Assembly: GCA_963796055.1 (NCBI GenBank)
Contig: CAWCKH010000003.1
Span: forward strand, 544,001-608,000
Direction: 5' to 3'
Source: an uncultured delta proteobacterium
GTDB taxonomy: Bacteria; Myxococcota; Myxococcia; Myxococcales; Myxococcaceae
DNA length: 64,000 nt
Below, piece after piece: positions 1 through 64,000 of the stretch. The stretch's first letter is position 1. The number at the start of each line of letters is the position of its first letter. The notes under the pieces are model-generated. The model ran no database searches. It was not told where the DNA came from and saw nothing but the letters and a program-made list of their open reading frames with translations. Position numbers and translations under genes: made by a program.

Positions 1-637
<637 letters not shown>

Positions 638-641
<4 letters not shown>

Positions 642-1936
642 TCCGTCCCACCCGCAGCGCGCTGGTGGTGGCGGGCGCCGGCGTCCCGCTGGCGCTCCTG
701 CCGGCTCTGCTGTCTCCCCGGCTGTGGCCGCTGTGGGGGGTGGCGCTGCTCCTCTTCCTGCTCGCCCTCGGGCTCGACGCCCTCCTCGCGCCGCGGGGTC
801 TCCGGGTCTCGGCGGAGGCCCCGCCGCTGCTCCACGTGGGGCGGACCGAGACCATGGTGCTGGACCTGCTGCTCCCCCGCGGCAGCGCGCTGGAGCTGGT
901 GGTCGATCTCGATCCGCTGCTCGAGCCGGTGCCGGCGCGCCGACTGCCGCTGGTCAACGGACGGGCCACGGAGCGGGTCCCGCTCCACGCGATGCGTCGA
1001 GGGCCCACCGAGCCGCCGGTGCTCTGGGCGCGGTGGACCGGTCCGCTCGGGCTGATGTTCCGGGAGGAGCGGCGGCCGCTGGAACCGGCGCCGGTGGTGA
1101 CCACGGACACCACCGAGGTCCGCGAGGTGGCGCTCCGCTTCGCCGGCTCGCCGCTGATGCAGCTGGGGGTGAAGCTCGAGCGGCGCCGCGGGGAGGGCTC
1201 GGAGTTCGAGTCGCTGCGCGAGTTCGTCCCCGGGATGGACATCCGCGCGCTGGACTGGAAGTCGTCGGCGCGGCACCGGAAGCTGATGGCCCGGGAGCAC
1301 CGGGCGGAGCGCAACCACCAGCTCATCGTTGCGGTGGACGCAGGCCATGCGATGTCCGTCCCGCTGGCTTCGGTGGCCCGGCTGGACCACGCGGTCCGCG
1401 CGGCGCTGGTGCTGGCCTGGGTGGCGCTCCGCTCCGGGGACCGGGTGGGCGTCTTCGGCTTCGACGCCCGGGTGCGCTGCTGGGCGGAGCCACTGGGCGG
1501 GGGCCGGGCCTTCCCCCGCGCGCAGCAGGCGCTGGCGTCCCTGCCCTACAGCGGCGAGGAGACCAACTACACCCTGGGGATGGCGGAGCTGTCGGCCCGG
1601 GTGCGGCGGCGCTCGCTGGTGGTGCTCTTCACCGACGTCTCGGACAGCACCAGCGCCGAGCTGATGCTGGAGAACCTCGACCGGCTCCGGGCCCGCCATC
1701 TGGTGCTCTTCGTCACCCTCCGCGATCCGCGGCTGGACGCGCTCGCCGGTGCGGTGCCGGCGGCGGTGTCCGATCTGCACCGGTCGGTCATCGCCGGCGA
1801 CCTCCGGAGCGACCGCGAGCTGGTGCTCCGGCGGCTGAGGCGGATGGGCATCCAGGTGCTGGACGCCCGCCCCTCGGACGCCTCGCCGCAGCTCATCGCC
1901 CGCTACCTGGACGTGAAGCGAAGGGAGATGGTGTGA
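638..1936 (+). CDS. DUF58 domain protein (vWA-like MoxR partner)
   Basis: [28 protein letters not shown] signature; N-terminal TM segments; ATGA overlap with moxR. Confidence 0.9.
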
Positions 1937-2928
1937 GTGGCGAGCTGCGCATGCCCTCGGTGCGCTTCCGCCAGGAGCGGGAGGCGGGCTGGCGCGCGCT
2001 GGAGGCGCTGGTGGACCGGGTGCAGCGCTCGGGGCTCGGGTCGCTGAGCGCCGAGGAGCTGGGACGGCTCCCGGTGCTCTACCGCGCCGCCCTGTCGTCG
2101 CTGAGCGTGGCCCGGGCCATCGCGCTCGACGCGGCGCTGCTCGCCTACCTCAACGCGCTGGCGGCGCGGGCCCACGTGGTGCTGCACGGCGGGCGCGAGC
2201 CCTTCGCCCCCGCGTTCCGGCGGTTCTGGGCGCGGACCTTCCCGGGCGCAGTGCGCTCGCTCCGCTGGCACACCCTGGTCGCGGTGCTGCTCACCGGGCT
2301 CGGCACCGCCGTCGCCTGGCGGGAGCTGGCGCGGGACCCGGCGCGGTTCTCGGACTTCGTCCCCCCCGGGTACGCCCAGGGGCGCGGGCCCGATGCCAGC
2401 GACGCGGACCTCCGGCAGATCTTGCAGGCCAAGGAGACGCCGCGGTCGGCGCTGATCCACTTCAGCAGCTTCCTCTTCACCCACAACGCCACCATCGGGC
2501 TGGTGTCGCTGGGCCTCGGGTTCGCGGCCGGCGTCCCGACGGCCTACCTGGTGCTGACCAACGGCCTCATCCTCGGCGCGTTCGGCTGGCTCTACGGCTC
2601 GCGCGGGCTGGGCCGGGAGTTCTGGGCCTGGACCTTGCCGCACGGGGTGACGGAGATCTGGGCGCTGCTCCTCTGCGCGGCGGCCGGGCTGCGGCTGGGA
2701 CAGGCGCTGGTGTTCCCCGGGAGGGTCGCGCGCCTGGCGAGCCTCCGCCGGGCCGGGGACACGGCGGGGGTAGTGGCCCTCGGGGCAGTGGCGATGTTCG
2801 GGGTGGCCGGGCTCATCGAAGGCGTCTTCCGCCAGACCGTGGGAGACGCGGCCATCCGCTGGATGGTGGCCGGGGGCACCTTCGCCTTCTGGTCGCTGTA
2901 CTTCTCGCTCGCGGGGCGCGGGCGGTGA
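1933..2928 (+). CDS. Stage II sporulation protein M (SpoIIM/DUF95) family membrane protein
   Basis: 3' part of ORF 724..2928; GTGA overlap; FRQERE..W..LE, FLFTHNATIG, WTLPHGVTEI and AGLIEG motifs. Confidence 0.88.
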   Translation: MSGELRMPSVRFRQEREAGWRALEALVDRVQRSGLGSLSAEELGRLPVLYRAALSSLSVARAIALDAALLAYLNALAARAHVVLHGGREPFAPAFRRFWARTFPGAVRSLRWHTLVAVLLTGLGTAVAWRELARDPARFSDFVPPGYAQGRGPDASDADLRQILQAKETPRSALIHFSSFLFTHNATIGLVSLGLGFAAGVPTAYLVLTNGLILGAFGWLYGSRGLGREFWAWTLPHGVTEIWALLLCAAAGLRLGQALVFPGRVARLASLRRAGDTAGVVALGAVAMFGVAGLIEGVFRQTVGDAAIRWMVAGGTFAFWSLYFSLAGRGR

Positions 2929-3788
2929 GCGTCCTCTCGTCCATCCGGGGGCTGCAGACACCCGAGGGGGTGCCGATCCAGCTCGAGCTGGCGACCGCGG
3001 GGGACCGGCTGGTGGCGGCGATGGTGGACCTGTCGCTGATGAACGCCCTGGGGTTGGTCCTGGCCATCCTTGCGGTCTTCACCGGCGGGCGGGGGCGGAT
3101 GGAGCTGGCGTCGGCGGTGATGCTGGTGTCGTTCTTCCTGATCCGCTGCTTCTACTTCCCCATCTTCGAGCTGCGCTGGCGGGGCCAGACGCCCGGGAAG
3201 CGGGCGACGAAGATCCGGGTCATCTCCCGCTCGGGCGGACCGCTGACCGCGCGGGCGGTGGTGGCCAGGAACCTCTTGCGCGAGCTGGAGCTGTTCCAGC
3301 CGCTGGGCATCCTCCTCGCGCCGGCCTCGGTGGCAGGTGGGTTCCCGCCGTGGCTGGGGCTGGTGGCGGGGCTGTGGGTGGTGGTCTTCGGCGTGCTGCC
3401 CCTGGCGAACCGCGACCACCTCCGGGCCGGGGACCTGGTGGCGGGGACCCTGGTGGTGCGGGCGCCCCCGATGCTGCTCCTCGACGACCTCGGAGCGGCC
3501 CGGGGCCGGCCGGCGCTCCAGTTCCGGGTGGAGCAGCTCGACATCTACGGGGCCTACGAGCTGCAGACCCTGGAGGCGGTGCTCCGGCTGGGAAACACCC
3601 TGGACAACGCCAGCGCGCTCACCGCGGTGGCCGAGCAGATCCAGCAGCGGATCGGCTGGACGCCGGGCACGGAGCGCATCGGCCCGTACGAGTTCCTGAG
3701 CACCTTCTACGCCGCGCAGCGGGCCCGGCTGGAGCAACGGCTGCTGCTGGGCGAGCGGCGCGAGCGAAAGCGTCCCCGGACCGGCTGA
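2925..3788 (+). CDS. RDD family membrane protein
   Basis: TPEGVPIQLELATAGDRLVAAMVD, GQTPGKRATKIRV and RAGDLVAGTLVV. Confidence 0.9.
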   Translation: MSVLSSIRGLQTPEGVPIQLELATAGDRLVAAMVDLSLMNALGLVLAILAVFTGGRGRMELASAVMLVSFFLIRCFYFPIFELRWRGQTPGKRATKIRVISRSGGPLTARAVVARNLLRELELFQPLGILLAPASVAGGFPPWLGLVAGLWVVVFGVLPLANRDHLRAGDLVAGTLVVRAPPMLLLDDLGAARGRPALQFRVEQLDIYGAYELQTLEAVLRLGNTLDNASALTAVAEQIQQRIGWTPGTERIGPYEFLSTFYAAQRARLEQRLLLGERRERKRPRTG

Positions 3789-3862
3789 TATGCGAGACCG
3801 GCCCACGGGCGCACACAGCCCGGGCGAGCGGGGGCCCGGAGCTCGCGTGATACTCTCCTGGG

Positions 3863-5831
3863 GTGCAGGTGCTGCACGGGCGCTTCGAGCTGATCTCCGT
3901 GGCCGGCGCCGGAGGCGTGGCCACCGTCCACCGCGCCCGTGATCTCGCCACCGGGCAGCTCTGCGCCCTCAAGGTGCTCCATCCCCACCTCCGCGCGGAC
4001 CCCGTGGTGTGTGAGCGCTTCCGCCGCGAGCCCGGGGTGGCCCGGGCGGTGGGGCATCCCTCCATCGTCAGGATGCACGAGCTGCTCGAGGACGAGGACG
4101 CACTCTCGATCTCCATGGAGCTCCTCCAGGGGCGCACCCTCAAGGCGGCGATCCTCGCCGAGGGAGCGCTCAGCGCGGACGAGGTCGAGCGCGTGGCGCG
4201 TGCCTGCCTCGCCGGGCTGGGCGCGGCGCACGCCGCCGGCGTGGTGCACCGCGACTTCAAGCCGCAGAACGTGTTCCTCTGTGACGGCGGCACCGTCAAG
4301 CTGCTCGACTTCGGCTTCGCCCGGACCAACGCTGCCGCCGGCCTCACCACCCGGAGCGTGATGGTGTGCACCCCCGACTACGCGGCCCCCGAGCTCATCG
4401 AGGGTGGGCCGGTGGACGGCCGTGCGGATCTCTACGGCCTGGGGGTGGCGCTGTACGAAGCGCTGTCCGGGCGGCTCCCCTACTCCGGGAGCTCGACCTA
4501 CGAGCTGCTGCGGCGCCAGATCTCGGAGCCGCCCTCGCCACTGGCGTCACTGCGCCCGGATCTCCCGCCTCGGCTGTGTGCGGTGGTGCATCGACTCCTG
4601 GCCAAGGCTCCGGCGGATCGCATGCCCACCGCCGAGGCGGTGCTCGATGCGCTGGACCGCAGCACCGACCTGCCCCGTGCCACAGCGGGTGTCTGCGGCA
4701 CCTGCGGGGAGCCGCGCGACCCCGGATGGGCCATCTGTCCGGCCTGCGGTGGCGAGTCGGCGAACGTGGCCGCGGGCGATTTCCTGGTCTTGCTGACCCG
4801 TGCGCCGGGGCCAGGGGCGATCCCCGCGCTGCGTGAGGTCGTGCGCTCGGTGGGAGCAACGCCCCGCTCGGCGCTGGCGCGCGCCGATCCGGCCATCGCC
4901 CGCGACGTGCCCCGGCTGCTGCTCAAGAACGTGGGCGAGCCGGTGGCGCGGCTGCTGCGCGAGCGCTGTCTGCCTCACGACCTGCAGGTGGAGATCCGCC
5001 GCATCTCCGACGGCACCGCGGATCTCCTGCACCGCGCGAGCGTGCCGCGCTGGCTCTTCCTGCTGGGCCTCATGATCCCCTGGGCGCTGCTGTTCGGCGC
5101 GGGAATCGTCCTCTACGTGCGCCGTGGTGGCGGGGCGACACAGCTGGCTCTCCTGGCCGCGGTGGGGCTGGGGGGGCCCCTTGCCGCGTCCTGGGTCCTG
5201 CGCAACGCCCACCGTCTGGTGCCGGCGCTGGCCACCGTCCCGGTCACCGCGGAGGCGTCCCCGCTTCCCGCCGGACTGGGGGCACGCTACCGCGCCGTGC
5301 TCGCGCAGCTGAAGGATCGCGGGTTGCAGGCGACGGTTCGCCGGCTGGTGGAGCGCACGCTCACCCTCCACCGGTGCTTCCGCGAGGCTCCACCGTCCGT
5401 GCAGATGCTCTTCGACGAGCCAAGGCAGCAGGCCATCGAGCTGACCCTTCGCGCCCTGGACATCGCCGTCGACGTGCAGCGCCGGCTGGAGCGCCTGGCG
5501 GCGGTGGACGAGCCGCGGCTGCTGGCACGACTCGAGGAGCTGCGGCGCCGCGCCGCCGCCGAGACCGAGCAGGCGCTCGCGCTGCAAGAAGCGATCGCCG
5601 GAGTCGAGCAGGCCTGCCGCGAGGCCGGCGACCTCGAGCGGGCCCAGGCCCTGGCCATGAGCCAGCTCCTGCGAATCTCCGCGGCGCTGGAAACGACGGT
5701 GGCACGCCTCGAATCTCGCGACTGCTCCCGGCGACACCGGCGTGTCTCGCGAGCTGCGCCGGCTGCAGGAGGACGTGGGCTTCGCCGCGCGTGCCGCCCG
5801 GGAGATCGCCCGCGAGCGAGGTGCGGCTTGA
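3863..5831 (+). CDS. Ser/Thr protein kinase with zinc ribbon, 2 TM helices and coiled-coil tail; probable frameshift near 5700-5720
   Basis: GAGGVATV, ALKVL, HRDFKPQN, DFGFAR and YAAPE; CxxC...CxxC. A natural-looking C-terminus (ATAPGDTGVSRELRRLQEDVGFAARAAREIARERGAA*) lies in the +1 frame and ends at TGA 5829-5831. Confidence 0.8.
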
Positions 5832-6460
5832 CCGCGCGCTCGCTGGGCGCCGACCTGGTGGACCTGGCTCTGGCCGCGGCGATCGCCGCGTTTCCCGCGC
5901 ACGTGCTCGCGGTGGCCTGGGGCAGCGGACCGCTCCCGGGCACCGGCTTCCCCGCGGGCTCCCTGGACGGTCCTTCCCTGGCCGTACGGGCCGTGGTGTT
6001 TCTCCTGGGGACGGCGGCGGTCTTCGCCGTGCTGCGCTTGAGGCTCGAGCGAGATGGGCAGGGTCCTGGCAAGTGGCTCTTCTCGCTGCGGGTGGAGAAT
6101 GGGCAGCTGGTGGAGGACCGGGAGGGACTGGACCTCCTCGAGCGCCTGGGTGTGTTCGTCGGCCGCTTCGGGCGACCGCTGATCCTCGCTCTGGCGTGCA
6201 CCCTGGCCCTGGCGTTGTGGGGCGGAGCCATGGAGCGATCGGCGAGCCAGGCACACCAGGCGCAGCTCCTTCGCCGAGCCTTCATCTACGAGGCGGAGTA
6301 CGGCTGCTGCTCCGGCTACATCGACAAGAGGAACGAGTGCCCACGCATGCTGGAGATCTGGGCAGCGATCGCCGATGGCAGCGACGGGAAAGGGGACGTT
6401 CCGCCCCGCGCGTCGCTCCTCGACCGGTGCCCTGCGGCGCGCAGATACAGCAGGCAGTGA
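5828..6460 (+). CDS. RDD-like membrane protein with Cys-rich C-terminus
   Basis: TTG start overlapping the +1-frame stop (TTGA); ARSLGADLVD and GQGPGKWLFSLRV resemble RDD motifs; read as the tail of ORF 3863..6460 in the track. Confidence 0.6.
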   Translation: MTARSLGADLVDLALAAAIAAFPAHVLAVAWGSGPLPGTGFPAGSLDGPSLAVRAVVFLLGTAAVFAVLRLRLERDGQGPGKWLFSLRVENGQLVEDREGLDLLERLGVFVGRFGRPLILALACTLALALWGGAMERSASQAHQAQLLRRAFIYEAEYGCCSGYIDKRNECPRMLEIWAAIADGSDGKGDVPPRASLLDRCPAARRYSRQ

Positions 6461-6502
6461 GCCGGCGAGGGGCGGCAGCCGGCCGCACGGGTCGCTTTTC
6501 GC

Positions 6503-7321
6503 TCAGCGGAACACGGCGGTCAGCTGCTCGATGTCGATGCCTTCTTTCTCCGAGCGCAGCTGGTAGTAGATGACGCCGTAGACCACGGCGGTGAAGGAGA
6601 GCACCAGGGCCTGGGGCAGGGTCTGACCGAGCAGCATGGTGACGAAGCTGGTGGGCTGTCCCACGATGGCGCGGGCGACGGCGCCGAGGACACCGCCGGC
6701 AGTGCCCATCAGGAACAGCAGGCCGAACAGCGCCCAGCGGTGGCCCGCGGTGAGCTCGGCGCTGCGGGCCCGCGGGTCGACGCCCTTCTCGGCAATGACC
6801 ACCGGGGCGACCAGTGCCCAGCGAACGGCGAGGATGATGCCGGGGATGACGAGCAGCAGCATCGCCCCGCCGATCAGGATGCCGGTGAAGATGGCGGCGC
6901 CGAGCAGCGGTCCCGCGCGGGAAAGGCCGAAGGAGATCGACGCCGAGGGGCTCGGGCTGCGGCCACGGAGCTGCTCGAGCACCGAGTAGGTCATGAGCCC
7001 GGTGACGACGTAGCTGAGCATCACGCTGACGATGAACCCCAGCAGCCACAGGCCCCAGCCGTTGGCCGAGGTGGGGACGCCGGGCGAAAGCAGGAGCATC
7101 GGCACATAGGCCACGATCGAGACCGCGAAGAAGAACGGCAGGTTCTTCCCCCAGACGGCGACGCTCCGCGAGATGGCCGACCCGATGGAGAAGGTCTCGC
7201 GGGTGGGGATGGCGGGGCTGGGTACGAACTCGGCTGGGCGCATGGACTGCAACGATGGCCCCCTCTCGGCGAAGCAGGCAAGCAGGCGCGGAAGGTCAGC
7301 CCAGATAGGTGATGTGGGCAC
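6503..7321 (-). CDS. Multi-pass membrane protein (GPDPase-membrane-domain/YciC-like); start may be 7243
   Basis: FSIGSAISRS, LLLVIPGIILAVRW, RSAELTAGHRW and YYQLRSEKEGIDIEQLTAVF, typical of this widespread family. Confidence 0.75.
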   Translation of the reverse strand: MPTSPIWADLPRLLACFAERGPSLQSMRPAEFVPSPAIPTRETFSIGSAISRSVAVWGKNLPFFFAVSIVAYVPMLLLSPGVPTSANGWGLWLLGFIVSVMLSYVVTGLMTYSVLEQLRGRSPSPSASISFGLSRAGPLLGAAIFTGILIGGAMLLLVIPGIILAVRWALVAPVVIAEKGVDPRARSAELTAGHRWALFGLLFLMGTAGGVLGAVARAIVGQPTSFVTMLLGQTLPQALVLSFTAVVYGVIYYQLRSEKEGIDIEQLTAVFR

Positions 7322-7880
7322 GGATGAGCTTCAGGGTGCATTCGACGCCGGCCCAGATCTCGGCGTTTGCCTGGAGGAGGTATCCCTGGATCAGCTGTGG
7401 ACCTACCCCGGCGATGTAGCCATGCACGTTGTGCATGGTCAGGTTCGACACCCCGGTGAACTCGATGGCCTGCTCCTGGCCTGGCCCACCGGCAACCACC
7501 TGGGACTGCGAGATGACCTGGTGATTGCTGATGAACTGCCAGAGCAGGTTCTCCACGTCGGCGAGGGTGGTCGGCACCAGCGGCCCGTAGGCGAACGCGA
7601 ACTCGACCAGCGCATCCCCGGTGGCCGAGGAGATGTCGATGCTCGAGGTCGATTCCACCGACCGCCAAGTATCGTCCGGGGCGAAGTAGGCCCAGTGGGC
7701 GCTCTGGTGGTGGACCCAGTTCGCCATTGCCTGCGCATCGGGTTGCGTGCCGCCGCACGCCAGCGGGGTCTGCGCGGTCCCGCCACCGTTGCCGTTGCCG
7801 TTGCCGCCGTTTCCTCCGCCGCACCGGACACCGGCGAGGAGCGCGATGAGGAGAAGTCCCCAGCGAATCGATTTTTCCAT
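7296..7880 (-). CDS. Secreted protein or lipoprotein, hypothetical
   Basis: MEKSIRWGLLLIALLAGVRC signal followed by a Gly/Asn linker and a globular-looking domain. Confidence 0.7.
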   Translation of the reverse strand: MEKSIRWGLLLIALLAGVRCGGGNGGNGNGNGGGTAQTPLACGGTQPDAQAMANWVHHQSAHWAYFAPDDTWRSVESTSSIDISSATGDALVEFAFAYGPLVPTTLADVENLLWQFISNHQVISQSQVVAGGPGQEQAIEFTGVSNLTMHNVHGYIAGVGPQLIQGYLLQANAEIWAGVECTLKLIRAHITYLG

Positions 7881-8147
7881 GGTGGCGCCCTCCGCGCCGA
7901 CCTTCGGCCCAGGCGTCTCCGTCTTCGGCCAGCCGACGCTCGAGCGAGGAGCGCGCGGCACCTTGGGAGCGGCGACACCTCGGACCGCCGCCTCGGGGGC
8001 CGGCGTACAGGAACTGCGGGGCTTTCGCAACGACTCGCAAGACCGCCCGACCGGTGGCCCTTGCGCGAGCCATCGATGTGCAGGTAGGAACTGCTGCACT
8101 TCCGGAGTGGCCGAGGGGCCACGACGTCTCAAGCCGTCCGTCAGTAC

Positions 8148-8221
<74 letters not shown>

Positions 8222-8223
8222 CA

Positions 8224-8284
8224 CGCTGAAGGGGTCGAGGTCGCTCGGATTTTCACCGCGCGACTTCGGCCCCTTCGGCGTTTC
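8224..8284 (+). terminator. Long hairpin, probable terminator after the tRNA
   Basis: CGCTGAAGGGGTCGAGGTCGC pairs with GCGACTTCGGCCCCTTCGGCG (21 bp including G-U pairs), followed by TTT. Confidence 0.6.
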
Positions 8285-8299
8285 CAGGGCGCGGGTCCC

Positions 8300-8640
8300 A
8301 TTAGGGTCCCACGCGCCCCGGCGGCAGCCCGCGCGCGGACCGGCTCGGGCTCTGGCATGCCCTCGAACCGGAGACGGTCCACGGAGGCGAGGAGGAAATC
8401 CCGCTCCAGGTGCCCATACGTCGCCGTGGTGAGCTTGGGGTCCTCGTGCCGCAGCACGCGCTGGACGACCGCGAGCGGGACGCCCTCGCGGAGCAGCAGC
8501 GTCGCGGTGGAGTGCCTGAGGTCGTGAAACCTGGTGGTACGAACGTTCGGCTTAGGCCAGAGCTTCATCCGGCACTTCGGGCAGCACCGCTGACGACGGT
8601 CGGCGGCTTCCTCGCGGTAGCAGCAGCCCTTTCGCCGGTG
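8300..8640 (-). pseudogene. Tyrosine integrase C-terminal remnant 1
   Basis: RRKGCCYREEAADRRQRCCPKCRMKLWPKP-RFHDLRHSTATLLLREGVPL-LRHEDPKLTTATYGH (HxxR, H and catalytic Y); no N-terminal two-thirds. Confidence 0.85.
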
Positions 8641-8721
8641 TCAATGGGAGAGTCCGATTCCTCGGTCGTGTCTGGCGGTCGGTATCGCGAGGGGACTGCT
8701 CCTTGCCTGAATGCATCGCGC

Positions 8722-11448
8722 TTACTCCGCCCGGTCGATCAACACGACGTCCGAGTCCTCCTGAACCCGTTCGAAGACGACCGCAGTACCGTCGGGGGAG
8801 ACGTCGAAGTCACCGATGACGATGTCCCGACTGAAGTTCGTCAACTGGCGCCAGTTCCCGGTCGTGAGCTCCATTGCCCAGAGATCCTTGTGTTGGATGT
8901 CTCCGCGCAAGACAACCAACGTCCGTTGTCCCGGAATGAATCGCAGCCGTCTCGCGCCGACTTGACTGATCCCCAGCGCCCCGCCGCGACTCAAGTTCAG
9001 CTCAGGAAACGTGTACGGCTGACCGGAAGCAGTGACCGCCTTGACTGTGAACGTCGTTCCGGGGTCTACGCCCGAGTAGACCAGGAACTCTCCTCGCGGC
9101 CCCCACGCTGGATCGAGCGCGTAGTCATCCAGGATCCGAACGGTCTCGCGGCTGTTCAGCGAGATTCGGAAGAGGCGCGGGCTCCCTGCCTGATTCGCCG
9201 CAACGACGATCGACTGGCCATCCGGCGACCACACGGGTGCACCGCGCAATTCCATCGTATCTGCGACGGTTCGGACGTTCCTCCCATCCGAAGTCATGAC
9301 GATGAGCCGCGTCTTGGCTCGGTCTTCGATCGAGAAGGCGATCCGGCCTCCCTCCGGCGCGATCGAAGGCCCGCCGATGATTCGCACCTTTTGAGCGGTC
9401 CAGACCTCGGACGCTCGCCCATCGACGAGCTTCCAGATGCGATCGGTCGTAGCGTCGGACGAAACGTACAGAAGATAGTCTGCCGCGAGCATTGGCGAAC
9501 GACCCTGTGCTGTGGGCAGCGGAATTCTTTGGGCGTCCGACGTGTCCGCTGGCCGTCCAGAAATCGGCACGCGCCACAGGGACGATCTGATCTGCGTTGC
9601 CGTTGCAACGAGCCGGCGACCGTCGCCGGTGGCGGCCAGCGACGTCCAACGCTGGACGCCAGTGCTGAGCCGGTGCGGTACTCGCCGCTCGACATCGAGG
9701 CCGTAGATCCACGGTCCCGAGCCGCCGGAGCCGGTGGCGAGATACAGCAGCGTCGAACGATCCAGGAACGTCGGATAGCTCACCCGCGAGTTGTGGAAGG
9801 TGATGCGTTCTGGCGTTCCGCCGCCTGGGCGGATCCTCCAGACATCCATCTCATTGGGTGGATACCCCTGCACGAAGTAGATGAACGACTCGTCCGGCGA
9901 CCAGGTAGGAAAGTGGGAGTGCTTCGGAGCGCGAGCGTCGTAAAGCGGCTTGGCTGCGGCACCCTCGGGCTTCACGAACATCGGGTCGCCGGCCGCTGCC
10001 GTGTGATAGACGAGGCGCCGTCCATCGGGTGACCAGCCGAGTTCGGGCACATCTTCGAGGGCGACGCGTGGCTCGCCGCCGTCTGTCGGCACGACCCAGG
10101 TGCTGATGATGTTCCTGTTCAACGTGTCCGAAGCGCCGACCCAGAAATAGAGGCGAGCCCCGTCAGGCGAGAACTCAATCGTTCGAATCTCGCGGTTGAC
10201 GAGCTGCTCCGGAACGTGGCCTCGGGTCAGATTGCGGAAAGTGCCGGCTCCGATCTGAGTGACGAAGATTCCAACCGGTCCGTCGCGGGACGCCAGAAAA
10301 GCCACGAACTTCCCGTCGCGGGAGACCGCAGCCGAGTGGGCGGCTCCTTCGAAATCGGTGAGACGCTGGTATCGTGCATTGGCCAAGGGGCTACGCCAGA
10401 AGTAATCCGCCTTCTCGAGCCGCATGACGCCGACGGCAGCCAACGCAAGCAATGCACTCACCAGCATCAGTGCCGTCACGACGCCCGGAGTCACGCGGCG
10501 CCTCGTCCGGGGCGGGGGAGCTTCTGCGAGCGCGGCCACCAGCCCGGCCGCGTCGGGGTACCGCGCCTCGGGAGCGCGGCAAAGCGTGCGGCCCAGGACC
10601 TTCTGGGCGCGAACTGAAATTCCGGCTGGGATGGGCACCCGCTCCGCTTCGGCCGCCAGCTTCTCCGGGAGGCGCCCGACGAGCATCTGGTAAAGAATCA
10701 CGCCCACCGCCCAGATGTCGGCGCGCGCGTCGGCGCTCACGGCCTCAGCCTGTTCGGGGGCCATGGTCGCCGGAGTACCGCCGGCGACGCGAGTCAAGCG
10801 GCCCGGCACTTCCTCATCCCAGTCGAGGCCGGCCAGACCGAAATCGAGGACCTTGACCCGCCCGTCTCTCAGCACGATGACGTTCTGTGACTTGAGATCG
10901 AGGTGCAGTACCCCCAACGAGTGCGCGTATGCCAAGGCCTGCGCAACCTCGGTGGCAATCCGCCAAGCGCGGTCTTCACTCAGCGGCCCGTGTGCAAGGT
11001 TCGTCTGTAGTGAGTGCCCGTCGAGCAGCTCGAGGACGAGGAAGGGAGCGTCATTCCACACTCCCCAATCGTAGGCAGTCACGATGTGGGGATGGTTCAG
11101 GCGGGCAGTGGCTCTCGCCTCGCGATAGAAGAGCTCCAGCTCCGTGTCGTTCAGACGCCGGCGGCGCTTGAGAAGCTTGATCGCCACCGAGCGGGAGAGC
11201 ACGCGATCCCGCGCCTCGAACACCCGAGCGAAGCCACCCCGACCGATCTCTCGCACCACTTCGAAGCGACCGGCCACCGTCACGCCCGGCCCGAGTTCCT
11301 CGGTCGGCGAGATGTCCTCGACGGGAGCACGGGCCACCTGGCGAAGAAGGGATTCGAAGGCGGAGGGCTGCGGCTCTTCCTGGAGGTCAGTCTCCAGGAG
11401 CGTCGTTTCGCCCCGGAGATCGACCTTCTCGTCGCCAACCGGACTCAT
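8722..11448 (-). CDS. Ser/Thr kinase + TM + TolB-like (PD40) beta-propeller
   Basis: IGRGGFARV, VAIKLL, HLDLKSQN, DFGLA and MAPEQ; TM helix; repeated FSPDG/WSPDG; start placed at ATG 11448. Confidence 0.9.
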   Translation of the reverse strand: MSPVGDEKVDLRGETTLLETDLQEEPQPSAFESLLRQVARAPVEDISPTEELGPGVTVAGRFEVVREIGRGGFARVFEARDRVLSRSVAIKLLKRRRRLNDTELELFYREARATARLNHPHIVTAYDWGVWNDAPFLVLELLDGHSLQTNLAHGPLSEDRAWRIATEVAQALAYAHSLGVLHLDLKSQNVIVLRDGRVKVLDFGLAGLDWDEEVPGRLTRVAGGTPATMAPEQAEAVSADARADIWAVGVILYQMLVGRLPEKLAAEAERVPIPAGISVRAQKVLGRTLCRAPEARYPDAAGLVAALAEAPPPRTRRRVTPGVVTALMLVSALLALAAVGVMRLEKADYFWRSPLANARYQRLTDFEGAAHSAAVSRDGKFVAFLASRDGPVGIFVTQIGAGTFRNLTRGHVPEQLVNREIRTIEFSPDGARLYFWVGASDTLNRNIISTWVVPTDGGEPRVALEDVPELGWSPDGRRLVYHTAAAGDPMFVKPEGAAAKPLYDARAPKHSHFPTWSPDESFIYFVQGYPPNEMDVWRIRPGGGTPERITFHNSRVSYPTFLDRSTLLYLATGSGGSGPWIYGLDVERRVPHRLSTGVQRWTSLAATGDGRRLVATATQIRSSLWRVPISGRPADTSDAQRIPLPTAQGRSPMLAADYLLYVSSDATTDRIWKLVDGRASEVWTAQKVRIIGGPSIAPEGGRIAFSIEDRAKTRLIVMTSDGRNVRTVADTMELRGAPVWSPDGQSIVVAANQAGSPRLFRISLNSRETVRILDDYALDPAWGPRGEFLVYSGVDPGTTFTVKAVTASGQPYTFPELNLSRGGALGISQVGARRLRFIPGQRTLVVLRGDIQHKDLWAMELTTGNWRQLTNFSRDIVIGDFDVSPDGTAVVFERVQEDSDVVLIDRAE

Positions 11449-11562
11449 GGGAGCACGCCTCGACACCTCCCAGGTGCCGCCGGGCGGAATATCCCACCAG
11501 TCATCGTCGCACGGTAGACGGGCTCGAAGACCGTCCAGGTTGGGCACTGCTGGGGTGGCTCG

Positions 11563-12144
11563 GTGGAAGCCGTTGAGGTGGAGATTGCACGTCTGCTCGA
11601 GGCGAGAGACCTCCCCGCGGCCGCTGCGGCGATCGTCCGGCGGTACGGACCGGCGATCCTTGGGTATCTGGCAGCCCTTGCTCGCGATGCGGATCGAGCC
11701 GATGACGTGTTCGCTCAATTTTGCGAGGACCTGTGGTCTGGTTTGCCTGCCTTTCGCCGAGACGCCTCGGTACGGACGTGGGTTTACACGCTGGCCTGGC
11801 ATGCGTGGCTCCGGAACGAGCGCGACGCCTATCGGCGCCGCGGCCGCCCGCTCGCCACCGAAGAGATGTCCCGCCTCGCCGCGGAGGTTCGATCGACGAC
11901 CGCGTTGTACCTGAAATCCGAAGCGAAGGACGCGATCGCACGCCTGCGTGAGCAACTGACGCCCGCCGAGCAATCCCTCCTCGTTCTGCGGATCGATCGT
12001 GGCCTGTCATGGCCGGAGGTGGCATCGGTGATGTCCACCCCAGAAGAGCATCTCGATCCTCAGACCGTCGCGAAACGCTTTCAACGCGTGAAGGCCAGGC
12101 TCCGGAAGCTTGCCGAGGCTGCAGGGCTCCTGGAGCGGCCGTAG
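11563..12144 (+). CDS. ECF RNA polymerase sigma factor
   Basis: Region 2 (ADDVFAQFCEDLWSGLPAFRRDASVRTWVYTLA) and region 4 (LTPAEQSLLVLRIDRGLSWPEVASVM). Confidence 0.88.
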   Translation: MEAVEVEIARLLEARDLPAAAAAIVRRYGPAILGYLAALARDADRADDVFAQFCEDLWSGLPAFRRDASVRTWVYTLAWHAWLRNERDAYRRRGRPLATEEMSRLAAEVRSTTALYLKSEAKDAIARLREQLTPAEQSLLVLRIDRGLSWPEVASVMSTPEEHLDPQTVAKRFQRVKARLRKLAEAAGLLERP

Positions 12145-12284
12145 GCAAAGCACTCTGCCGTTGGTGCGGGGTCCGACAAGGCGTCGGGCTCCACCAGGGT
12201 AGAGACCGAATCATCCGATCTTGACATTCGTGAGCGTCAAACTCGCCGCGACCGGTCTCTGCCACCGAGAGCGGAGGAACTGAC

Positions 12285-13703
12285 ATGGAACGCACGGAGC
12301 GAAGAGCGGCGAACACGAGCCGGACGATCAGACCAATCTTGATCATCGCTGCGGCCCTCATGCTTGCCCGCTGTGGCGGCGAGACCGGGAGCGATGGGAG
12401 CGCCGCCCCATTCGTCGGTACAGCCGATGAAAGACTCGGGCTGAAAGCCCACGACAGGGACCGCGTTCGATCGGTACGCAGGTTCGGGGCCGAGGTGCCG
12501 GTGGCCTACTATGATCTGTCCTTCAAACTGTCGAAGCGCACCGGAGGGATCACCCCGCCCGTTCAAGCACGGATCTTCGCCTACATGGGCCTGGCCTTGT
12601 ACGAGTCGCTCATCGGGGGAATGCCGCACCATCAGTCGATTGCCAGTCACCTGAACGGCATTGGCCAGCTTCCCAAGCCGCACGGGAACTATCACTGGCC
12701 GCTCGTTGCCAGCGCCGCGATGGCCGAGGTGATGCGCGGGCTGTGGGGCGATGCCACCAACGTCGCAGCGCAGAACATCGCCGACATCGACACCCTCGAA
12801 GCTCAGTTCGCGGCGGCGGCGACCGACGTCCATGGATCCTTGGCGCGACGCTCGATCGACTTCGGTCACGCCGTCGGAGCGGCGATCTTCGAGACCTCGA
12901 AGGATGACGGAGAACATCGGAGTTACCTGACCAACTTCCCGACGAGCTACGTGCCCCCGGTCGGTCCGGGGCTCTGGGTGCCTCTTCCGGGCCAGACGGC
13001 GCTCCAGCCCTTCTGGCGGGATCAAATGACCCCGTTCGTGAGCGCCGGGGCTGCCTGTGATCCAGGACCGCCGCCGGCCTACTCGGAGACGCCGGGCTCG
13101 ACCTTCTACGACGAGGCCTTCGAGGTGTACGACGTCTCTACGCATCTGACCGCCGAGCAGCTGACCATCGCGCGGTTCTGGGCCGACGGGCCGGGGACAA
13201 TCAACGGTCCGGGCCACTCGCTGTCGACGGCGAGCCAGGTTCTCGTCCTGGTGGGCGCAAATCTGGGGGAGGCTGCCGAGACATTCGCCCGTGTCGGCCT
13301 TGCCGACGCCGATGCTGTCCTCACCTGCTGGTTCTCCAAGTACGAGTACAACCTGATCCGCCCGATCACCTACATCCGCAAGGTCATTGATCCAGCATAC
13401 GGCACGCTGCTGCCCACGCCGCCGTTTCCGGAGTACACCTCAGCGCACTCGGTCCAGACCGCTGCCGCGCTGACCACGCTCCAGGCCTTGTTCGGCGACA
13501 TCGGGTACACCGACCATACCCATGACCTCGATGGGTTCGCGCCGCGTACCTTCGCCAGCCTCTCGGACTCGATGCTCGAGACCGGGCTTTCTCGCCTCTA
13601 CGGCGGCATCCACTACCACGCGGCGATCTTCAACGGGTTTGCCCAAGGGCGCTGTGTCTCGGCAAAGGTGAACGCGCTGCCCTGGAGGAAGCAGGACGAC
13701 TAG
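12285..13703 (+). CDS. Vanadium-dependent haloperoxidase-like / PAP2-superfamily secreted enzyme
   Basis: WFSKYEYNLIRP, TPPFPEYTSAHS and SRLYGGIHY vanadate/phosphate-binding motifs; N-terminal signal ending LARC; GGAGGA RBS. Confidence 0.85.
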   Translation: MERTERRAANTSRTIRPILIIAAALMLARCGGETGSDGSAAPFVGTADERLGLKAHDRDRVRSVRRFGAEVPVAYYDLSFKLSKRTGGITPPVQARIFAYMGLALYESLIGGMPHHQSIASHLNGIGQLPKPHGNYHWPLVASAAMAEVMRGLWGDATNVAAQNIADIDTLEAQFAAAATDVHGSLARRSIDFGHAVGAAIFETSKDDGEHRSYLTNFPTSYVPPVGPGLWVPLPGQTALQPFWRDQMTPFVSAGAACDPGPPPAYSETPGSTFYDEAFEVYDVSTHLTAEQLTIARFWADGPGTINGPGHSLSTASQVLVLVGANLGEAAETFARVGLADADAVLTCWFSKYEYNLIRPITYIRKVIDPAYGTLLPTPPFPEYTSAHSVQTAAALTTLQALFGDIGYTDHTHDLDGFAPRTFASLSDSMLETGLSRLYGGIHYHAAIFNGFAQGRCVSAKVNALPWRKQDD

Positions 13704-13949
13704 TGAGTGTCGAGGACATTGCCGCCTAGAGAGCCGGAGCAGAAAGCATCAACCCTCGGGGGCAGCGTTCGCGCAAACGGTGGTGCGATGAATCCGGGCC
13801 GGTCAACCTGTCGGAGGGCCGAAAACGTCTCCCGCAATCGATTGCGGGAACGCGTTCTTACGGCTCGAAATGGCTCCCGAATCCGCTCGAAAATACACTC
13901 CGAAACACGCTCTCGGATCGGGGCGTATTTCCGGGCCAGTTCTGGGGCG

Positions 13950-14190
13950 CCACCTCGCGGAGCAGGTAATCCGGAGCAAGGTGGCCGTAGACGTTCGCCG
14001 TGAGCCGCGGAGCGCGGTGGCGGAGCATCCGCTGGACGACGTGGACCGGTACCCCGGCCTGCATCAGCAGCGAGGCCGCAGTGTGGCGGAGGTCGTGGAA
14101 GCGGATTGGCCGGACGCGCGGCTTGGGCCAGAGCAAGACCCCGTGCTCCGGGGAGCGTCGGATGGCGTCGTCCGGTGCTTCCGACTGGCT
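13950..14190 (-). pseudogene. Tyrosine integrase C-terminal remnant 2
   Basis: LWPKPRVRPIRFHDLRHTAASLLMQAGVPV-LRHRAPRLTANVYGHL; the upstream EAPDDAIRR/PEHGVLLWPK segment is out of frame. Confidence 0.85.
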
Positions 14191-14220
14191 GGGCTCCTCG
14201 AGGAGGGTTGCGCCCTACGC

Positions 14221-14242
14221 GTACGAAATGTACATTACGTAC
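14221..14242. promoter_or_regulatory. Palindromic TA operator candidate
   Basis: GTACG-A-AATGTACATT-A-CGTAC, 13 nt upstream of the antitoxin ATG; TGTACA core. Confidence 0.65.
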
Positions 14243-14255
14243 AGAAGGGTTCTCC

Positions 14256-14525
14256 ATGCTCAACCAGTCGCCCCGGCACGCCTCCGTCTCGGCAACCGAA
14301 CTCCGCGAGAACATCTCCGAGCACATCGGACGCGTTCGCCACGGTCGGGAACGACTGGTCATTGAGAAGAACAGCAAGCCAGCGGCCGCGCTGATCTCCT
14401 ACAAGGACCTGGAGCTCCTAGAGGCCTTGGAGGACCGTCTGGATGTGCTTCTCGCGGAGAAGGCCCTCGCCGAGAAGGGCGCACGGGTGAGCCTCGAGGA
14501 GGCTGAGAAGCTCCTGGGCCTGTGA
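14256..14525 (+). CDS. Phd/YefM family antitoxin
   Basis: VSATELRENISEHIGRVRHGRERLVIEKNSKPAAALIS plus acidic tail. Confidence 0.9.
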   Translation: MLNQSPRHASVSATELRENISEHIGRVRHGRERLVIEKNSKPAAALISYKDLELLEALEDRLDVLLAEKALAEKGARVSLEEAEKLLGL

Positions 14526-14869
14526 GCAAGCGCAAGGGGAAGAAGGGCAAGCCAGGGCCGTCCCGGGCTCAACCGAAGCCGCGGACGTACACGGTCGAGC
14601 TCGACCGCAAGCACGCGCTCGAGCCCATTGCCGCCGTCTCCGAGCCCGGGCTCAAGGCACGCATCTTCGCGGCCGTCCGGGCGCTCGCGACCGATCCCCG
14701 CCCGCCCGGCTGCAAGAAGCTCAGCGGGACGCGAACGACGTTCTGGCGCATCCGCGTTGGCGATTGGCGCCTGGTCTACACGGTCGACGACGCGAGGCTG
14801 TACGTACTCGTCGTCAGGGCCGGGGACCGGAAGGAGATCTACCGGCTCCTGGCCGACCTCCTGAGATGA
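14522..14869 (+). CDS. RelE/ParE family toxin
   Basis: [41 protein letters not shown]; GTGA overlap with the antitoxin. Confidence 0.9.
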   Translation: [115 protein letters not shown]

Positions 14870-15039
14870 ATGCGGGCGGCCCTCGGAGTGGGAAAGGGCG
14901 GCTCGCGGTCGATTCGTTGCGATCGCATGCAGCAAGGATGCAGCAAACGACTTGAATCGGCTGCGATCACTGCGACGGCTGGATGTCCTCAGTCGTCCCC
15001 CTCCCCTCTCAAGCCCTTGATTCCGCGAGAGATTGGCAC

Positions 15040-15200
15040 TGGAGCTCCGCCACCGTACCGCCGCCGTCCCGCGGCGGGAGCGCCTCGAGGCCTGCGAGCT
15101 GGCGCCGGGCGTGGCGCTCGAGCTCCTCGGCCAAGCGCTGGGCCGTGGCTTTCGTGTTCGGCGAGGCGGCGGTGTAGCGCCAGTGGCACACCGAGGTCAG
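15040..15200 (-). pseudogene. Tyrosine integrase N-terminal remnant
   Basis: WRYTAASPNTKATAQRLAEELERHARRQLAGLEALPPRDGGGTVAEL resembles, from recall, the N-terminus of myxobacterial phage-type integrases. Confidence 0.6.
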
Positions 15201-15375
15201 TGGTCCGAGCATGAAGCGGAACGCTACGCGAAGGAGCGCGGCCTGTCGGCGGCCAAAAGCGAAGGGACATCTTAGTCCTGCGGCGGACGCCACTCTCGCG
15301 CGCCACGTCGACGCGAGCGGCAACGCAGCGCGCGCGCTCGGCTACCCTTGCATGCGGCCAATCCGTGCGCTATAC

Positions 15376-15395
15376 ACTGAACCGTATGGTTCAGT
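15376..15395. promoter_or_regulatory. ArsR-type autoregulatory operator overlapping the start codon
   Basis: Perfect inverted repeat ACTGAACC-GTAT-GGTTCAGT spanning ATG 15386. Confidence 0.7.
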
Positions 15396-15751
15396 ATGCA
15401 AAGGCCCACCTCGATGCCTCTTTCGCCGCGCTCTCGGACGCCACCCGACGCGGCGTTCTGGAGCAGCTGGGGCGTGCAGACGCTTCGATCACGGACCTCG
15501 CCGAGAAGTTCCACATGACCCTCACGGGCATGAAGAAGCACGTCGGCGTCTTGGAGCAGGCGGGGCTCGTCACCACGGAGAAGGTGGGGCGCGTGCGGAC
15601 CTGCAAGCTCGGCCTGCGCCGACTGGAGGAAGAGGTGGCATGGATCGAGAGGTACCGCCAGCTCTGGGACGCACGCTTCGACGAGTTGGACAAGGTTGTC
15701 GAGGAACTGAAACGGAAGGAGAAGGTCGATGGACGCACGAGGAGAGAGTGA
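15386..15751 (+). CDS. ArsR/SmtB family transcriptional regulator
   Basis: LDASFAALSDATRRGVLEQL, KKHVGVLEQAGLV and KVGRVRTC. Confidence 0.92.
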   Translation: MVQYAKAHLDASFAALSDATRRGVLEQLGRADASITDLAEKFHMTLTGMKKHVGVLEQAGLVTTEKVGRVRTCKLGLRRLEEEVAWIERYRQLWDARFDELDKVVEELKRKEKVDGRTRRE

Positions 15752-16250
15752 GCCCACCCCCATGAAGAACCGCACGACGGTGGAACGGAAGTCCGAGCGT
15801 GAGCTAGTCATCGCGCGAACCTTCAACGGCCCGGCGCGCATCGTGTTCGAGGCGTGGACCAAGCCCGAGCTGCTCAAACGGTGGTGGGCACCAAAGTCGA
15901 CTGGCGTGTCCCTGCTTTCCTGCGAGGCGGATGTTCGTGTCGGGGGCAGGTACCGTTTCGTGTTCGGCCACGATGCCTCAAAAACTATGGAGTTCTACGG
16001 TAGGTACATCGAAGTGACACCGCACTCGCGCCTCGTCTGGACCAACGAGGAAGGTGATGACGGTGGGGCCGTCACCACGGTGACCTTCGAGGAAAAAGGT
16101 GGCAAGACGCTGCTGGTCATGCACGACCTGTATCCCTCGAAGGAAGCTCTCGACGGTGCCATCGCCGGGATGGAGGGTGGGATGCACGAGACGTTCGAGC
16201 AACTGGATGAGCTTCTCGTCACCCTGAGCGCGAGCGTGGGACGGTCTTGA
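15729..16250 (+). CDS. SRPBCC / AHSA1 (activator of Hsp90 ATPase homolog 1-like) protein
   Basis: SERELVIARTFNGPARIVFEAWTKPELLKRWW and CEADVRVGGRYR. Confidence 0.92.
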   Translation: MDARGESEPTPMKNRTTVERKSERELVIARTFNGPARIVFEAWTKPELLKRWWAPKSTGVSLLSCEADVRVGGRYRFVFGHDASKTMEFYGRYIEVTPHSRLVWTNEEGDDGGAVTTVTFEEKGGKTLLVMHDLYPSKEALDGAIAGMEGGMHETFEQLDELLVTLSASVGRS

Positions 16251-16267
16251 AGTCGTCGATCTCGTGG

Positions 16268-17548
16268 TCAGGCCGCCTGACCTTCGCGCTCAACGTGACG
16301 CTCGACGGGTGCTGCGACTATCGCGAGATGATCGTGGACGACGAGGGGCTCGACCACCTCCATCTCTCCGACGAGATCCCGCGAGTGCAGGAGGTGGCGG
16401 AGAAGCTCCCCGTCCTCGAACAGCTTGGCGATGGCGTACTCGACGGCAGCGTCGCCCTGCATGTCGGACGCCAGACGAAGGGCGACCAGCCGCTCCATGA
16501 GCGGAGCAGGGGCCACGATGAAGCCCATCCGTAGCCCGGGGGCCAGAATCTTGGAGAGCGACCCGAGGTACAGGACGTTTGCGCCATCTGGGTCGGCGGC
16601 GATGGGCGGCTCGGGACGACCCTCGTAGTGGAACTCGTGATCGTAGTCGTCTTCGATGATCGCAAAGCCATGGTCGATCGAGAGCGCTGCCAACCGCTTC
16701 CTTCGAGCAACGGTCATGACCGTGTTGGTTGGAAACTGATGATGCGGGGTGACGTAGACCGCCCTGACCTTGTGCGTCTTCAGAAGCGAAACCAGGGCCT
16801 CGACCTCGAGGCCCTCGTCGTCAACCGGGAGCGGCTTCATCTCCGCGCCGGCCAGCCGGAGCGCGGTCCAGGTCCCCGGATTGCCCAAGGCCTCCACGCC
16901 GACCACGTCCCCCGGTGAGAGCAGGGCGCGAGCGACCAGATCGATCGCCTGCTGGCTCCCCCGGGTCACCATGATGTCTTCCGGCGCGACGGAGAGCCCG
17001 CGGCTGTAGGAGAGCATGGTCGAGAGTCCACGGCGGAGATCCTCGTGACCGCGAGGGTCGCCATAGTTGAGGAGACTCCGGCCATGGCGGCGGAGGCCAT
17101 CCCGGAAAGCGCGGGCAAGCGCCGAGGTCGGGAAAAACGATCGCACGTCGGGCGCCGCCCGATAGAGGATCAGCGCGGTTCGCGGATCGGGTGGGAAGAT
17201 CAAAGGCAACGGCCGAGGCGGGGGCGGGACCGAGTAGGTCCTGGCTCGCGACGCCGGTGCGGCCCTGTCCAGCTCCTGCAAGGTCGACAGGGCCTCCTTG
17301 GCGACGAAGGTTCCACCGCCCCGTCGCGCCTGCACGAGCCCCTGGGCCATGAGCTCCTTGTAGCCGGCGATGATCGTATTGCGGTGCACCCTGAGCCGAG
17401 TGGCGAGGGCGCGCGTCCCCGGCAGGGGGTCCCCGGGCTTGAGGCGGCCGGTCCGGATGTCATTGGCGAGCGCTTCCGAGAGCTGCACGAACATCGGTGA
17501 GCCGCGGCGCGGATCGAGCGCAGCCGTGAGCAGCTCCCAGTTGAGCAT
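16268..17548 (-). pseudogene. MocR/GabR family PLP-dependent regulator, C-terminally truncated near 16390
   Basis: GntR wHTH (LPGTRALATRLRVHRNTI); YVTPHHQFPT, IIEDDYDHEF and GSLSKILAPGLRMG; homology ends at GELLRHL, roughly 100 aa short of a typical MocR. Confidence 0.8.
16271..16360 (+). pseudogene. N-terminal fragment of a RibD-C/dihydrofolate-reductase-like protein
   Basis: GRLTFALNVTLDGCCDYREMIVDDE, after which similarity is lost. Confidence 0.6.
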
Positions 17549-17646
17549 CGAGGGAATCGTACCGGTCCAGTCGAAATCGCAGAAGGGGATCTTCAGAGGG
17601 ATCCGATGGTCGGTATCCACTCGTGGGCTCTTCCGAAGGAGGACCC

Positions 17647-18305
17647 ATGCGCATCTTCACCCCACTCTTCACCACGGTGCTGCTCGGATGTGGAACGAAC
17701 GGACCACAGGCTCCCGAGACCGCGTCGCAGGAGCTCCGGCATCAGGGAGAAGACTCCAATCCCAACCCGATGCTCTTTCCCAAGGATGCGCGGCCCTACG
17801 GACGAAGCATCGACCGGTGGAGCGAGCTGCTCTGGAGCTACATCGGCGGTGCCGGGCAGCAGCCTCGGAACCGACATTTCACGGAGCTGCACCATCCCGC
17901 GGGATCGCGCGATCATGCTGCAGATGTCGTCGGCGCTGAACGACTATCCTTGTCCGGATCCCAACTTTCATCCGGCGCCAGGGCAGTCGCTCTATGATTT
18001 CCTCATCGGGGGCATCTCGCCGCTGTTCGATGGGGAGACTGGCTTCGTGGTCACCCTGGACGGAGTGAACGTCCAGGATCCGCTGAGCTATCGCTTCACC
18101 TCGGACGATGTCTTCGGATTCAAGCCGGATCTCAGCATCCAAGCATTCGACTCGTGTATCACCCAGAAGCACATGCTGGGGGTGGACCGATGGTTTCTAC
18201 CTTCTCTTCAAGCCCATGACGCCAGGCCAGCACACCATCGTCCTCAACGGACACGACATGACCGGCGTGCCGGTCACGCTCACCGAGCACCTGACGATCC
18301 AGTAG
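17647..18305 (+). pseudogene. Secreted or lipoprotein gene broken over three frames
   Basis: MRIFTPLFTTVLLGC...WSELLWSYI (frame A); VPGSSLG...SALNDYPCPDPNFHPAPGQSL...CITQKHMLGV (frame B); DGFYLLFKPMTPGQHTIV...LTIQ* (frame C). Confidence 0.75.
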
Positions 18306-18312
18306 GCCGGCC

Positions 18313-18367
18313 GGCCAAGGGCTCGGCGCTTCAAGCCGGGAAAACTGGCTCGAATCCGGTCGAGAAC
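18313..18367 (+). pseudogene. Degenerate tRNA-Glu(TTC)-like 3' fragment
   Basis: GGCCAAGG (D-loop-like); stem-loop CTCGGC-GCTTCAA-GCCGGG; T-arm-like ACTGG-CTCGAAT-CCGGT; CGAGAAC; no 5' acceptor strand. Confidence 0.5.
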
Positions 18368-18695
18368 AGATCGTTGGGCCCAGCGGCCCGTCGCAGGCGA
18401 GCATCTGCTCCGGGGGCACAGGCCGGGCGACCGCCGAGCCGGGCGAGGACCTTCTCGGCAGCGACGTACTCCGCCACCGCTCGCAGCTCCGCGCCTGGCG
18501 CCTCGAGGGGACCCGGGGCGTCTCGACGACCACCGCACTGCGGGAATGAATTCGACCGCTGCTGTCCGATCCAGTCTTCGCATGCCCAGGCTCACGTAGC
18601 AGCCCTCTTGCCAACCACGCTCCCGGACTCGACATCGGTCGCGGAGAGGTATTCACTTCCCGCCGCGCGGCGTGCGGCCGCCGAGGAGAGACGTC

Positions 18696-19016
18696 ATGCC
18701 CAAGTTCCTGATCAAGGCGAGTTACACGACGGAAGGCGTCAAGGGGCTGCTCAAGGACGGCGGTTCGGGCCGGCGCAACGCGGTCGAGAAGATGGTCAAG
18801 AGCGCGGGCGGGAAGCTGGACGGCGTCTGGTTCGCGTTCGGCGATGACGACGTCTTCGTGCTTGGTGACCTGCCCGACAACGCGAGCGCGGCCGCCGTCA
18901 GCCTGGCGGTGTCCGCGAGCGGCGCTGTGCGCTGCAGCACGACCCCACTCCTCACCATCGAGGAGATGGACGCGGCGACGAAGAAGTCGGTCGACTACCG
19001 CAAGCCCGGCGCCTGA
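18696..19016 (+). CDS. GYD domain protein
   Basis: MPKFLIKASYTTEGVKGLLKDGGSGRR, WFAFGDDDVFV and TTPLLTIEEMD; GAGGAG RBS. Confidence 0.9.
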   Translation: MPKFLIKASYTTEGVKGLLKDGGSGRRNAVEKMVKSAGGKLDGVWFAFGDDDVFVLGDLPDNASAAAVSLAVSASGAVRCSTTPLLTIEEMDAATKKSVDYRKPGA

Positions 19017-19177
19017 GGACGCCCGCCAGCGCGAGACGCTGGCCTGAGCCGAGGCGCTGACCACCAGCTGGCTGCTGCCGGCCAAGTGGCCGAACTCGGT
19101 TGGCGCGTCGCGAACCCTCCGGATAGAGACGCAAAGACATCGCGAAACCCTGATCGGGGTCGAGAGGTCCAACGTCC

Positions 19178-20575
19178 GTGCCCACAGACCGCTCCCGGAG
19201 ACCTGATTCCACTCCAGGTGCGACAGGCGCGGCCACACAGTCTCTGCCCTGGCTTGACCGCCTGCTCCGCCCCTTCGCCGACGTGCGGGCCGGTGAAGCG
19301 GTCACCGCCCTCGTCCTCGCCGCGACCATCTTCCTGCTGCTGACGGCCTACTACCTGCTCAAGGTCATCCGCGAACCGCTCATCCTCCTCGGCGGTGGGG
19401 CAGAGGTGAAGGCCTATGCCGCGGCGGGTCAGGCGCTGCTGCTCCTCCCCGTCCTCCGTGCCCACGGCGCCATCGCCCGGCGGGTGAACCGGCTGACGCT
19501 CATCGCCGCGGTGCTGCTGTTCGTCGCCTCCAACCTCCTGGTCTTCTCGCTGCTGCTCCGCGCCAACGTCCCCATCGGGCTGCCGTTCTATCTGTGGGTG
19601 GGCACGTTCAATTACCTCCTGGTGGCGACGTTCTGGAGCTTCGCCAACGACGTGTACACGCCGGAGCAGGGGAAGCGGCTGTTCGCCATCGTCGGGATCG
19701 GGAGCTCCGTCGGGGCTCTGGCCGGCGCGGCGCTGGCGAGCTTCCTGCTGCGCCATCTGGCGCCGTTGCATCTGATGCTGGCCTCGGCCGCGCTGCTCGC
19801 CGCGGCGCTGGTTCCCTTCGCCTGGGTCAACGCGCAGCGGCGGTGCTGTCCGAAGGACCGCGGACGCGAGGCGCACCGGGACGAGCCGCTGACCGGAGCG
19901 GGCGGGTTCCAGGCTCTCCTCCAGGACCGGTATCTGCTCCTGATCGGTCTGATCACCATCCTCGCCAACTGGGTGACCAACTCCGGCGAGTACGTCCTGG
20001 ACAAGACGCTGATCGAGGTGGCGCACGCCAGCGCTTTCAGCGCCGCAGACGCCGGCCGCTTCGTCGGTCAGTTCAAGGCCCAGTACTTCTGGTGGGTCAA
20101 CGTCCTGGCCGTCGTGGGGCAGTTCTTCGTGGTCTCGCGCGTCCTGAAGTACCTGGGCGTGGGCGGCGCGCTGCTGGTGCTCCCCCTGGTGTCCATGGCC
20201 GGCGCGACCACCATCGTCCTCTTCCCCGTTCTGGCGCTCATCCGGACGGCGAAGATCGCGGAGAAGGGCGTCGAGTACTCCCTCGAGACCACGGCGGTGA
20301 ACGCGCTCTACCTCGTGGTCTCCCGAGACGCGAAGTACAAGGCGAAAGCGGTGATCGACACCTTTCTGGTCCGCGCCGGGGACGTCTGCGCCGCCGCTTC
20401 CATCTGGATCGGGACCCACCTCGGGGTCAGGACCTACGGGTTCGCCGCGGTCAATGTCCTGCTGACCGCGATCTGGGTCTTCGTGGCCTGGCAGATCCGC
20501 GCTCTGCACCATGCCCGGACCGGAGCCATCGAGTCGGCCGCGATTCCCGGCGCGGCGCCGGTGGCCTCGGCATGA
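19178..20575 (+). CDS. Npt1/Npt2 (TLC, ATP/ADP translocase-like) MFS nucleotide transporter
   Basis: AYYLLKVIREPLIL, FWSFANDVYTPEQGKRLF and EYSLETTAVNALYL..SRDAKYKAKAVIDTFLVRAGD; about 12 TM. Confidence 0.85.
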   Translation: MPTDRSRRPDSTPGATGAATQSLPWLDRLLRPFADVRAGEAVTALVLAATIFLLLTAYYLLKVIREPLILLGGGAEVKAYAAAGQALLLLPVLRAHGAIARRVNRLTLIAAVLLFVASNLLVFSLLLRANVPIGLPFYLWVGTFNYLLVATFWSFANDVYTPEQGKRLFAIVGIGSSVGALAGAALASFLLRHLAPLHLMLASAALLAAALVPFAWVNAQRRCCPKDRGREAHRDEPLTGAGGFQALLQDRYLLLIGLITILANWVTNSGEYVLDKTLIEVAHASAFSAADAGRFVGQFKAQYFWWVNVLAVVGQFFVVSRVLKYLGVGGALLVLPLVSMAGATTIVLFPVLALIRTAKIAEKGVEYSLETTAVNALYLVVSRDAKYKAKAVIDTFLVRAGDVCAAASIWIGTHLGVRTYGFAAVNVLLTAIWVFVAWQIRALHHARTGAIESAAIPGAAPVASA

Positions 20576-23280
20576 GCGAACCGTCCCAGACGCCCGCGCT
20601 CCCCATGCGCCGGGCTCTCCCCTTCGCCGTGCTGCTCTTCCTCCTGGTGGCGGCGCACGGACTGCTGGAGACCGCGCGCGACGGGCTCTTCCTGACCGAG
20701 CAGCCGGTGACCCGCCTCCCCTGGCTGTACCTCGGGGTCACGGCGGGCGTGCTCGTCCTCACCCCCCTTCAGCGTCGCCTCTGGAGCGGCCATAGCCGCA
20801 TCGCCCTGCCCCTGACCCTGGCCGCCTCCGGAGCGGTGACCCTGGCCTTCTGGCTGGGAACCCGCTCGCACAGCGCGGTGCTCGCGTTCTACGTCTGGAC
20901 CGCGCTGTTCTCCTCGCTGGTCTTCGTCCAGTTCTGGCTCACCGCGGACGAGGCGTTCGGCGTGACCCAGGCCAAGCAGAGCTTCGGGTTCATCGCCGCC
21001 GGGGGGCTGGTGGGGGCCGTCTCCGGGAGTGCGCTGGCCAGGCTGGTGCTCGGCTACGCCGATCCACGGCTGCTGCTGCTGATCTCGGTGGCCCTGACCT
21101 TGGGCGCCGCGGGGCTGGGCTACGCCCTGGTCCGATCCTGCGCCGTCGGCGAGGCCAGCGAGCCGGAGATGACGGTGACCAGCGCGGTCCCCGGCTACAT
21201 GCGCGGCGATCCCTATCTGCGATTGCTGGCAGTCCTGGCCCTCCTGACCGCGGCCAGCGCCACCCTGATCGATTATCTGTTCAAGGCCTCGGTGTCGGCC
21301 GGAGTGTCCCCGGAGCGAATTCCCCGGCTGGTCGCCAACGTGTACCTGGGGCAGAACACGCTCGCGCTGCTGGTCGAGCTGGTGGTGGTGAAGACCCTGC
21401 TGCAGAGCACCGGCGTGACCCGCAGCCTCGCCCTGTTGCCCCTGGTCGTGCTGGGAGGCGCGTCGGGGTATGCGGTGGGCGGCGGCCTGGCGGTCGTGCT
21501 TGGTCTGAAGATCCTCGACGGCGGTCTCCGGCCCTCGCTCTACCGGGTGGGGACCGAGCTGCTCTTCCTTCCCATCGGCGCGGCGGTACGTCGGGTGATC
21601 AAGCCCTCCATCGACACGCTCGGGCAGCGCGGAGGGCAGGCACTGGTCTCGCTGCTTCTCCTCGGCGTGCCGCAGCTTCCGGACCGGGCGCAGATGGGCG
21701 CGGTCACCATTCTCTTGACGACCGTCGCCGTCGCCTGGGTCGGCGCCGCCCGGGTGCTGCGGCGCCATTACCTGAACCGTTTCCAGGAGGAGCTCGGCGC
21801 GGGCCGGGTCCAGATGGAGGGGGTGGGGACCCTGGACCTGGCCTCGGCGGAGATCCTGGTGAACGGGCTCGGCTCGTCCAACACCCGCGAGGTGCTGACC
21901 GCCCTGGACGTGCTCGCCCGTTCCAGGCGGCTCGGTCTGATTCCGGCGCTCATCCTCTATCATCCCGAGCCATCGGTGGTGCGCGCCGCGCTGGCGCACT
22001 TTTCCGGGTCGCGCCGGACGGACGTCGACGCGCTCCTCCCCTTCCTCTTTCGCCATCCCGACGAGGAGGTCCGCGCCGCAGCAGCGGAGCGGTGGCTCGA
22101 GGCGGGGAACACGCCGGAGGAGCTGCGCCGGGCGCTCGAGGACTCCAGCCCCCGGGTCCGTGCCGCGGCACTGGTCGCGCTCTCTTCCATCGACTCCGGC
22201 AAGGACGCACGAGAGGCCATGGCCCGCATCGTCGGCGATGGGCTCCCCGAGGCGCGGCGCGCGCTGGCCTGGGCCATCGCCAACGCCCCCCGCCCGGACC
22301 TGCTCCCGACGGTGGAGGGTCTCTTCCTCCGGGGAGACATCGAGACGCGCCGCGAGCTGCTCCGTGCCGCCCGCGGGTTACCCACCCCTCCGCCGGAGTT
22401 CGTCTCCGGGTTGATCTCCCTCCTTGCCCATCCGGTACTCCGCCCGGGAGTGAGGGAGGCGCTGGTCTCGGTGGGCGCGCCCGCCCGAGAGCAGCTGGAG
22501 GCGCTCCTTCTCGCTCGAGATACGCCCTTTCCAGTCGACCGGGAGCTGCCGGCGACGCTGGCTCGATTCCCTGCAGAAGCGGCGGCTCCCCCGTTGCTCC
22601 GGCGCCTGGTCCAGCCGCGCGGGGGGCTGTCCCGTTTCCGGTCCCTCCGCGCCTTGAACCAGCTCCGCCGCAGCAATCCCCGGCTGGCGCTGGATGAGGC
22701 CGCGCTCACCTCTGCCCTCGAGCTGGAGGTCGCCTCCGTCCTGAAGAACCGAGCGCTCCGGTTGACGGGACTGCGGATGGGCATTACCCCGGAACGGGAG
22801 AACCCCGCGGGGATGCTGCTGCTGGATCTCCTTCTGGACAAGGAGCGCCTGGCCGTCGAGCGCGTCTTCCGCGTGCTCGCGCTGCTCTTCCCCGGTGGAC
22901 GCCTGGAGCAGGTCTATCTCGGGGCGCGCTCGGAGAGCCCGCGGCGGCGCGACGCAGCCCGGGAGGTGCTGGTCGAGCTGCTCCGGGCGCCCTGGCGAGA
23001 GCGGGTGGTGATGCTCCTCGAGCCGGACCAGGTGGATCCCGCGACGGTCCAGCGGCTGCTCGGCCCCCAGCCGACGACCGAGAGCTTCGTCACCGCGCTC
23101 CTCGCCCAGAGCAGCGAGGTGGTCCGGCTCCTGACGCCCTGTCTGGCCCATGCCGAAGGCTGGGTGAGCACGGTGCCCAGGCTTCGCGCCGGTCCGCGCT
23201 GTGGCGATGCGGAGGCCGCGGCCCTCGCCGACCAGGCCATCCAGCAGCTGGAGCGACGGGCGGAGCAGCGCCATGGCTGA
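20572..23280 (+). CDS. Npt/TLC-like MFS transporter fused to HEAT repeats
   Basis: 3' part of ORF 19594..23280; LLETARDGLFL, QFWL..QAKQSFGFI and ELLFLPI..IKPSIDT..QRGG; then repeated HP.PSVVRAAL, HPDEEVRAAA and DSSPRVRAAAL units. Confidence 0.85.
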   Translation: MSEPSQTPALPMRRALPFAVLLFLLVAAHGLLETARDGLFLTEQPVTRLPWLYLGVTAGVLVLTPLQRRLWSGHSRIALPLTLAASGAVTLAFWLGTRSHSAVLAFYVWTALFSSLVFVQFWLTADEAFGVTQAKQSFGFIAAGGLVGAVSGSALARLVLGYADPRLLLLISVALTLGAAGLGYALVRSCAVGEASEPEMTVTSAVPGYMRGDPYLRLLAVLALLTAASATLIDYLFKASVSAGVSPERIPRLVANVYLGQNTLALLVELVVVKTLLQSTGVTRSLALLPLVVLGGASGYAVGGGLAVVLGLKILDGGLRPSLYRVGTELLFLPIGAAVRRVIKPSIDTLGQRGGQALVSLLLLGVPQLPDRAQMGAVTILLTTVAVAWVGAARVLRRHYLNRFQEELGAGRVQMEGVGTLDLASAEILVNGLGSSNTREVLTALDVLARSRRLGLIPALILYHPEPSVVRAALAHFSGSRRTDVDALLPFLFRHPDEEVRAAAAERWLEAGNTPEELRRALEDSSPRVRAAALVALSSIDSGKDAREAMARIVGDGLPEARRALAWAIANAPRPDLLPTVEGLFLRGDIETRRELLRAARGLPTPPPEFVSGLISLLAHPVLRPGVREALVSVGAPAREQLEALLLARDTPFPVDRELPATLARFPAEAAAPPLLRRLVQPRGGLSRFRSLRALNQLRRSNPRLALDEAALTSALELEVASVLKNRALRLTGLRMGITPERENPAGMLLLDLLLDKERLAVERVFRVLALLFPGGRLEQVYLGARSESPRRRDAAREVLVELLRAPWRERVVMLLEPDQVDPATVQRLLGPQPTTESFVTALLAQSSEVVRLLTPCLAHAEGWVSTVPRLRAGPRCGDAEAAALADQAIQQLERRAEQRHG

Positions 23281-24229
23281 GATCGATCCACCCATCCTCG
23301 CCGAGCGCGTGCTCCGGCTGAGCCGCTCCGCACCGTTCGACATGATGGCCGCCGATCAGCTGGCGCTGCTGGCCGCAGCGGGCCGGGAGCAAGCCTTCGC
23401 CGGCCGCACGGTGCTGGTCCACGCCGGAGAACGTTCCTCGGCGCACTTCCTTCCGCTGGCAGGCCGACTGCGGCTCATCTCGGACGGGCGGGAGCTCCCC
23501 TGGCCCCAGCTTCACTCCGGGCTGGGAGCGCTGTCGGTGCTCGGTCGGGGCGTCTTCCCCGCGGACCTGGTGGCCGACCCCGGCACGGTGCTCCTGGTGC
23601 TCGATCAGGACGCCTTGGTCGCGGTCCTCGAGGAGCACGGGCGGCTGAGCCGGGCCGTGCTCCGGGTGCTGGCCTCCAAGCTGCAAACTGTCCGCGGGAT
23701 GATGGCCCCTCGACGGACTCCTCCTCCCGCGGGGGTGAGCGCGCGCCTGGACCTGGTCTCGCGGATGTTGCTCCTCCGCGAGGCTCTGGGTCTCGGCGCG
23801 GACGGGATGGCAGTGGTGGCCCGCCTGGCCCGGGTGGTCCACGCGCGGCGCTTCTCCCCGGGAGCAGCGCTCTGGGCGCCGGACCAGGTGGCGGACCTGG
23901 TCATCGTCGTCGAGGGCAGCCTCCGGCTCCACGGGAACGGGGCAGCAGAGCGGAACACCGAGCGGGGGGAGGCCCTGGGCCTGGTGGAGTCGGTGGCCGG
24001 CGTGCCGATGGAGGAGCAAGCGAAGGCCGTCGAGGAGACGACCGCGGTCGTCCTCAGTCACCCCGAGCTGACCGAGGCCATCGACGACGACGACCCGCTG
24101 TGCTTCGAGCTCATCCGCAGCTTTGCCGCGCAGATCTGGGCCGTGGTTCTCGCCGCGGAAGCGAGAGGCACCCCGTTCACCACCGTCGGCGCACCGGGGA
24201 GACCGCCGGCTACGACGTTGGCAGGATAA
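23273..24229 (+). CDS. Tandem cyclic-nucleotide-binding (cNMP/Crp-like) domain protein without HTH
   Basis: ERVLRLSRSAPF..QLALLA and a second repeat SRMLLLRE..LVIVVEGSLRL..GEALGLVES. Confidence 0.7.
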   Translation: MAEIDPPILAERVLRLSRSAPFDMMAADQLALLAAAGREQAFAGRTVLVHAGERSSAHFLPLAGRLRLISDGRELPWPQLHSGLGALSVLGRGVFPADLVADPGTVLLVLDQDALVAVLEEHGRLSRAVLRVLASKLQTVRGMMAPRRTPPPAGVSARLDLVSRMLLLREALGLGADGMAVVARLARVVHARRFSPGAALWAPDQVADLVIVVEGSLRLHGNGAAERNTERGEALGLVESVAGVPMEEQAKAVEETTAVVLSHPELTEAIDDDDPLCFELIRSFAAQIWAVVLAAEARGTPFTTVGAPGRPPATTLAG

Positions 24230-24284
24230 GGATCGACAGAGCACACCTCCGGGGCTGGTCCCGGGGCCACCGCGGAGCGAGCAC

Positions 24285-25760
24285 ATGCGGCCGAACATCT
24301 GCCTCCGGGTCTCTCGATCCTCCGGCCCGAGATGGGTGGGGCTCATGCTGGGCCTCGTCGTGGCCGAGGTGGCGCGGGCCGCCGAGGGTGCCGACGCAGG
24401 GACTCCGGTCGCGCCGGGCATCGCTGCCGCACCGGATGGCGGGGTTCCTCAGGCCGAGGTCCTGGCGCCGGACGGTGGGAGCAGCGAAGCGGCGCAAGAC
24501 GCTCCCCGGCGCGAGCGCGCGGACTTTCGAGGGCAGTCCGATCCGCCGCCGACGACGGGGGACGTGCTGATCTGGGTTCCCCGGGTGATCCTCCTCCCCG
24601 CCTATCTGGTCACCGAGTACGTCGTCCGGGTCCCCCTCGGCGCGCTGTCCACCACCGCGGAGAAGAACGACTGGCCGCAGTGGCTGTTCAACTTCTTCGC
24701 CTTCGGCCCCGAGCACCGGGGCGGCATCTTCCCCACCTTCTTCCTCGATTTCGGGCTGCGTCCGAGCATCGGGCTGCACTTCTGGTGGAACGACACCTTC
24801 GTCCAGAACAACAAGCTCACCGCCAATGCCTCGTGGGGCGGATCGAACTGGATCACCCTGGCGGTCGGGGATCGCTACACCTTCGACGAGAAGAACTCGA
24901 TCGCCATCGGAGCCCGATGGGCCCGACGGCCGGACAACCTGTATTACGGCATCGGGCCGGAGATCGACACCGACCTCCGCACCCGCTACGGCACCGACCT
25001 CATCTCGGGGGGCATCGAGTACGTCCACTCCCAGCGGGGCCTGGAGTTCAAGGTCGGGGCCCGCCTGGACCGGACCGTCTTCCGGAGCTACTCGTGCTGC
25101 AGCGATCCGACCCTGGCGCAGAGGGTGGAGCGAGGAGAGCTGCCCGCTCCTCCGGGATTCGAGGAGAACACCACCGCCGCCTCCATTCCCTTCCGGGTGG
25201 TCCTCGACACCCGTCCACCCGGGCCGATGCACCGGAGCGGCATCCGCACCGGCCTGGAGGTGGCCCCGGCCGTGGACGTGACCCGCGGGTTCGATCGCTC
25301 CTGGCTTCTCTACGGAGCGACGGTCCAGGGGTTCTGGGACATGACCGGCACCGGCCGGGTGCTCGGGCTCGGAGCATGGGCGGCCTTCGTCGACCCCCTG
25401 GGGAGTCAGCCAGTCCCGTTCACCAACTACGTGACGCTCGGAGGCGCTGACCCGTTTGCCGGATTCGTCACCGGGTCTCTGCGCGACCGGAGTGCCGTGG
25501 CGCTGCAGCTCTCCTACAACTGGCCGGTCTTCGTCTTCCTCGACGGAGTCGCCGCGGTCTCGTTCGGGAACGTCTTCGACGCGCATCTCCGAAACTTCGA
25601 CTTCGACCTGCTTCGCATGTCGGCAGAGCTCGGGGTCCGGACCCGAGGATCGGGCACCAGCTCGTTCCAGCTCATCATCGGGGTAGGCACGGAGACGTTC
25701 CGCCAGGGCTTCGCGCTGGCCACCTTCCGCTTCTCCTTCGGGGTCACCTATGGGCTCTAG
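24285..25760 (+). CDS. Omp85/BamA-TamA-like outer-membrane beta-barrel protein
   Basis: Signal peptide, alternating aromatic beta-strands, YYGIGP, TLGG..FAGF..GSLRDRSA (resembles the Omp85 L6 motif) and terminal FRFSFGVTYGL. Confidence 0.7.
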   Translation: MRPNICLRVSRSSGPRWVGLMLGLVVAEVARAAEGADAGTPVAPGIAAAPDGGVPQAEVLAPDGGSSEAAQDAPRRERADFRGQSDPPPTTGDVLIWVPRVILLPAYLVTEYVVRVPLGALSTTAEKNDWPQWLFNFFAFGPEHRGGIFPTFFLDFGLRPSIGLHFWWNDTFVQNNKLTANASWGGSNWITLAVGDRYTFDEKNSIAIGARWARRPDNLYYGIGPEIDTDLRTRYGTDLISGGIEYVHSQRGLEFKVGARLDRTVFRSYSCCSDPTLAQRVERGELPAPPGFEENTTAASIPFRVVLDTRPPGPMHRSGIRTGLEVAPAVDVTRGFDRSWLLYGATVQGFWDMTGTGRVLGLGAWAAFVDPLGSQPVPFTNYVTLGGADPFAGFVTGSLRDRSAVALQLSYNWPVFVFLDGVAAVSFGNVFDAHLRNFDFDLLRMSAELGVRTRGSGTSSFQLIIGVGTETFRQGFALATFRFSFGVTYGL

Positions 25761-26433
25761 AGAGCAGGATGTCACGCAGCCCCAGCACCCAGGCCAGCGA
25801 GGCGAGCCAGGCGCCGAGAACGTCGGTGGGGTGATGCACGCCCAGATACAGCCGCGAACCGCTGATCACCGCGGTGAAGGCCGCTCCGCCGAGGATCGCC
25901 ACCCATCGGTAGCGCGTGTTCCAGGCGAGCACGGCCACCGAGACCGCGAGCGCCATCGAGCCCATGGCGTGGCCGCTGGGGAAGCTGAAGCTCGTCTCCG
26001 GGGCGGGAGAGGGCCAGAGCACGGGGCGATCGCGTCCGAAGAGCCGCTTGGTCGCATCGCTCAGCAACCACGACCCGAGCATCGAGAAGGCGAAGAAGGA
26101 GAACCGCGCCGCCTCCCGTCGGATGAGCAGCCACAGCGCCAGGAGCACCGAGACGGGAATCACTCCGTACCAGGTGCCGACCCGCGAGGCGGTCAGCATC
26201 ACCCGGTCGGCCAGCGGGGAGGAATGGGCGTGGAGCCAGGTGAGCACCGCCACATCCCAGGGGGGTGGCTGGCGGTGAACCACCTCCCGCGCCAGGATGG
26301 CGAAGAAGCAGAGCGGGACCAGCACCCCCAGGAACAGGGCGAGGATTCGCCGCCGATGGCGGTTGAGCAGCTGGCCCAGGAAGTCCAGGAAGCGGCGACT
26401 CCCGGTCGCGGCCGGAGAATGCGAGGCATCCAC
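25744..26433 (-). CDS. PAP2 family membrane phosphatase (undecaprenyl-PP phosphatase-like); start approximate
   Basis: KRLFGRDRP, SFPSGHAM and SRLYLGVHHPTDVLGAW. Confidence 0.9.
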   Translation of the reverse strand: MDASHSPAATGSRRFLDFLGQLLNRHRRRILALFLGVLVPLCFFAILAREVVHRQPPPWDVAVLTWLHAHSSPLADRVMLTASRVGTWYGVIPVSVLLALWLLIRREAARFSFFAFSMLGSWLLSDATKRLFGRDRPVLWPSPAPETSFSFPSGHAMGSMALAVSVAVLAWNTRYRWVAILGGAAFTAVISGSRLYLGVHHPTDVLGAWLASLAWVLGLRDILLSRAHR

Positions 26434-28080
26434 GGGAACTGGATAGCGCGCTGGGCCTCCCTGGCGCTGCTGGAATGCGTGGCGGCCTGTGCTCCGAGCA
26501 TTCGACAGTTCTCCACGAAACCGGTGGTCCTCAAGGACGACGATCGCCGTCCGTTCCCGGGACCGATCGAGGAGTCGTTCTCCCCGCTGGGATGGGATGC
26601 AGCGGACCACATCCTCTTCCGACCGCTGAGCCACGCCTTCCTGCTCGAGCAGGGCTCCCCGGCGATCGACGTCAACGCGCTCGACGAGGTCCCGGACTCC
26701 AGCTGGTACGTGAACCGCATCAGCCGCCGGCCCATGTCCCCGGAGGAGATCGCCCGCGGAGCCTGTCACCGAACGGCGCCCGAGGAGGAGCTCCCGTGGA
26801 CGGTGGTGGGGGCCAAGCTGAACGGGGCCAATCCGGGGTTCCAGATCAAGACCGCTGCCGGGGCGAACTACCTCCTCAAGTTCGACGACCCCAAGCAGTT
26901 CGAGCGGGCCTCCACCGGAGACGTGGTGGGCAGCCGGCTCTACTACGCGGCCGGTTTCCAGGTGCCCTGCAACCGGGTGGTGTACCTCCGGAGCACCGAC
27001 CTGGTCGTCTCCGACAAGCCGCCGAAGGATGCCTCGAAGGTGGTCACCCGCGAGACGATCGACGAGATGCTGAAGTTCGCGCAGCAGGAGACGAACGGGA
27101 CGTACCGTGCGGTGGCCAGCGAGTTCATCCCCGGAAGACCGAACGGACCCTGGAACTACAGCGACCGCCGGGGGGATGATCCCAACGACCGGATCGACCA
27201 CCAGGACCGCCGCGAGCTTCGCGGCTCACGGGTGCTGGGGGCGTGGATCAACCACCACGACGCGCGCTCCCAGAACACCCTCAACACCTGGATGACCACC
27301 AGCGAGGGAATGGGGTACCTGGACCACTACGTCATCGACTGGGGCGACACCCTGGGAGGCCTGTCGTATGGCGACGAGTTCTCCCGACGGGTGGGCTACA
27401 CGTACTACATCGACTTCGGGCAGATTGGCGCCGACTTCATCACCTTCGGCATCCCCCAGCGGCCCTGGGAGCGCGCGAAGTACGGGCCGGCCGGGGAGAT
27501 CTTCGGCTACTTCAACGACACCGACTTCGTCCCCGAGGACTGGCATGTCGGCTACCCCAACGTCGCCTTCTCCGCGATGGAGGAGCAGGACGCCGCGTGG
27601 ATGGCGCGGATCATCGCCCGCATCGACGAGACCGCGATCGACCTGGTGGTGGACCAGGCGCGGCTCAGTGCGCCCATCGCCAGCTCGGAGCTGAAGCGGA
27701 TCCTGAAGGGGCGACGGCTGCGGATCCTCCAGCGTTACCTGACGCGGGTCTCGTCCTTGACCGATCCCGAGCTCGGGCAGGACGGGGTCACGTTGTGCGT
27801 GCACGACCGGGCGGAGGAGGCCGGCCTCGGGGCCGGTCCCGCGCCGGGCGTTCGACTCTGGTACTCGCCGACGGCCTCCCTGGGACTCGAGGTCGACCGT
27901 CCGGAGCCGGCCAAGCTGTGCGTGGTGCTGCCCAGGGGGGAGACCGGCTACCGGATCGTCGACCTGGTCACCGGCCGCCCCGGACAGGGACCGCTGCGGC
28001 TGCACCTTGCCGAGCAAGGCGGAGTCCTCCGTGTGGTGGGCGTCGAGCGCCCGGAAGGCAATCCCCCTCCCGGGAGCTGA
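26419..28080 (+). CDS. Hypothetical lipoprotein with atypical protein-kinase-like motifs
   Basis: Lipobox-like VAAC; KLNGANPGF, YLLKFD..ERAS, WINHHDARSQNT and YVIDWGDTLG. Confidence 0.7.
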   Translation: MRGIHGNWIARWASLALLECVAACAPSIRQFSTKPVVLKDDDRRPFPGPIEESFSPLGWDAADHILFRPLSHAFLLEQGSPAIDVNALDEVPDSSWYVNRISRRPMSPEEIARGACHRTAPEEELPWTVVGAKLNGANPGFQIKTAAGANYLLKFDDPKQFERASTGDVVGSRLYYAAGFQVPCNRVVYLRSTDLVVSDKPPKDASKVVTRETIDEMLKFAQQETNGTYRAVASEFIPGRPNGPWNYSDRRGDDPNDRIDHQDRRELRGSRVLGAWINHHDARSQNTLNTWMTTSEGMGYLDHYVIDWGDTLGGLSYGDEFSRRVGYTYYIDFGQIGADFITFGIPQRPWERAKYGPAGEIFGYFNDTDFVPEDWHVGYPNVAFSAMEEQDAAWMARIIARIDETAIDLVVDQARLSAPIASSELKRILKGRRLRILQRYLTRVSSLTDPELGQDGVTLCVHDRAEEAGLGAGPAPGVRLWYSPTASLGLEVDRPEPAKLCVVLPRGETGYRIVDLVTGRPGQGPLRLHLAEQGGVLRVVGVERPEGNPPPGS

Positions 28081-28092
28081 GCTCCGGGCGGG

Positions 28093-29064
28093 CTACCACC
28101 TCCCGGCGATGCTGATGCCCATCATCCCCGGGCCGATGGCCGGGGTGACGACGGTGGGCGTCTGTCCCTTCGCCACCGCGACGTGCAGCGCGGGAATGGC
28201 CCACCCGATGGTTCCGCCGAGCACCGCGCCGGCGATCACGTCGGTGGCCCAGTGGCGGTCGGCCATGATCCGCAGAACGCCGGTGAGGGTGGCCACCCCG
28301 ACCGTGGCCGGACAGGCCACGGCGCCCCATCCGGTGTGCGTGGTGTCGAGGTAACCGTGGTGGAAGCACTCCAGCGCCACCGCGGCGAAGACCAGCGTGG
28401 TGTGGCCGCTGGGGAACGACTGGTACTTGCTCCCGGTCTGGCAATCCTGGAGGTTGGGGTTGGTGACGCACTCCTGGACGAAGGGCCGCTCCCGGGCGGT
28501 GAGGTGCTGGAGCGAAAGGGCGGCGAAGGTGGCGGTGAGCAGCGTCTCGGCGTCCAGCACCATCAATCGCCAGGCGATGTCCCACCGCTCGTGCTCCACG
28601 CCGGCCACCAGGGTGGCGTTGATCAGCGGGAAGGCCGAGAGGGCAAAGGCGCCGACGTCGCTGAGGGTCGACGCCGTCGCCCGGCCGTTCTCGCTGGAGA
28701 GGCGGAGCCCGCCACGCACCCAGTCGTCGAAGCCATTCCCGGCCCACTTGGGTTCCGTGGGAGCGGACACGCCGAACTGGACGACGCTCAGCGCGCCGAC
28801 CAGTCCCCCGGTGGCCACGATGTCCCAGACCCCGACGGTGGGCAGTCCGTGCGCGGGCCAGGGCGGTGAAGCCAGGCTCGGGAGAGCGGCGGTGGCACCC
28901 GGAGGGGCGGCGTTCCCGGGAGCGGGCGGAACCGCCGGGGCGGGGACGACGGTCTCCGGGGCGGCGGCCGGAGGCGGAGGCTGCGGCGCCGTTTCGCCCG
29001 ACGACCGGGGCACGGCCGAGGCCTGGGCCATCACCGCGGCGACCACCACCGCCAGCGCATTCAT
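28093..29064 (-). CDS. PAP2 family phosphatase with Pro/Ala-rich N-terminus
   Basis: TARERP, SFPSGHT and LRIMADRHWATDVIAG. Confidence 0.88.
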   Translation of the reverse strand: MNALAVVVAAVMAQASAVPRSSGETAPQPPPPAAAPETVVPAPAVPPAPGNAAPPGATAALPSLASPPWPAHGLPTVGVWDIVATGGLVGALSVVQFGVSAPTEPKWAGNGFDDWVRGGLRLSSENGRATASTLSDVGAFALSAFPLINATLVAGVEHERWDIAWRLMVLDAETLLTATFAALSLQHLTARERPFVQECVTNPNLQDCQTGSKYQSFPSGHTTLVFAAVALECFHHGYLDTTHTGWGAVACPATVGVATLTGVLRIMADRHWATDVIAGAVLGGTIGWAIPALHVAVAKGQTPTVVTPAIGPGMMGISIAGRW

Positions 29065-29498
29065 CACGCGGGTCTTACCAGAACCGCCACCACGGCTTTC
29101 CCGGACTCGGGGCGGCGGCGGGCGCGGGAATCGCATCGCCAACGAATGACGAGGATCGAGCCAGGGCCTCGTGGCGGGACGTGCCCTCCCCGACGCCTCC
29201 GTGGCACGCCATCTGCCCCGTCCTCCATGCGAGTTGCAGGGCCGGGCAGACATCCGGGTCGCCACGGCACGGGCTCGAGGCTGTGACAAATTCGTTACCT
29301 GCCCGACCGATCCGACAAATCTGTCTGGCGGAGTGCGTCACGACCTCCAACTGGCCGCGGGATACCCGACCGTCAAGTTTCCGACCGGTCGGCAGGTGCG
29401 GACACTTTCGTTCCCTTTCGACTCGATTCCTACCTTTTCGTCTGATGGTCGGAATGTCAGCCCACCGCGCTCCTCAGGGCGGCGCGGCACGCTGTGCG

Positions 29499-29514
29499 TG
29501 GTCCAGCGCTTGCA
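29499..29514 (+). promoter_or_regulatory. Candidate sigma-54 (-24/-12) promoter of the urt/ure operon
   Basis: TGGTCCAGCGCTTGCA: GG-N10-GC with TTGCA, 39 nt upstream of the urtA ATG. Confidence 0.6.
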
Positions 29515-29553
29515 GCCTCCGCTGTCGGCCCGCATGGGCCTAAGGAGATCGGA

Positions 29554-30795
29554 ATGACCAAAAGGGGCCTGGGGCTCACGGCATTGGCTTGTGCTCTCAC
29601 CTTCACGGCGTCGAGCGCGCGCGCGGAGGAGACGATCAAGGTCGGAATCCTCCACTCCCTCTCCGGGACGATGGCGATCAGCGAGACGTCGCTGAAGGAC
29701 GTGGCGCTGATGACCATCGACGAGATCAACGCCAAGGGGGGCGTGCTGGGAAAGAAGATCGAGCCGGTGGTGGTGGACCCCGCCTCCAACTGGCCGCTGT
29801 TCGCCGAGAAGGCCCGCCAGCTGCTCACCAAGGACAAGGTGGCCGCGGTCTTCGGGTGCTGGACCTCGGTCTCCCGCAAGTCCGTCCTCCCGGTGTTCGA
29901 GGAGCTGAACGGCCTGCTCTACTACCCGGTGCAGTACGAGGGCGAGGAGCTGAGCAAGAACGTCTTCTACACCGGAGCGGCCCCCAACCAGCAGGCGATC
30001 CCCGCGGTGGAGTACTTGATGTCCAAGGAGGGCGGCGGCGCGAAGCGGTTCTTCCTGCTCGGGACCGACTACGTCTACCCCAGGACCACCAACAAGATTC
30101 TCCGGGCGTTCCTGCACTCCAAGGGAATCACCGACAAGGACATCCAGGAGACGTACACGCCCTTCGGGCACAGCGACTACCAGACCATCGTCGCGCAGAT
30201 CAAAGCGTTCGGCGCAAGCGGGCACGCCGCCGTCGTCTCCACCATCAACGGCGACTCGAACGTCCCCTTCTACAAGGAGCTGGGCAACCAGGGCCTGAAG
30301 GCGACCGACATCCCGGTGGTCGCGTTCTCGGTCGGCGAGGAGGAGCTGCGGGGCATCGACACCAAGCCGCTGGTGGGCCACCTGGCCGCCTGGAATTACT
30401 TCATGTCGGTCAAGAACCCGGTGAACACCGCCTTCATCGCCCAGTGGAAGGCCTACGTGAAGAAGAACAACCTCCCCGGCGGTGACGCGCGCGTCACCAA
30501 CGACCCGATGGAGGCCACCTACGTCGGCATCCACATGTGGGCCCAGGCGGTGAAGAAGGCCGGGACCACCAAGGTGGACGCGGTTCGCGCCGCGATGAGC
30601 GGCCAGACCTTCGCTGCGCCCTCGGGCTTCACCTTGAAGATGGACGAGACCAACCACCACCTGTGGAAGCCGGTGATGATCGGCGAGGTGCAGGGCAACG
30701 GTCAGTTCTCGGTGGTGTGGAAGACCAGCAAGCCCGTCCGGGCGCAGCCCTGGAGCCCGTTCATCCCCGGCAATGAGAAGCGTGCCGAGCGCTGA
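29554..30795 (+). CDS. urtA: Urea ABC transporter substrate-binding protein
   Basis: IKVGILHSLSGTMAISE, FGCWTSVSRKSVLP and YPVQYEGEE; AAGGAG RBS. Confidence 0.97.
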   Translation: MTKRGLGLTALACALTFTASSARAEETIKVGILHSLSGTMAISETSLKDVALMTIDEINAKGGVLGKKIEPVVVDPASNWPLFAEKARQLLTKDKVAAVFGCWTSVSRKSVLPVFEELNGLLYYPVQYEGEELSKNVFYTGAAPNQQAIPAVEYLMSKEGGGAKRFFLLGTDYVYPRTTNKILRAFLHSKGITDKDIQETYTPFGHSDYQTIVAQIKAFGASGHAAVVSTINGDSNVPFYKELGNQGLKATDIPVVAFSVGEEELRGIDTKPLVGHLAAWNYFMSVKNPVNTAFIAQWKAYVKKNNLPGGDARVTNDPMEATYVGIHMWAQAVKKAGTTKVDAVRAAMSGQTFAAPSGFTLKMDETNHHLWKPVMIGEVQGNGQFSVVWKTSKPVRAQPWSPFIPGNEKRAER

Positions 30796-32386
30796 GCCGC
30801 GCCGTTTCCTCACTCTGCTGATCCTGCTCACGGCGGTCGCGGCCCGCGCTGGCGAGGCCGCCCCGCCCGAGCCACGTCCGGCCCCGAGCCTCGATGCCGC
30901 CACCCTGGACCGTCTGGTCAAACCGGAGTCTCGCGACGAGACCATCGCTTCCCTGGTGGAAGCGTCCGACGTGCACGCTCTGCCCGTCCTCCGGGCGCTC
31001 CTGGAGGGGAACCTCTACGTCGGCCAGACGGTGCTGGTCGACCAGGAGGGTACGCTCCAGGATGCGCTCACCGGTGCTCCGGCATCGGTCGACCGTGAGC
31101 AGCTGGAGCAGGTGACGATCAACAACCGGCTCCGGCGCAGCCTGGAACGGGCGGTGGCGGCCCTCTCCCTCTTCGAGGGCTCCCCGGCCGACCGACTCGC
31201 CGCCGCGCGGGTGCTCCAAGAGAATCCGGCCCCGGAGGTGCTCCCGGCGGTCCAGAAGGCGCTCGCCGGCGAGAAGGACCCCAGGGTGAAGGAGGCCCTG
31301 AGGGCGACCGCGGCGATGCTCGCCCTGGCCAGCGACGATCCCGCCCAGCGGCTCGCCGCCATCGAGGAGCTCCGGAAGGTCCACGCCAAACGGCAGCTGA
31401 TGCAGCGCCTCGAGGTGGAGCAGGACCCCACGGCGCTCGCCGCGCTCAAGGACGCGATCCGCGACGTGGACCACGCGCTGGAGCGCGCGGCGATGGTCGG
31501 GCTCCTCTTCTCCGGCCTCAGCCTGGGGAGCGTCCTGCTGCTCGCCGCGCTCGGCCTGGCCATCACTTTTGGATTGATGGGCGTCATCAACATGGCCCAC
31601 GGCGAGCTGCTGATGGTTGGCGCCTACGCCACCTGGCTGGTCCAGACGGCATTTCGGGGGTCTCACCACTTCGACTGGTACCTGCTGGCCGCGCTCCCGG
31701 CGTCCTTCCTCGCCGCGGCGCTGGTCGGCGCGCTGCTGGAGATCACCGTGGTGAGGAAGCTCTACGGCCGGCCGCTGGAGACGCTGCTCGCCACCTGGGG
31801 CGCGAGCCTGCTCATCATCCAGGCGGTGCGCGTGGCCTTCGGCGCCCAGAACGTGGAGGTCTCGAACCCCAGCTGGATGTCCGGCGGAGTCGCCCTGCTC
31901 CCGGACCTGGTCCTGCCCTGGAACCGCATCGTGATCCTCCTCTTCTCCGCCACCGTCCTGCTCGGGGTGTGGGCCCTGCTCACCCGGACCCGGCTGGGGC
32001 TCCTGGTCCGCGCGGTCACCCAGGACCGGCAGCGCGCCGCGGGGCTGGGCGTGCGGACGCCGCGGGTGGACCTGCTCGCCTTCGCCATCGGCTCGGGCAT
32101 CGCCGGGCTGGGCGGGTGCGCCCTCTCGCAGATTGGCAACGTGGGCCCCGAGCTCGGCCAGGGCTTCATCGTCGACTCCTTCATGGTGGTGGTGCTGGGA
32201 GGCGTGGGTCAGCTCGCGGGGACCACCATCGCCGCGGGGAGCCTGGGGGTGGTGAACAAGCTGCTCGAGCCCTGGGCCGGAGCGGTGATGGCGAAGATCG
32301 TCGTCCTGGTGTTCGTCATCGTTTTCATCCAGCGGCGCCCGCAGGGGCTGTTCGCGCTGCGCGGGCGGGCACTGGAGGAGGGGTGA
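30773..32386 (+). CDS. urtB: Urea ABC transporter permease
   Basis: GLAITFGLMGVINMAHGE, YGRPLETLLATWG and FIQRRPQGLF. Confidence 0.95.
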   Translation: MRSVPSAEPRRFLTLLILLTAVAARAGEAAPPEPRPAPSLDAATLDRLVKPESRDETIASLVEASDVHALPVLRALLEGNLYVGQTVLVDQEGTLQDALTGAPASVDREQLEQVTINNRLRRSLERAVAALSLFEGSPADRLAAARVLQENPAPEVLPAVQKALAGEKDPRVKEALRATAAMLALASDDPAQRLAAIEELRKVHAKRQLMQRLEVEQDPTALAALKDAIRDVDHALERAAMVGLLFSGLSLGSVLLLAALGLAITFGLMGVINMAHGELLMVGAYATWLVQTAFRGSHHFDWYLLAALPASFLAAALVGALLEITVVRKLYGRPLETLLATWGASLLIIQAVRVAFGAQNVEVSNPSWMSGGVALLPDLVLPWNRIVILLFSATVLLGVWALLTRTRLGLLVRAVTQDRQRAAGLGVRTPRVDLLAFAIGSGIAGLGGCALSQIGNVGPELGQGFIVDSFMVVVLGGVGQLAGTTIAAGSLGVVNKLLEPWAGAVMAKIVVLVFVIVFIQRRPQGLFALRGRALEEG

Positions 32387-33513
32387 GCACGGCCACCGCA
32401 GTCCTCCCCCCGTCGGCGATGATGCGGTCCGACCCCGGCCGCCGGCTCTACCCGCGGAAGGTCTGGGCGGTGATCCTCGCCGTCTACGGTGGGCTGGTGA
32501 TCGCGCTGCCGGCGCTCCACCTCCTGGTGCCGGCCAGCTCGCCGCTCCACCTCTCCGACTACACCGTCACCCTGGTCGGGAAGATCCTCTGCTACGCCAC
32601 GGTGGCCCTGGCGATGGACCTGGTCTGGGGCTACACCGGCATCCTCTCGCTGGGCCACGGGCTGTTCTTCGCCCTCGGCGGCTATGCGATGGGCATGTAC
32701 CTGATGCGGGCCATCGGCCGGGACGGCGTGTACGGCGACCCGGTGTTGCCCGACTTCATGGTGTTCCTCGACTGGAAGCACCTGCCCTGGTACTGGCTCG
32801 GCTCCAATCATTTCTTCCAGCAGGCACTCCTGGTGGTGCTGGTGCCGGCGCTCCTGGCCTTCGTCTTCGGCTGGTTCGCCTTCCGCTCCCGCATTCGAGG
32901 CGTCTACTTCTCGATCATCACCCAGGCGCTGACCTACGCAGCGATGCTGCTGTTCTTCCGGAACCAGACAGGGTTCGGGGGGAACAACGGCTTCACCGAC
33001 TTCAAGCGCATCCTCGGCTTCCCGCTGGCGAGCCCTCACACCCGGGTGGCCCTGCTGGTGCTCTCGGCCACCCTGCTTCTTTCGGTCCTGGTGCTCTGCC
33101 GGGCCCTGGTGCTGTCCAAGCTGGGTCGGGTACTCACCGCCATCCGCGACGCCGAGGACCGGGTGCGGTTCTGCGGCTACGACCCGGTGCGGTTCAAGCT
33201 CTTCGTCTGGACGCTCTCCGCGGCGATCTGCGGGATCGCCGGCGCGCTCTACGTGCCCCAGGTGGGCATCATCAACCCCAGCGAGATGTCCCCGGCCAAC
33301 TCCGTGGAGATCGCCATCGCCGTCGCGCTCGGCGGCCGGGGAACGCTGCTCGGCCCCATCCTCGGAGCCGCGCTGCTCCACGGCGCCAAGAGCGTGCTCA
33401 CCGTGGCCTTCCCCGAGCTGTGGCTGTTCGTGCTCGGGCTGTCGTTCATCGTGGTGACCCGCTGGTTGCCGCGCGGGGTGCTCGGGCTCTTCTGGAGGGA
33501 GGGCGGGTCGTGA
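32383..33513 (+). CDS. urtC: Urea ABC transporter permease
   Basis: MDLVWGYTGILSLGHG, GFGGNNGFTDFK and YVPQVGIINPSEM. Confidence 0.95.
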   Translation: MSTATAVLPPSAMMRSDPGRRLYPRKVWAVILAVYGGLVIALPALHLLVPASSPLHLSDYTVTLVGKILCYATVALAMDLVWGYTGILSLGHGLFFALGGYAMGMYLMRAIGRDGVYGDPVLPDFMVFLDWKHLPWYWLGSNHFFQQALLVVLVPALLAFVFGWFAFRSRIRGVYFSIITQALTYAAMLLFFRNQTGFGGNNGFTDFKRILGFPLASPHTRVALLVLSATLLLSVLVLCRALVLSKLGRVLTAIRDAEDRVRFCGYDPVRFKLFVWTLSAAICGIAGALYVPQVGIINPSEMSPANSVEIAIAVALGGRGTLLGPILGAALLHGAKSVLTVAFPELWLFVLGLSFIVVTRWLPRGVLGLFWREGGS

Positions 33514-34265
33514 ACCTCGACACCCCGGCCGGGCCCATCCTCTACTTGAGCGGGGTCACCGTCAGCTTCGATGGCTTCAAGGCCCTCGACTCGCTCAGCC
33601 TCATGGTGGAGCCGGGCGAGCTCCGCTGCATCATCGGACCGAACGGCGCGGGCAAGACGACGTTGATGGACGTCATCACCGGCCGCACCCGTCCGGACGC
33701 CGGCGACGTTCAGTACGGCGAGGCGCACGACCTCACCCGGATGTCCGAGGCGGAGATCGTCGACGCCGGCATCGGCCGCAAGTTCCAGAAGCCCACCATC
33801 TTCCGCGCCCACACGGTGTTCGAGAACCTCGAGCTATCGCTGAAGATGGACAAGCGGGTCCTCCCCACCCTGCGCGCCCGGCGCACGCCCGAGCAGGACG
33901 CGCGCATCGACGAGGTCCTCGGCCTCATCGGCCTCCGGGCGAAGGCCGGGGTCCGGGCGGATCTCCTCTCTCACGGCGAGAAGCAGTGGCTGGAGATCGG
34001 GATGCTGCTGGTGCTGGAGCCGGGGCTGCTCCTGCTGGACGAGCCGGTCGCCGGGATGAGCGACGAGGAGACCGAGCGGACCGGGGAGCTCCTCCGCTCG
34101 CTGGCGGGGAAACACTCACTGGTGGTGGTGGAGCACGACATGCACTTCGTCGACACCCTCGCCAGCAAGGTGACCGTGCTCCACGAAGGCCGCGTCCTGG
34201 CCCAGGGCTCCATGGACACGGTCCGGAAGGACCCCCGCGTCATCGACGTCTACCTGGGGCGCTGA
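33510..34265 (+). CDS. urtD: Urea ABC transporter ATP-binding protein
   Basis: GPNGAGKTT, GIGRKFQKP and LSHGEKQWLEIGM. Confidence 0.95.
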   Translation: MNLDTPAGPILYLSGVTVSFDGFKALDSLSLMVEPGELRCIIGPNGAGKTTLMDVITGRTRPDAGDVQYGEAHDLTRMSEAEIVDAGIGRKFQKPTIFRAHTVFENLELSLKMDKRVLPTLRARRTPEQDARIDEVLGLIGLRAKAGVRADLLSHGEKQWLEIGMLLVLEPGLLLLDEPVAGMSDEETERTGELLRSLAGKHSLVVVEHDMHFVDTLASKVTVLHEGRVLAQGSMDTVRKDPRVIDVYLGR

Positions 34266-34954
34266 TGCTGAGTGTGCACGGACTCGACCAGTACTACGGA
34301 GGGAGCCACACGCTCCGGGCGATCGACCTGGAGGTGCCGGCGGGGACCTGCACCGCCCTGCTGGGACGCAACGGGGTGGGCAAGACGACGCTCCTCCGCT
34401 GCCTGATGGGCGAGCTCCCGGTGAAGCGGGGCACGGTGCAGCTCGGTGGGGAGGAGGTCACCCGGCTTCCCTCCTACGAGCGGGCCCGTCTGGGCATGGG
34501 CTACGTGCCGCAGGGACGGGAGATCTTCTCCCGGCTGACGGTGGACGAGAACCTCAGCGTGGGCGAGTCGGCCGCCCGTGGCCCTACCATGCCCCGCGCC
34601 GAGCTGGAGGAGCTCTTCCCCATCCTCGGCACCATGCGGACCCGCCGCGGCGGCGACCTCTCGGGCGGTCAGCAGCAGCAGCTGGCCATCGCCCGGGCCC
34701 TCGTTTCGCGGCCGAGGCTCCTGCTGCTCGACGAGCCGACCGAGGGCATCCAGCCGTCCACCATCAAGGAGATCGGCCGTGTGCTCCGGGCGCTGCTGGA
34801 GCGGAACATGACCATCGTCCTGGTGGAGCAGTACCTGGACTTCGCCCTCGAGCTGGCCGAGCACTGCGCGGTCCTCTCCCGGGGGGAGATCGTCCTGCGG
34901 GGCCGCATCTCCGAGCTCGACCCCGCCCAGGTCAGGCGACACCTCTCGGTGTGA
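34265..34954 (+). CDS. urtE: Urea ABC transporter ATP-binding protein
   Basis: GRNGVGKTT, YVPQGREIF, LSGGQQQQLAI and DEPTEGIQP. Confidence 0.95.
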   Translation: MLSVHGLDQYYGGSHTLRAIDLEVPAGTCTALLGRNGVGKTTLLRCLMGELPVKRGTVQLGGEEVTRLPSYERARLGMGYVPQGREIFSRLTVDENLSVGESAARGPTMPRAELEELFPILGTMRTRRGGDLSGGQQQQLAIARALVSRPRLLLLDEPTEGIQPSTIKEIGRVLRALLERNMTIVLVEQYLDFALELAEHCAVLSRGEIVLRGRISELDPAQVRRHLSV

Positions 34955-35763
34955 TCCGCGCTACAAGGCACTCCATGGCTCGGGGCCACCTTGCCTTCCG
35001 GCAGGCCGGGACGGGAACGGCGGTGGAGACCGCGTACGCCGAGAGCCCGCTCCGGTTCCTCACCCCGCGCAACCACGGCAGCGCGGCCTGGGCCTACACC
35101 AGCACGCTGGGGGGAGGACTGGTCGACGGCGACCGGCTGGCACTGGAGATCTCGGTCGGCCCCATGGCGCGGGCCTTCGTCTCCTCGCAGGGCCCGACAC
35201 GGGTATTCCGCTCGTCCCGGGGTGCCGTCTCGGAGACGCTGGCCCGGGTGGACGAGGGCGGGGCGCTGGTGCTCGTCCCCGACCCGACGGCCTGCTTCGC
35301 CGGCGCCCGGTACACGCAACGCACCGAGGTGACGCTCGCGCCCGGTGCCTCGCTCGTGCTCTGGGAGGTGCTCTCCGCCGGACGAGAGCGCTGGGGCTTC
35401 ACCCGCTGCCAGAGCACGCTGCGCGTCATGCCCTTCCTCGACGAGCGCTGGCTGCTCGACCCGGAGCACGGTCCGCTCGAGGAGCGAATGGGCCGCTTCG
35501 GGGCCATCGGCACCTTGCTCCTGGTGGGGCCGCTGTTCTCCATCATTGCTGAGGCAATTCGCGCGCACGTCGAGGATGGCCCCGCGCGGCCGGGCGCGCC
35601 GCTGGTCGAGTCGGCCAGTCCGCTGCGCGACGGCGCGCTGGTGGTTCGCCTCGCCGCCCCCTCGGTGCAGCAGCTCGTGCAGCGGCTGCGCCACCACCTC
35701 GCCACCCTCCCCTCCCTGCTCGGGGACGACCCCTGGAGGCTCGATGCATCTGTCGCCGCGTGA
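34951..35763 (+). CDS. ureD: Urease accessory protein UreD/UreH
   Basis: [24 protein letters not shown] and FAGARYTQ. Confidence 0.9.
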
Positions 35764-36499
35764 CATCGACAAGCTCATCCTTCACGGCGGGGGGTTCCTC
35801 GCCCAGAAGCGCCTGGCCCGCGGGCTGCGGCTGAACTACCCCGAGGCGGTGGCGCTGATCTCCGCGCAGATCCTCGAGCTGATCCGCGACGGCCGCAGCG
35901 TGGCGGAGCTGATGGATCTCGGCCGCCGGATGCTCGGCCGCGGGCAGGTGCTCCCCGGGGTGCCCGAGCTCATCGCCGAGGTACAGGTGGAGGGGACCTT
36001 TCCCGACGGCACCAAGCTGGTCACCGTCCACCATCCGATCGCGCTGGAGCAGGGAGATCTCGCCCTGGCATTGCAGGGGAGCTTCCTCCCGGTGCCGAAG
36101 TCGTTCCCCCCCGCCGAGGCGGTGCCCACACCCGGCGAGGTGATGGCAGCGGGCGGAGAAATAGAGCTCAACGCCGGCCGGGAGACGGTGAGCCTCGCCG
36201 TCCTCAACCGCGGTGACCGCCCCATCCAGGTGGGCAGCCACTACCCCTTCGCCGAGACCAACCGGGCGCTGGAGTTCGACCGGGGGCGCGCCTACGGCAT
36301 GCGGCTCGACATTCCAGCCGGGACCGCGGTGCGCTTCGAGCCCGGGGAGAGCAAGACGGTGCAGCTGGTCGCCTTCGCCGGCGCGCGGGTGGTGCACGGC
36401 GGAAACGCGCTGGGCGACGGGGAGGTGACCGAGTCCGGCCGGGCGCGGTTCCTGGCCAGGGCCAAGGATCGCGGCTTCCACCACCGGGAGCAGCCGTGA
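35744..36499 (+). CDS. ureAB: Urease fused gamma/beta subunit
   Basis: [31 protein letters not shown] followed in frame by [28 protein letters not shown]. Confidence 0.95.
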
Positions 36500-38205
36500 G
36501 CCGCCGCCTGGACCGGCGCCACTACGCCGACCTCTACGGACCCACCACCGGGGACCGGGTCCGGCTGGGCGACACCGCGCTGGTGGCGGAGGTGGAGCGC
36601 GACCTCACGACCTACGGCGAGGAGTGCAAGTTCGGCGGCGGGAAGGTGCTGCGCGACGGGCAGGGCCAGAAGGCAGGCGCCCTGGACCGCGACGCGCTCG
36701 ACGTGGTCCTCACCAACGCGCTGATCGTCGATCACAGCGGCATCTACAAGGCAGACGTGGGGATCAAGGATGGTCGCATCACCGGCATCGGCAAGGCGGG
36801 GAACCCGGACGTCATGGCCGGGGTGACGCCGGGGATGGTGGTGGGGGTGACCACCGAGGCCATCGCCGCGGAGGGCCTCCTCCTGACCGCGGGGGGCATC
36901 GACAGCCACATCCACTTCATCAGTCCGCAGCAGGCCGACGAGGCGCTGGCCAGCGGCATCACCTCGTGGATCGGCGGCGGCACCGGCCCGGCGACGGGGA
37001 CCAACGCCACCACCTGCACGCCCGGAATCTGGAACACGGCGCGGATGCTGGAGGCGGTGGACGACATCCCGCTCAACATCGGCTTCACCGGCAAGGGGAA
37101 CACCTCGCGCCCCGAGGGGCTGCTCGATCAGCTCCGCGCCGGGGCCATCGGCCTCAAGCTGCACGAGGACTGGGGGACCACGCCCGCAACCATCGACACC
37201 TGCCTCACCCTCGCCGAGGCCGAGGACGTGCAGGTCACCATCCACACCGACACCCTGAACGAGTCGGGCTTCGTCGACGATTCCATCGCTGCCTTCGGCG
37301 GCCGGACCATCCACACCTATCACTCGGAGGGTGCCGGCGGCGGGCATGCCCCGGACATCCTCCGGGTCTGCGGCGTGCCGCACGTGCTGCCGTCGTCGAC
37401 CAACCCCACCCGTCCCTTCACGGTGAACACCCTCGACGAGCACCTGGACATGCTCATGGTCTGCCACCACCTGGATCGGGAGATCCCCGAGGACGTGGCG
37501 TTCGCCGAGAGCCGCATCCGGGCCGAGACCATCGCCGCCGAGGACATCCTCCACGACCTGGGGGCGATCAGCATGATGTCCAGCGACAGCCAGGCCATGG
37601 GGCGGGTGGGCGAGGTGATCACCCGGACCTGGCAGACCGCCCACAAGATGCGGGAGCAGCGGGGGCGCCTCCCCGAGGAGCGGGGGGACAACGACAACCT
37701 CCGCATCCGCCGCTACGTCGCGAAGTACACCGTCAACCCGGCCATCGCCCACGGCTTCGCCCACGAGACCGGCTCGGTGGAGGTGGGCAAGCTCGCCGAT
37801 CTCGTCCTGTGGAAACCCGGCTTTTTTGGGATCAAGCCCGAGCTGGTCCTCAAGGGTGGCTTCATCGCCTGGGCGCAGATGGGGGACGCCAACGCCTCCA
37901 TCCCCACGCCCCAGCCGCTGATCATGCGGCCGATGTTCGGCGCCCGGGCGCCGGGGGCGATCAGCCTCGCTCTGGTCTCCGGGCGGGCGCTGGCCGAGGG
38001 AACGGTGGCGAGGCTCGGGCTCGGCAAGCGGCTCAGTGCAGTGCGCGGATGCCGCGGCCTCGGAAAGCGGCACATGAAGCTCAACGACGCCCTGCCCGCG
38101 CTGGAGGTCGACCCCGAGACCTACCAGGTGCGTGCCGACGGCGTGCTGCTCCGCTGCGAGCCGGCGCGGTCGCTGCCCCTCGCCCAGAGGTATTCGCTGT
38201 TCTAG
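36496..38205 (+). CDS. ureC: Urease alpha (catalytic) subunit
   Basis: [26 protein letters not shown] and [12 protein letters not shown]. Confidence 0.98.
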
Positions 38206-38210
38206 CGCCC

Positions 38211-38846
38211 ATGAGGACCTGGCGACTTCTCCAGCTGGCCGATACGGCGTTCCCCACCGGCGGCTTCGCCCACTCGGGGGGACTCGAGGCGGCGGCACAG
38301 GCGGGCGAGGTCTCCGATCTGGCGGCGTTCACCCGGGGCACGCTCTGGCAGGCCGGGTTCGGCGCGCTTCCCCTCCTCCGGGACGCCTGGGACGACCCGG
38401 GTGCGCTGGCCCGGCTCGATGCCCGGGCGGACGTCTTCCTCGCCAACCACGTCGCCAACCGGGCGAGCCGGACCCAGGGCGGCGCGTTCTTCTCCACCTG
38501 CGCGCGCGTCTTCCCCGCCGAGGCGCCCCGGCTGCCCGAGGGCCTGGGCATGCACCTCGCGCCGCTCTGGGGCGCGGTGTTCCGCGCGCTGGGGATGTCG
38601 CTCGACGAGGCGCGGTCGCTGTTCCTGTGGAGCGCTGCCCGGGGCGTTCTCTCCGCCGGCGTCCGGCTGGGTTTGGCCGGGACGTACGAGGCGCAGCGGA
38701 TGCTGGTGGATCTCGCCCCCACGCTGGACGCGGTGGCCGCTCGCTGCGGCGCGCTCGGCGCCGAGGACCTGGCCCAGCCAGCGCCGCTGCTGGATCTCCT
38801 GCTCGGCACCCACGATCGTCTCCACTCCCGGCTGTTCCAGTCCTGA
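38211..38846 (+). CDS. ureF: Urease accessory protein UreF
   Basis: LQLADTAFPTGGFAHSGGLEAA and terminal HSRLFQS. Confidence 0.93.
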   Translation: MRTWRLLQLADTAFPTGGFAHSGGLEAAAQAGEVSDLAAFTRGTLWQAGFGALPLLRDAWDDPGALARLDARADVFLANHVANRASRTQGGAFFSTCARVFPAEAPRLPEGLGMHLAPLWGAVFRALGMSLDEARSLFLWSAARGVLSAGVRLGLAGTYEAQRMLVDLAPTLDAVAARCGALGAEDLAQPAPLLDLLLGTHDRLHSRLFQS

Positions 38847-38858
38847 AGGAGTCCCCGG

Positions 38859-39545
38859 ATGGGCCACGAAGGCGACCACACCCACGCCGACCACCCGGGC
38901 CACTACCACCAGCGCGAGCGCCCGATGCGGCGCGACACCCGCGACCGGGCCTTCACCGTCGGCGTCGGCGGCCCGGTGGGGAGCGGAAAGACGGCCCTGG
39001 TGCTCGCCCTGTGCCGGCTGCTCCGGGACCGGCTCAGCCTGGGGGTGGTGACCAACGACATCTTCACCCGGGAGGACGCCGAGTTCCTGGTCCGCAACGA
39101 GGCGCTCCCCACCGAGCGCATCCGGGCGGTGGAGACCGGGGGCTGTCCCCACGCCGCCATCCGCGAGGACATCAGCCACAACCTCCTGTCGCTGGAGCGG
39201 CTGATGAAGGAGGTGCGGCCCGCGCCCGAGCTGCTCTTCGTCGAGAGCGGCGGCGACAACCTGGCGGCGCAGTACAGCCGCGAGCTGGCGGATTTCACCA
39301 TCTACGTCATCGACGTCGCCGGTGGAGACAAGGTGCCGCGCAAGGGCGGCCCGGGCATCACCCAGTCGGATCTCCTGGTGATCAACAAGACCGACCTCGC
39401 GCCGCACGTGGGCGCAGATCTGGAGGTGATGGACCGTGACGCGAGGAGGATGCGCGGCGCCGGCCCCACCGTGTTCGCCCAGGTGACCCACGGGGTGGGC
39501 GTGGAGGAGATCGCCGCCCACGTGCTCCGCGCCTCCGGGCGCTGA
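38859..39545 (+). CDS. ureG: Urease accessory GTPase UreG with His-rich N-terminus
   Basis: [23 protein letters not shown] and NKTD. Confidence 0.97.
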
Positions 39546-39595
39546 CCAGGGCGGGACACGAGCTGCCGCATGGCTCCGGCCGAGGGGCTTGGCTT

Positions 39596-40378
39596 ACAGT
39601 CCGGCGGGCCTATGCCGAGCTCGCCCGGCTGGGCCTGGTGGTGACCCGCACCCCGGCAGGGACGGAGGTCATCCGCAACGGCTTCCATGAGCGGAAGCCG
39701 TCCGGAGTCGAGGCCCGCCGCCAGTTTGTCGACCGGGTGCTCCAGGAGGCCAGGCTGGAGCACGGCCTGGACGTGGAGGCGCTGATCGGCCTGCTGCGCG
39801 GATCCCGGACACACCGGACGCCGCCCGAGGTCTCGGTGGTGGAGTGCAGCGCGACCCAGAGCACTGATCTCGCCGAACAGCTCTCACGGCGGTGGCGGGT
39901 GAAGGCCCGCGGATGGGTCCTCGACCGGGGGGAGCCGCCCGCCGGCCCGGTCGTCGGGACGTACTTCCACTACAACGACATCCGCCTGCGCTGGCCACAG
40001 AGACTGCCCCAGATCCATTTCCTTCCGATCGTCCCCGAGGCCAGCCTCGCCGGAACGCTGTCCGGTGCGCGGCGGCGCTCCGGGAAGCTGACGGTCCAGC
40101 TCTGTGAGCACGACGCAGCGATGGCCGGGAACATCGCCGCGGACCTGGTGCGAATCCTTTCCCCGGATCGGTTCCGCGTGACCACCCGCGTGGTCCCCCG
40201 GGCCGAGGAGGCGTTGGAGGGTCCCGCCTCCGCCGGCCCGCTCCTGCTCTCGCCCAGGATGTGGGGTGAGCTCCCCACCAGGCTGCGCGAGGACCCCCGG
40301 GTGCATCAGGTCCGCTACATCTTCGATGCCGAGGCGCTCGATGCGCTGGGGCGGGCCCAGCAATGGGAGGCCGCATGA
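39596..40378 (+). pseudogene. GntR-family regulator lacking the N-terminal half of its wHTH
   Basis: In frame upstream of ORF 39638: TVRRAYAELARLGLVVTRTPAGTEV (GntR recognition helix and wing), with no start codon or first helices before it. Confidence 0.6.
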
Positions 40379-42981
40379 GGCAGATCGCGCGCAAGGGGGG
40401 GTTCCTGCTGGCCGCCGTACTCCTCGCCGGAGCCAGTCGACCGGCCAGCGCCGCCGTGCCGGACCGTGCCTCCGTCGAGCAGCTCCTGGCGAAGATGCAG
40501 TCCGCCATCGTCGCGCGAGACCTCGACGGCTTGCTCGGCGCGTACGACCCGGGGGACCAGGCGCTGGTCGCCCGGGTGCGCGGCGAGGCGCAGGGATGGT
40601 TCGCTCTGGAGGGCGCACGGGTCGCCTACCAGCTGGGTTTGCTCACGCCGGCCCAGGAGAGCCTCGAGGCGGTGGTGCTGCGGGAGATCCGCTGGCGCGA
40701 GCACGGCCGCGACCAGATCGAGGCGAAGTGGGAGACGGTCCAGCTCCGTCAGCTGGCGACCAGATGGAGGATCACCACCGAGGCTGAGCGGACCTTCGCC
40801 CGGGCGACCAGCACCGATCTGCGCGTGGAGCTCCACCCGGAGGACGGAACCATACGGGGCTCCTCGAAGCTCGAGGTGGAGGTGATCGCCCCCGGGGAGG
40901 ATTCCCTGATTCTGGTATTGAACCGTGGCCTGGCGGTGAAGTCGATCCGGGACGGCGGCGGGCGCACGGTCCGCTTCTCGCGCGAGGCGGATGCGATCTC
41001 CGTTCCCCAGCAGCGTTCGCTCCGGTCGGGAGAGCGACGGACCTTCGCCATCGAGTTCGCCGGGACGTTCTTCAACGAGAGCAAGGAGCAGGGCTACTCG
41101 CAGGTGAGCATCGCGCCGGCGGGCTCCTTCGCCAGCTGGGTCACCGAGTGGTACCCGAGGGTGCAGGGCAGCGGATCGAAGTCACCGGGCCGCATCACCT
41201 TCGACGTGCCGGAGGGTGTGACCGTCGCCAGCAGCGGTCGCCTCACCGAGACCCGGAGCGTCGGGGCCCGTTCGCGCCAGGTGTTCTCCGTCGACCGGCC
41301 ACTGGACTTCTCCTTCGCCGTGGCCCGCTACTTTCACCGGGAGAAGACCGTCGGGGGCGTGCGCCTGGGGATCTACCTCCTCCGCGGTGGGGAGCCGAAG
41401 GCCGAGCTCTACCTGCGAGAGGCCACCCGGATCCTGGAGATCGAGCAGTCCCTGTACGGCCCCTACCCCTTCGATGGATACGCGGTCGTGGAGATCCCCT
41501 CGGACGTGACCGGCGGGCTCGGGGGCTCCAGCGAGCAGGGAATGAACCTGTTTCCGGTCGGCGTCCTCCCCGAGACGGGGTTCCCGCTCCTCCTGGTGGC
41601 CCACGAGATGGGGCACAGCTGGTGGGGCAATCTCGTCGGCTCCACCGGCGGACCGATCGTCGACGAGGGCCTGGCGCAGATGTCGGCGGTCCTCTGTCTC
41701 CTGGAGCTCCAGGGCGAGAGGGCGGTGCGGAGCTTTCTGAAGAACGGCGTCCCGGGCTACGCGCAGTCCGCGACGCAGTACTTCCTGCGCTTCGCTGGCC
41801 CTGGCGGGAAGGACTATCCCCTCAGCGCCACGGCCCAGGGCTCGGACGCAGCCGGCGCGATGCACGACATCGCCGACACCAAGGGGATGTTCGTCTACGA
41901 GATGCTGCGCGAGCGGATCGGCCACGCTGCCTTCGTCGGCGGGCTCAGGTCGGTGGTGGAGAGCTTCGCCGGAAAGAACGTCTCGCTCGGCGATCTCCGC
42001 GTGGCCTGGGAGCGCACCAGCGGCCAAGACCTGTCGCAGTTCTGGGGTCAGTGGATGGACCGGACGGGAGCGCCCGACCTCGGGCTGGAGTGGACCGCGA
42101 GGAGTGAAGGCCGGGGCTTCGTGGTCTCCGGAGCCATCTCCCAGCAGGGAACGCCCTACGACGTCACCGCCGAGGTCGCCCTCGCCTACCCGGGCCGCCA
42201 CGACACGAAGACGGTGTCGGTGTCGGGACCCTCCACGGCGTTTTCCTTCACCACCCAGCAGAAGCCGCAGTGGGTGGTGCTCGACTCCGACTACAAGATC
42301 CTCCGCTGGACGCCCGCCTTCCGGAACGCCCGGCTACTCGTCGACGGCATCGGACTGTCGAGCATGGGCCGGAGCCAGGAGGCCATCGCCAAGCTCTCCG
42401 ACTACCTCGGCAAGGTCCCGGAGAGCCTCGAGGGCAGGTACCAGCTCGGAGTCGCTGCCCAGGACGCGGGAAGGGTCGGCGATGCCGAGCGCGCGTTCCG
42501 TGAGGTGCTGGATCGATACGCCAGCCTTGGCGTGTACGAGCCGGCGGTGACCCAGAGCGCGGCCCACCTGGGACAGGTGCTCGACCTGGCGGGTCGCCGA
42601 GACGAGGCGCTCGCCGCCTACCGCCGCGCCCTCGACCTTCCGGCGCAGGGCTCTGCCCACGAAGAGGCCAGAGCGGGGCTGGCAGCACCGTTCAAGCGAA
42701 CGGAGAGGCCGCCCCCCCCCAGCCGGGAGCTCCTGGCCCGCTTCGCCGGAACGTACGACGGAGGGCAAGGGATCGCGTTCCGCGTCGGACTGGACGAGAA
42801 CGGCGTGCTCACCGTCTCGCAGAAGGGGAGGCCCACCGCTCCCCTGCTCTGGGTCGAGGGCAGCAAGTTCCGGGTCCCGGGAGCGACCGCGATCGTGCTC
42901 GAGTTCAAGGGCGGCGCGGAGGTGAGCAGCGTCGACGTGGACGCGGGCGGACTGCAGCTTCATCTGCCGAAGACGAAGTGA
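40375..42981 (+). CDS. Secreted M1-family metallo-aminopeptidase with TPRs
   Basis: Signal peptide; HEMGHSWWGN...DEGLA (HEXXH plus downstream E); KGMFVYEMLRERIG; TPR-like helices. Confidence 0.88.
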   Translation: MRQIARKGGFLLAAVLLAGASRPASAAVPDRASVEQLLAKMQSAIVARDLDGLLGAYDPGDQALVARVRGEAQGWFALEGARVAYQLGLLTPAQESLEAVVLREIRWREHGRDQIEAKWETVQLRQLATRWRITTEAERTFARATSTDLRVELHPEDGTIRGSSKLEVEVIAPGEDSLILVLNRGLAVKSIRDGGGRTVRFSREADAISVPQQRSLRSGERRTFAIEFAGTFFNESKEQGYSQVSIAPAGSFASWVTEWYPRVQGSGSKSPGRITFDVPEGVTVASSGRLTETRSVGARSRQVFSVDRPLDFSFAVARYFHREKTVGGVRLGIYLLRGGEPKAELYLREATRILEIEQSLYGPYPFDGYAVVEIPSDVTGGLGGSSEQGMNLFPVGVLPETGFPLLLVAHEMGHSWWGNLVGSTGGPIVDEGLAQMSAVLCLLELQGERAVRSFLKNGVPGYAQSATQYFLRFAGPGGKDYPLSATAQGSDAAGAMHDIADTKGMFVYEMLRERIGHAAFVGGLRSVVESFAGKNVSLGDLRVAWERTSGQDLSQFWGQWMDRTGAPDLGLEWTARSEGRGFVVSGAISQQGTPYDVTAEVALAYPGRHDTKTVSVSGPSTAFSFTTQQKPQWVVLDSDYKILRWTPAFRNARLLVDGIGLSSMGRSQEAIAKLSDYLGKVPESLEGRYQLGVAAQDAGRVGDAERAFREVLDRYASLGVYEPAVTQSAAHLGQVLDLAGRRDEALAAYRRALDLPAQGSAHEEARAGLAAPFKRTERPPPPSRELLARFAGTYDGGQGIAFRVGLDENGVLTVSQKGRPTAPLLWVEGSKFRVPGATAIVLEFKGGAEVSSVDVDAGGLQLHLPKTK

Positions 42982-43005
42982 GTCGGGACCGGCAACCCCG
43001 GGGGC

Positions 43006-44595
43006 TCAGCGCGTCCCGGTCCGGCGTCGTGCCGGCTTGACCGCCGTGCCGCCACGGAAGCGCGCCACCTCGATCTCGTACTTGCGGACCTTGTAGCCGA
43101 TGATCCGCTCGGTGGTGCCGAGCAGCCGCGCCGCCTTGGCCCGGTTGCCACGGGCGCTCTTCAGCGCGTCGAGGATGAGGTCCTTCTCGTACTGCTCGAT
43201 GGCGTCGGAGAGCGAGGCCTGCACCGCGGTTCCGGACGCCTCCGCGGTCTGGAGCGTGGGCGGCAGGTCGTGCCCGTGGATGACCTGCCCGTCGCAGGTC
43301 AGCACCGCCCGCTCGATGATGTTCTCCAGCTCGCGGACGTTGCCCGGCCAGTGGTAGCTCATCAACATGTCGATGGCCGGGGTGGCGATGCGCTTGATCC
43401 GCTTGTTGTGCCGGCGCGCGTACTTCATGAGGAAGTGATCGGCCAGGAGCATCACGTCCGGCTTCCGGTCGCGCAGCGGCGGGACGAAGATGGAGAAGAC
43501 GTTGAGCCGGTAATAGAGATCCTCGCGGAAGTGCTTCTCCGCCATGGCCGCCTCGAGGTCGCGGTTGGTGGCGGCGACGAGGCGGATGTCGGCCTTGATG
43601 GTCTCGGTCCCGCCCAGCCGCTCGAACTCGCCTTCCTGGAGCACGCGGAGCAGCTTCACCTGCGTGGAGAGGTTGAGCTCGCCCACCTCGTCCAGGAACA
43701 GCGTCCCGCCGTGGGCCAGCTCGAACCGGCCGCGCTTCCGGGCCTGCGCGCCGGTGAACGCCCCCTTCTCGTAGCCGAACAGCTCCGACTCGATCAGCGT
43801 TTCCGGCAGCGCGGCGCAGCTCACCTTCACGAACGGTTTCGAGGCCCGCGGCGAGTTGTAGTGGATGGCGTGGGCGATGAGCTCCTTGCCCGTGCCCGAC
43901 TCGCCGCGGATGAGCACGGTGGTGGTGGTCTGGGCCACCTGGGCGATCTGCTCGTAGACCTGCCGCATCGGTCCGCTGGTGCCGATGATGTTCGACAGGT
44001 CGTACCGCTCCTCCAGCTCGGAGCGAAGGTTCTTGTTCTCCGCCAGCAACCGGCTGCGCTCGTCCTCGATGGCTCGCTGCGCCCGGAGGGCCTGGGCCAT
44101 CATCGCCGCCACCACCCCCAGGAACTGCATCTCGGACTGGAAGTCGCGCCCCGGCTGGAACGGCACGTCCACCACCAGGACCCCCGCCGGCTGCCGGTCG
44201 AAGGCGATGGGGACACAGAGGACGCTCACCTCGGGCGCCCCGGCCCGGCGGCGCTGGAAGGCACGGTTCAGGAGCAGCGGCTCCCGGGCACTCGCCGGCA
44301 CCACCACCGGTCGCCCGGACTGCAGAACGCGGCCGATGATTCCCTCTCCCGGCCGGTAGCGTGCCCCGAGCCCCTCCTCGGAGATGCCCACCGCCGCATC
44401 CACTTGAAGCACGCCCGATTCCTCGTGGAAGAGGAACACCGCGCCCCGGACGATGCCCAGGGCCTCCTCCAGCAGCTCGAGCGCGCGCTCCAGGGCAGGC
44501 CGGATCTCGGCCGCGCGGGCGAGGGCCCGACCGATGTCGGCGAGCACGGCGAGCGCGCGTTGATCCTCCCGTGCAAGATGGGCGCGCCTGGGCAC
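43006..44595 (-). CDS. NifA-like sigma-54 enhancer-binding protein (GAF-AAA+-HTH)
   Basis: GAF domain, GESGTGKE, ESELFGYEKGAFTGA, WPGNVRELEN and C-terminal Fis-type HTH. Confidence 0.93.
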   Translation of the reverse strand: MPRRAHLAREDQRALAVLADIGRALARAAEIRPALERALELLEEALGIVRGAVFLFHEESGVLQVDAAVGISEEGLGARYRPGEGIIGRVLQSGRPVVVPASAREPLLLNRAFQRRRAGAPEVSVLCVPIAFDRQPAGVLVVDVPFQPGRDFQSEMQFLGVVAAMMAQALRAQRAIEDERSRLLAENKNLRSELEERYDLSNIIGTSGPMRQVYEQIAQVAQTTTTVLIRGESGTGKELIAHAIHYNSPRASKPFVKVSCAALPETLIESELFGYEKGAFTGAQARKRGRFELAHGGTLFLDEVGELNLSTQVKLLRVLQEGEFERLGGTETIKADIRLVAATNRDLEAAMAEKHFREDLYYRLNVFSIFVPPLRDRKPDVMLLADHFLMKYARRHNKRIKRIATPAIDMLMSYHWPGNVRELENIIERAVLTCDGQVIHGHDLPPTLQTAEASGTAVQASLSDAIEQYEKDLILDALKSARGNRAKAARLLGTTERIIGYKVRKYEIEVARFRGGTAVKPARRRTGTR

Positions 44596-44638
44596 GAAGG
44601 GTCAGCGTGCCAGGTACGGGACGGCGACAGCAACCGCT

Positions 44639-45685
44639 TCAGGTCCAGCGGAAGAGCCGCAAGGCCAGGGCGAAGCTTCCCACCCCCCAGACGAGCAGGA
44701 CCAGGGCCGGGAGGACCAGGGCGGACAGCCCGGCGCCGTCGATGGAGATGGCCCGGAGCCCGTCGATCAGGGCGGTGAGCGGCAGAGCCCCGAGGACGGG
44801 CTGGAGCCATCCCGGGAAGTGGCTGGAGGAGAAGAACACCCCCGAGACCACCGTCATCGGGAGGGTGACCAGGTTCATGAGCCCGCTGGCGGTCTCGGAG
44901 TTCTGTGCCCGGCTCGCCACCAGGGCCGACAGGCCACCGAACGTGAGCGCGCCGAGGAGGCCCCAGACGACGAAGGTCACCGGATTTCCTGCCACCCGGA
45001 CGTCGAAGAGCAGCCGGGCAAATCCCAGGAAGAAGAGCACCTCCAGCACCGCGAGGAGGAGCCGCCCCGCGGTGAAGGCGAGCAGGAAGTCCAGCTTGCG
45101 CATCGGCGTGGCGGCGAGGCGGCGGAGGAGCTTCCCCATCCGCATCTGGACGATGGCCCATCCCAGGCCCCAGATGCTCGAGGACATCAGCCCGAACCCG
45201 AGCAGCCCGGGAACCAGGAAGTCGATGTACCGGGTGCCGGGCACCGTGACCTGCTCCTCGGTGAGGGTCAGCGGGTCGGCCCGCCCTGCGGCGCGCTGGA
45301 GCGCATCCACCGCCAGGAGCCGTGCCGAGCGGGCGTCGGGCTGAGTCGGGTCGAGGAGCAGCCGTGGGCTGGGGCCGGGGACGACCACCAGCGCGACCTT
45401 CCCCCGCCGGAGGGCCTGGCGCGCGTCCTCCAGGGTCATCTCGGTCACGCCGAGCCCCTCGCTCGCCCCGAGCGCGGCGATCACCGCCGCTCGCCCCGGA
45501 CCGTCGGCCACCGCCACCGAGAGCCGTGTCCCGGCCTGGTTCCGGAAGGCGAGCCCGAGCGCCACCGACATGAGCAGCGGGAAGCCGAAGACCCAGAAGG
45601 TCGCCGACGGCTCGCGGGTGAAGCCGCGCAGCCGCATGAGCAGCAGCTGCCAGAAGGGGTTGAGCCAGCCGCCCGCGCCCCTCAT
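44639..45685 (-). CDS. ABC-2 type exporter permease
   Basis: REPSATFWVFGFPLL, RYIDFLVPGLLG, LRRLAATPM and LPLTALIDGLR. Confidence 0.9.
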   Translation of the reverse strand: MRGAGGWLNPFWQLLLMRLRGFTREPSATFWVFGFPLLMSVALGLAFRNQAGTRLSVAVADGPGRAAVIAALGASEGLGVTEMTLEDARQALRRGKVALVVVPGPSPRLLLDPTQPDARSARLLAVDALQRAAGRADPLTLTEEQVTVPGTRYIDFLVPGLLGFGLMSSSIWGLGWAIVQMRMGKLLRRLAATPMRKLDFLLAFTAGRLLLAVLEVLFFLGFARLLFDVRVAGNPVTFVVWGLLGALTFGGLSALVASRAQNSETASGLMNLVTLPMTVVSGVFFSSSHFPGWLQPVLGALPLTALIDGLRAISIDGAGLSALVLPALVLLVWGVGSFALALRLFRWT

Positions 45686-46614
45686 CCCTCCTCCGCCTCG
45701 GCGATGGTGCGCCCGGTGAGCGCGAGGAAGACGTCGTCCAGCGTGGCGGCCCGGGTGGAGAGGCGGACCAGCGCGCTCCGGTGCTCGTCCGCGAGCCGGA
45801 GGAGCCCGGGCACGGCCTCGTGCAGCGCCTGGACGGAGAGCGACACCATCTCCCCCCGCTGCCGGCGGCCGCTGAATCCGGGCACCCGCTCGAGGGCCTG
45901 GGGCGGGATGGGCGGCTCGGCCACGAACTCGACCAGCTGCTCGCCCCCCAGCGAATGCACCAGCGCCTCGGGGCTGCCCCGGGCGACCACCTTCCCGTGG
46001 TCGACGATGACGATGTCGTCGCAGAGGACGGCTGCCTCCTCCATGTAGTGCGTGGTCAGCACCACGGTGCGGCCGCGGCCCTTCAGCCCCTCGATGATGG
46101 TCCACAGGCCCCGGCGGCTCACCGGGTCCAGGCCGGTGGTCGGCTCGTCGAGGAAGAGCAGCTCTGGGTCACCGACCAGCCCCACCGCGAGCGCCAGCCG
46201 CTGCTTCTGCCCCCCGGAGAGGGTCCCCACCCGGGCGCCCCGCTTCTCCTCCAGGTCCACGTGGCCGAGCGCCACCTCCACCGCCGGGCCGCGCGGGTAG
46301 AAGCTCCGGAACAGGGTCAGCGTCTCCTCCACGGTGAGCTTCTCGTGGAAGCGCGTCTCCTGAAGGGTGACCCCGATCCGCGAGCGGATGCCCTCCGGAT
46401 CCTCGGCCCAGGTGCGGCCCAGGACCCGGACCGTGCCCGAGGTGGACGGCTGGAGGCCCTCGAGGATCTCCACGGTGGTGGTCTTCCCCGCCCCGTTCGG
46501 CCCGAGCAGCCCCAGACAGGTCCCTTCGGGGACGGTGAGATCGAGACCGTCCACGGCGACCAGGTCGCCGAAGCGCTTCACCAGCCGCTCCACCTCGATT
46601 GCCAGGGCTGCCAT
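45682..46614 (-). CDS. ABC exporter ATP-binding protein
   Basis: GPNGAGKTT, LSGGQKQRL, LDEPTTGLDP and TTHYMEEA. Confidence 0.95.
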   Translation of the reverse strand: MAALAIEVERLVKRFGDLVAVDGLDLTVPEGTCLGLLGPNGAGKTTTVEILEGLQPSTSGTVRVLGRTWAEDPEGIRSRIGVTLQETRFHEKLTVEETLTLFRSFYPRGPAVEVALGHVDLEEKRGARVGTLSGGQKQRLALAVGLVGDPELLFLDEPTTGLDPVSRRGLWTIIEGLKGRGRTVVLTTHYMEEAAVLCDDIVIVDHGKVVARGSPEALVHSLGGEQLVEFVAEPPIPPQALERVPGFSGRRQRGEMVSLSVQALHEAVPGLLRLADEHRSALVRLSTRAATLDDVFLALTGRTIAEAEEG

Positions 46615-46926
46615 GGAGACGGCGCCTGTTACTCAACGCGGCCCGCAAGGGGCAAGGCCGGGATCGCCGATGGGCGAACGCCACCGGCTGGTCCGGACGC
46701 TCTGCAGCCGCCTCGGGAGTCTCGGCGGAGAACCGGGCGGACGGCTCGCTCGCGTTCTCGGTGCACGCCTCGCACGATCGGCCTGCGCCTGCACCCCGCG
46801 CCCCGAAGGTGCAGAATCTGCGCGCCGGCAGCGGCTCCCGCATCCGGTGCGGGGGCCTGAGCGCCGACCACGATGGCCGCCCTCTCGGTTTGCAAGGGTC
46901 CGGCCATTGCACGCTCGAAGGCCTGC

Positions 46927-47247
46927 ATGGGCGCAGATCTCGGTCGTCTCCTCGATGCGGAGCAGACCTTCGCTGCGCGGGTCGACACCGCGCGGCGTGA
47001 GGCGCGTGCGGTCGTCGAGGCCGCTCGCCGCGACGCCGAGGCGCTGGCCGGCGACTCCACCACGCGGCTCGCGCAGGCCCGCGAGGCGCTCGCCGCGGAC
47101 GAGGAACGCACCCTGGCCGCGGAGCTGGCCAGCCTCGAGGCGGAGACCCGGGCCCGCATCGAGCGGCTCGCGGGCGTCGACCAGGCACGGGTGGCGGAGC
47201 TCGCGGACGCCGTTCTTCGCGCGCTGCTCTCGGGAGGCCTCGGGTGA
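46927..47247 (+). CDS. V/A-type ATP synthase subunit G/H (peripheral stalk)
   Basis: Ala/Glu/Arg coiled coil in first position of the operon; overlaps subunit I. Confidence 0.7.
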   Translation: MGADLGRLLDAEQTFAARVDTARREARAVVEAARRDAEALAGDSTTRLAQAREALAADEERTLAAELASLEAETRARIERLAGVDQARVAELADAVLRALLSGGLG

Positions 47248-49121
47248 TCCGCGCCATGCGCCGTGTCCGGGTCATGGGGCCGCGGCGCGAGCTGGAGGCC
47301 ACCCTGCGTGTCCTCCAGGACCTGGGGTCGATGCACCTCGCCTCTCCTCCCCGGCTGCCGGCGCTCAACCCCTCTCCGACCACGCGACGCGAGCAGCGGC
47401 TGCTGCGCCAGCTGCGGGCGCTGGTGGCAGATGCCGAGACGGCCCGGACGCTCCTCGAGCTCCCGCAGACCCCCGTCACCGCGCCCCCTCCCGACCCGGT
47501 GCCCTGGGCCCGCTGGGCGCGCCAGGCGCGCCATCTCCGCCGCCGGGCGGAGCAGCTGCGGGAACGCCGGCAGCGCTTCGAGGAGGAGCGCGCGCTGCTC
47601 GGCAAGTACCGCGAGATGCTCGACGCCTTCTCCGGCCTCTTCGAGGCGGGCCAGATCCCCGCGGCGGTGCGCGCGTACCACATCATCCTCCGGCCCGGGC
47701 AGGCCTCGGTGGTCGAGCCGCTCCGCCAGGCGCTGGCCGAGGCGCTGGACTCGGCCTTCGAGCTCCGCACCCGGACCCTGTCCGCCGGCGACACCGCGCT
47801 CTTGCTGCTCGTCCCGCTGCCGCGCGCCGCCCGGGTGGAGCGGCTCCTGGGCGAGAGCGGAGTGCAGGAGGTCCCGCTCCCCGCGGGCTACGAGTGCGCC
47901 ACCGCGGCCGAGGCGCTCCCCAGGATGCGGGCCCGGCTCGAAGCCCTCCCCGCGCTGCTGGAGGAGGTCGACGGCGAGCGCAAGATTGAGGCAGCGGTGG
48001 CAGCGGGAGCGCTTCCCCCGATGCTCGCCGCCGCGCAGGACGCCATCACCCGCCTCGAGGCGGTGGGGCACGCGGCCTCCACCCGGACCGCGTTCGTCCT
48101 CGAGGGCTGGGTACCTGCGCCCGACCTCCCGGGACTCGGCGAAGCGCTTCGCCAGCGCATCGGCCCGGAGATCACCGTCGAGGAGCTGCCCGCAGCCCCG
48201 GACGTGGACGCTCCGGTGGTGCTCCAGAACCCACGCCTGTTCCGCCCCTTCCAGCTGCTGGTGGAGATGCTCCCCCTGCCGACCTACGGGAGCATCGACC
48301 CGACGCCGTTCGTGGCGGTGTTCTTCCCGATGTTCTTCGGCCTGATGCTCGGGGACATCGGCTACGGGGTGGTGATGCTCGGGCTGGGCGTGCTCCTCCA
48401 CCGCCGCTCGCGGCCGGGCACCCCGCTCCACGCCGTCGCCCAGATCGCCCTCGTCTGCTCGGTATTCACCATCATCTTCGGCGTGCTCTTCGGGGAGCTG
48501 TTCGGGGACGCGGGCCGCCGCCTGTTCGGGCTCCACCCGCTGGTGCTCGACCGCGAGGAGCCGAAGGACATCGTCTCCTTCCTGATCCTCTGCGTTGGCA
48601 TCGGCGGGGTGCACGTGCTGCTCGGCCTGGTGCTGGGCGTGTTCAACGCGGTGCACGGCCACCACCGGAGGCAGGCCGTCGGCCGCGGCCTCTCGGCGGT
48701 GATGATCCTGCTGGTCGTGGTGGCGCTGCTGGCGGCGGTGAAGCTCCTGCCCGCGCAGCTCCTCACCCCGGCGGTGGTGGTGCTCCTGATCGCCTTCCCC
48801 GTGCTGGTCATCGCCGAGGGCATCGTGGCCCCGGTGGAGCTGCTGGCCACCATGGGCAACATCCTCTCCTACGCCCGTATCATGGCGCTCGGGACGGCGT
48901 CGGTGATGCTCGCCGTGGTCGCCAACCGGCTGGCCGGCGCCATGGGCAGCGTGGTGGTGGGCGCCATCTTCGCCCTGCTCTTCCACCTGGTGAACTTCGC
49001 GCTCGGGCTCTTCAGCCCGACCGTGCACGCGCTCCGGCTCCACTACGTCGAGTTCTTCGGCCGGTTCTACAGCCCGGGCGGCGTGCGCTACCGACCGTTC
49101 ACCCACTGGAGGACGCACTGA
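47244..49121 (+). CDS. atpI: V/A-type ATP synthase subunit I (a)
   Basis: LEGWVP, PTYGSIDPTP, FGLMLGDIGYG, ILSYARIMA and HALRLHYVEFF. Confidence 0.95.
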   Translation: MIRAMRRVRVMGPRRELEATLRVLQDLGSMHLASPPRLPALNPSPTTRREQRLLRQLRALVADAETARTLLELPQTPVTAPPPDPVPWARWARQARHLRRRAEQLRERRQRFEEERALLGKYREMLDAFSGLFEAGQIPAAVRAYHIILRPGQASVVEPLRQALAEALDSAFELRTRTLSAGDTALLLLVPLPRAARVERLLGESGVQEVPLPAGYECATAAEALPRMRARLEALPALLEEVDGERKIEAAVAAGALPPMLAAAQDAITRLEAVGHAASTRTAFVLEGWVPAPDLPGLGEALRQRIGPEITVEELPAAPDVDAPVVLQNPRLFRPFQLLVEMLPLPTYGSIDPTPFVAVFFPMFFGLMLGDIGYGVVMLGLGVLLHRRSRPGTPLHAVAQIALVCSVFTIIFGVLFGELFGDAGRRLFGLHPLVLDREEPKDIVSFLILCVGIGGVHVLLGLVLGVFNAVHGHHRRQAVGRGLSAVMILLVVVALLAAVKLLPAQLLTPAVVVLLIAFPVLVIAEGIVAPVELLATMGNILSYARIMALGTASVMLAVVANRLAGAMGSVVVGAIFALLFHLVNFALGLFSPTVHALRLHYVEFFGRFYSPGGVRYRPFTHWRTH

Positions 49122-49342
49122 TGCAGCTCTTCTGGATCACCCTCAGTGCCGCGCTGGCCATCTCCATCCCCGCGCTGGCCACGGCCTGGGCGCAGTCGCG
49201 CATCGGCCCGGCGGCCGCGGCGAGCCTCGCCGAGAAGCCCGAGCTGAGCACGACGGTCATCGTGATGCTCGCCATCCCGGAGACGATGTCCATCCTCGGC
49301 TTCGTGGTGGCGATGTTCATCATGCTCCGCGCCGGGGCGTAG
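49121..49342 (+). CDS. atpK: V/A-type ATP synthase subunit K (c), single hairpin
   Basis: AWAQSRIG..AEKPE..AIPET. Confidence 0.92.
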   Translation: MQLFWITLSAALAISIPALATAWAQSRIGPAAAASLAEKPELSTTVIVMLAIPETMSILGFVVAMFIMLRAGA

Positions 49343-49346
49343 TGCC

Positions 49347-49928
49347 GTGCCGCTGCCGGACCTGCTCGAGGCGCTCGGGCGCTCGACCGACGAGGAGGTC
49401 GCCGGTCTTCTCTCGGCCGCCCGGGACGAGGCGGAGGCGATCCGCGCCACCGCCCGTGCCGGGGCCGAGGAGCGGCTGGGGCGCACCCTCGAGGCCGAGC
49501 GGGCGCGGCTCCGCCAAGAGGGGGAGCGGCGGCGGGTGGCGGCGCGCCGCGAGGCCACCGCGCGCCTGCTCCGTGCACGTGCCGCGCTCCTGGACCGGGT
49601 CTTCGAGGCCGCGCGCGCCCGGGCCCCGGCGGTGCTGGTGTGGCCGGAGTACGCCCCAGCGCTCGAGGCCACCGTCCGGAGCGTCCGGGAGCTCCTGGGG
49701 GCCGACCCTGGGACGCTGCGCTGCGCGCCCGGCGACCTCGAGCGGGTGCGCAGCTGGGTGGCGGGCTCGACGCTCTCGGTACTCCCTTCGCCGGAGGTCA
49801 CGGCCGGGCTGCACTGCACGGCGGACGGCGGCCGGCTCACCGTGGACCTCACCCTCCCGGTACGGCTGGAGAGGGAGCGCCCCACGCTGGCCATCGCGGT
49901 CGGGCAGGCGCTGGAGGTGGCGGGATGA
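49347..49928 (+). CDS. atpE: V/A-type ATP synthase subunit E
   Basis: Coiled-coil N-terminus; AGL..DGGRLTVDLTL..RLER; operon position. Confidence 0.8.
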   Translation: MPLPDLLEALGRSTDEEVAGLLSAARDEAEAIRATARAGAEERLGRTLEAERARLRQEGERRRVAARREATARLLRARAALLDRVFEAARARAPAVLVWPEYAPALEATVRSVRELLGADPGTLRCAPGDLERVRSWVAGSTLSVLPSPEVTAGLHCTADGGRLTVDLTLPVRLERERPTLAIAVGQALEVAG

Positions 49929-50929
49929 GCGGGCTGGACGCCGGCATCGCCCGCGCGCGCGGGCTTTCGACGCACCTCCTCGCGCCGGCGGCGCTGGACG
50001 AGCTGCGCACGGCGCAGGATCTGCAAACGGTCGCGGAGCGACTGCGCACCGGGCCCGACCCGGTCGTCCTCACCGGCCCCGGCGTGCCCACACCCGAGGC
50101 GCTGGAGGCCGCCATCCGTCGCCGGGCCGGCGCGCGGCTGGCGGCGCTCGCGCGGTGGTGCGTGGACGTGCCGGACGTGCTCACGGTGCTGCTGGGCGAG
50201 GAGGACCGGCGCGATCTCCGCCTGCTGCTCCACGGCGTGGTCGAGGGCGCCGCGCCGGCCGATCGCCTCCGGGGCACGCTGCCCACGCCCACCCTGCCCA
50301 CGGGGGCGCTGGCCACCCTGGCCGCGCAGACCACCGTGCGCGCCATGGCCGCTCTGCTCGCCGCCTGGCGCCACCCGGACGCTGCCGCGCTCGCCAGCAT
50401 CAAGGCCCCGGGCCCCCCGGATCTCCTCGCCCTGGACGCCGCCCTCACCCGCTCCTGGGCGGCGCGCGCCGCCAGCGCCGCGGCCCGGGTGGACGCCGAG
50501 CTCCGCCGCTACGTCGCAGCCACCATTGATCTGGAAAATGCGCTCACCGCGGTGATGCTGGCCGGGAGCACCGGCGACCGCCCCGAGCTCGAGCCCGTCC
50601 CCGGAGGCGCGCGTTTCCCCGTGCGGGCGTGGAAGGCCATCGCCAGTGCGGGCTCGGTGGCGGCGGCGCTGGTGCTGGCCCGGCAGGGCTTCGCCCGGTC
50701 TCCGTTCGAGCGCGCCTTCTCCGGGGCGGGCGGCGCGGCGCTGGCGAGAGATCGAGCCTGGGCGGCGGCGCTGGACATCGCGCGGGCCCGGGCGCGCACC
50801 GCGCCGCTGAGCTCGGCGCCGCTCATCGCCTACGTGCTCGGGGTGCGCGACGAGGTCCAAGAGCTGCAGCGGCTGGTCTGGGGCGTGGCGCTCGGGGCGC
50901 CGGCGGCGGCGAGGCGAGGGCGCCGATGA
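49925..50929 (+). CDS. atpC: V/A-type ATP synthase subunit C (d)
   Basis: ARARGLSTHLL, IDLENA and PLIAYV..EVQEL; operon position. Confidence 0.8.
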   Translation: MSGLDAGIARARGLSTHLLAPAALDELRTAQDLQTVAERLRTGPDPVVLTGPGVPTPEALEAAIRRRAGARLAALARWCVDVPDVLTVLLGEEDRRDLRLLLHGVVEGAAPADRLRGTLPTPTLPTGALATLAAQTTVRAMAALLAAWRHPDAAALASIKAPGPPDLLALDAALTRSWAARAASAAARVDAELRRYVAATIDLENALTAVMLAGSTGDRPELEPVPGGARFPVRAWKAIASAGSVAAALVLARQGFARSPFERAFSGAGGAALARDRAWAAALDIARARARTAPLSSAPLIAYVLGVRDEVQELQRLVWGVALGAPAAARRGRR

Positions 50930-51255
50930 GCGACCTCCGCGTGGCCCTCCTCTGCCGGCCGGAGGTGGCGCCTGCGTTCGCCCTGGCCGGGTTCCGGCCG
51001 CTGGTCGTTCCGGACGCCGAGGACGCGGCACGGCGGCTGACCACCCTGCTCTCCGACCCCCGCATCGGCCTGGTGCTCATCGAGGCGCCGCTCCACGACG
51101 GTCTGGACGCCGACCTCCAGCGGCGCCTCTCCGCCCGGCCGGTGCCGCTGGTGGTGCCAGTCCCCGCCCCGAGCTGGGCCGAGCACGCCGCCGCGGACCA
51201 GGTCATCGTCGAGCTGCTCCGGCGGGCCATCGGCTACCAGGTGCGGCTGCGATGA
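50926..51255 (+). CDS. atpF: V/A-type ATP synthase subunit F
   Basis: FALAG, IGLVLI, PLVVPVP and LLRRAIG. Confidence 0.88.
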   Translation: MSDLRVALLCRPEVAPAFALAGFRPLVVPDAEDAARRLTTLLSDPRIGLVLIEAPLHDGLDADLQRRLSARPVPLVVPVPAPSWAEHAAADQVIVELLRRAIGYQVRLR

Positions 51256-53000
51256 GCCCCATGCGCGTCCAGAGGATCAACGGCTCGCTGGTCGAGGCTG
51301 CGCCGGCCTCAGGGGTCGCGCTGTACGAGCTCGCCCACGTGGGCGAGGCAAAGCTGCTCGCCGAGGTCATCGGCCTGTCGGGCGACGTCGCCATCCTCCA
51401 GGTGTACGAGGACACCAACGGGCTCTCGGTGGGAGAGCCGGTGCAGGCGACCGGAGGGACGCTGCAGGCGGAGCTCGGGCCGGGACTCCTGGGCTCCATC
51501 CTCGACGGCCTCGGACGCCCGCTCGACGTGCTCGCCGCCGAGACCGGGCCCTTCGTGCCGCCCGGCCGGGAGCTGCGGATGCTGGATGCGGCGCGGAGCT
51601 GGCGGTTCGTCCCTTCGCTCGAGGTCGGAGCCCGCGTGGGCGGTGGGGACGTGCTCGGCTCGGTGGAGGAGCGTCCCGGCTTCGCCCACCGCATCCTCGT
51701 GCCACCCGGGGTGGAGGGGACGCTGGCCTCGCTCGCCGGCGGCAACCTCACCGTGGATCAGCCCGTGGGGACGCTGGAGGACGGCACCGCGCTCCGGCTC
51801 TCGCACCGCTGGCCCGTACGTCGCCCTCGGCCAGTGGCCGGGCGGTTGCCACTGGGTCGGCCCTTCCTGACCGGCCAGCGCATCCTGGATTTGCTCTTCC
51901 CCGTGGCCGAGGGCGGGACGGTGGCGGTGCCCGGCGGGTTCGGCACCGGGAAGACGGTCATCGAGCAGTCACTGGCCAAGCACGGCGACGCCGACGTGGT
52001 GGTCTACATCGGCTGCGGCGAGCGGGGGAACGAGATGGCCGAGGTGCTCTCGGAGTTCCCGCGCCTGGCCGACCCGCGTACCGGCCGGTCGATCATGGAC
52101 CGCACGGTGATGGTGGTGAACACCTCGAACATGCCGGTCGCCGCGCGCGAGGCCTCGGTGTACCTGGGCATCACCATCGCCGAGTACTTCCGCGACCTCG
52201 GCCTCCGGGTCGCGCTGATGGCGGACAGCCTCTCGCGCTGGGCCGAGGCGCTGCGGGAGATCGGCGCTCGGCTGCAAGAAATGCCCGGCGAGGAGGGCTA
52301 CCCCACCTACCTCGCCAGCCGCCTGGCCAAGTTCTACGAGCGCGCCGGCCGTGCGAAGGCCGTGGGCCGTCCGGAGCGCGAGGGCGTGCTGACCCTCATC
52401 AGCGCGGTGTCCCCTCCCGGTGGAGACCTCTCCGAGCCAGTGAGCCAGGCCACCCTCCGGGTCGCGGGGACGCTCTGGGCGCTCGACGCCGAGCTGGCAC
52501 ACCAGCGGCAGTTCCCCGCGGTGGACTGGGCCACGAGCTACAGCCTGCACGCGGACCAGACCACGCCCTGGTTCGCCGAGTCGGTGGACGCCCGCTGGTC
52601 GGCGGTGCGCGCCCGCACGCTCGAGCTGCTCCAGCGCGACCGGGAGCTCCGGGAGATCGCCGGGCTCATCGGCCCCGAGGCGCTCCAGGACGCGGACCGC
52701 CTGGTGCTCTCCGTGGCCCAGCTGCTCCGGGAGGTGGTGCTCGGGCAGAGCGCGTACCATCCCCACGACGCGCGCTCCTCGCCGGAGAAGACGTTCCACC
52801 TCGCGTCGCTGGCGTGCGGCGTGGCGGACCGGGTGGCCGCACGGCTGCAGGCCGGCACGGCGCTGTCGGAGCTCGACCTGGGCCCGCTCCGCCGTGCCCT
52901 GGTGGCCTTGCGCGACGGGGCGCCCGACGAGCTGGCGGCCCGGACGGCGGCGGCGACGGCGGAGCTGGATCGGCTCTCGGGAGCGGAGGCGTCGCGATGA
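51252..53000 (+). CDS. atpA: V/A-type ATP synthase subunit A
   Basis: PGGFGTGKT, GCGERGNE, NTSNMPVAARE and MPGEEGYPTYL. Confidence 0.97.
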   Translation: MSPMRVQRINGSLVEAAPASGVALYELAHVGEAKLLAEVIGLSGDVAILQVYEDTNGLSVGEPVQATGGTLQAELGPGLLGSILDGLGRPLDVLAAETGPFVPPGRELRMLDAARSWRFVPSLEVGARVGGGDVLGSVEERPGFAHRILVPPGVEGTLASLAGGNLTVDQPVGTLEDGTALRLSHRWPVRRPRPVAGRLPLGRPFLTGQRILDLLFPVAEGGTVAVPGGFGTGKTVIEQSLAKHGDADVVVYIGCGERGNEMAEVLSEFPRLADPRTGRSIMDRTVMVVNTSNMPVAAREASVYLGITIAEYFRDLGLRVALMADSLSRWAEALREIGARLQEMPGEEGYPTYLASRLAKFYERAGRAKAVGRPEREGVLTLISAVSPPGGDLSEPVSQATLRVAGTLWALDAELAHQRQFPAVDWATSYSLHADQTTPWFAESVDARWSAVRARTLELLQRDRELREIAGLIGPEALQDADRLVLSVAQLLREVVLGQSAYHPHDARSSPEKTFHLASLACGVADRVAARLQAGTALSELDLGPLRRALVALRDGAPDELAARTAAATAELDRLSGAEASR

Positions 53001-54379
53001 GCGCCCTTCCCCGCAGCGTGGCGGGCGCCACCGGGATCCGCGGACCGCTGGTCTTCGTGGAGCACGTGCGCCGGGTGGCGCTCGGGGAGCAGGTGGAGAT
53101 CTCCCTCGAGGGCCGACGCTGGCAGGCGCAGGTCATCGACGCGGGCGAGCGGCACACGGTGCTCCAGCTGCTCGAGGAGGGGCTGGGGCTGGTGCCCGGG
53201 CGCGTCCGGCTCGCGTTCATGGGCGACGTCGCGAAGGCGGTGGTGGGGCGCGAGCTCCTCGGACGCGTCTTCAGCGGGCTCGGCGCGCCCCTGGACGGAC
53301 TGCCTCCGCCGGTGGGCGAGGCGCTCCGCCCCCTGAACGGCGCTCCGCTCAACCCGGCGGCGCGGCTGCCCCCCAAGGAGCTGATCGAGACCGGCGTCTC
53401 CGCCATCGACGGGATGAACACGCTGGTCCGCGGCCAGAAGCTGCCAATCTTCTCGGGCCCGGGCCTGCCGGCGCTGGAGCTCGCGGCGCGCATCGTGGAA
53501 TGGGCCCGCGCGCCCAAGGGCGAGCCTTTCGCGGTGGTGTTCGTGGGCGTCGGCATCACCGCCCGCGAGGCCGGCGAGTTCCTCGAGCGGTTCGAGACCA
53601 GCGGGGCGCTCGAGCGCAGTGTGGTGTTCCTCAACGAGGCCCGCGACCCGACCATCGAGCGGCTGCTCGCTCCACGGGTGGCGCTGGCCGAGGCCGAGTA
53701 CCTGGCCTACGAGCACGGGCTCCACGTGCTGGTGGTGATGGCCGACGTGACCAGCTACTGCGAGGCGCTGCGCGAGCTGGCCACCGCGCGGCAGGAGATC
53801 CCCGGACGGCGCGGCTACCCCGGCTACATGTACACCGACCTGGCCTCGCTCTTCGAGCGGGCGGGGCTGGTCCGCGGACGGACCGGCTCGGTGACGCAGC
53901 TCCCGGTGCTCACCATGCCCGACGACGACCTGACCCACCCCATCCCCGACCTGACCGGGTACATCACCGAGGGCCAGGTGGTCCTCGGGCGCGATCTGCA
54001 TCGCCGCGGCGTCTTCCCGCCCATCGACGTGCTGCCCTCGCTCTCCCGGCTGATGAACGCCGGGATCGGGGAGGGCCGGAGCGCGCCCGAGCACCGCGAG
54101 TGGGCGGACCAGCTGTACGCGCTGTACGCCCGGGGTACCGAGGCGCGGCTGATGGCCACCATCGTCGGCGAGAGCGGGCTACTCCCCGCGGACCGCCGGG
54201 CGCTGGTCTTCGTCGACCGGTTCGAGCACACGCTGGTGGGACAGGGGCGCGCGCGCCGGACGCTGACCGAGACGCTGGAGGCGGGCTGGTCGCTGATGGA
54301 GGGGTTCCCCCGGGAGGACCTGCTGCGGATCCGCGAGGCGACGTGGGAGCGCCGCTTCGGGAAGGGAGCGGGACGGTGA
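52997..54379 (+). CDS. atpB: V/A-type ATP synthase subunit B
   Basis: TLVRGQKLPIFS, PGRRGYPGYMYTDL, THPIPDLTGYITEGQ and LPSLSRLM. Confidence 0.97.
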   Translation: MSALPRSVAGATGIRGPLVFVEHVRRVALGEQVEISLEGRRWQAQVIDAGERHTVLQLLEEGLGLVPGRVRLAFMGDVAKAVVGRELLGRVFSGLGAPLDGLPPPVGEALRPLNGAPLNPAARLPPKELIETGVSAIDGMNTLVRGQKLPIFSGPGLPALELAARIVEWARAPKGEPFAVVFVGVGITAREAGEFLERFETSGALERSVVFLNEARDPTIERLLAPRVALAEAEYLAYEHGLHVLVVMADVTSYCEALRELATARQEIPGRRGYPGYMYTDLASLFERAGLVRGRTGSVTQLPVLTMPDDDLTHPIPDLTGYITEGQVVLGRDLHRRGVFPPIDVLPSLSRLMNAGIGEGRSAPEHREWADQLYALYARGTEARLMATIVGESGLLPADRRALVFVDRFEHTLVGQGRARRTLTETLEAGWSLMEGFPREDLLRIREATWERRFGKGAGR

Positions 54380-55002
54380 GCGAGGCGCGGCTGCCGGCGA
54401 CCCGCCTCGGGCTGCTCCGGGCCCAGCGGCGGCTGGTGCGGCTGGAGCGGGGGACGTCGTTGCTCCGCAGGAAGCGCGAGGCGCTGGTGGCGGAGCTGTT
54501 CTCCCTGGCGCGTTCGGCGCTGGACACCCGCGAGCAGATCGACGCCCAGGCCCGCGCCGCCTGGCCGGTGTACCTGGACGCGCTGGCCGCCGAGGGCGCC
54601 GGGGCGCTGACCGGCCTCGCCTGGCCCTCGCGCGAGCTCGCGGTGCGGGTCACGGCCCGGGTGGTGTGGGGGGTACCGGTGGCGGACCTCGAGGCCGCCG
54701 GGCCCATCGTTCGCACCCTCGCCGCCCGGGGGCTACCTCCGGGGCCCGTCCCGGCAGCGGTGGAGGCGGCGGAGGCCTTCGAGCGCCTGACGGACCTGCT
54801 CGTCCGTGCCGCGCCACGCGAGATGCTCCTCCGTCGCCTCGGCGAGGCGCTCGCCCAGACGACGCGTCAGGTGAACCGGCTGGAGCGCCGGGTGGCCCCG
54901 GGCCTCCGGCGACAGGCGGCCCGCGTCCGCTCGGCGCTGGACGAGCGGGAGCGCGAGGAGCACGTGCGGCTGGGGCTCCTCGCACGCCGCGCGCCTGGCT
55001 GA
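54376..55002 (+). CDS. atpD: V/A-type ATP synthase subunit D
   Basis: PATRLGLL, LLRRKREAL, TTRQVNRLE and LDEREREE. Confidence 0.92.
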   Translation: MSEARLPATRLGLLRAQRRLVRLERGTSLLRRKREALVAELFSLARSALDTREQIDAQARAAWPVYLDALAAEGAGALTGLAWPSRELAVRVTARVVWGVPVADLEAAGPIVRTLAARGLPPGPVPAAVEAAEAFERLTDLLVRAAPREMLLRRLGEALAQTTRQVNRLERRVAPGLRRQAARVRSALDEREREEHVRLGLLARRAPG

Positions 55003-55079
55003 GGCATTGCACCGGGGAGTCGGGGCGAGGTTTGCTCCCCGGCCGTGAGCCCCCGGAATCCCGACGCGGTCTACGCCCG

Positions 55080-56228
<1,149 letters not shown>

Positions 56229-56246
56229 GGCTGCGCCGTGCTGGAC

Positions 56247-56654
56247 TCAGCGGGTCCCGAGCTGCTCCAGCGCACGGCGGAGGCGTACGTCCGCCTCCTC
56301 GGCGATGGGCATGATCTCCTTGCGCTGGATGACGCCGAGCATCGCCTCGGGCTTGACCACCTGGACCACCGCACCCTGGGGGCTCTCCGAGACCACCACG
56401 TTGCACGGCAGGAGCAGGCCCACCCCGGGTTCAATGGAGAGCGCCCGGTGCGCGAGCTGGGGGTTGCACGCTCCGAGGATGATGTAGCGCTGGAAGTCCA
56501 CGCCCAGCTTCTGCTTCAGCGTCTCCTTCACGTCGATGGTGGTGAGCACGCCGAAGCCTTCCTTCTTCAGGGCCTCGGTGACCCGGGCGACCGCCTCCTC
56601 GTACCCGACTCCCGCGAGGGTGCGCGTGTATCCGTAGCTGATCTCGGTTCCCAT
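56247..56654 (-). CDS. DUF302 domain protein
   Basis: ALKKEGFGVLTTIDV, YIILGACNP and GLLLPCNVVV. Confidence 0.92.
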   Translation of the reverse strand: MGTEISYGYTRTLAGVGYEEAVARVTEALKKEGFGVLTTIDVKETLKQKLGVDFQRYIILGACNPQLAHRALSIEPGVGLLLPCNVVVSESPQGAVVQVVKPEAMLGVIQRKEIMPIAEEADVRLRRALEQLGTR

Positions 56655-56664
56655 TCGCTCACTC

Positions 56665-58632
56665 CTAGAGCCCGAAAGGGTACGTCTCGGGAAGGCCCGG
56701 CTCCAGCGGCCCTCCCCCGAGCGGCTGCAGGGCGGACGTCCGGTCGAACCAGATCCACTCGTCGAACTGGCGCGGCAGGCTGGCCCGGAAGTAGTGGCTC
56801 TGCAGCTCGGTCTCCGGGCGGTAGATGACGCCGATGGCCCGCTCCAGCCTGGGGGCGGTCAGCTCGTCGCGCAGCACCTCGCGCCTGGGATGGCGGAGCG
56901 AGAGCAGGAACCCCGGAGTCTGTGTCCGGTGGCAGAGCGCCTCGTAACTCCGGGGGTCCGCCGGACGCACCCGCTTCACCTCGTGGGGTTCACCCCAGTT
57001 GGTCGCGGCCACCACCGTGCCGTGGTCGGTCCCGAAGCCCACCAGCCGGATGTCCGGGCCGAAACGCTCGCGGCACAGCTGCCCGAGCGTGTGCTCGCCC
57101 ATGGCACCCATCTCGGTGGCGGTGGCGTCCCCCACGTGCGAGTTGTGGGCCCAGACCACCACCCGCGCCTCCGGACCGAGAAAGGCGAGGAGCGCGCCGA
57201 GCGTGTCCGCCATGTGCCGGTCGCGCAGGTTCCAGGACGCCACGTTCCCCCGGTACATCGCCCGGTAGTAGGCCTCGGCGTCCGCCACCACCCGCGCGTT
57301 CTCCGAGGCGTCGAAGAAGCGCTCACCGTCGCGCGCCTCGTAGTCGAGGCGCCGGCCCAGCAGATCCACCAGCACCTGCACCACCTCGGCCTCGCAGCTC
57401 TCGAAGCGTCCGCTGACCACTGCCCGTCCGTAGGCGGCGGGGTCCGCCTGCCAGGGGGTGAGCATCCCGTACCGCGCCCGGGCCACCGCCGCGGCCCCGC
57501 GGTCCACCTGCTCCAGGTACTGCAGCACGGCATCGGCCGAGGTGAAGAGACTGTAGAGGTCCAGCCCGTAGAACCCGGCGCGACGCTGGGGCTCCACCCG
57601 GGTGTTGTGCACCCGTAGCCACTCGGCGAAGAGCCTCACCTCCTCGTTGCGCCACATCCAGGTGGGGAAGCGCGAGAACGGCTTCCATGGCGCCGAGGAG
57701 GGCGGGAGATGGCGGACGTAGCGGTCCACCCGGGCGGCGTCGGGCCAGTCGCCCTCGACGGCCACCGCGCGGAATCCGTTCCGCTCGATCAGCGCCCGGC
57801 TGATCCTGGCGCGCATCCGGTAGAACTCATGGGTGCCATGGGTGGCCTCTCCGAGCAGCACCACCCGGGCAGAGCCGATGCGCTCCAGCAGCGCGTCGAG
57901 CTCGGCCGACTCGACGTCCTCCATCGGCTGGGCGCACTCGTGCAGGAGCGCCACCACCGCGGACTCCGAGGCGCGCGGCGTCGGAGCCCAGCCATGCTCC
58001 CCGACGAGCGGAACGAAGCGCACGTCGCCAAGCTCCTCGCGCCTGAGCACGCCGTCGCTCGTCCGCCGGATGCGGACCAGGGTCTGCTCCTCGGCGTGCC
58101 CGATCGGCATCACCAGGGCTCCGCCCGGGGCGAGCTGCTCGACGAGGGCCGGCGGGACGGACGGTCCGCCCGCGGCGACCAGGATGGCATCGTATGGGGC
58201 ATGCTCCGGCCAGCCGCGGGTGCCGTCTGCGTGGAGCACGTGCACGTTGTGGTAGCCGAGCTCCGCAAGCAGCTTCCGGGCGCCCTCGGCCAGCACCCCG
58301 TGACGCTCCACCGAGTACACCTCGGCGGCCACGCGCGAGGCCACCGCGGCCGCATACCCCGAGCCAGTGCCCACCTCGAGCACCCGCTGCCCCGGCTTCA
58401 CTCCGGCGGCCTCCGTCATCCAGGCGACGACGTAGGGCTGGGAGATGGTCTGCCCCTCGGCGATGGGGAGGGGGATGTCCTGGTAGGCGAACTCGGCCAG
58501 CCCCTCGGGGAGGAACCGGTGCCGGGGCACCTCGCCGAAGGCCCGGAGGATGTCCGCATCCGCGATGCCGCGCGCAGCGAGCGTCCGCACCAGGCGCTCG
58601 CGGATGAGATCGAAGCTGCTCACGGCCGTCAC
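56665..58632 (-). CDS. pcm: Protein-L-isoaspartate O-methyltransferase fused to an erythromycin-esterase-family domain
   Basis: QTISQP, VLEVGTGSGY and VRFVPL, then LLGEATHGTHEFY, WNLRDRHM, WAHNSH and RAIGVIYRP. Confidence 0.92.
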   Translation of the reverse strand: MTAVSSFDLIRERLVRTLAARGIADADILRAFGEVPRHRFLPEGLAEFAYQDIPLPIAEGQTISQPYVVAWMTEAAGVKPGQRVLEVGTGSGYAAAVASRVAAEVYSVERHGVLAEGARKLLAELGYHNVHVLHADGTRGWPEHAPYDAILVAAGGPSVPPALVEQLAPGGALVMPIGHAEEQTLVRIRRTSDGVLRREELGDVRFVPLVGEHGWAPTPRASESAVVALLHECAQPMEDVESAELDALLERIGSARVVLLGEATHGTHEFYRMRARISRALIERNGFRAVAVEGDWPDAARVDRYVRHLPPSSAPWKPFSRFPTWMWRNEEVRLFAEWLRVHNTRVEPQRRAGFYGLDLYSLFTSADAVLQYLEQVDRGAAAVARARYGMLTPWQADPAAYGRAVVSGRFESCEAEVVQVLVDLLGRRLDYEARDGERFFDASENARVVADAEAYYRAMYRGNVASWNLRDRHMADTLGALLAFLGPEARVVVWAHNSHVGDATATEMGAMGEHTLGQLCRERFGPDIRLVGFGTDHGTVVAATNWGEPHEVKRVRPADPRSYEALCHRTQTPGFLLSLRHPRREVLRDELTAPRLERAIGVIYRPETELQSHYFRASLPRQFDEWIWFDRTSALQPLGGGPLEPGLPETYPFGL

Positions 58633-59021
58633 CGGAACAGGCTGCGCAGGCCCCGGAAGATCAGCCAGGCGCCCAGGCCGGCACCGGCGAAGAGGGCGAA
58701 GAGACGCCGCGCGTCCGCCGACGGGTCGGGGATGCTGCGGAACTCGGCCGAGCCGCCGCGAACGCTGATGAATCCCACCGGCTGAACCTGCGCGCCTCCG
58801 CCGCCGCCCTCTCCGCTCTCGACGCCGGGGTCCGGATGGGTGCCACCGCCACCGCCGAAGCCGTAGACCACGCGCGCCACCGGAATGACGGTGACGCCGT
58901 CACGCTCGACCGGTTGCCCGTAGACCGTCTGCGCCTGGACCGAGCTGCCGACGGTTCCGGCCAGTCGCTCCAGCCAGCCAACCGACCCAGTCACCGAGTG
59001 AATCTGCTCGACGGAGCCCAT
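58629..59021 (-). CDS. YtfJ/GerW-like protein
   Basis: VYGQPVERDGVTVIPVARV..GFGGGGG..GGGGGA..PVGFI. Confidence 0.85.
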   Translation of the reverse strand: MGSVEQIHSVTGSVGWLERLAGTVGSSVQAQTVYGQPVERDGVTVIPVARVVYGFGGGGGTHPDPGVESGEGGGGGAQVQPVGFISVRGGSAEFRSIPDPSADARRLFALFAGAGLGAWLIFRGLRSLFR

Positions 59022-59174
59022 GAGGCACCTCCGTGCTCGTGCACCACCCGAGAGGTGTGCAAGAGCAGGGCCGCTGCGGCCCCCAGAGTGCGGGACCCGC
59101 CTCGGGTGCGCACCATCTGCGTGGGCCCGGGGCCGGCCTCGCCGCCACGGCCCGGGAGCGGTACAAGACGCCCC

Positions 59175-60089
59175 ATGAATGCCGACGACGCCACTCGCAT
59201 CACCCAGATCGCGCTCATGGCCGCAATGGCCGACGGGGAGATCTCCCCCGACGAGCAGCGTCAGCTCGCCTCGGTCGCCACCCGTCTCGGGGTCCCCGCC
59301 GCGACCACCGCGCTCGAGCAGCCGCAGGCTGCCCGCCAGGGCATCGGCGTGCTCGCGGCCTCGCTCTCGGACGCCGAGGCCCGACGGACCGCATACGAGG
59401 TCGCCCTCGCCGTCTGCAGCGTGGACGGAGCGCCCAACTCCCCGGAGCAGACCTTCCTCAGCGCGCTGCACGGAGCGCTCGGGCTCGCGCCGGCAGCGAC
59501 CCACGAGTTCGAGGACGAGCTCCGCCGGCTCGCCGCCGCGCCATTGGCCGGGACGCTCCCATCGGTCAGTGCCACCACCGACGCCACGCTGGACGAGCGC
59601 ATCCTCCAGCAGGCGATGCTCACCGGTGCGCTGGAGCTGCTCCCTGACCGTCTGGCAAATCTGGCGATCCTCCCGCTGCAGCTGCGGCTGGTCTACGAGG
59701 TGGGACAGCGCTACGGGCAGCAGCTCGACGCCGACCAGGTGAAGGACCTGGCCGGCACCTTCGGGCTCGGCGCGGCGGCGCAGGTCGTCGAGGGCATCGT
59801 GCGCAAGGTACTGGGCGGCGTCGCCTCGGGCATCCTCGGCGGACTCGTCGGGGGCGCCACCGGGGTGGCAGCCGGCGCGGCGGTCACCTTCGCCGCCACC
59901 TACGCGCTCGGCCACGCGGCAAAGCAGTACTACGCGCAGGGCCGGAAGCTCTCCGCGGACGACCTGCGCGCGCTCTTCACCCGCTTCCAGGGCGAGGCAC
60001 AGGCGCTGCTCCCGCAAGTGCAGGGACAGATCCAGTCGCTGGCAACACAAGTCAGGTTGCCGGACGTGCTCGCGCAGCTCCGCGGCTGA
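59175..60089 (+). CDS. TerB-like domain + DUF697-like helical protein
   Basis: ALMAAMADGEISPDEQ, AVCSVDG..EQTFL, AILPLQLRLVYEVG and AATYALG. Confidence 0.7.
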   Translation: MNADDATRITQIALMAAMADGEISPDEQRQLASVATRLGVPAATTALEQPQAARQGIGVLAASLSDAEARRTAYEVALAVCSVDGAPNSPEQTFLSALHGALGLAPAATHEFEDELRRLAAAPLAGTLPSVSATTDATLDERILQQAMLTGALELLPDRLANLAILPLQLRLVYEVGQRYGQQLDADQVKDLAGTFGLGAAAQVVEGIVRKVLGGVASGILGGLVGGATGVAAGAAVTFAATYALGHAAKQYYAQGRKLSADDLRALFTRFQGEAQALLPQVQGQIQSLATQVRLPDVLAQLRG

Positions 60090-60120
60090 GCATGGTCGGT
60101 GCGGGGGCTGAGCATGGTCG
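60084..60120 (+). repeat. 15-bp direct repeat x2
   Basis: GGCTGAGCATGGTCG at 60084-60098 and 60106-60120. Confidence 0.9.
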
Positions 60121-60146
60121 CTGGCGCGCTCCTGCGCGCTCGTCTC

Positions 60147-60563
60147 TCAGCGGCCTGCCGGACCGCCGGCCGGAGCGCGCTCGCTCACCGAGGTGAGGAA
60201 CGCCACCAGCGCCCAGCGGTCGTCGGCGCTCAAGACATTGGCCCAGGCCGGCATCGCCGAGCCCGGCACTCCGTTGGTGATGGCCTGAAACGCCCGGGAC
60301 GCGCTCTCGGGCCTGCTCCAGACCGGATCGGTGAAGTTCGCCGGCTTGCGGTCCAGGCCCATGCTCCGTGCGCCGCGCCCATCGGCGTTCTCCCCGTGAC
60401 ACAGGGCACAGTCGTCCCGGTAGAGCTGCTCTCCCCTCGCCCGCACCGCCGCGGAGCGAAGCCGCTCGTACGGGACGCTGGCCGCCTTGTCGTCCTCAGC
60501 GCACCTCGACAGGCATGCCCAGGACGCGGCGCAGGCCATCGTCAGCGCCCACCAGGGTTTCAT
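60147..60563 (-). CDS. Monoheme c-type cytochrome
   Basis: RGEQLY..CALCHG..G.G, NGVPGSAMPAW and RWALVAFL. Confidence 0.9.
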   Translation of the reverse strand: MKPWWALTMACAASWACLSRCAEDDKAASVPYERLRSAAVRARGEQLYRDDCALCHGENADGRGARSMGLDRKPANFTDPVWSRPESASRAFQAITNGVPGSAMPAWANVLSADDRWALVAFLTSVSERAPAGGPAGR

Positions 60564-61050
60564 CGTCGGTCCTCGGTCGGAGCGGATGTCCGAGCTCGGC
60601 GCAGGTCTCGATCACCCGTTCCATCAACGCTGGCACCGCCTGCGCGACCCGTGGGGTCAGCCCCAGCCCGAGCGAGACCGCCTCGGGGACCACCCCGAGC
60701 AAGGTCAGCCTGGGAGGGAGCGTTCCACGAAGCTGCGCGGCGTCCATCAGATCGCCCACACCCACCTGGTGCACACTGAGCCGGTGGGCCGCGGCCCGCG
60801 CCACCTCCTCGCCCTCGATGCGCACCAGCGTGCCCGGCTCGCCGTCGGCCCGGATCGCGTCCACCAGGAGCACGTTCCGGTACGACTCGAGCAGGGGGAG
60901 CAACCAGAGCCCGAGCGTGCCACCCTCCATCATCTTCACGCCGGGCCCCGGGCTCCAATCTTCCAGGAGCCTGGTGACCGCCACCACCCCCACCCCGTCG
61001 TCCTGACAGAGCGGGTTCCCCAGACCCAGCACCAGCAGCGGATCAAGCAC
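60496..61050 (-). CDS. hyaD: Hydrogenase maturation protease (HyaD/HybD family)
   Basis: LVLGLGNPLCQDDGVG, EGGTLG, LLVDA and SVHQ. Confidence 0.9.
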   Translation of the reverse strand: MLDPLLVLGLGNPLCQDDGVGVVAVTRLLEDWSPGPGVKMMEGGTLGLWLLPLLESYRNVLLVDAIRADGEPGTLVRIEGEEVARAAAHRLSVHQVGVGDLMDAAQLRGTLPPRLTLLGVVPEAVSLGLGLTPRVAQAVPALMERVIETCAELGHPLRPRTDDETLVGADDGLRRVLGMPVEVR

Positions 61051-61813
61051 GCCGCTTCCCCTGGTGCTCCCCCGCCTCGTCCGCCAGCTCCTTCTCCACG
61101 TCCGCGCGGTGCACGAACTTGTAACCGGAGAAGATCGAGTCCACCTCTCCGTTCTCCTCCAGCGCCGAGGTGAGCGCATTGGCGTAGACGTGCAGGGTGA
61201 CGAAGAGGATCAGCACCCACATCACCAAGTGGTGGATGAACCGTGCCGTCTGGAGGCCTCCGTAGATGGGGATCAGGAACTGGAAGCTCTTCATGTACGC
61301 GCCCGGGAGCGCGCTGCCTGCGTAGAGCGCCAGGCCCGAGGTGATCATCACCAGATACAGCAGGAAGACACCCGCGTAGGAGAGGCCCGCCAGCGGGTTG
61401 TGACCGATGACGTCCGGCGGCCGGGCACGAAAGAAGGAGTAGAACTTGATGGCATTGAGCAGCTCGCGCCGCCGGTGTCGCTGCCAGGGGATGAACTGGG
61501 GCCACCGCGCGTAGCGCACCGGCGAGGCGAAGAACCAGATCAGCCGCACCACCACCGCCAGGGTGAAGAAGATGGCGCTGTAGAAGTGCACCACCCGCAC
61601 CCAGCCCATCAGGAAGTGCGGGCCGGGCGTCGTGCCGGGAAAGCCGAAGGGATGGGCGATGTAGAGGCCGGTGGCGATGAGGATGGCCATCGCCAGCGCG
61701 ATGACCCAGTGCGTGTTCCGCACCACCAGGTCCCAGACGTACACCCGGATACGCGTGCCCTTGACCCCCAGACGCGGGATCTCCTCCGGCGGATGGGCGG
61801 CCATCGCTCTCAT
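61043..61813 (-). CDS. hyaC: [NiFe]-hydrogenase b-type cytochrome subunit
   Basis: YVWDLVVRNTHW, RVVHF, GHNPLA, HHLVMW and SIFSGYK. Confidence 0.93.
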   Translation of the reverse strand: MRAMAAHPPEEIPRLGVKGTRIRVYVWDLVVRNTHWVIALAMAILIATGLYIAHPFGFPGTTPGPHFLMGWVRVVHFYSAIFFTLAVVVRLIWFFASPVRYARWPQFIPWQRHRRRELLNAIKFYSFFRARPPDVIGHNPLAGLSYAGVFLLYLVMITSGLALYAGSALPGAYMKSFQFLIPIYGGLQTARFIHHLVMWVLILFVTLHVYANALTSALEENGEVDSIFSGYKFVHRADVEKELADEAGEHQGKRRA

Positions 61814-63507
61814 GGGGTCCTCACTCGCGCCAGCTCCCTCCGTTCCACGTCCACCACGTGGACTCCGCAGGCCATGCAGGGGTCGAAGGAGTGGACGGTG
61901 CGGAGGATCTCCAGCGGCTGCTTCGGATCCGCGACCGGCGTCTTCAGCAGCGCGGCCTCGTAAGGCCCGCGCTTCTCCGCCCCGTCGCGCGGTCCGGCGT
62001 TCCAGGTGCTGGGGACGATGCACTGGTAGTTGGCGATGACCCCGTCCTTGATGTGCACCCAGTGGCCGAGCGCGCCGCGGGGCGCCTCGTGGAACCCGGC
62101 GCCGAAGGCCTCCTTCGGCCAGGACGAGGGGTCCCACTTCCCGGTGTCGTGGATCCGGAGGTCACCCTTCTCCATGTTCGCCGCCAGGCCGTCAACCCAG
62201 GTGTCGATCTTCTCGGTCAGGAGCACCGTCTCCACGCAGCGGGCGGCGATGCGCCCCAGCGTCGAGAAGAGGGCCTCCGGGCCGACGCCCAGCGACTTCA
62301 GCACCGTGCCCACCAGCTCCTGGACTCGCTTGTGGCCGGAGCCATAGGCGACCAGCATCCGGGAGAGCGGACCGACCTCCATCGGCTCGCCGCCGTAGCG
62401 GGGCGACTTCAGCCAGCTGTACTTGGCCGCCGTCTCCAGCCGCTCGTACGGAGGCTTGGGCCCGGTGTACTTGGGCCGGGTCTCGCCATCACGGGGATGA
62501 AGCGGCTGCGCGCTGTCCTCGTACCAGCTGTGCTTCACCGACTCGGTGATCTTGCTCGCGTCGAGCGGCTCGACCTTGCCCAGGTTCTTGTTGCGGATGA
62601 TGCCGGAGGGCAGGAAGAGCGTCGGCTTGTCGTCGTCACTCTCCGGGTACTCGCCGTACACCATGTAGTTGCCGACTCCGCCGCCGACCGCCGCCCAGTC
62701 CTTGTAGAAGCTGGCCACCGCGAGCACGTCCGGCAGGTAGACCTTGCTGACGAACTCCTTGGCCCTGGCGGTCAGCTCCTTCATCCGCGCAACCGACCCC
62801 ATGTTGATCGACGCCTGCTTGTCGGGATCCACCGGCGTGGCCATGCCGCCCACCAGGAACGACTGGAGGTGGGGGTTCTTGCCGCCGAGGATGGCGTGCA
62901 TCTTGATGAAGTCTCGCTGCCAGTCGAGCGCCTCGAGGTAGTGGGCCACCGCCATGAGGTTCGCCTCCGGGGGCAGCTTGTACGCGGGGTGTCCCCAGTA
63001 GGCGTTGGCGAAGGGGCCGAGCTGGCCGCGGTCCACGAAGTCCTTGAGCCGGTTCTTGATCCCGGCGAAGTACTTGGTGCTCGACAGCGGCCAGTCGGAG
63101 ATGGACTGGGTCAGTGCCGAGGTCTTCTCCGGATCCGCCTTGAGCGCCGAGACCACGTCCACCCAGTCCAGCGCGTGCAGATGGTAGAAGTGGATGACGT
63201 GGTCCTGGATGCACTGCGAGGCCATGATCAAATTTCGCAGCACCCGTGCATTGGGCGGAGGCTTGGCCCCGATCGCGTTCTCCACCGCTCGGATCGAAGC
63301 GATGGCGTGCACCGTGGTGCACACCCCGCAGATGCGCTGGGTGAACGCCCAGGCGTCGCGTGGGTCACGACCCTTGAGGATGAGCTCGATGCCGCGAAAC
63401 ATCGTGCTCGACGACCAGGCGTCTTGCACCTGGCCGCCATCGACCTCTGCCTCGATCCTGAGATGTCCCTCGATCCGGGTGACCGGATCCACCACCACGT
63501 GACTCAT
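61810..63507 (-). CDS. hyaB: Group 1 [NiFe]-hydrogenase large subunit
   Basis: VDPVTRIEGH; L1 QRICGVCTTVH; L2 SFDPCMACGVH plus C-terminal extension. Confidence 0.97.
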   Translation of the reverse strand: MSHVVVDPVTRIEGHLRIEAEVDGGQVQDAWSSSTMFRGIELILKGRDPRDAWAFTQRICGVCTTVHAIASIRAVENAIGAKPPPNARVLRNLIMASQCIQDHVIHFYHLHALDWVDVVSALKADPEKTSALTQSISDWPLSSTKYFAGIKNRLKDFVDRGQLGPFANAYWGHPAYKLPPEANLMAVAHYLEALDWQRDFIKMHAILGGKNPHLQSFLVGGMATPVDPDKQASINMGSVARMKELTARAKEFVSKVYLPDVLAVASFYKDWAAVGGGVGNYMVYGEYPESDDDKPTLFLPSGIIRNKNLGKVEPLDASKITESVKHSWYEDSAQPLHPRDGETRPKYTGPKPPYERLETAAKYSWLKSPRYGGEPMEVGPLSRMLVAYGSGHKRVQELVGTVLKSLGVGPEALFSTLGRIAARCVETVLLTEKIDTWVDGLAANMEKGDLRIHDTGKWDPSSWPKEAFGAGFHEAPRGALGHWVHIKDGVIANYQCIVPSTWNAGPRDGAEKRGPYEAALLKTPVADPKQPLEILRTVHSFDPCMACGVHVVDVERRELARVRTP

Positions 63508-64000
63508 GACGCGCCCCCTGCCTTGCCGGCCGGGGCGTTGTCACCGGGAGGACCGGCACCGTTTTCCTTCTTCTTCCCGGCGTTCTGGATGCCCTTGATC
63601 ACGCCGTGCCCGACGTACGCCGCCGCGGTGCCCACGGTGAGCCAGGCGCCGACCGTGTCCACGCTGGACCCGGCGCCGAATCCGGCCACGGCGGGCAGGT
63701 GCTTGTAGAACGGCGTCATCTTGTCCCAGAAGTCCGGCTCGGCGCAGCCGATGCACGGGTGGCCGCAGCCGATGGGCCAGTTGGTGCCCTCGTTCCAGCG
63801 GACGGTGGGGCAGTTCTGGTAGGTCACCGGCCCCTTGCAGCCCATCTTGTAGAGACAGGCCCCCGAGCGGTGCGCGTCGTCTCCCCAGAGCTCCACGTAC
63901 TGCCCGGCGTCGAAGTGCGCCCGGCGCTCGCAGTTGTCGTGGATGGTCTTGCCGTAGGCGAACAGCGGCCGGCGGAAGCCGTCGAGCGGCGGCCAGCGCT
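63504..64000 (-). CDS. hyaA: [NiFe]-hydrogenase small subunit, C-terminal part (5' outside window)
   Basis: IHDNCERR, CLYKMGCKGP and GHPCIGC, then a TM anchor. Confidence 0.95.
   Translation of the reverse strand, partial: RWPPLDGFRRPLFAYGKTIHDNCERRAHFDAGQYVELWGDDAHRSGACLYKMGCKGPVTYQNCPTVRWNEGTNWPIGCGHPCIGCAEPDFWDKMTPFYKHLPAVAGFGAGSSVDTVGAWLTVGTAAAYVGHGVIKGIQNAGKKKENGAGPPGDNAPAGKAGGAS

Follow-up and report, generated by a model that had tools for sequence, protein, structure and literature searches.

The window, a 64,000-nucleotide stretch of DNA from an uncultured member of the Myxococcaceae, encodes a putatively exported lipoprotein with a predicted kinase fold and, next to it, an outer-membrane barrel of the Omp85 family. 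As a pair they establish a new family that has a defined partner, and this result would stand even if their link to nucleotide carriers failed. The original prediction was restricted to the lipoprotein and missed the surrounding module of Omp85 barrel, nucleotide carriers and phosphatases, which comprises the following genes:

19178–20575, plus strand: stand-alone nucleotide carrier of the NTT/TLC family with Asp at the Lys527 position (profile matches)
20572–23280, plus strand: NTT-HEAT fusion whose carrier domain is divergent
23273–24229, plus strand: protein with two cyclic-nucleotide-binding domains
24285–25760, plus strand: Omp85-family outer-membrane barrel lacking POTRA domains, whose N-terminal helices are conserved; constant partner of the kinase (Pfam, model)
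25744–26358, minus strand: PAP2 membrane phosphatase between barrel and kinase genes, start uncertain
26419–28080, plus strand: predicted exported atypical kinase-fold lipoprotein of an unnamed family, 553 amino acids (sequence, model, structure search)
28093–29067, minus strand: PAP2 phosphatase whose N-terminus resembles a signal peptide; its gene converges on that of the kinase

The kinase-fold gene and its family

The frame of the kinase-fold gene stays open upstream to position 25750. The resulting 776-amino-acid frame (25750–28080) was rejected since its upstream stretch is the antisense of a PAP2 gene, and the correct start is thus at or near 26419. The family comprises 3,630 clusters, and a second copy of the gene was detected in the same genome.

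The query protein matched no Pfam family at E values up to 1, and searches of NCBIfam with the protein, of the PDB with the protein and two profiles, and of plasmids for the family returned nothing significant. Among 59 relatives compared with Pfam the sole match was HipA_2 (5 of 59, best E 0.034), and the cut-offs of CotH (PF08757), Fam20C (PF06702), the PI3/PI4 kinases (PF00454) and HipA (PF07804/PF20613) were not reached. As had been anticipated for standard annotation, the databases call the protein hypothetical. Its look-alikes in the Atlas score 0.77–0.80 and serve as leads only. No description of the family or the module was found among the open-access papers listed by literature searches; subscription papers and supplements could name them.

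Predicted structure

According to its structural model (pLDDT 91.1) the protein almost certainly has an atypical kinase fold. A comparison with 48,161 representative solved chains yielded kinases for all of the top 15 matches, with Z scores up to 14.8 and the first non-kinase at Z 7.5, and the model displays the two-lobed kinase fold characteristic of the protein kinase-like (PKL) superfamily. The best scores were obtained for CtkA (14.3), Fam20C (14.2), the Hydra Fam20 protein (13.0), PI4KIIalpha (12.7) and CotH (12.1). Since protein, sugar and lipid kinases are found among these neighbours with tied scores, they do not name the substrate.

The model resembles a group of atypical kinases (CtkA, Fam20C/Fam20B, PI4KIIalpha, CotH, MavQ, actin-fragmin kinase, HipA/HipT) in its fold (Z 10–15, rmsd 3.7–5.0 over 209–262 residues) and in the order of the catalytic residues, but shares only 8–15% identity with them, and its sequence matches nothing in PDB, Pfam or NCBIfam. 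The family differs furthermore from these kinases by its own invariant DDPND..H..RR..R motif, its lipid anchor, its C-terminal Ig-like domain and its dedicated barrel partner. Fam20, CotH and CtkA moreover act outside the cytoplasm, as is predicted for the present protein.

Within the protein the following features were assigned:

26419–26490, plus strand: signal peptide ending in the lipobox VAAC with Cys24 (sequence, alignment of relatives)
26815–26841, plus strand: Gly-rich loop KLNGANPGF (K133–F141) between the first two strands of the N-lobe
26878–26880, plus strand: beta-3 Lys154 in YLLKFD, the predicted ATP-binding lysine (conserved, Glu in one clade)
26902–26952, plus strand: helix-C region with E162 (FERAS) and D168 (predicted structure, conservation)
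27178–27222, plus strand: near-invariant family-specific motif D254-x-N256-D257-x3-H261-x2-R264-R265-x2-R268 (conservation)
27253–27276, plus strand: catalytic loop H279-x-D281-x4-N286, HHDARSQN (conservation)
27337–27345, plus strand: DFG-equivalent D307-W-G, IDWG (conservation)
27751–28047, plus strand: C-terminal beta-sandwich, Ig/FnIII-like (model; middling structure search scores of Z 6–7.4)

Conservation of the kinase motifs

All five motifs of the original prediction were found in the 553-amino-acid frame in the order proposed. Their conservation was assessed in 148 diverse sequences, namely the query and the 150 best representatives of clusters at 50% identity, less three with earlier ids, which leaves 147. 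In the Gly-rich loop K133 is kept in 125 of 139, G136 in 136 of 140 and G140 in 130 of 141 sequences. Lys154 is present in 135 of 143 relatives, D281 in 143 and N286 in 140 of the 148 sequences, and D307 in 145 of 148, where it is followed by Phe in 119 of 148, so that most relatives have the DFG motif itself. The complete set of K154, D281, N286 and D307 occurs in 131 of 143 relatives. Conservation of this set and a kinase-like model were the two points on which the prediction had been staked, and both were found.

The PKL superfamily is recognised by equivalents of K72, D166, N171 and D184 of PKA, as given in the accessible text of PMC9758233. The four conserved residues were assigned to these positions from their order and the predicted secondary structure and not from an atom-level superposition. 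The full set suggests that the protein likely catalyses a genuine phosphotransfer.

For helix C the Glu of FERAS was found in place, but its assignment as the helix-C acid is probably wrong. E162 lies just ahead of the predicted helix 163–178, and 112 of 142 relatives have an acidic residue at this position, whereas D168 lies within the helix and is Asp or Glu in 126 of 143. Together with the motif spacing in HipA and CotH, which we take to favour D168, the model makes D168 more likely than E162 to be the equivalent of PKA E91.

In 20,000 shuffles the ordered motif pattern gave no match, and among 10,729 long frames of this genome it was restricted to two, the kinase gene and its paralog. It is a weak control, having been written after the family was seen and matching only 54 of 124 members; the structure is the real test.

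The most invariant residues of the family belong to the D/H/R cluster D254–R268 and not to the catalytic set: R264, R265 and R268 are each found in 363 of 363 non-gap sequences. This cluster is a candidate for substrate binding or a structural role. One clade encodes Glu in place of Lys154 and keeps the barrel and a PAP2 neighbour; no carrier was detected in its 11 loci.

Predicted export signal and lipid anchor

The N-terminus shows the charged n-region, hydrophobic h-region and lipobox Cys of a Sec/SPII lipoprotein, the h-region of the query itself being atypical (LLECVAAC). The lipobox noted earlier recurs across the family: of 63 close relatives 60 have a Cys in this column, as do 101 of 124 diverse ones, and a simple lipobox rule was passed by 69 of the 99 relatives that could be scored. 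Relatives without the Cys have mostly ordinary signal peptides, as judged by eye. A hydrophobic N-terminus was detected in 123 of 124 diverse relatives compared with 79 of 938 internal control windows. From these N-termini we infer that the family is exported, with very little doubt. The fold of the model and the family-wide signal support the earlier proposal of an extracytoplasmic kinase-fold enzyme, with its catalytic activity and location as predictions. An identity as HipA toxin was rejected given the export signal in 123 of 124 relatives and the lack of a recurring small regulator among the neighbours (clustered frames of at least 120 amino acids).

The Omp85 barrel partner

Pfam Omp85 was matched by 36 of 59 relatives of the barrel, and the barrel model matches BamA/TamA in a fold search (E 1e-11). 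No POTRA domains are present in the model. Of the lid-lock motifs given for BamA/TamA in the accessible text of PMC11358297 (RGW/Y and FxDxG), the lid Arg occurs in 28 of 59 relatives and is absent from the copy in the window, which shows VGNVF where FxDxG is expected. An identity as BamA/TamA insertase was therefore rejected, POTRA domains and intact lid-lock motifs both being missing.

The barrel gene was found beside the kinase gene at 68 of 78 GTDB loci and at 38 of the 39 loci of at least 20 kb, the loci being mostly from Myxococcota and not independent. Gene order and orientation vary between loci. In a sample of 301 genomes the kinase was detected in 24, the barrel in 26 and both in 23; of the 49 kinase copies, 44 have a barrel gene within 6 kb, and 46 of the 49 barrel matches have a kinase gene nearby. 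In addition, one kinase-barrel fusion without internal signal peptide was identified (P0142), forming a one-member cluster. A search for longer fused forms returned two proteins, neither with a barrel, which is weak evidence. The correlation of kinase and barrel distances (Spearman 0.60) was not counted, as it is explained by shared descent. The pairing makes it highly probable that kinase and barrel share a function, and we propose that they may well be in physical contact.

POTRA-less barrels are also known from the "noNterm" and "Metallo" subfamilies of Omp85, which Heinz and Lithgow (2014, PMC4104836) noted to be related to each other, and the PlpD-type patatin-Omp85 proteins treated there likewise tie an enzyme to an Omp85-type barrel; the word "kinase" does not occur in the accessible text of that paper. 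The PlpD type differs in its enzyme, whereas the present partner is usually a separate lipoprotein, its barrel lacks POTRA domains and nucleotide carriers are linked to it.

A 1,226-amino-acid metallophosphoesterase of Fulvitalea carries a kinase-motif domain between the phosphoesterase and a C-terminus that resembles a barrel, so that a single chain also unites the phosphatase with a kinase-like domain and a barrel. This domain, kinase-like by its motifs and by Atlas leads of 0.75–0.77 only, is a family separate from the present one as far as profiles can tell, since kinship of the two was not supported (profile comparison probability 25%).

Linked nucleotide carriers

The stand-alone carrier passes the TLC profile (PF03219, 32.9 bits against a cut-off of 21) and its profile matches the PDB entries of NTT1 (9j3j/9j3n, E 5e-18 and 1e-26). 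It shares with this plastid/chlamydial ATP/ADP translocase the basic pair in TM1 and Glu385. From the key residues K155, E245, E385 and K527 described for NTT1 in the accessible text of PMC4256464, the carrier keeps only E385: Asp replaces Lys527 in 30 of 30 sequences (positions counted by hand, offset 84), Gly stands at Glu245, and the Lys155 position holds a small residue with a Lys one turn earlier. Since the exchange K527E abolishes ATP binding in NTT1 (accessible text of PMC3306366), canonical ATP/ADP exchange is doubtful, and with three of the four residues changed the carrier lacks the residue set of canonical ATP/ADP translocases. The other conserved lysines, K78 and K359, might compensate.

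The NTT-HEAT gene and the adjacent cyclic-nucleotide-binding gene (20572–24229) are arranged exactly as described by Major, Embley and Williams (2017, PMC5381601). The accessible text of that paper assigns no function to the pair and does not contain the words "kinase" or "Omp85". The window differs from it by the attached second, stand-alone carrier, barrel and exported kinase.

A carrier was found near the kinase gene at 40 of 78 loci and 25 of the 39 long loci. The close carrier subfamily occurs in 19 genomes, 17 of which encode the kinase family; in the remaining two a different kinase-motif/Omp85 fusion lies directly upstream of the carrier. Ten of the 24 carriers of this subfamily lie within 10 kb of a kinase gene, and 7 of the 24 kinase genomes lack the subfamily. 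Because carriers in the broad sense were detected in 219 of 301 genomes, their genome-level co-occurrence means little. Kinase, barrel and carrier are found together in Sorangium strains (L069, L071, L073, L080), and in the genome of the window each of the five parts of the module is present twice.

Phosphatases and other neighbours

Exported phosphatases of three unrelated types (PAP2, calcineurin-like, PhoD) lie beside some kinase copies. PAP2 genes were detected at 14 and phosphatases of any type at 18 of the 78 loci. The arrangement of the window, with an opposite-strand PAP2 gene between barrel and kinase, recurs only at loci L014–L016. Ser/Thr kinases recur nearby at 20 and histidine kinases at 16 of the 78 loci; they were set aside as presumably common in myxobacteria.

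Proposed role of the module and alternative explanations

The prevailing view is that ATP is absent from the periplasm, and an exported kinase with intact catalytic residues would therefore need a phosphate donor. In the reading that we tentatively prefer, a lipid-anchored periplasmic kinase of the Fam20/CtkA/PI4K/CotH group and the Omp85 barrel would phosphorylate a substrate in the envelope, with nucleotide fed by the carrier, for which a supply of the phosphate donor in the outward direction is only slightly less likely than not. The neighbouring phosphatases might take the phosphate off again, and the NTT-HEAT protein and its cyclic-nucleotide-binding partner might exert control over the cycle from the cytoplasmic side. 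Our provisional choice of substrate is a lipid or glycan head group, as the enzyme is membrane-anchored and PAP2 is the commonest phosphatase neighbour; a protein substrate appears somewhat less probable.

Several observations sit uneasily with a carrier-fed kinase, namely the Asp at Lys527, import by known NTTs and the absence of a carrier at 38 of 78 loci, and further the barrel retained in the Lys154-to-Glu clade, the restriction of phosphatases to 18 of 78 loci and the one-member cluster of the fusion.

Part of these observations would fit a module for nucleotide uptake or sensing, in which the barrel admits nucleotides or phosphorylated compounds to the periplasm, the phosphatases trim them and the carrier imports them in the usual direction. 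The kinase-fold lipoprotein would serve to bind, capture or sense these compounds and would not have to be supplied from inside the cell. Characterised NTTs import ATP, according to the accessible text of PMC5381601, a carrier without the ATP-specific lysine would suit a diphosphate or other substrate, three unrelated types of phosphatase are exported, and the Lys-to-Glu clade suggests that catalysis is not always needed. However, the full catalytic set in most relatives exceeds the needs of a binding protein and other families of nucleotide-salvage genes do not recur nearby, which renders this explanation unlikely. Slightly less likely still is a two-partner export system, with the barrel moving the kinase to or beyond the cell surface, as has been proposed for PlpD-type or two-partner systems. 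There it would act as an ecto-kinase like CotH or CtkA, using external ATP, for instance from lysed prey, to modify surface or foreign targets. The strict one-to-one pairing and the fusion, the secreted kinases at the top of the structural matches, the Ig-like domain and a barrel whose missing POTRA domains and partly kept lid motifs make an ordinary BamA unlikely would agree with such a system. It would leave the inner-membrane carrier of 25 of the 39 long loci unexplained, and the barrel resembles BamA/TamA and lacks the POTRA domains by which two-partner cargo is recognised.

Kinase folds have been reused for other reactions, as in SelO and SidJ. A pseudokinase, an AMPylase-like enzyme or an ATP-driven accessory of the barrel, powering for example membrane transfer, might accordingly account for the normal gene context of the Lys-to-Glu clade and for the greater invariance of the D/H/R cluster; in most members, however, K, D, N and D are ordered and spaced as in canonical kinases, and the phosphatase neighbours fit a phosphorylation cycle, which makes this improbable.

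Extending the preferred reading of a carrier-fed envelope kinase, we speculate that the loci may belong to a widespread, undescribed envelope system in which the carrier runs outward and provides periplasmic ATP or other NTPs, the barrel-docked kinase phosphorylates an envelope molecule, exported phosphatases reverse the reaction and cyclic nucleotides exert control. At least two kinase-like families would then occupy the same slot, one of them as the so far unrecognised middle domain of "Metallo" Omp85 proteins of Bacteroidota.

The linked NTT carrier is a concrete and testable candidate for the donor source, and the module is open to experiment because the Sorangium strains that carry kinase, barrel and carrier are cultured. 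The association of the three suggests that some bacteria may phosphorylate molecules outside the cytoplasm. If true, three orphan groups would at once acquire a function, namely the NTT carriers of free-living bacteria, the POTRA-less and "Metallo" Omp85 barrels and the kinase family itself, and kinases of the secretory pathway such as Fam20C would have a counterpart in bacteria.

The kinase gene and its surroundings

The frame at 26419-28080 encodes a protein of 553 aa, in whose translation every motif named in the original prediction occurs in the stated order. Its codon-position GC (0.67/0.48/0.90) matches the pattern of genuine genes in this GC-rich genome. The frame is open upstream to 25750, but since this extension overlaps an opposite-strand PAP2 gene (Pfam E 1e-18), a start at or near 26419 was retained. 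The operon starts with a stand-alone carrier, followed by an NTT-HEAT fusion and a cNMP-binding protein.

19178-20575, stand-alone NTT/TLC carrier
20572-23280, NTT-HEAT fusion
23273-24229, cNMP-binding protein
24285-25760, POTRA-less Omp85-type barrel, upstream of the kinase gene (Pfam Omp85 in relatives, structural model)
within 25744-26431, minus strand, PAP2 membrane phosphatase family, start uncertain
26419-28080, plus strand, putative kinase

This PAP2 gene separates the kinase gene from the barrel gene and runs head to head with the start of the kinase gene, an arrangement otherwise found only in loci L014-L016. The kinase gene may be transcribed from the upstream operon, across the antisense PAP2 gene.

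Elsewhere in the window, GC is 0.64-0.68 at 7000-19000 and 0.70-0.78 across most of the window, the low-GC tract stopping just before the module. Two small coupled genes (14208-14866) resemble by eye a toxin-antitoxin pair of the Phd/YefM-RelE type. A lipoprotein-like gene start (17623-18200) has an in-frame stop at about 17995, after which similar-looking sequence resumes in another frame; it is possibly a broken gene. A urea ABC transporter and urease cluster with apparently fused gamma and beta subunits occupies 29554-39545, where Pfam supports only the binding protein and the other genes were read from translations.

Predicted fold and conserved residues

The structural model of the protein (pLDDT 91.1, pTM 0.91) bore out the predicted kinase-like fold: in a search against 48,161 representative chains ranks 1-15 were all kinases, among them CtkA (Z 14.3, rmsd 3.9, 228 residues) and Fam20C (Z 14.2, rmsd 4.2, 260 residues). 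Further matches were Hydra Fam20 (Z 13.0), PI4KIIalpha (12.7), CotH (12.1), MavQ (10.7), actin-fragmin kinase (10.5), HipT (10.4) and HipA (10.3), and the best non-kinase reached Z 7.5. Further structural searches were concordant. As protein, sugar and lipid kinases tie, the fold leaves the substrate unnamed. Residues 445-543 are modelled as an Ig/FnIII-like sandwich (Z 6-7.4).

The kinase sequence had no match in Pfam, NCBIfam or the PDB; HipA_2 matched weakly in 5 of 59 relatives. A protein search yielded 1,173 relatives from 7,998 candidates scored, and a profile search 3,630 clusters at 50% identity (1,152 with E up to 1e-30). As had been expected for this gene, all 120 relatives listed are unnamed or "hypothetical". 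The best 78 GTDB loci, drawn from a scan giving at least 604 stretches, are mainly from Myxococcota, plus single records from Gemmatimonadota and Eisenbacteria; an Atlas cluster of look-alikes is chiefly from Acidobacteriota.

Over 148 diverse family sequences (143 in some columns), K154 is retained in 135/143, D281 in 143/148, N286 in 140/148 and D307 in 145/148, and all four jointly in 131/143. Phe follows D307 in 119/148, so that the family has a genuine DFG motif. The FERAS motif, proposed to carry the helix-C Glu, is present, but its E162 precedes the predicted helix and is less conserved than D168, which lies inside it and is Asp or Glu in 126/143. D168 is probably the helix-C acid, its spacing being that of HipA and CotH. 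Invariance is highest in a family-specific cluster of residues (D254, N256, D257, H261, R264, R265 and R268, with R230, H303 and D391).

One clade carries Glu at the Lys154 position (21/364 sequences of a redundant set) and is possibly a pseudokinase or has an altered active site. In its 11 metagenome loci the barrel gene is directly upstream in 8, the remaining 3 having no upstream DNA; PAP2 is directly downstream in 4 and a carrier present in none. The clade (proteins P0050, P0074, P0078 and P0086, loci L104-L114) shows the motifs HYDTG(E/D)N(N/Q) and DWND, and its genes are still translationally coupled to the barrel gene and often also to PAP2. Among other relatives, P0270 (1160 aa) joins the kinase family to a 600-aa region of no known kind and P0269 (1170 aa) to a MYXO-CTERM-like surface protein, the latter possibly by read-through since an internal signal peptide remains.

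Export and the barrel partner

Cys24 is present in 60/63 close and 101/124 diverse relatives, and many relatives without it have ordinary signal peptides. A hydrophobic N-terminal stretch occurs in 123/124 relatives compared with 79/938 internal windows; judged by these sequences, export thus appears better conserved than lipidation.

Pfam Omp85 is matched by 36 of 59 barrel relatives, and the barrel model matches BamA/TamA (E 1e-11). The barrel has its own conserved N-terminal helices and partly keeps the lid motifs. It was found in 68/78 GTDB kinase loci and in 38 of the 39 of at least 20 kb, placed either upstream or downstream of the kinase gene or convergent with it. In a single sample of 301 genomes from the phylum (4-5 candidates scored per genome; kinase called at E below 1e-100, with 6 further genomes having weak partial matches alone dropped), 24 encode the kinase, 26 the barrel and 23 both. 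The barrel lies within 6 kb of 44/49 kinase copies and a kinase near 46/49 barrel matches, counts that overstate the number of events because relatives are not independent. A paralog in the same genome (60% identical) is likewise downstream of a barrel gene, and P0142, a single-member cluster, is a kinase-barrel fusion with no signal peptide between its parts (E 7e-45 to the window's barrel).

Nucleotide carriers and phosphatases

Carriers occur in 40/78 loci (stand-alone 37, fused 22) and cNMP genes in 14/78. The NTT-HEAT and cNMP-binding gene arrangement is described, in the relevant part of Major et al. 2017 (PMC5381601), without a function. In the genome that holds the window, the kinase, barrel, carrier, NTT-HEAT and cNMP genes are each present twice, the second set scattered across 45 kb.

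Aligned to the solved NTT1, the stand-alone carrier retains E385 and the TM1 basic pair; E245 is replaced by Gly, K155 by a small residue with a Lys one turn earlier, and K527 by Asp in 30/30 sequences. Passages on NTT1 link K527 to triphosphate transport (PMC4256464) and report loss of ATP binding in K527E (PMC3306366). The NTT-HEAT carrier domain is further diverged. R-G-x-D at the Lys527 motif recurs in a more distant NTT subfamily that is common among genomes of this family (L097:8355-9638, L098:7817-9106); its genes are flanked by an aminotransferase and an epimerase-like gene, without kinase or barrel. A long insertion in the stand-alone carrier of the Sorangium loci L069, L071, L073 and L080 and of genomes G108, G123 and G126 divides the match in two within a single reading frame.

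The close stand-alone carrier subfamily occurs in 19/301 genomes, 17 with the kinase. The genomes G143 and G283 have this carrier and no kinase of this family; the gene directly upstream of the carrier specifies a protein of 860-890 aa that ends in an Omp85 region and whose N-terminal domain shows motifs of kinase type (VGxG, DWDRHxxQ, EDRD). The same carrier type thus pairs with two kinase-barrel types. The second kinase-motif family has 1,328 matches, and profile comparison did not establish homology with the kinase family of this gene. It forms the middle of a 1,226-aa Fulvitalea "metallophosphoesterase" (36% identity), which is laid out like the "Metallo" Omp85 described by Heinz and Lithgow (PMC4104836), an account that in its relevant sections nowhere mentions a kinase. 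Omp85-fused domains of this family (DWDRHxxQW, DRD) occur at L092:9689-12352, L093:1656-4232 and L116:4816-8496. The domain is the unannotated middle part of the Bacteroidota metallophosphoesterase-barrel protein, near whose gene lie, among others, a nucleotide cyclase gene and one of the Pycsar-effector family.

Phosphatases are found in 18/78 kinase loci (PAP2 14, calcineurin-like 4), and in four divergent loci the neighbours are calcineurin-like or Tat-PhoD.

Proposed function

The module combines a modelled kinase fold, a conserved catalytic set and an export signal with tight barrel pairing and frequent carrier linkage. Our leading, still tentative reading is that the protein is a catalytically active periplasmic kinase that would contact its own barrel and act with it on an envelope substrate, nucleotide being supplied outward by the carrier. 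Several counts speak against a simple model: broad-sense carriers occur in 219/301 genomes (including the unpublished genome G187), only 10/24 carriers of the close subfamily have a kinase within 10 kb, and 7/24 kinase genomes lack that subfamily. The Asp at the K527 position of the carrier, the clade with Glu for Lys154 and the presence of phosphatases in 18/78 loci likewise count against it. Nucleotide uptake and sensing would be a rather unlikely alternative role for the module; export of the kinase to the surface via the barrel, with use of external ATP, seems unlikely, and a kinase fold put to non-kinase use is quite improbable.

The putative periplasmic kinase is likened to atypical secreted kinases in its mode of working; as its sequence passes the test of no named family, it is placed within the kinase superfamily as a new family. 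No description of the family or the module was found in the open-access literature. Among enzyme-linked Omp85 systems, the module is best regarded as a split variant that carries a kinase.
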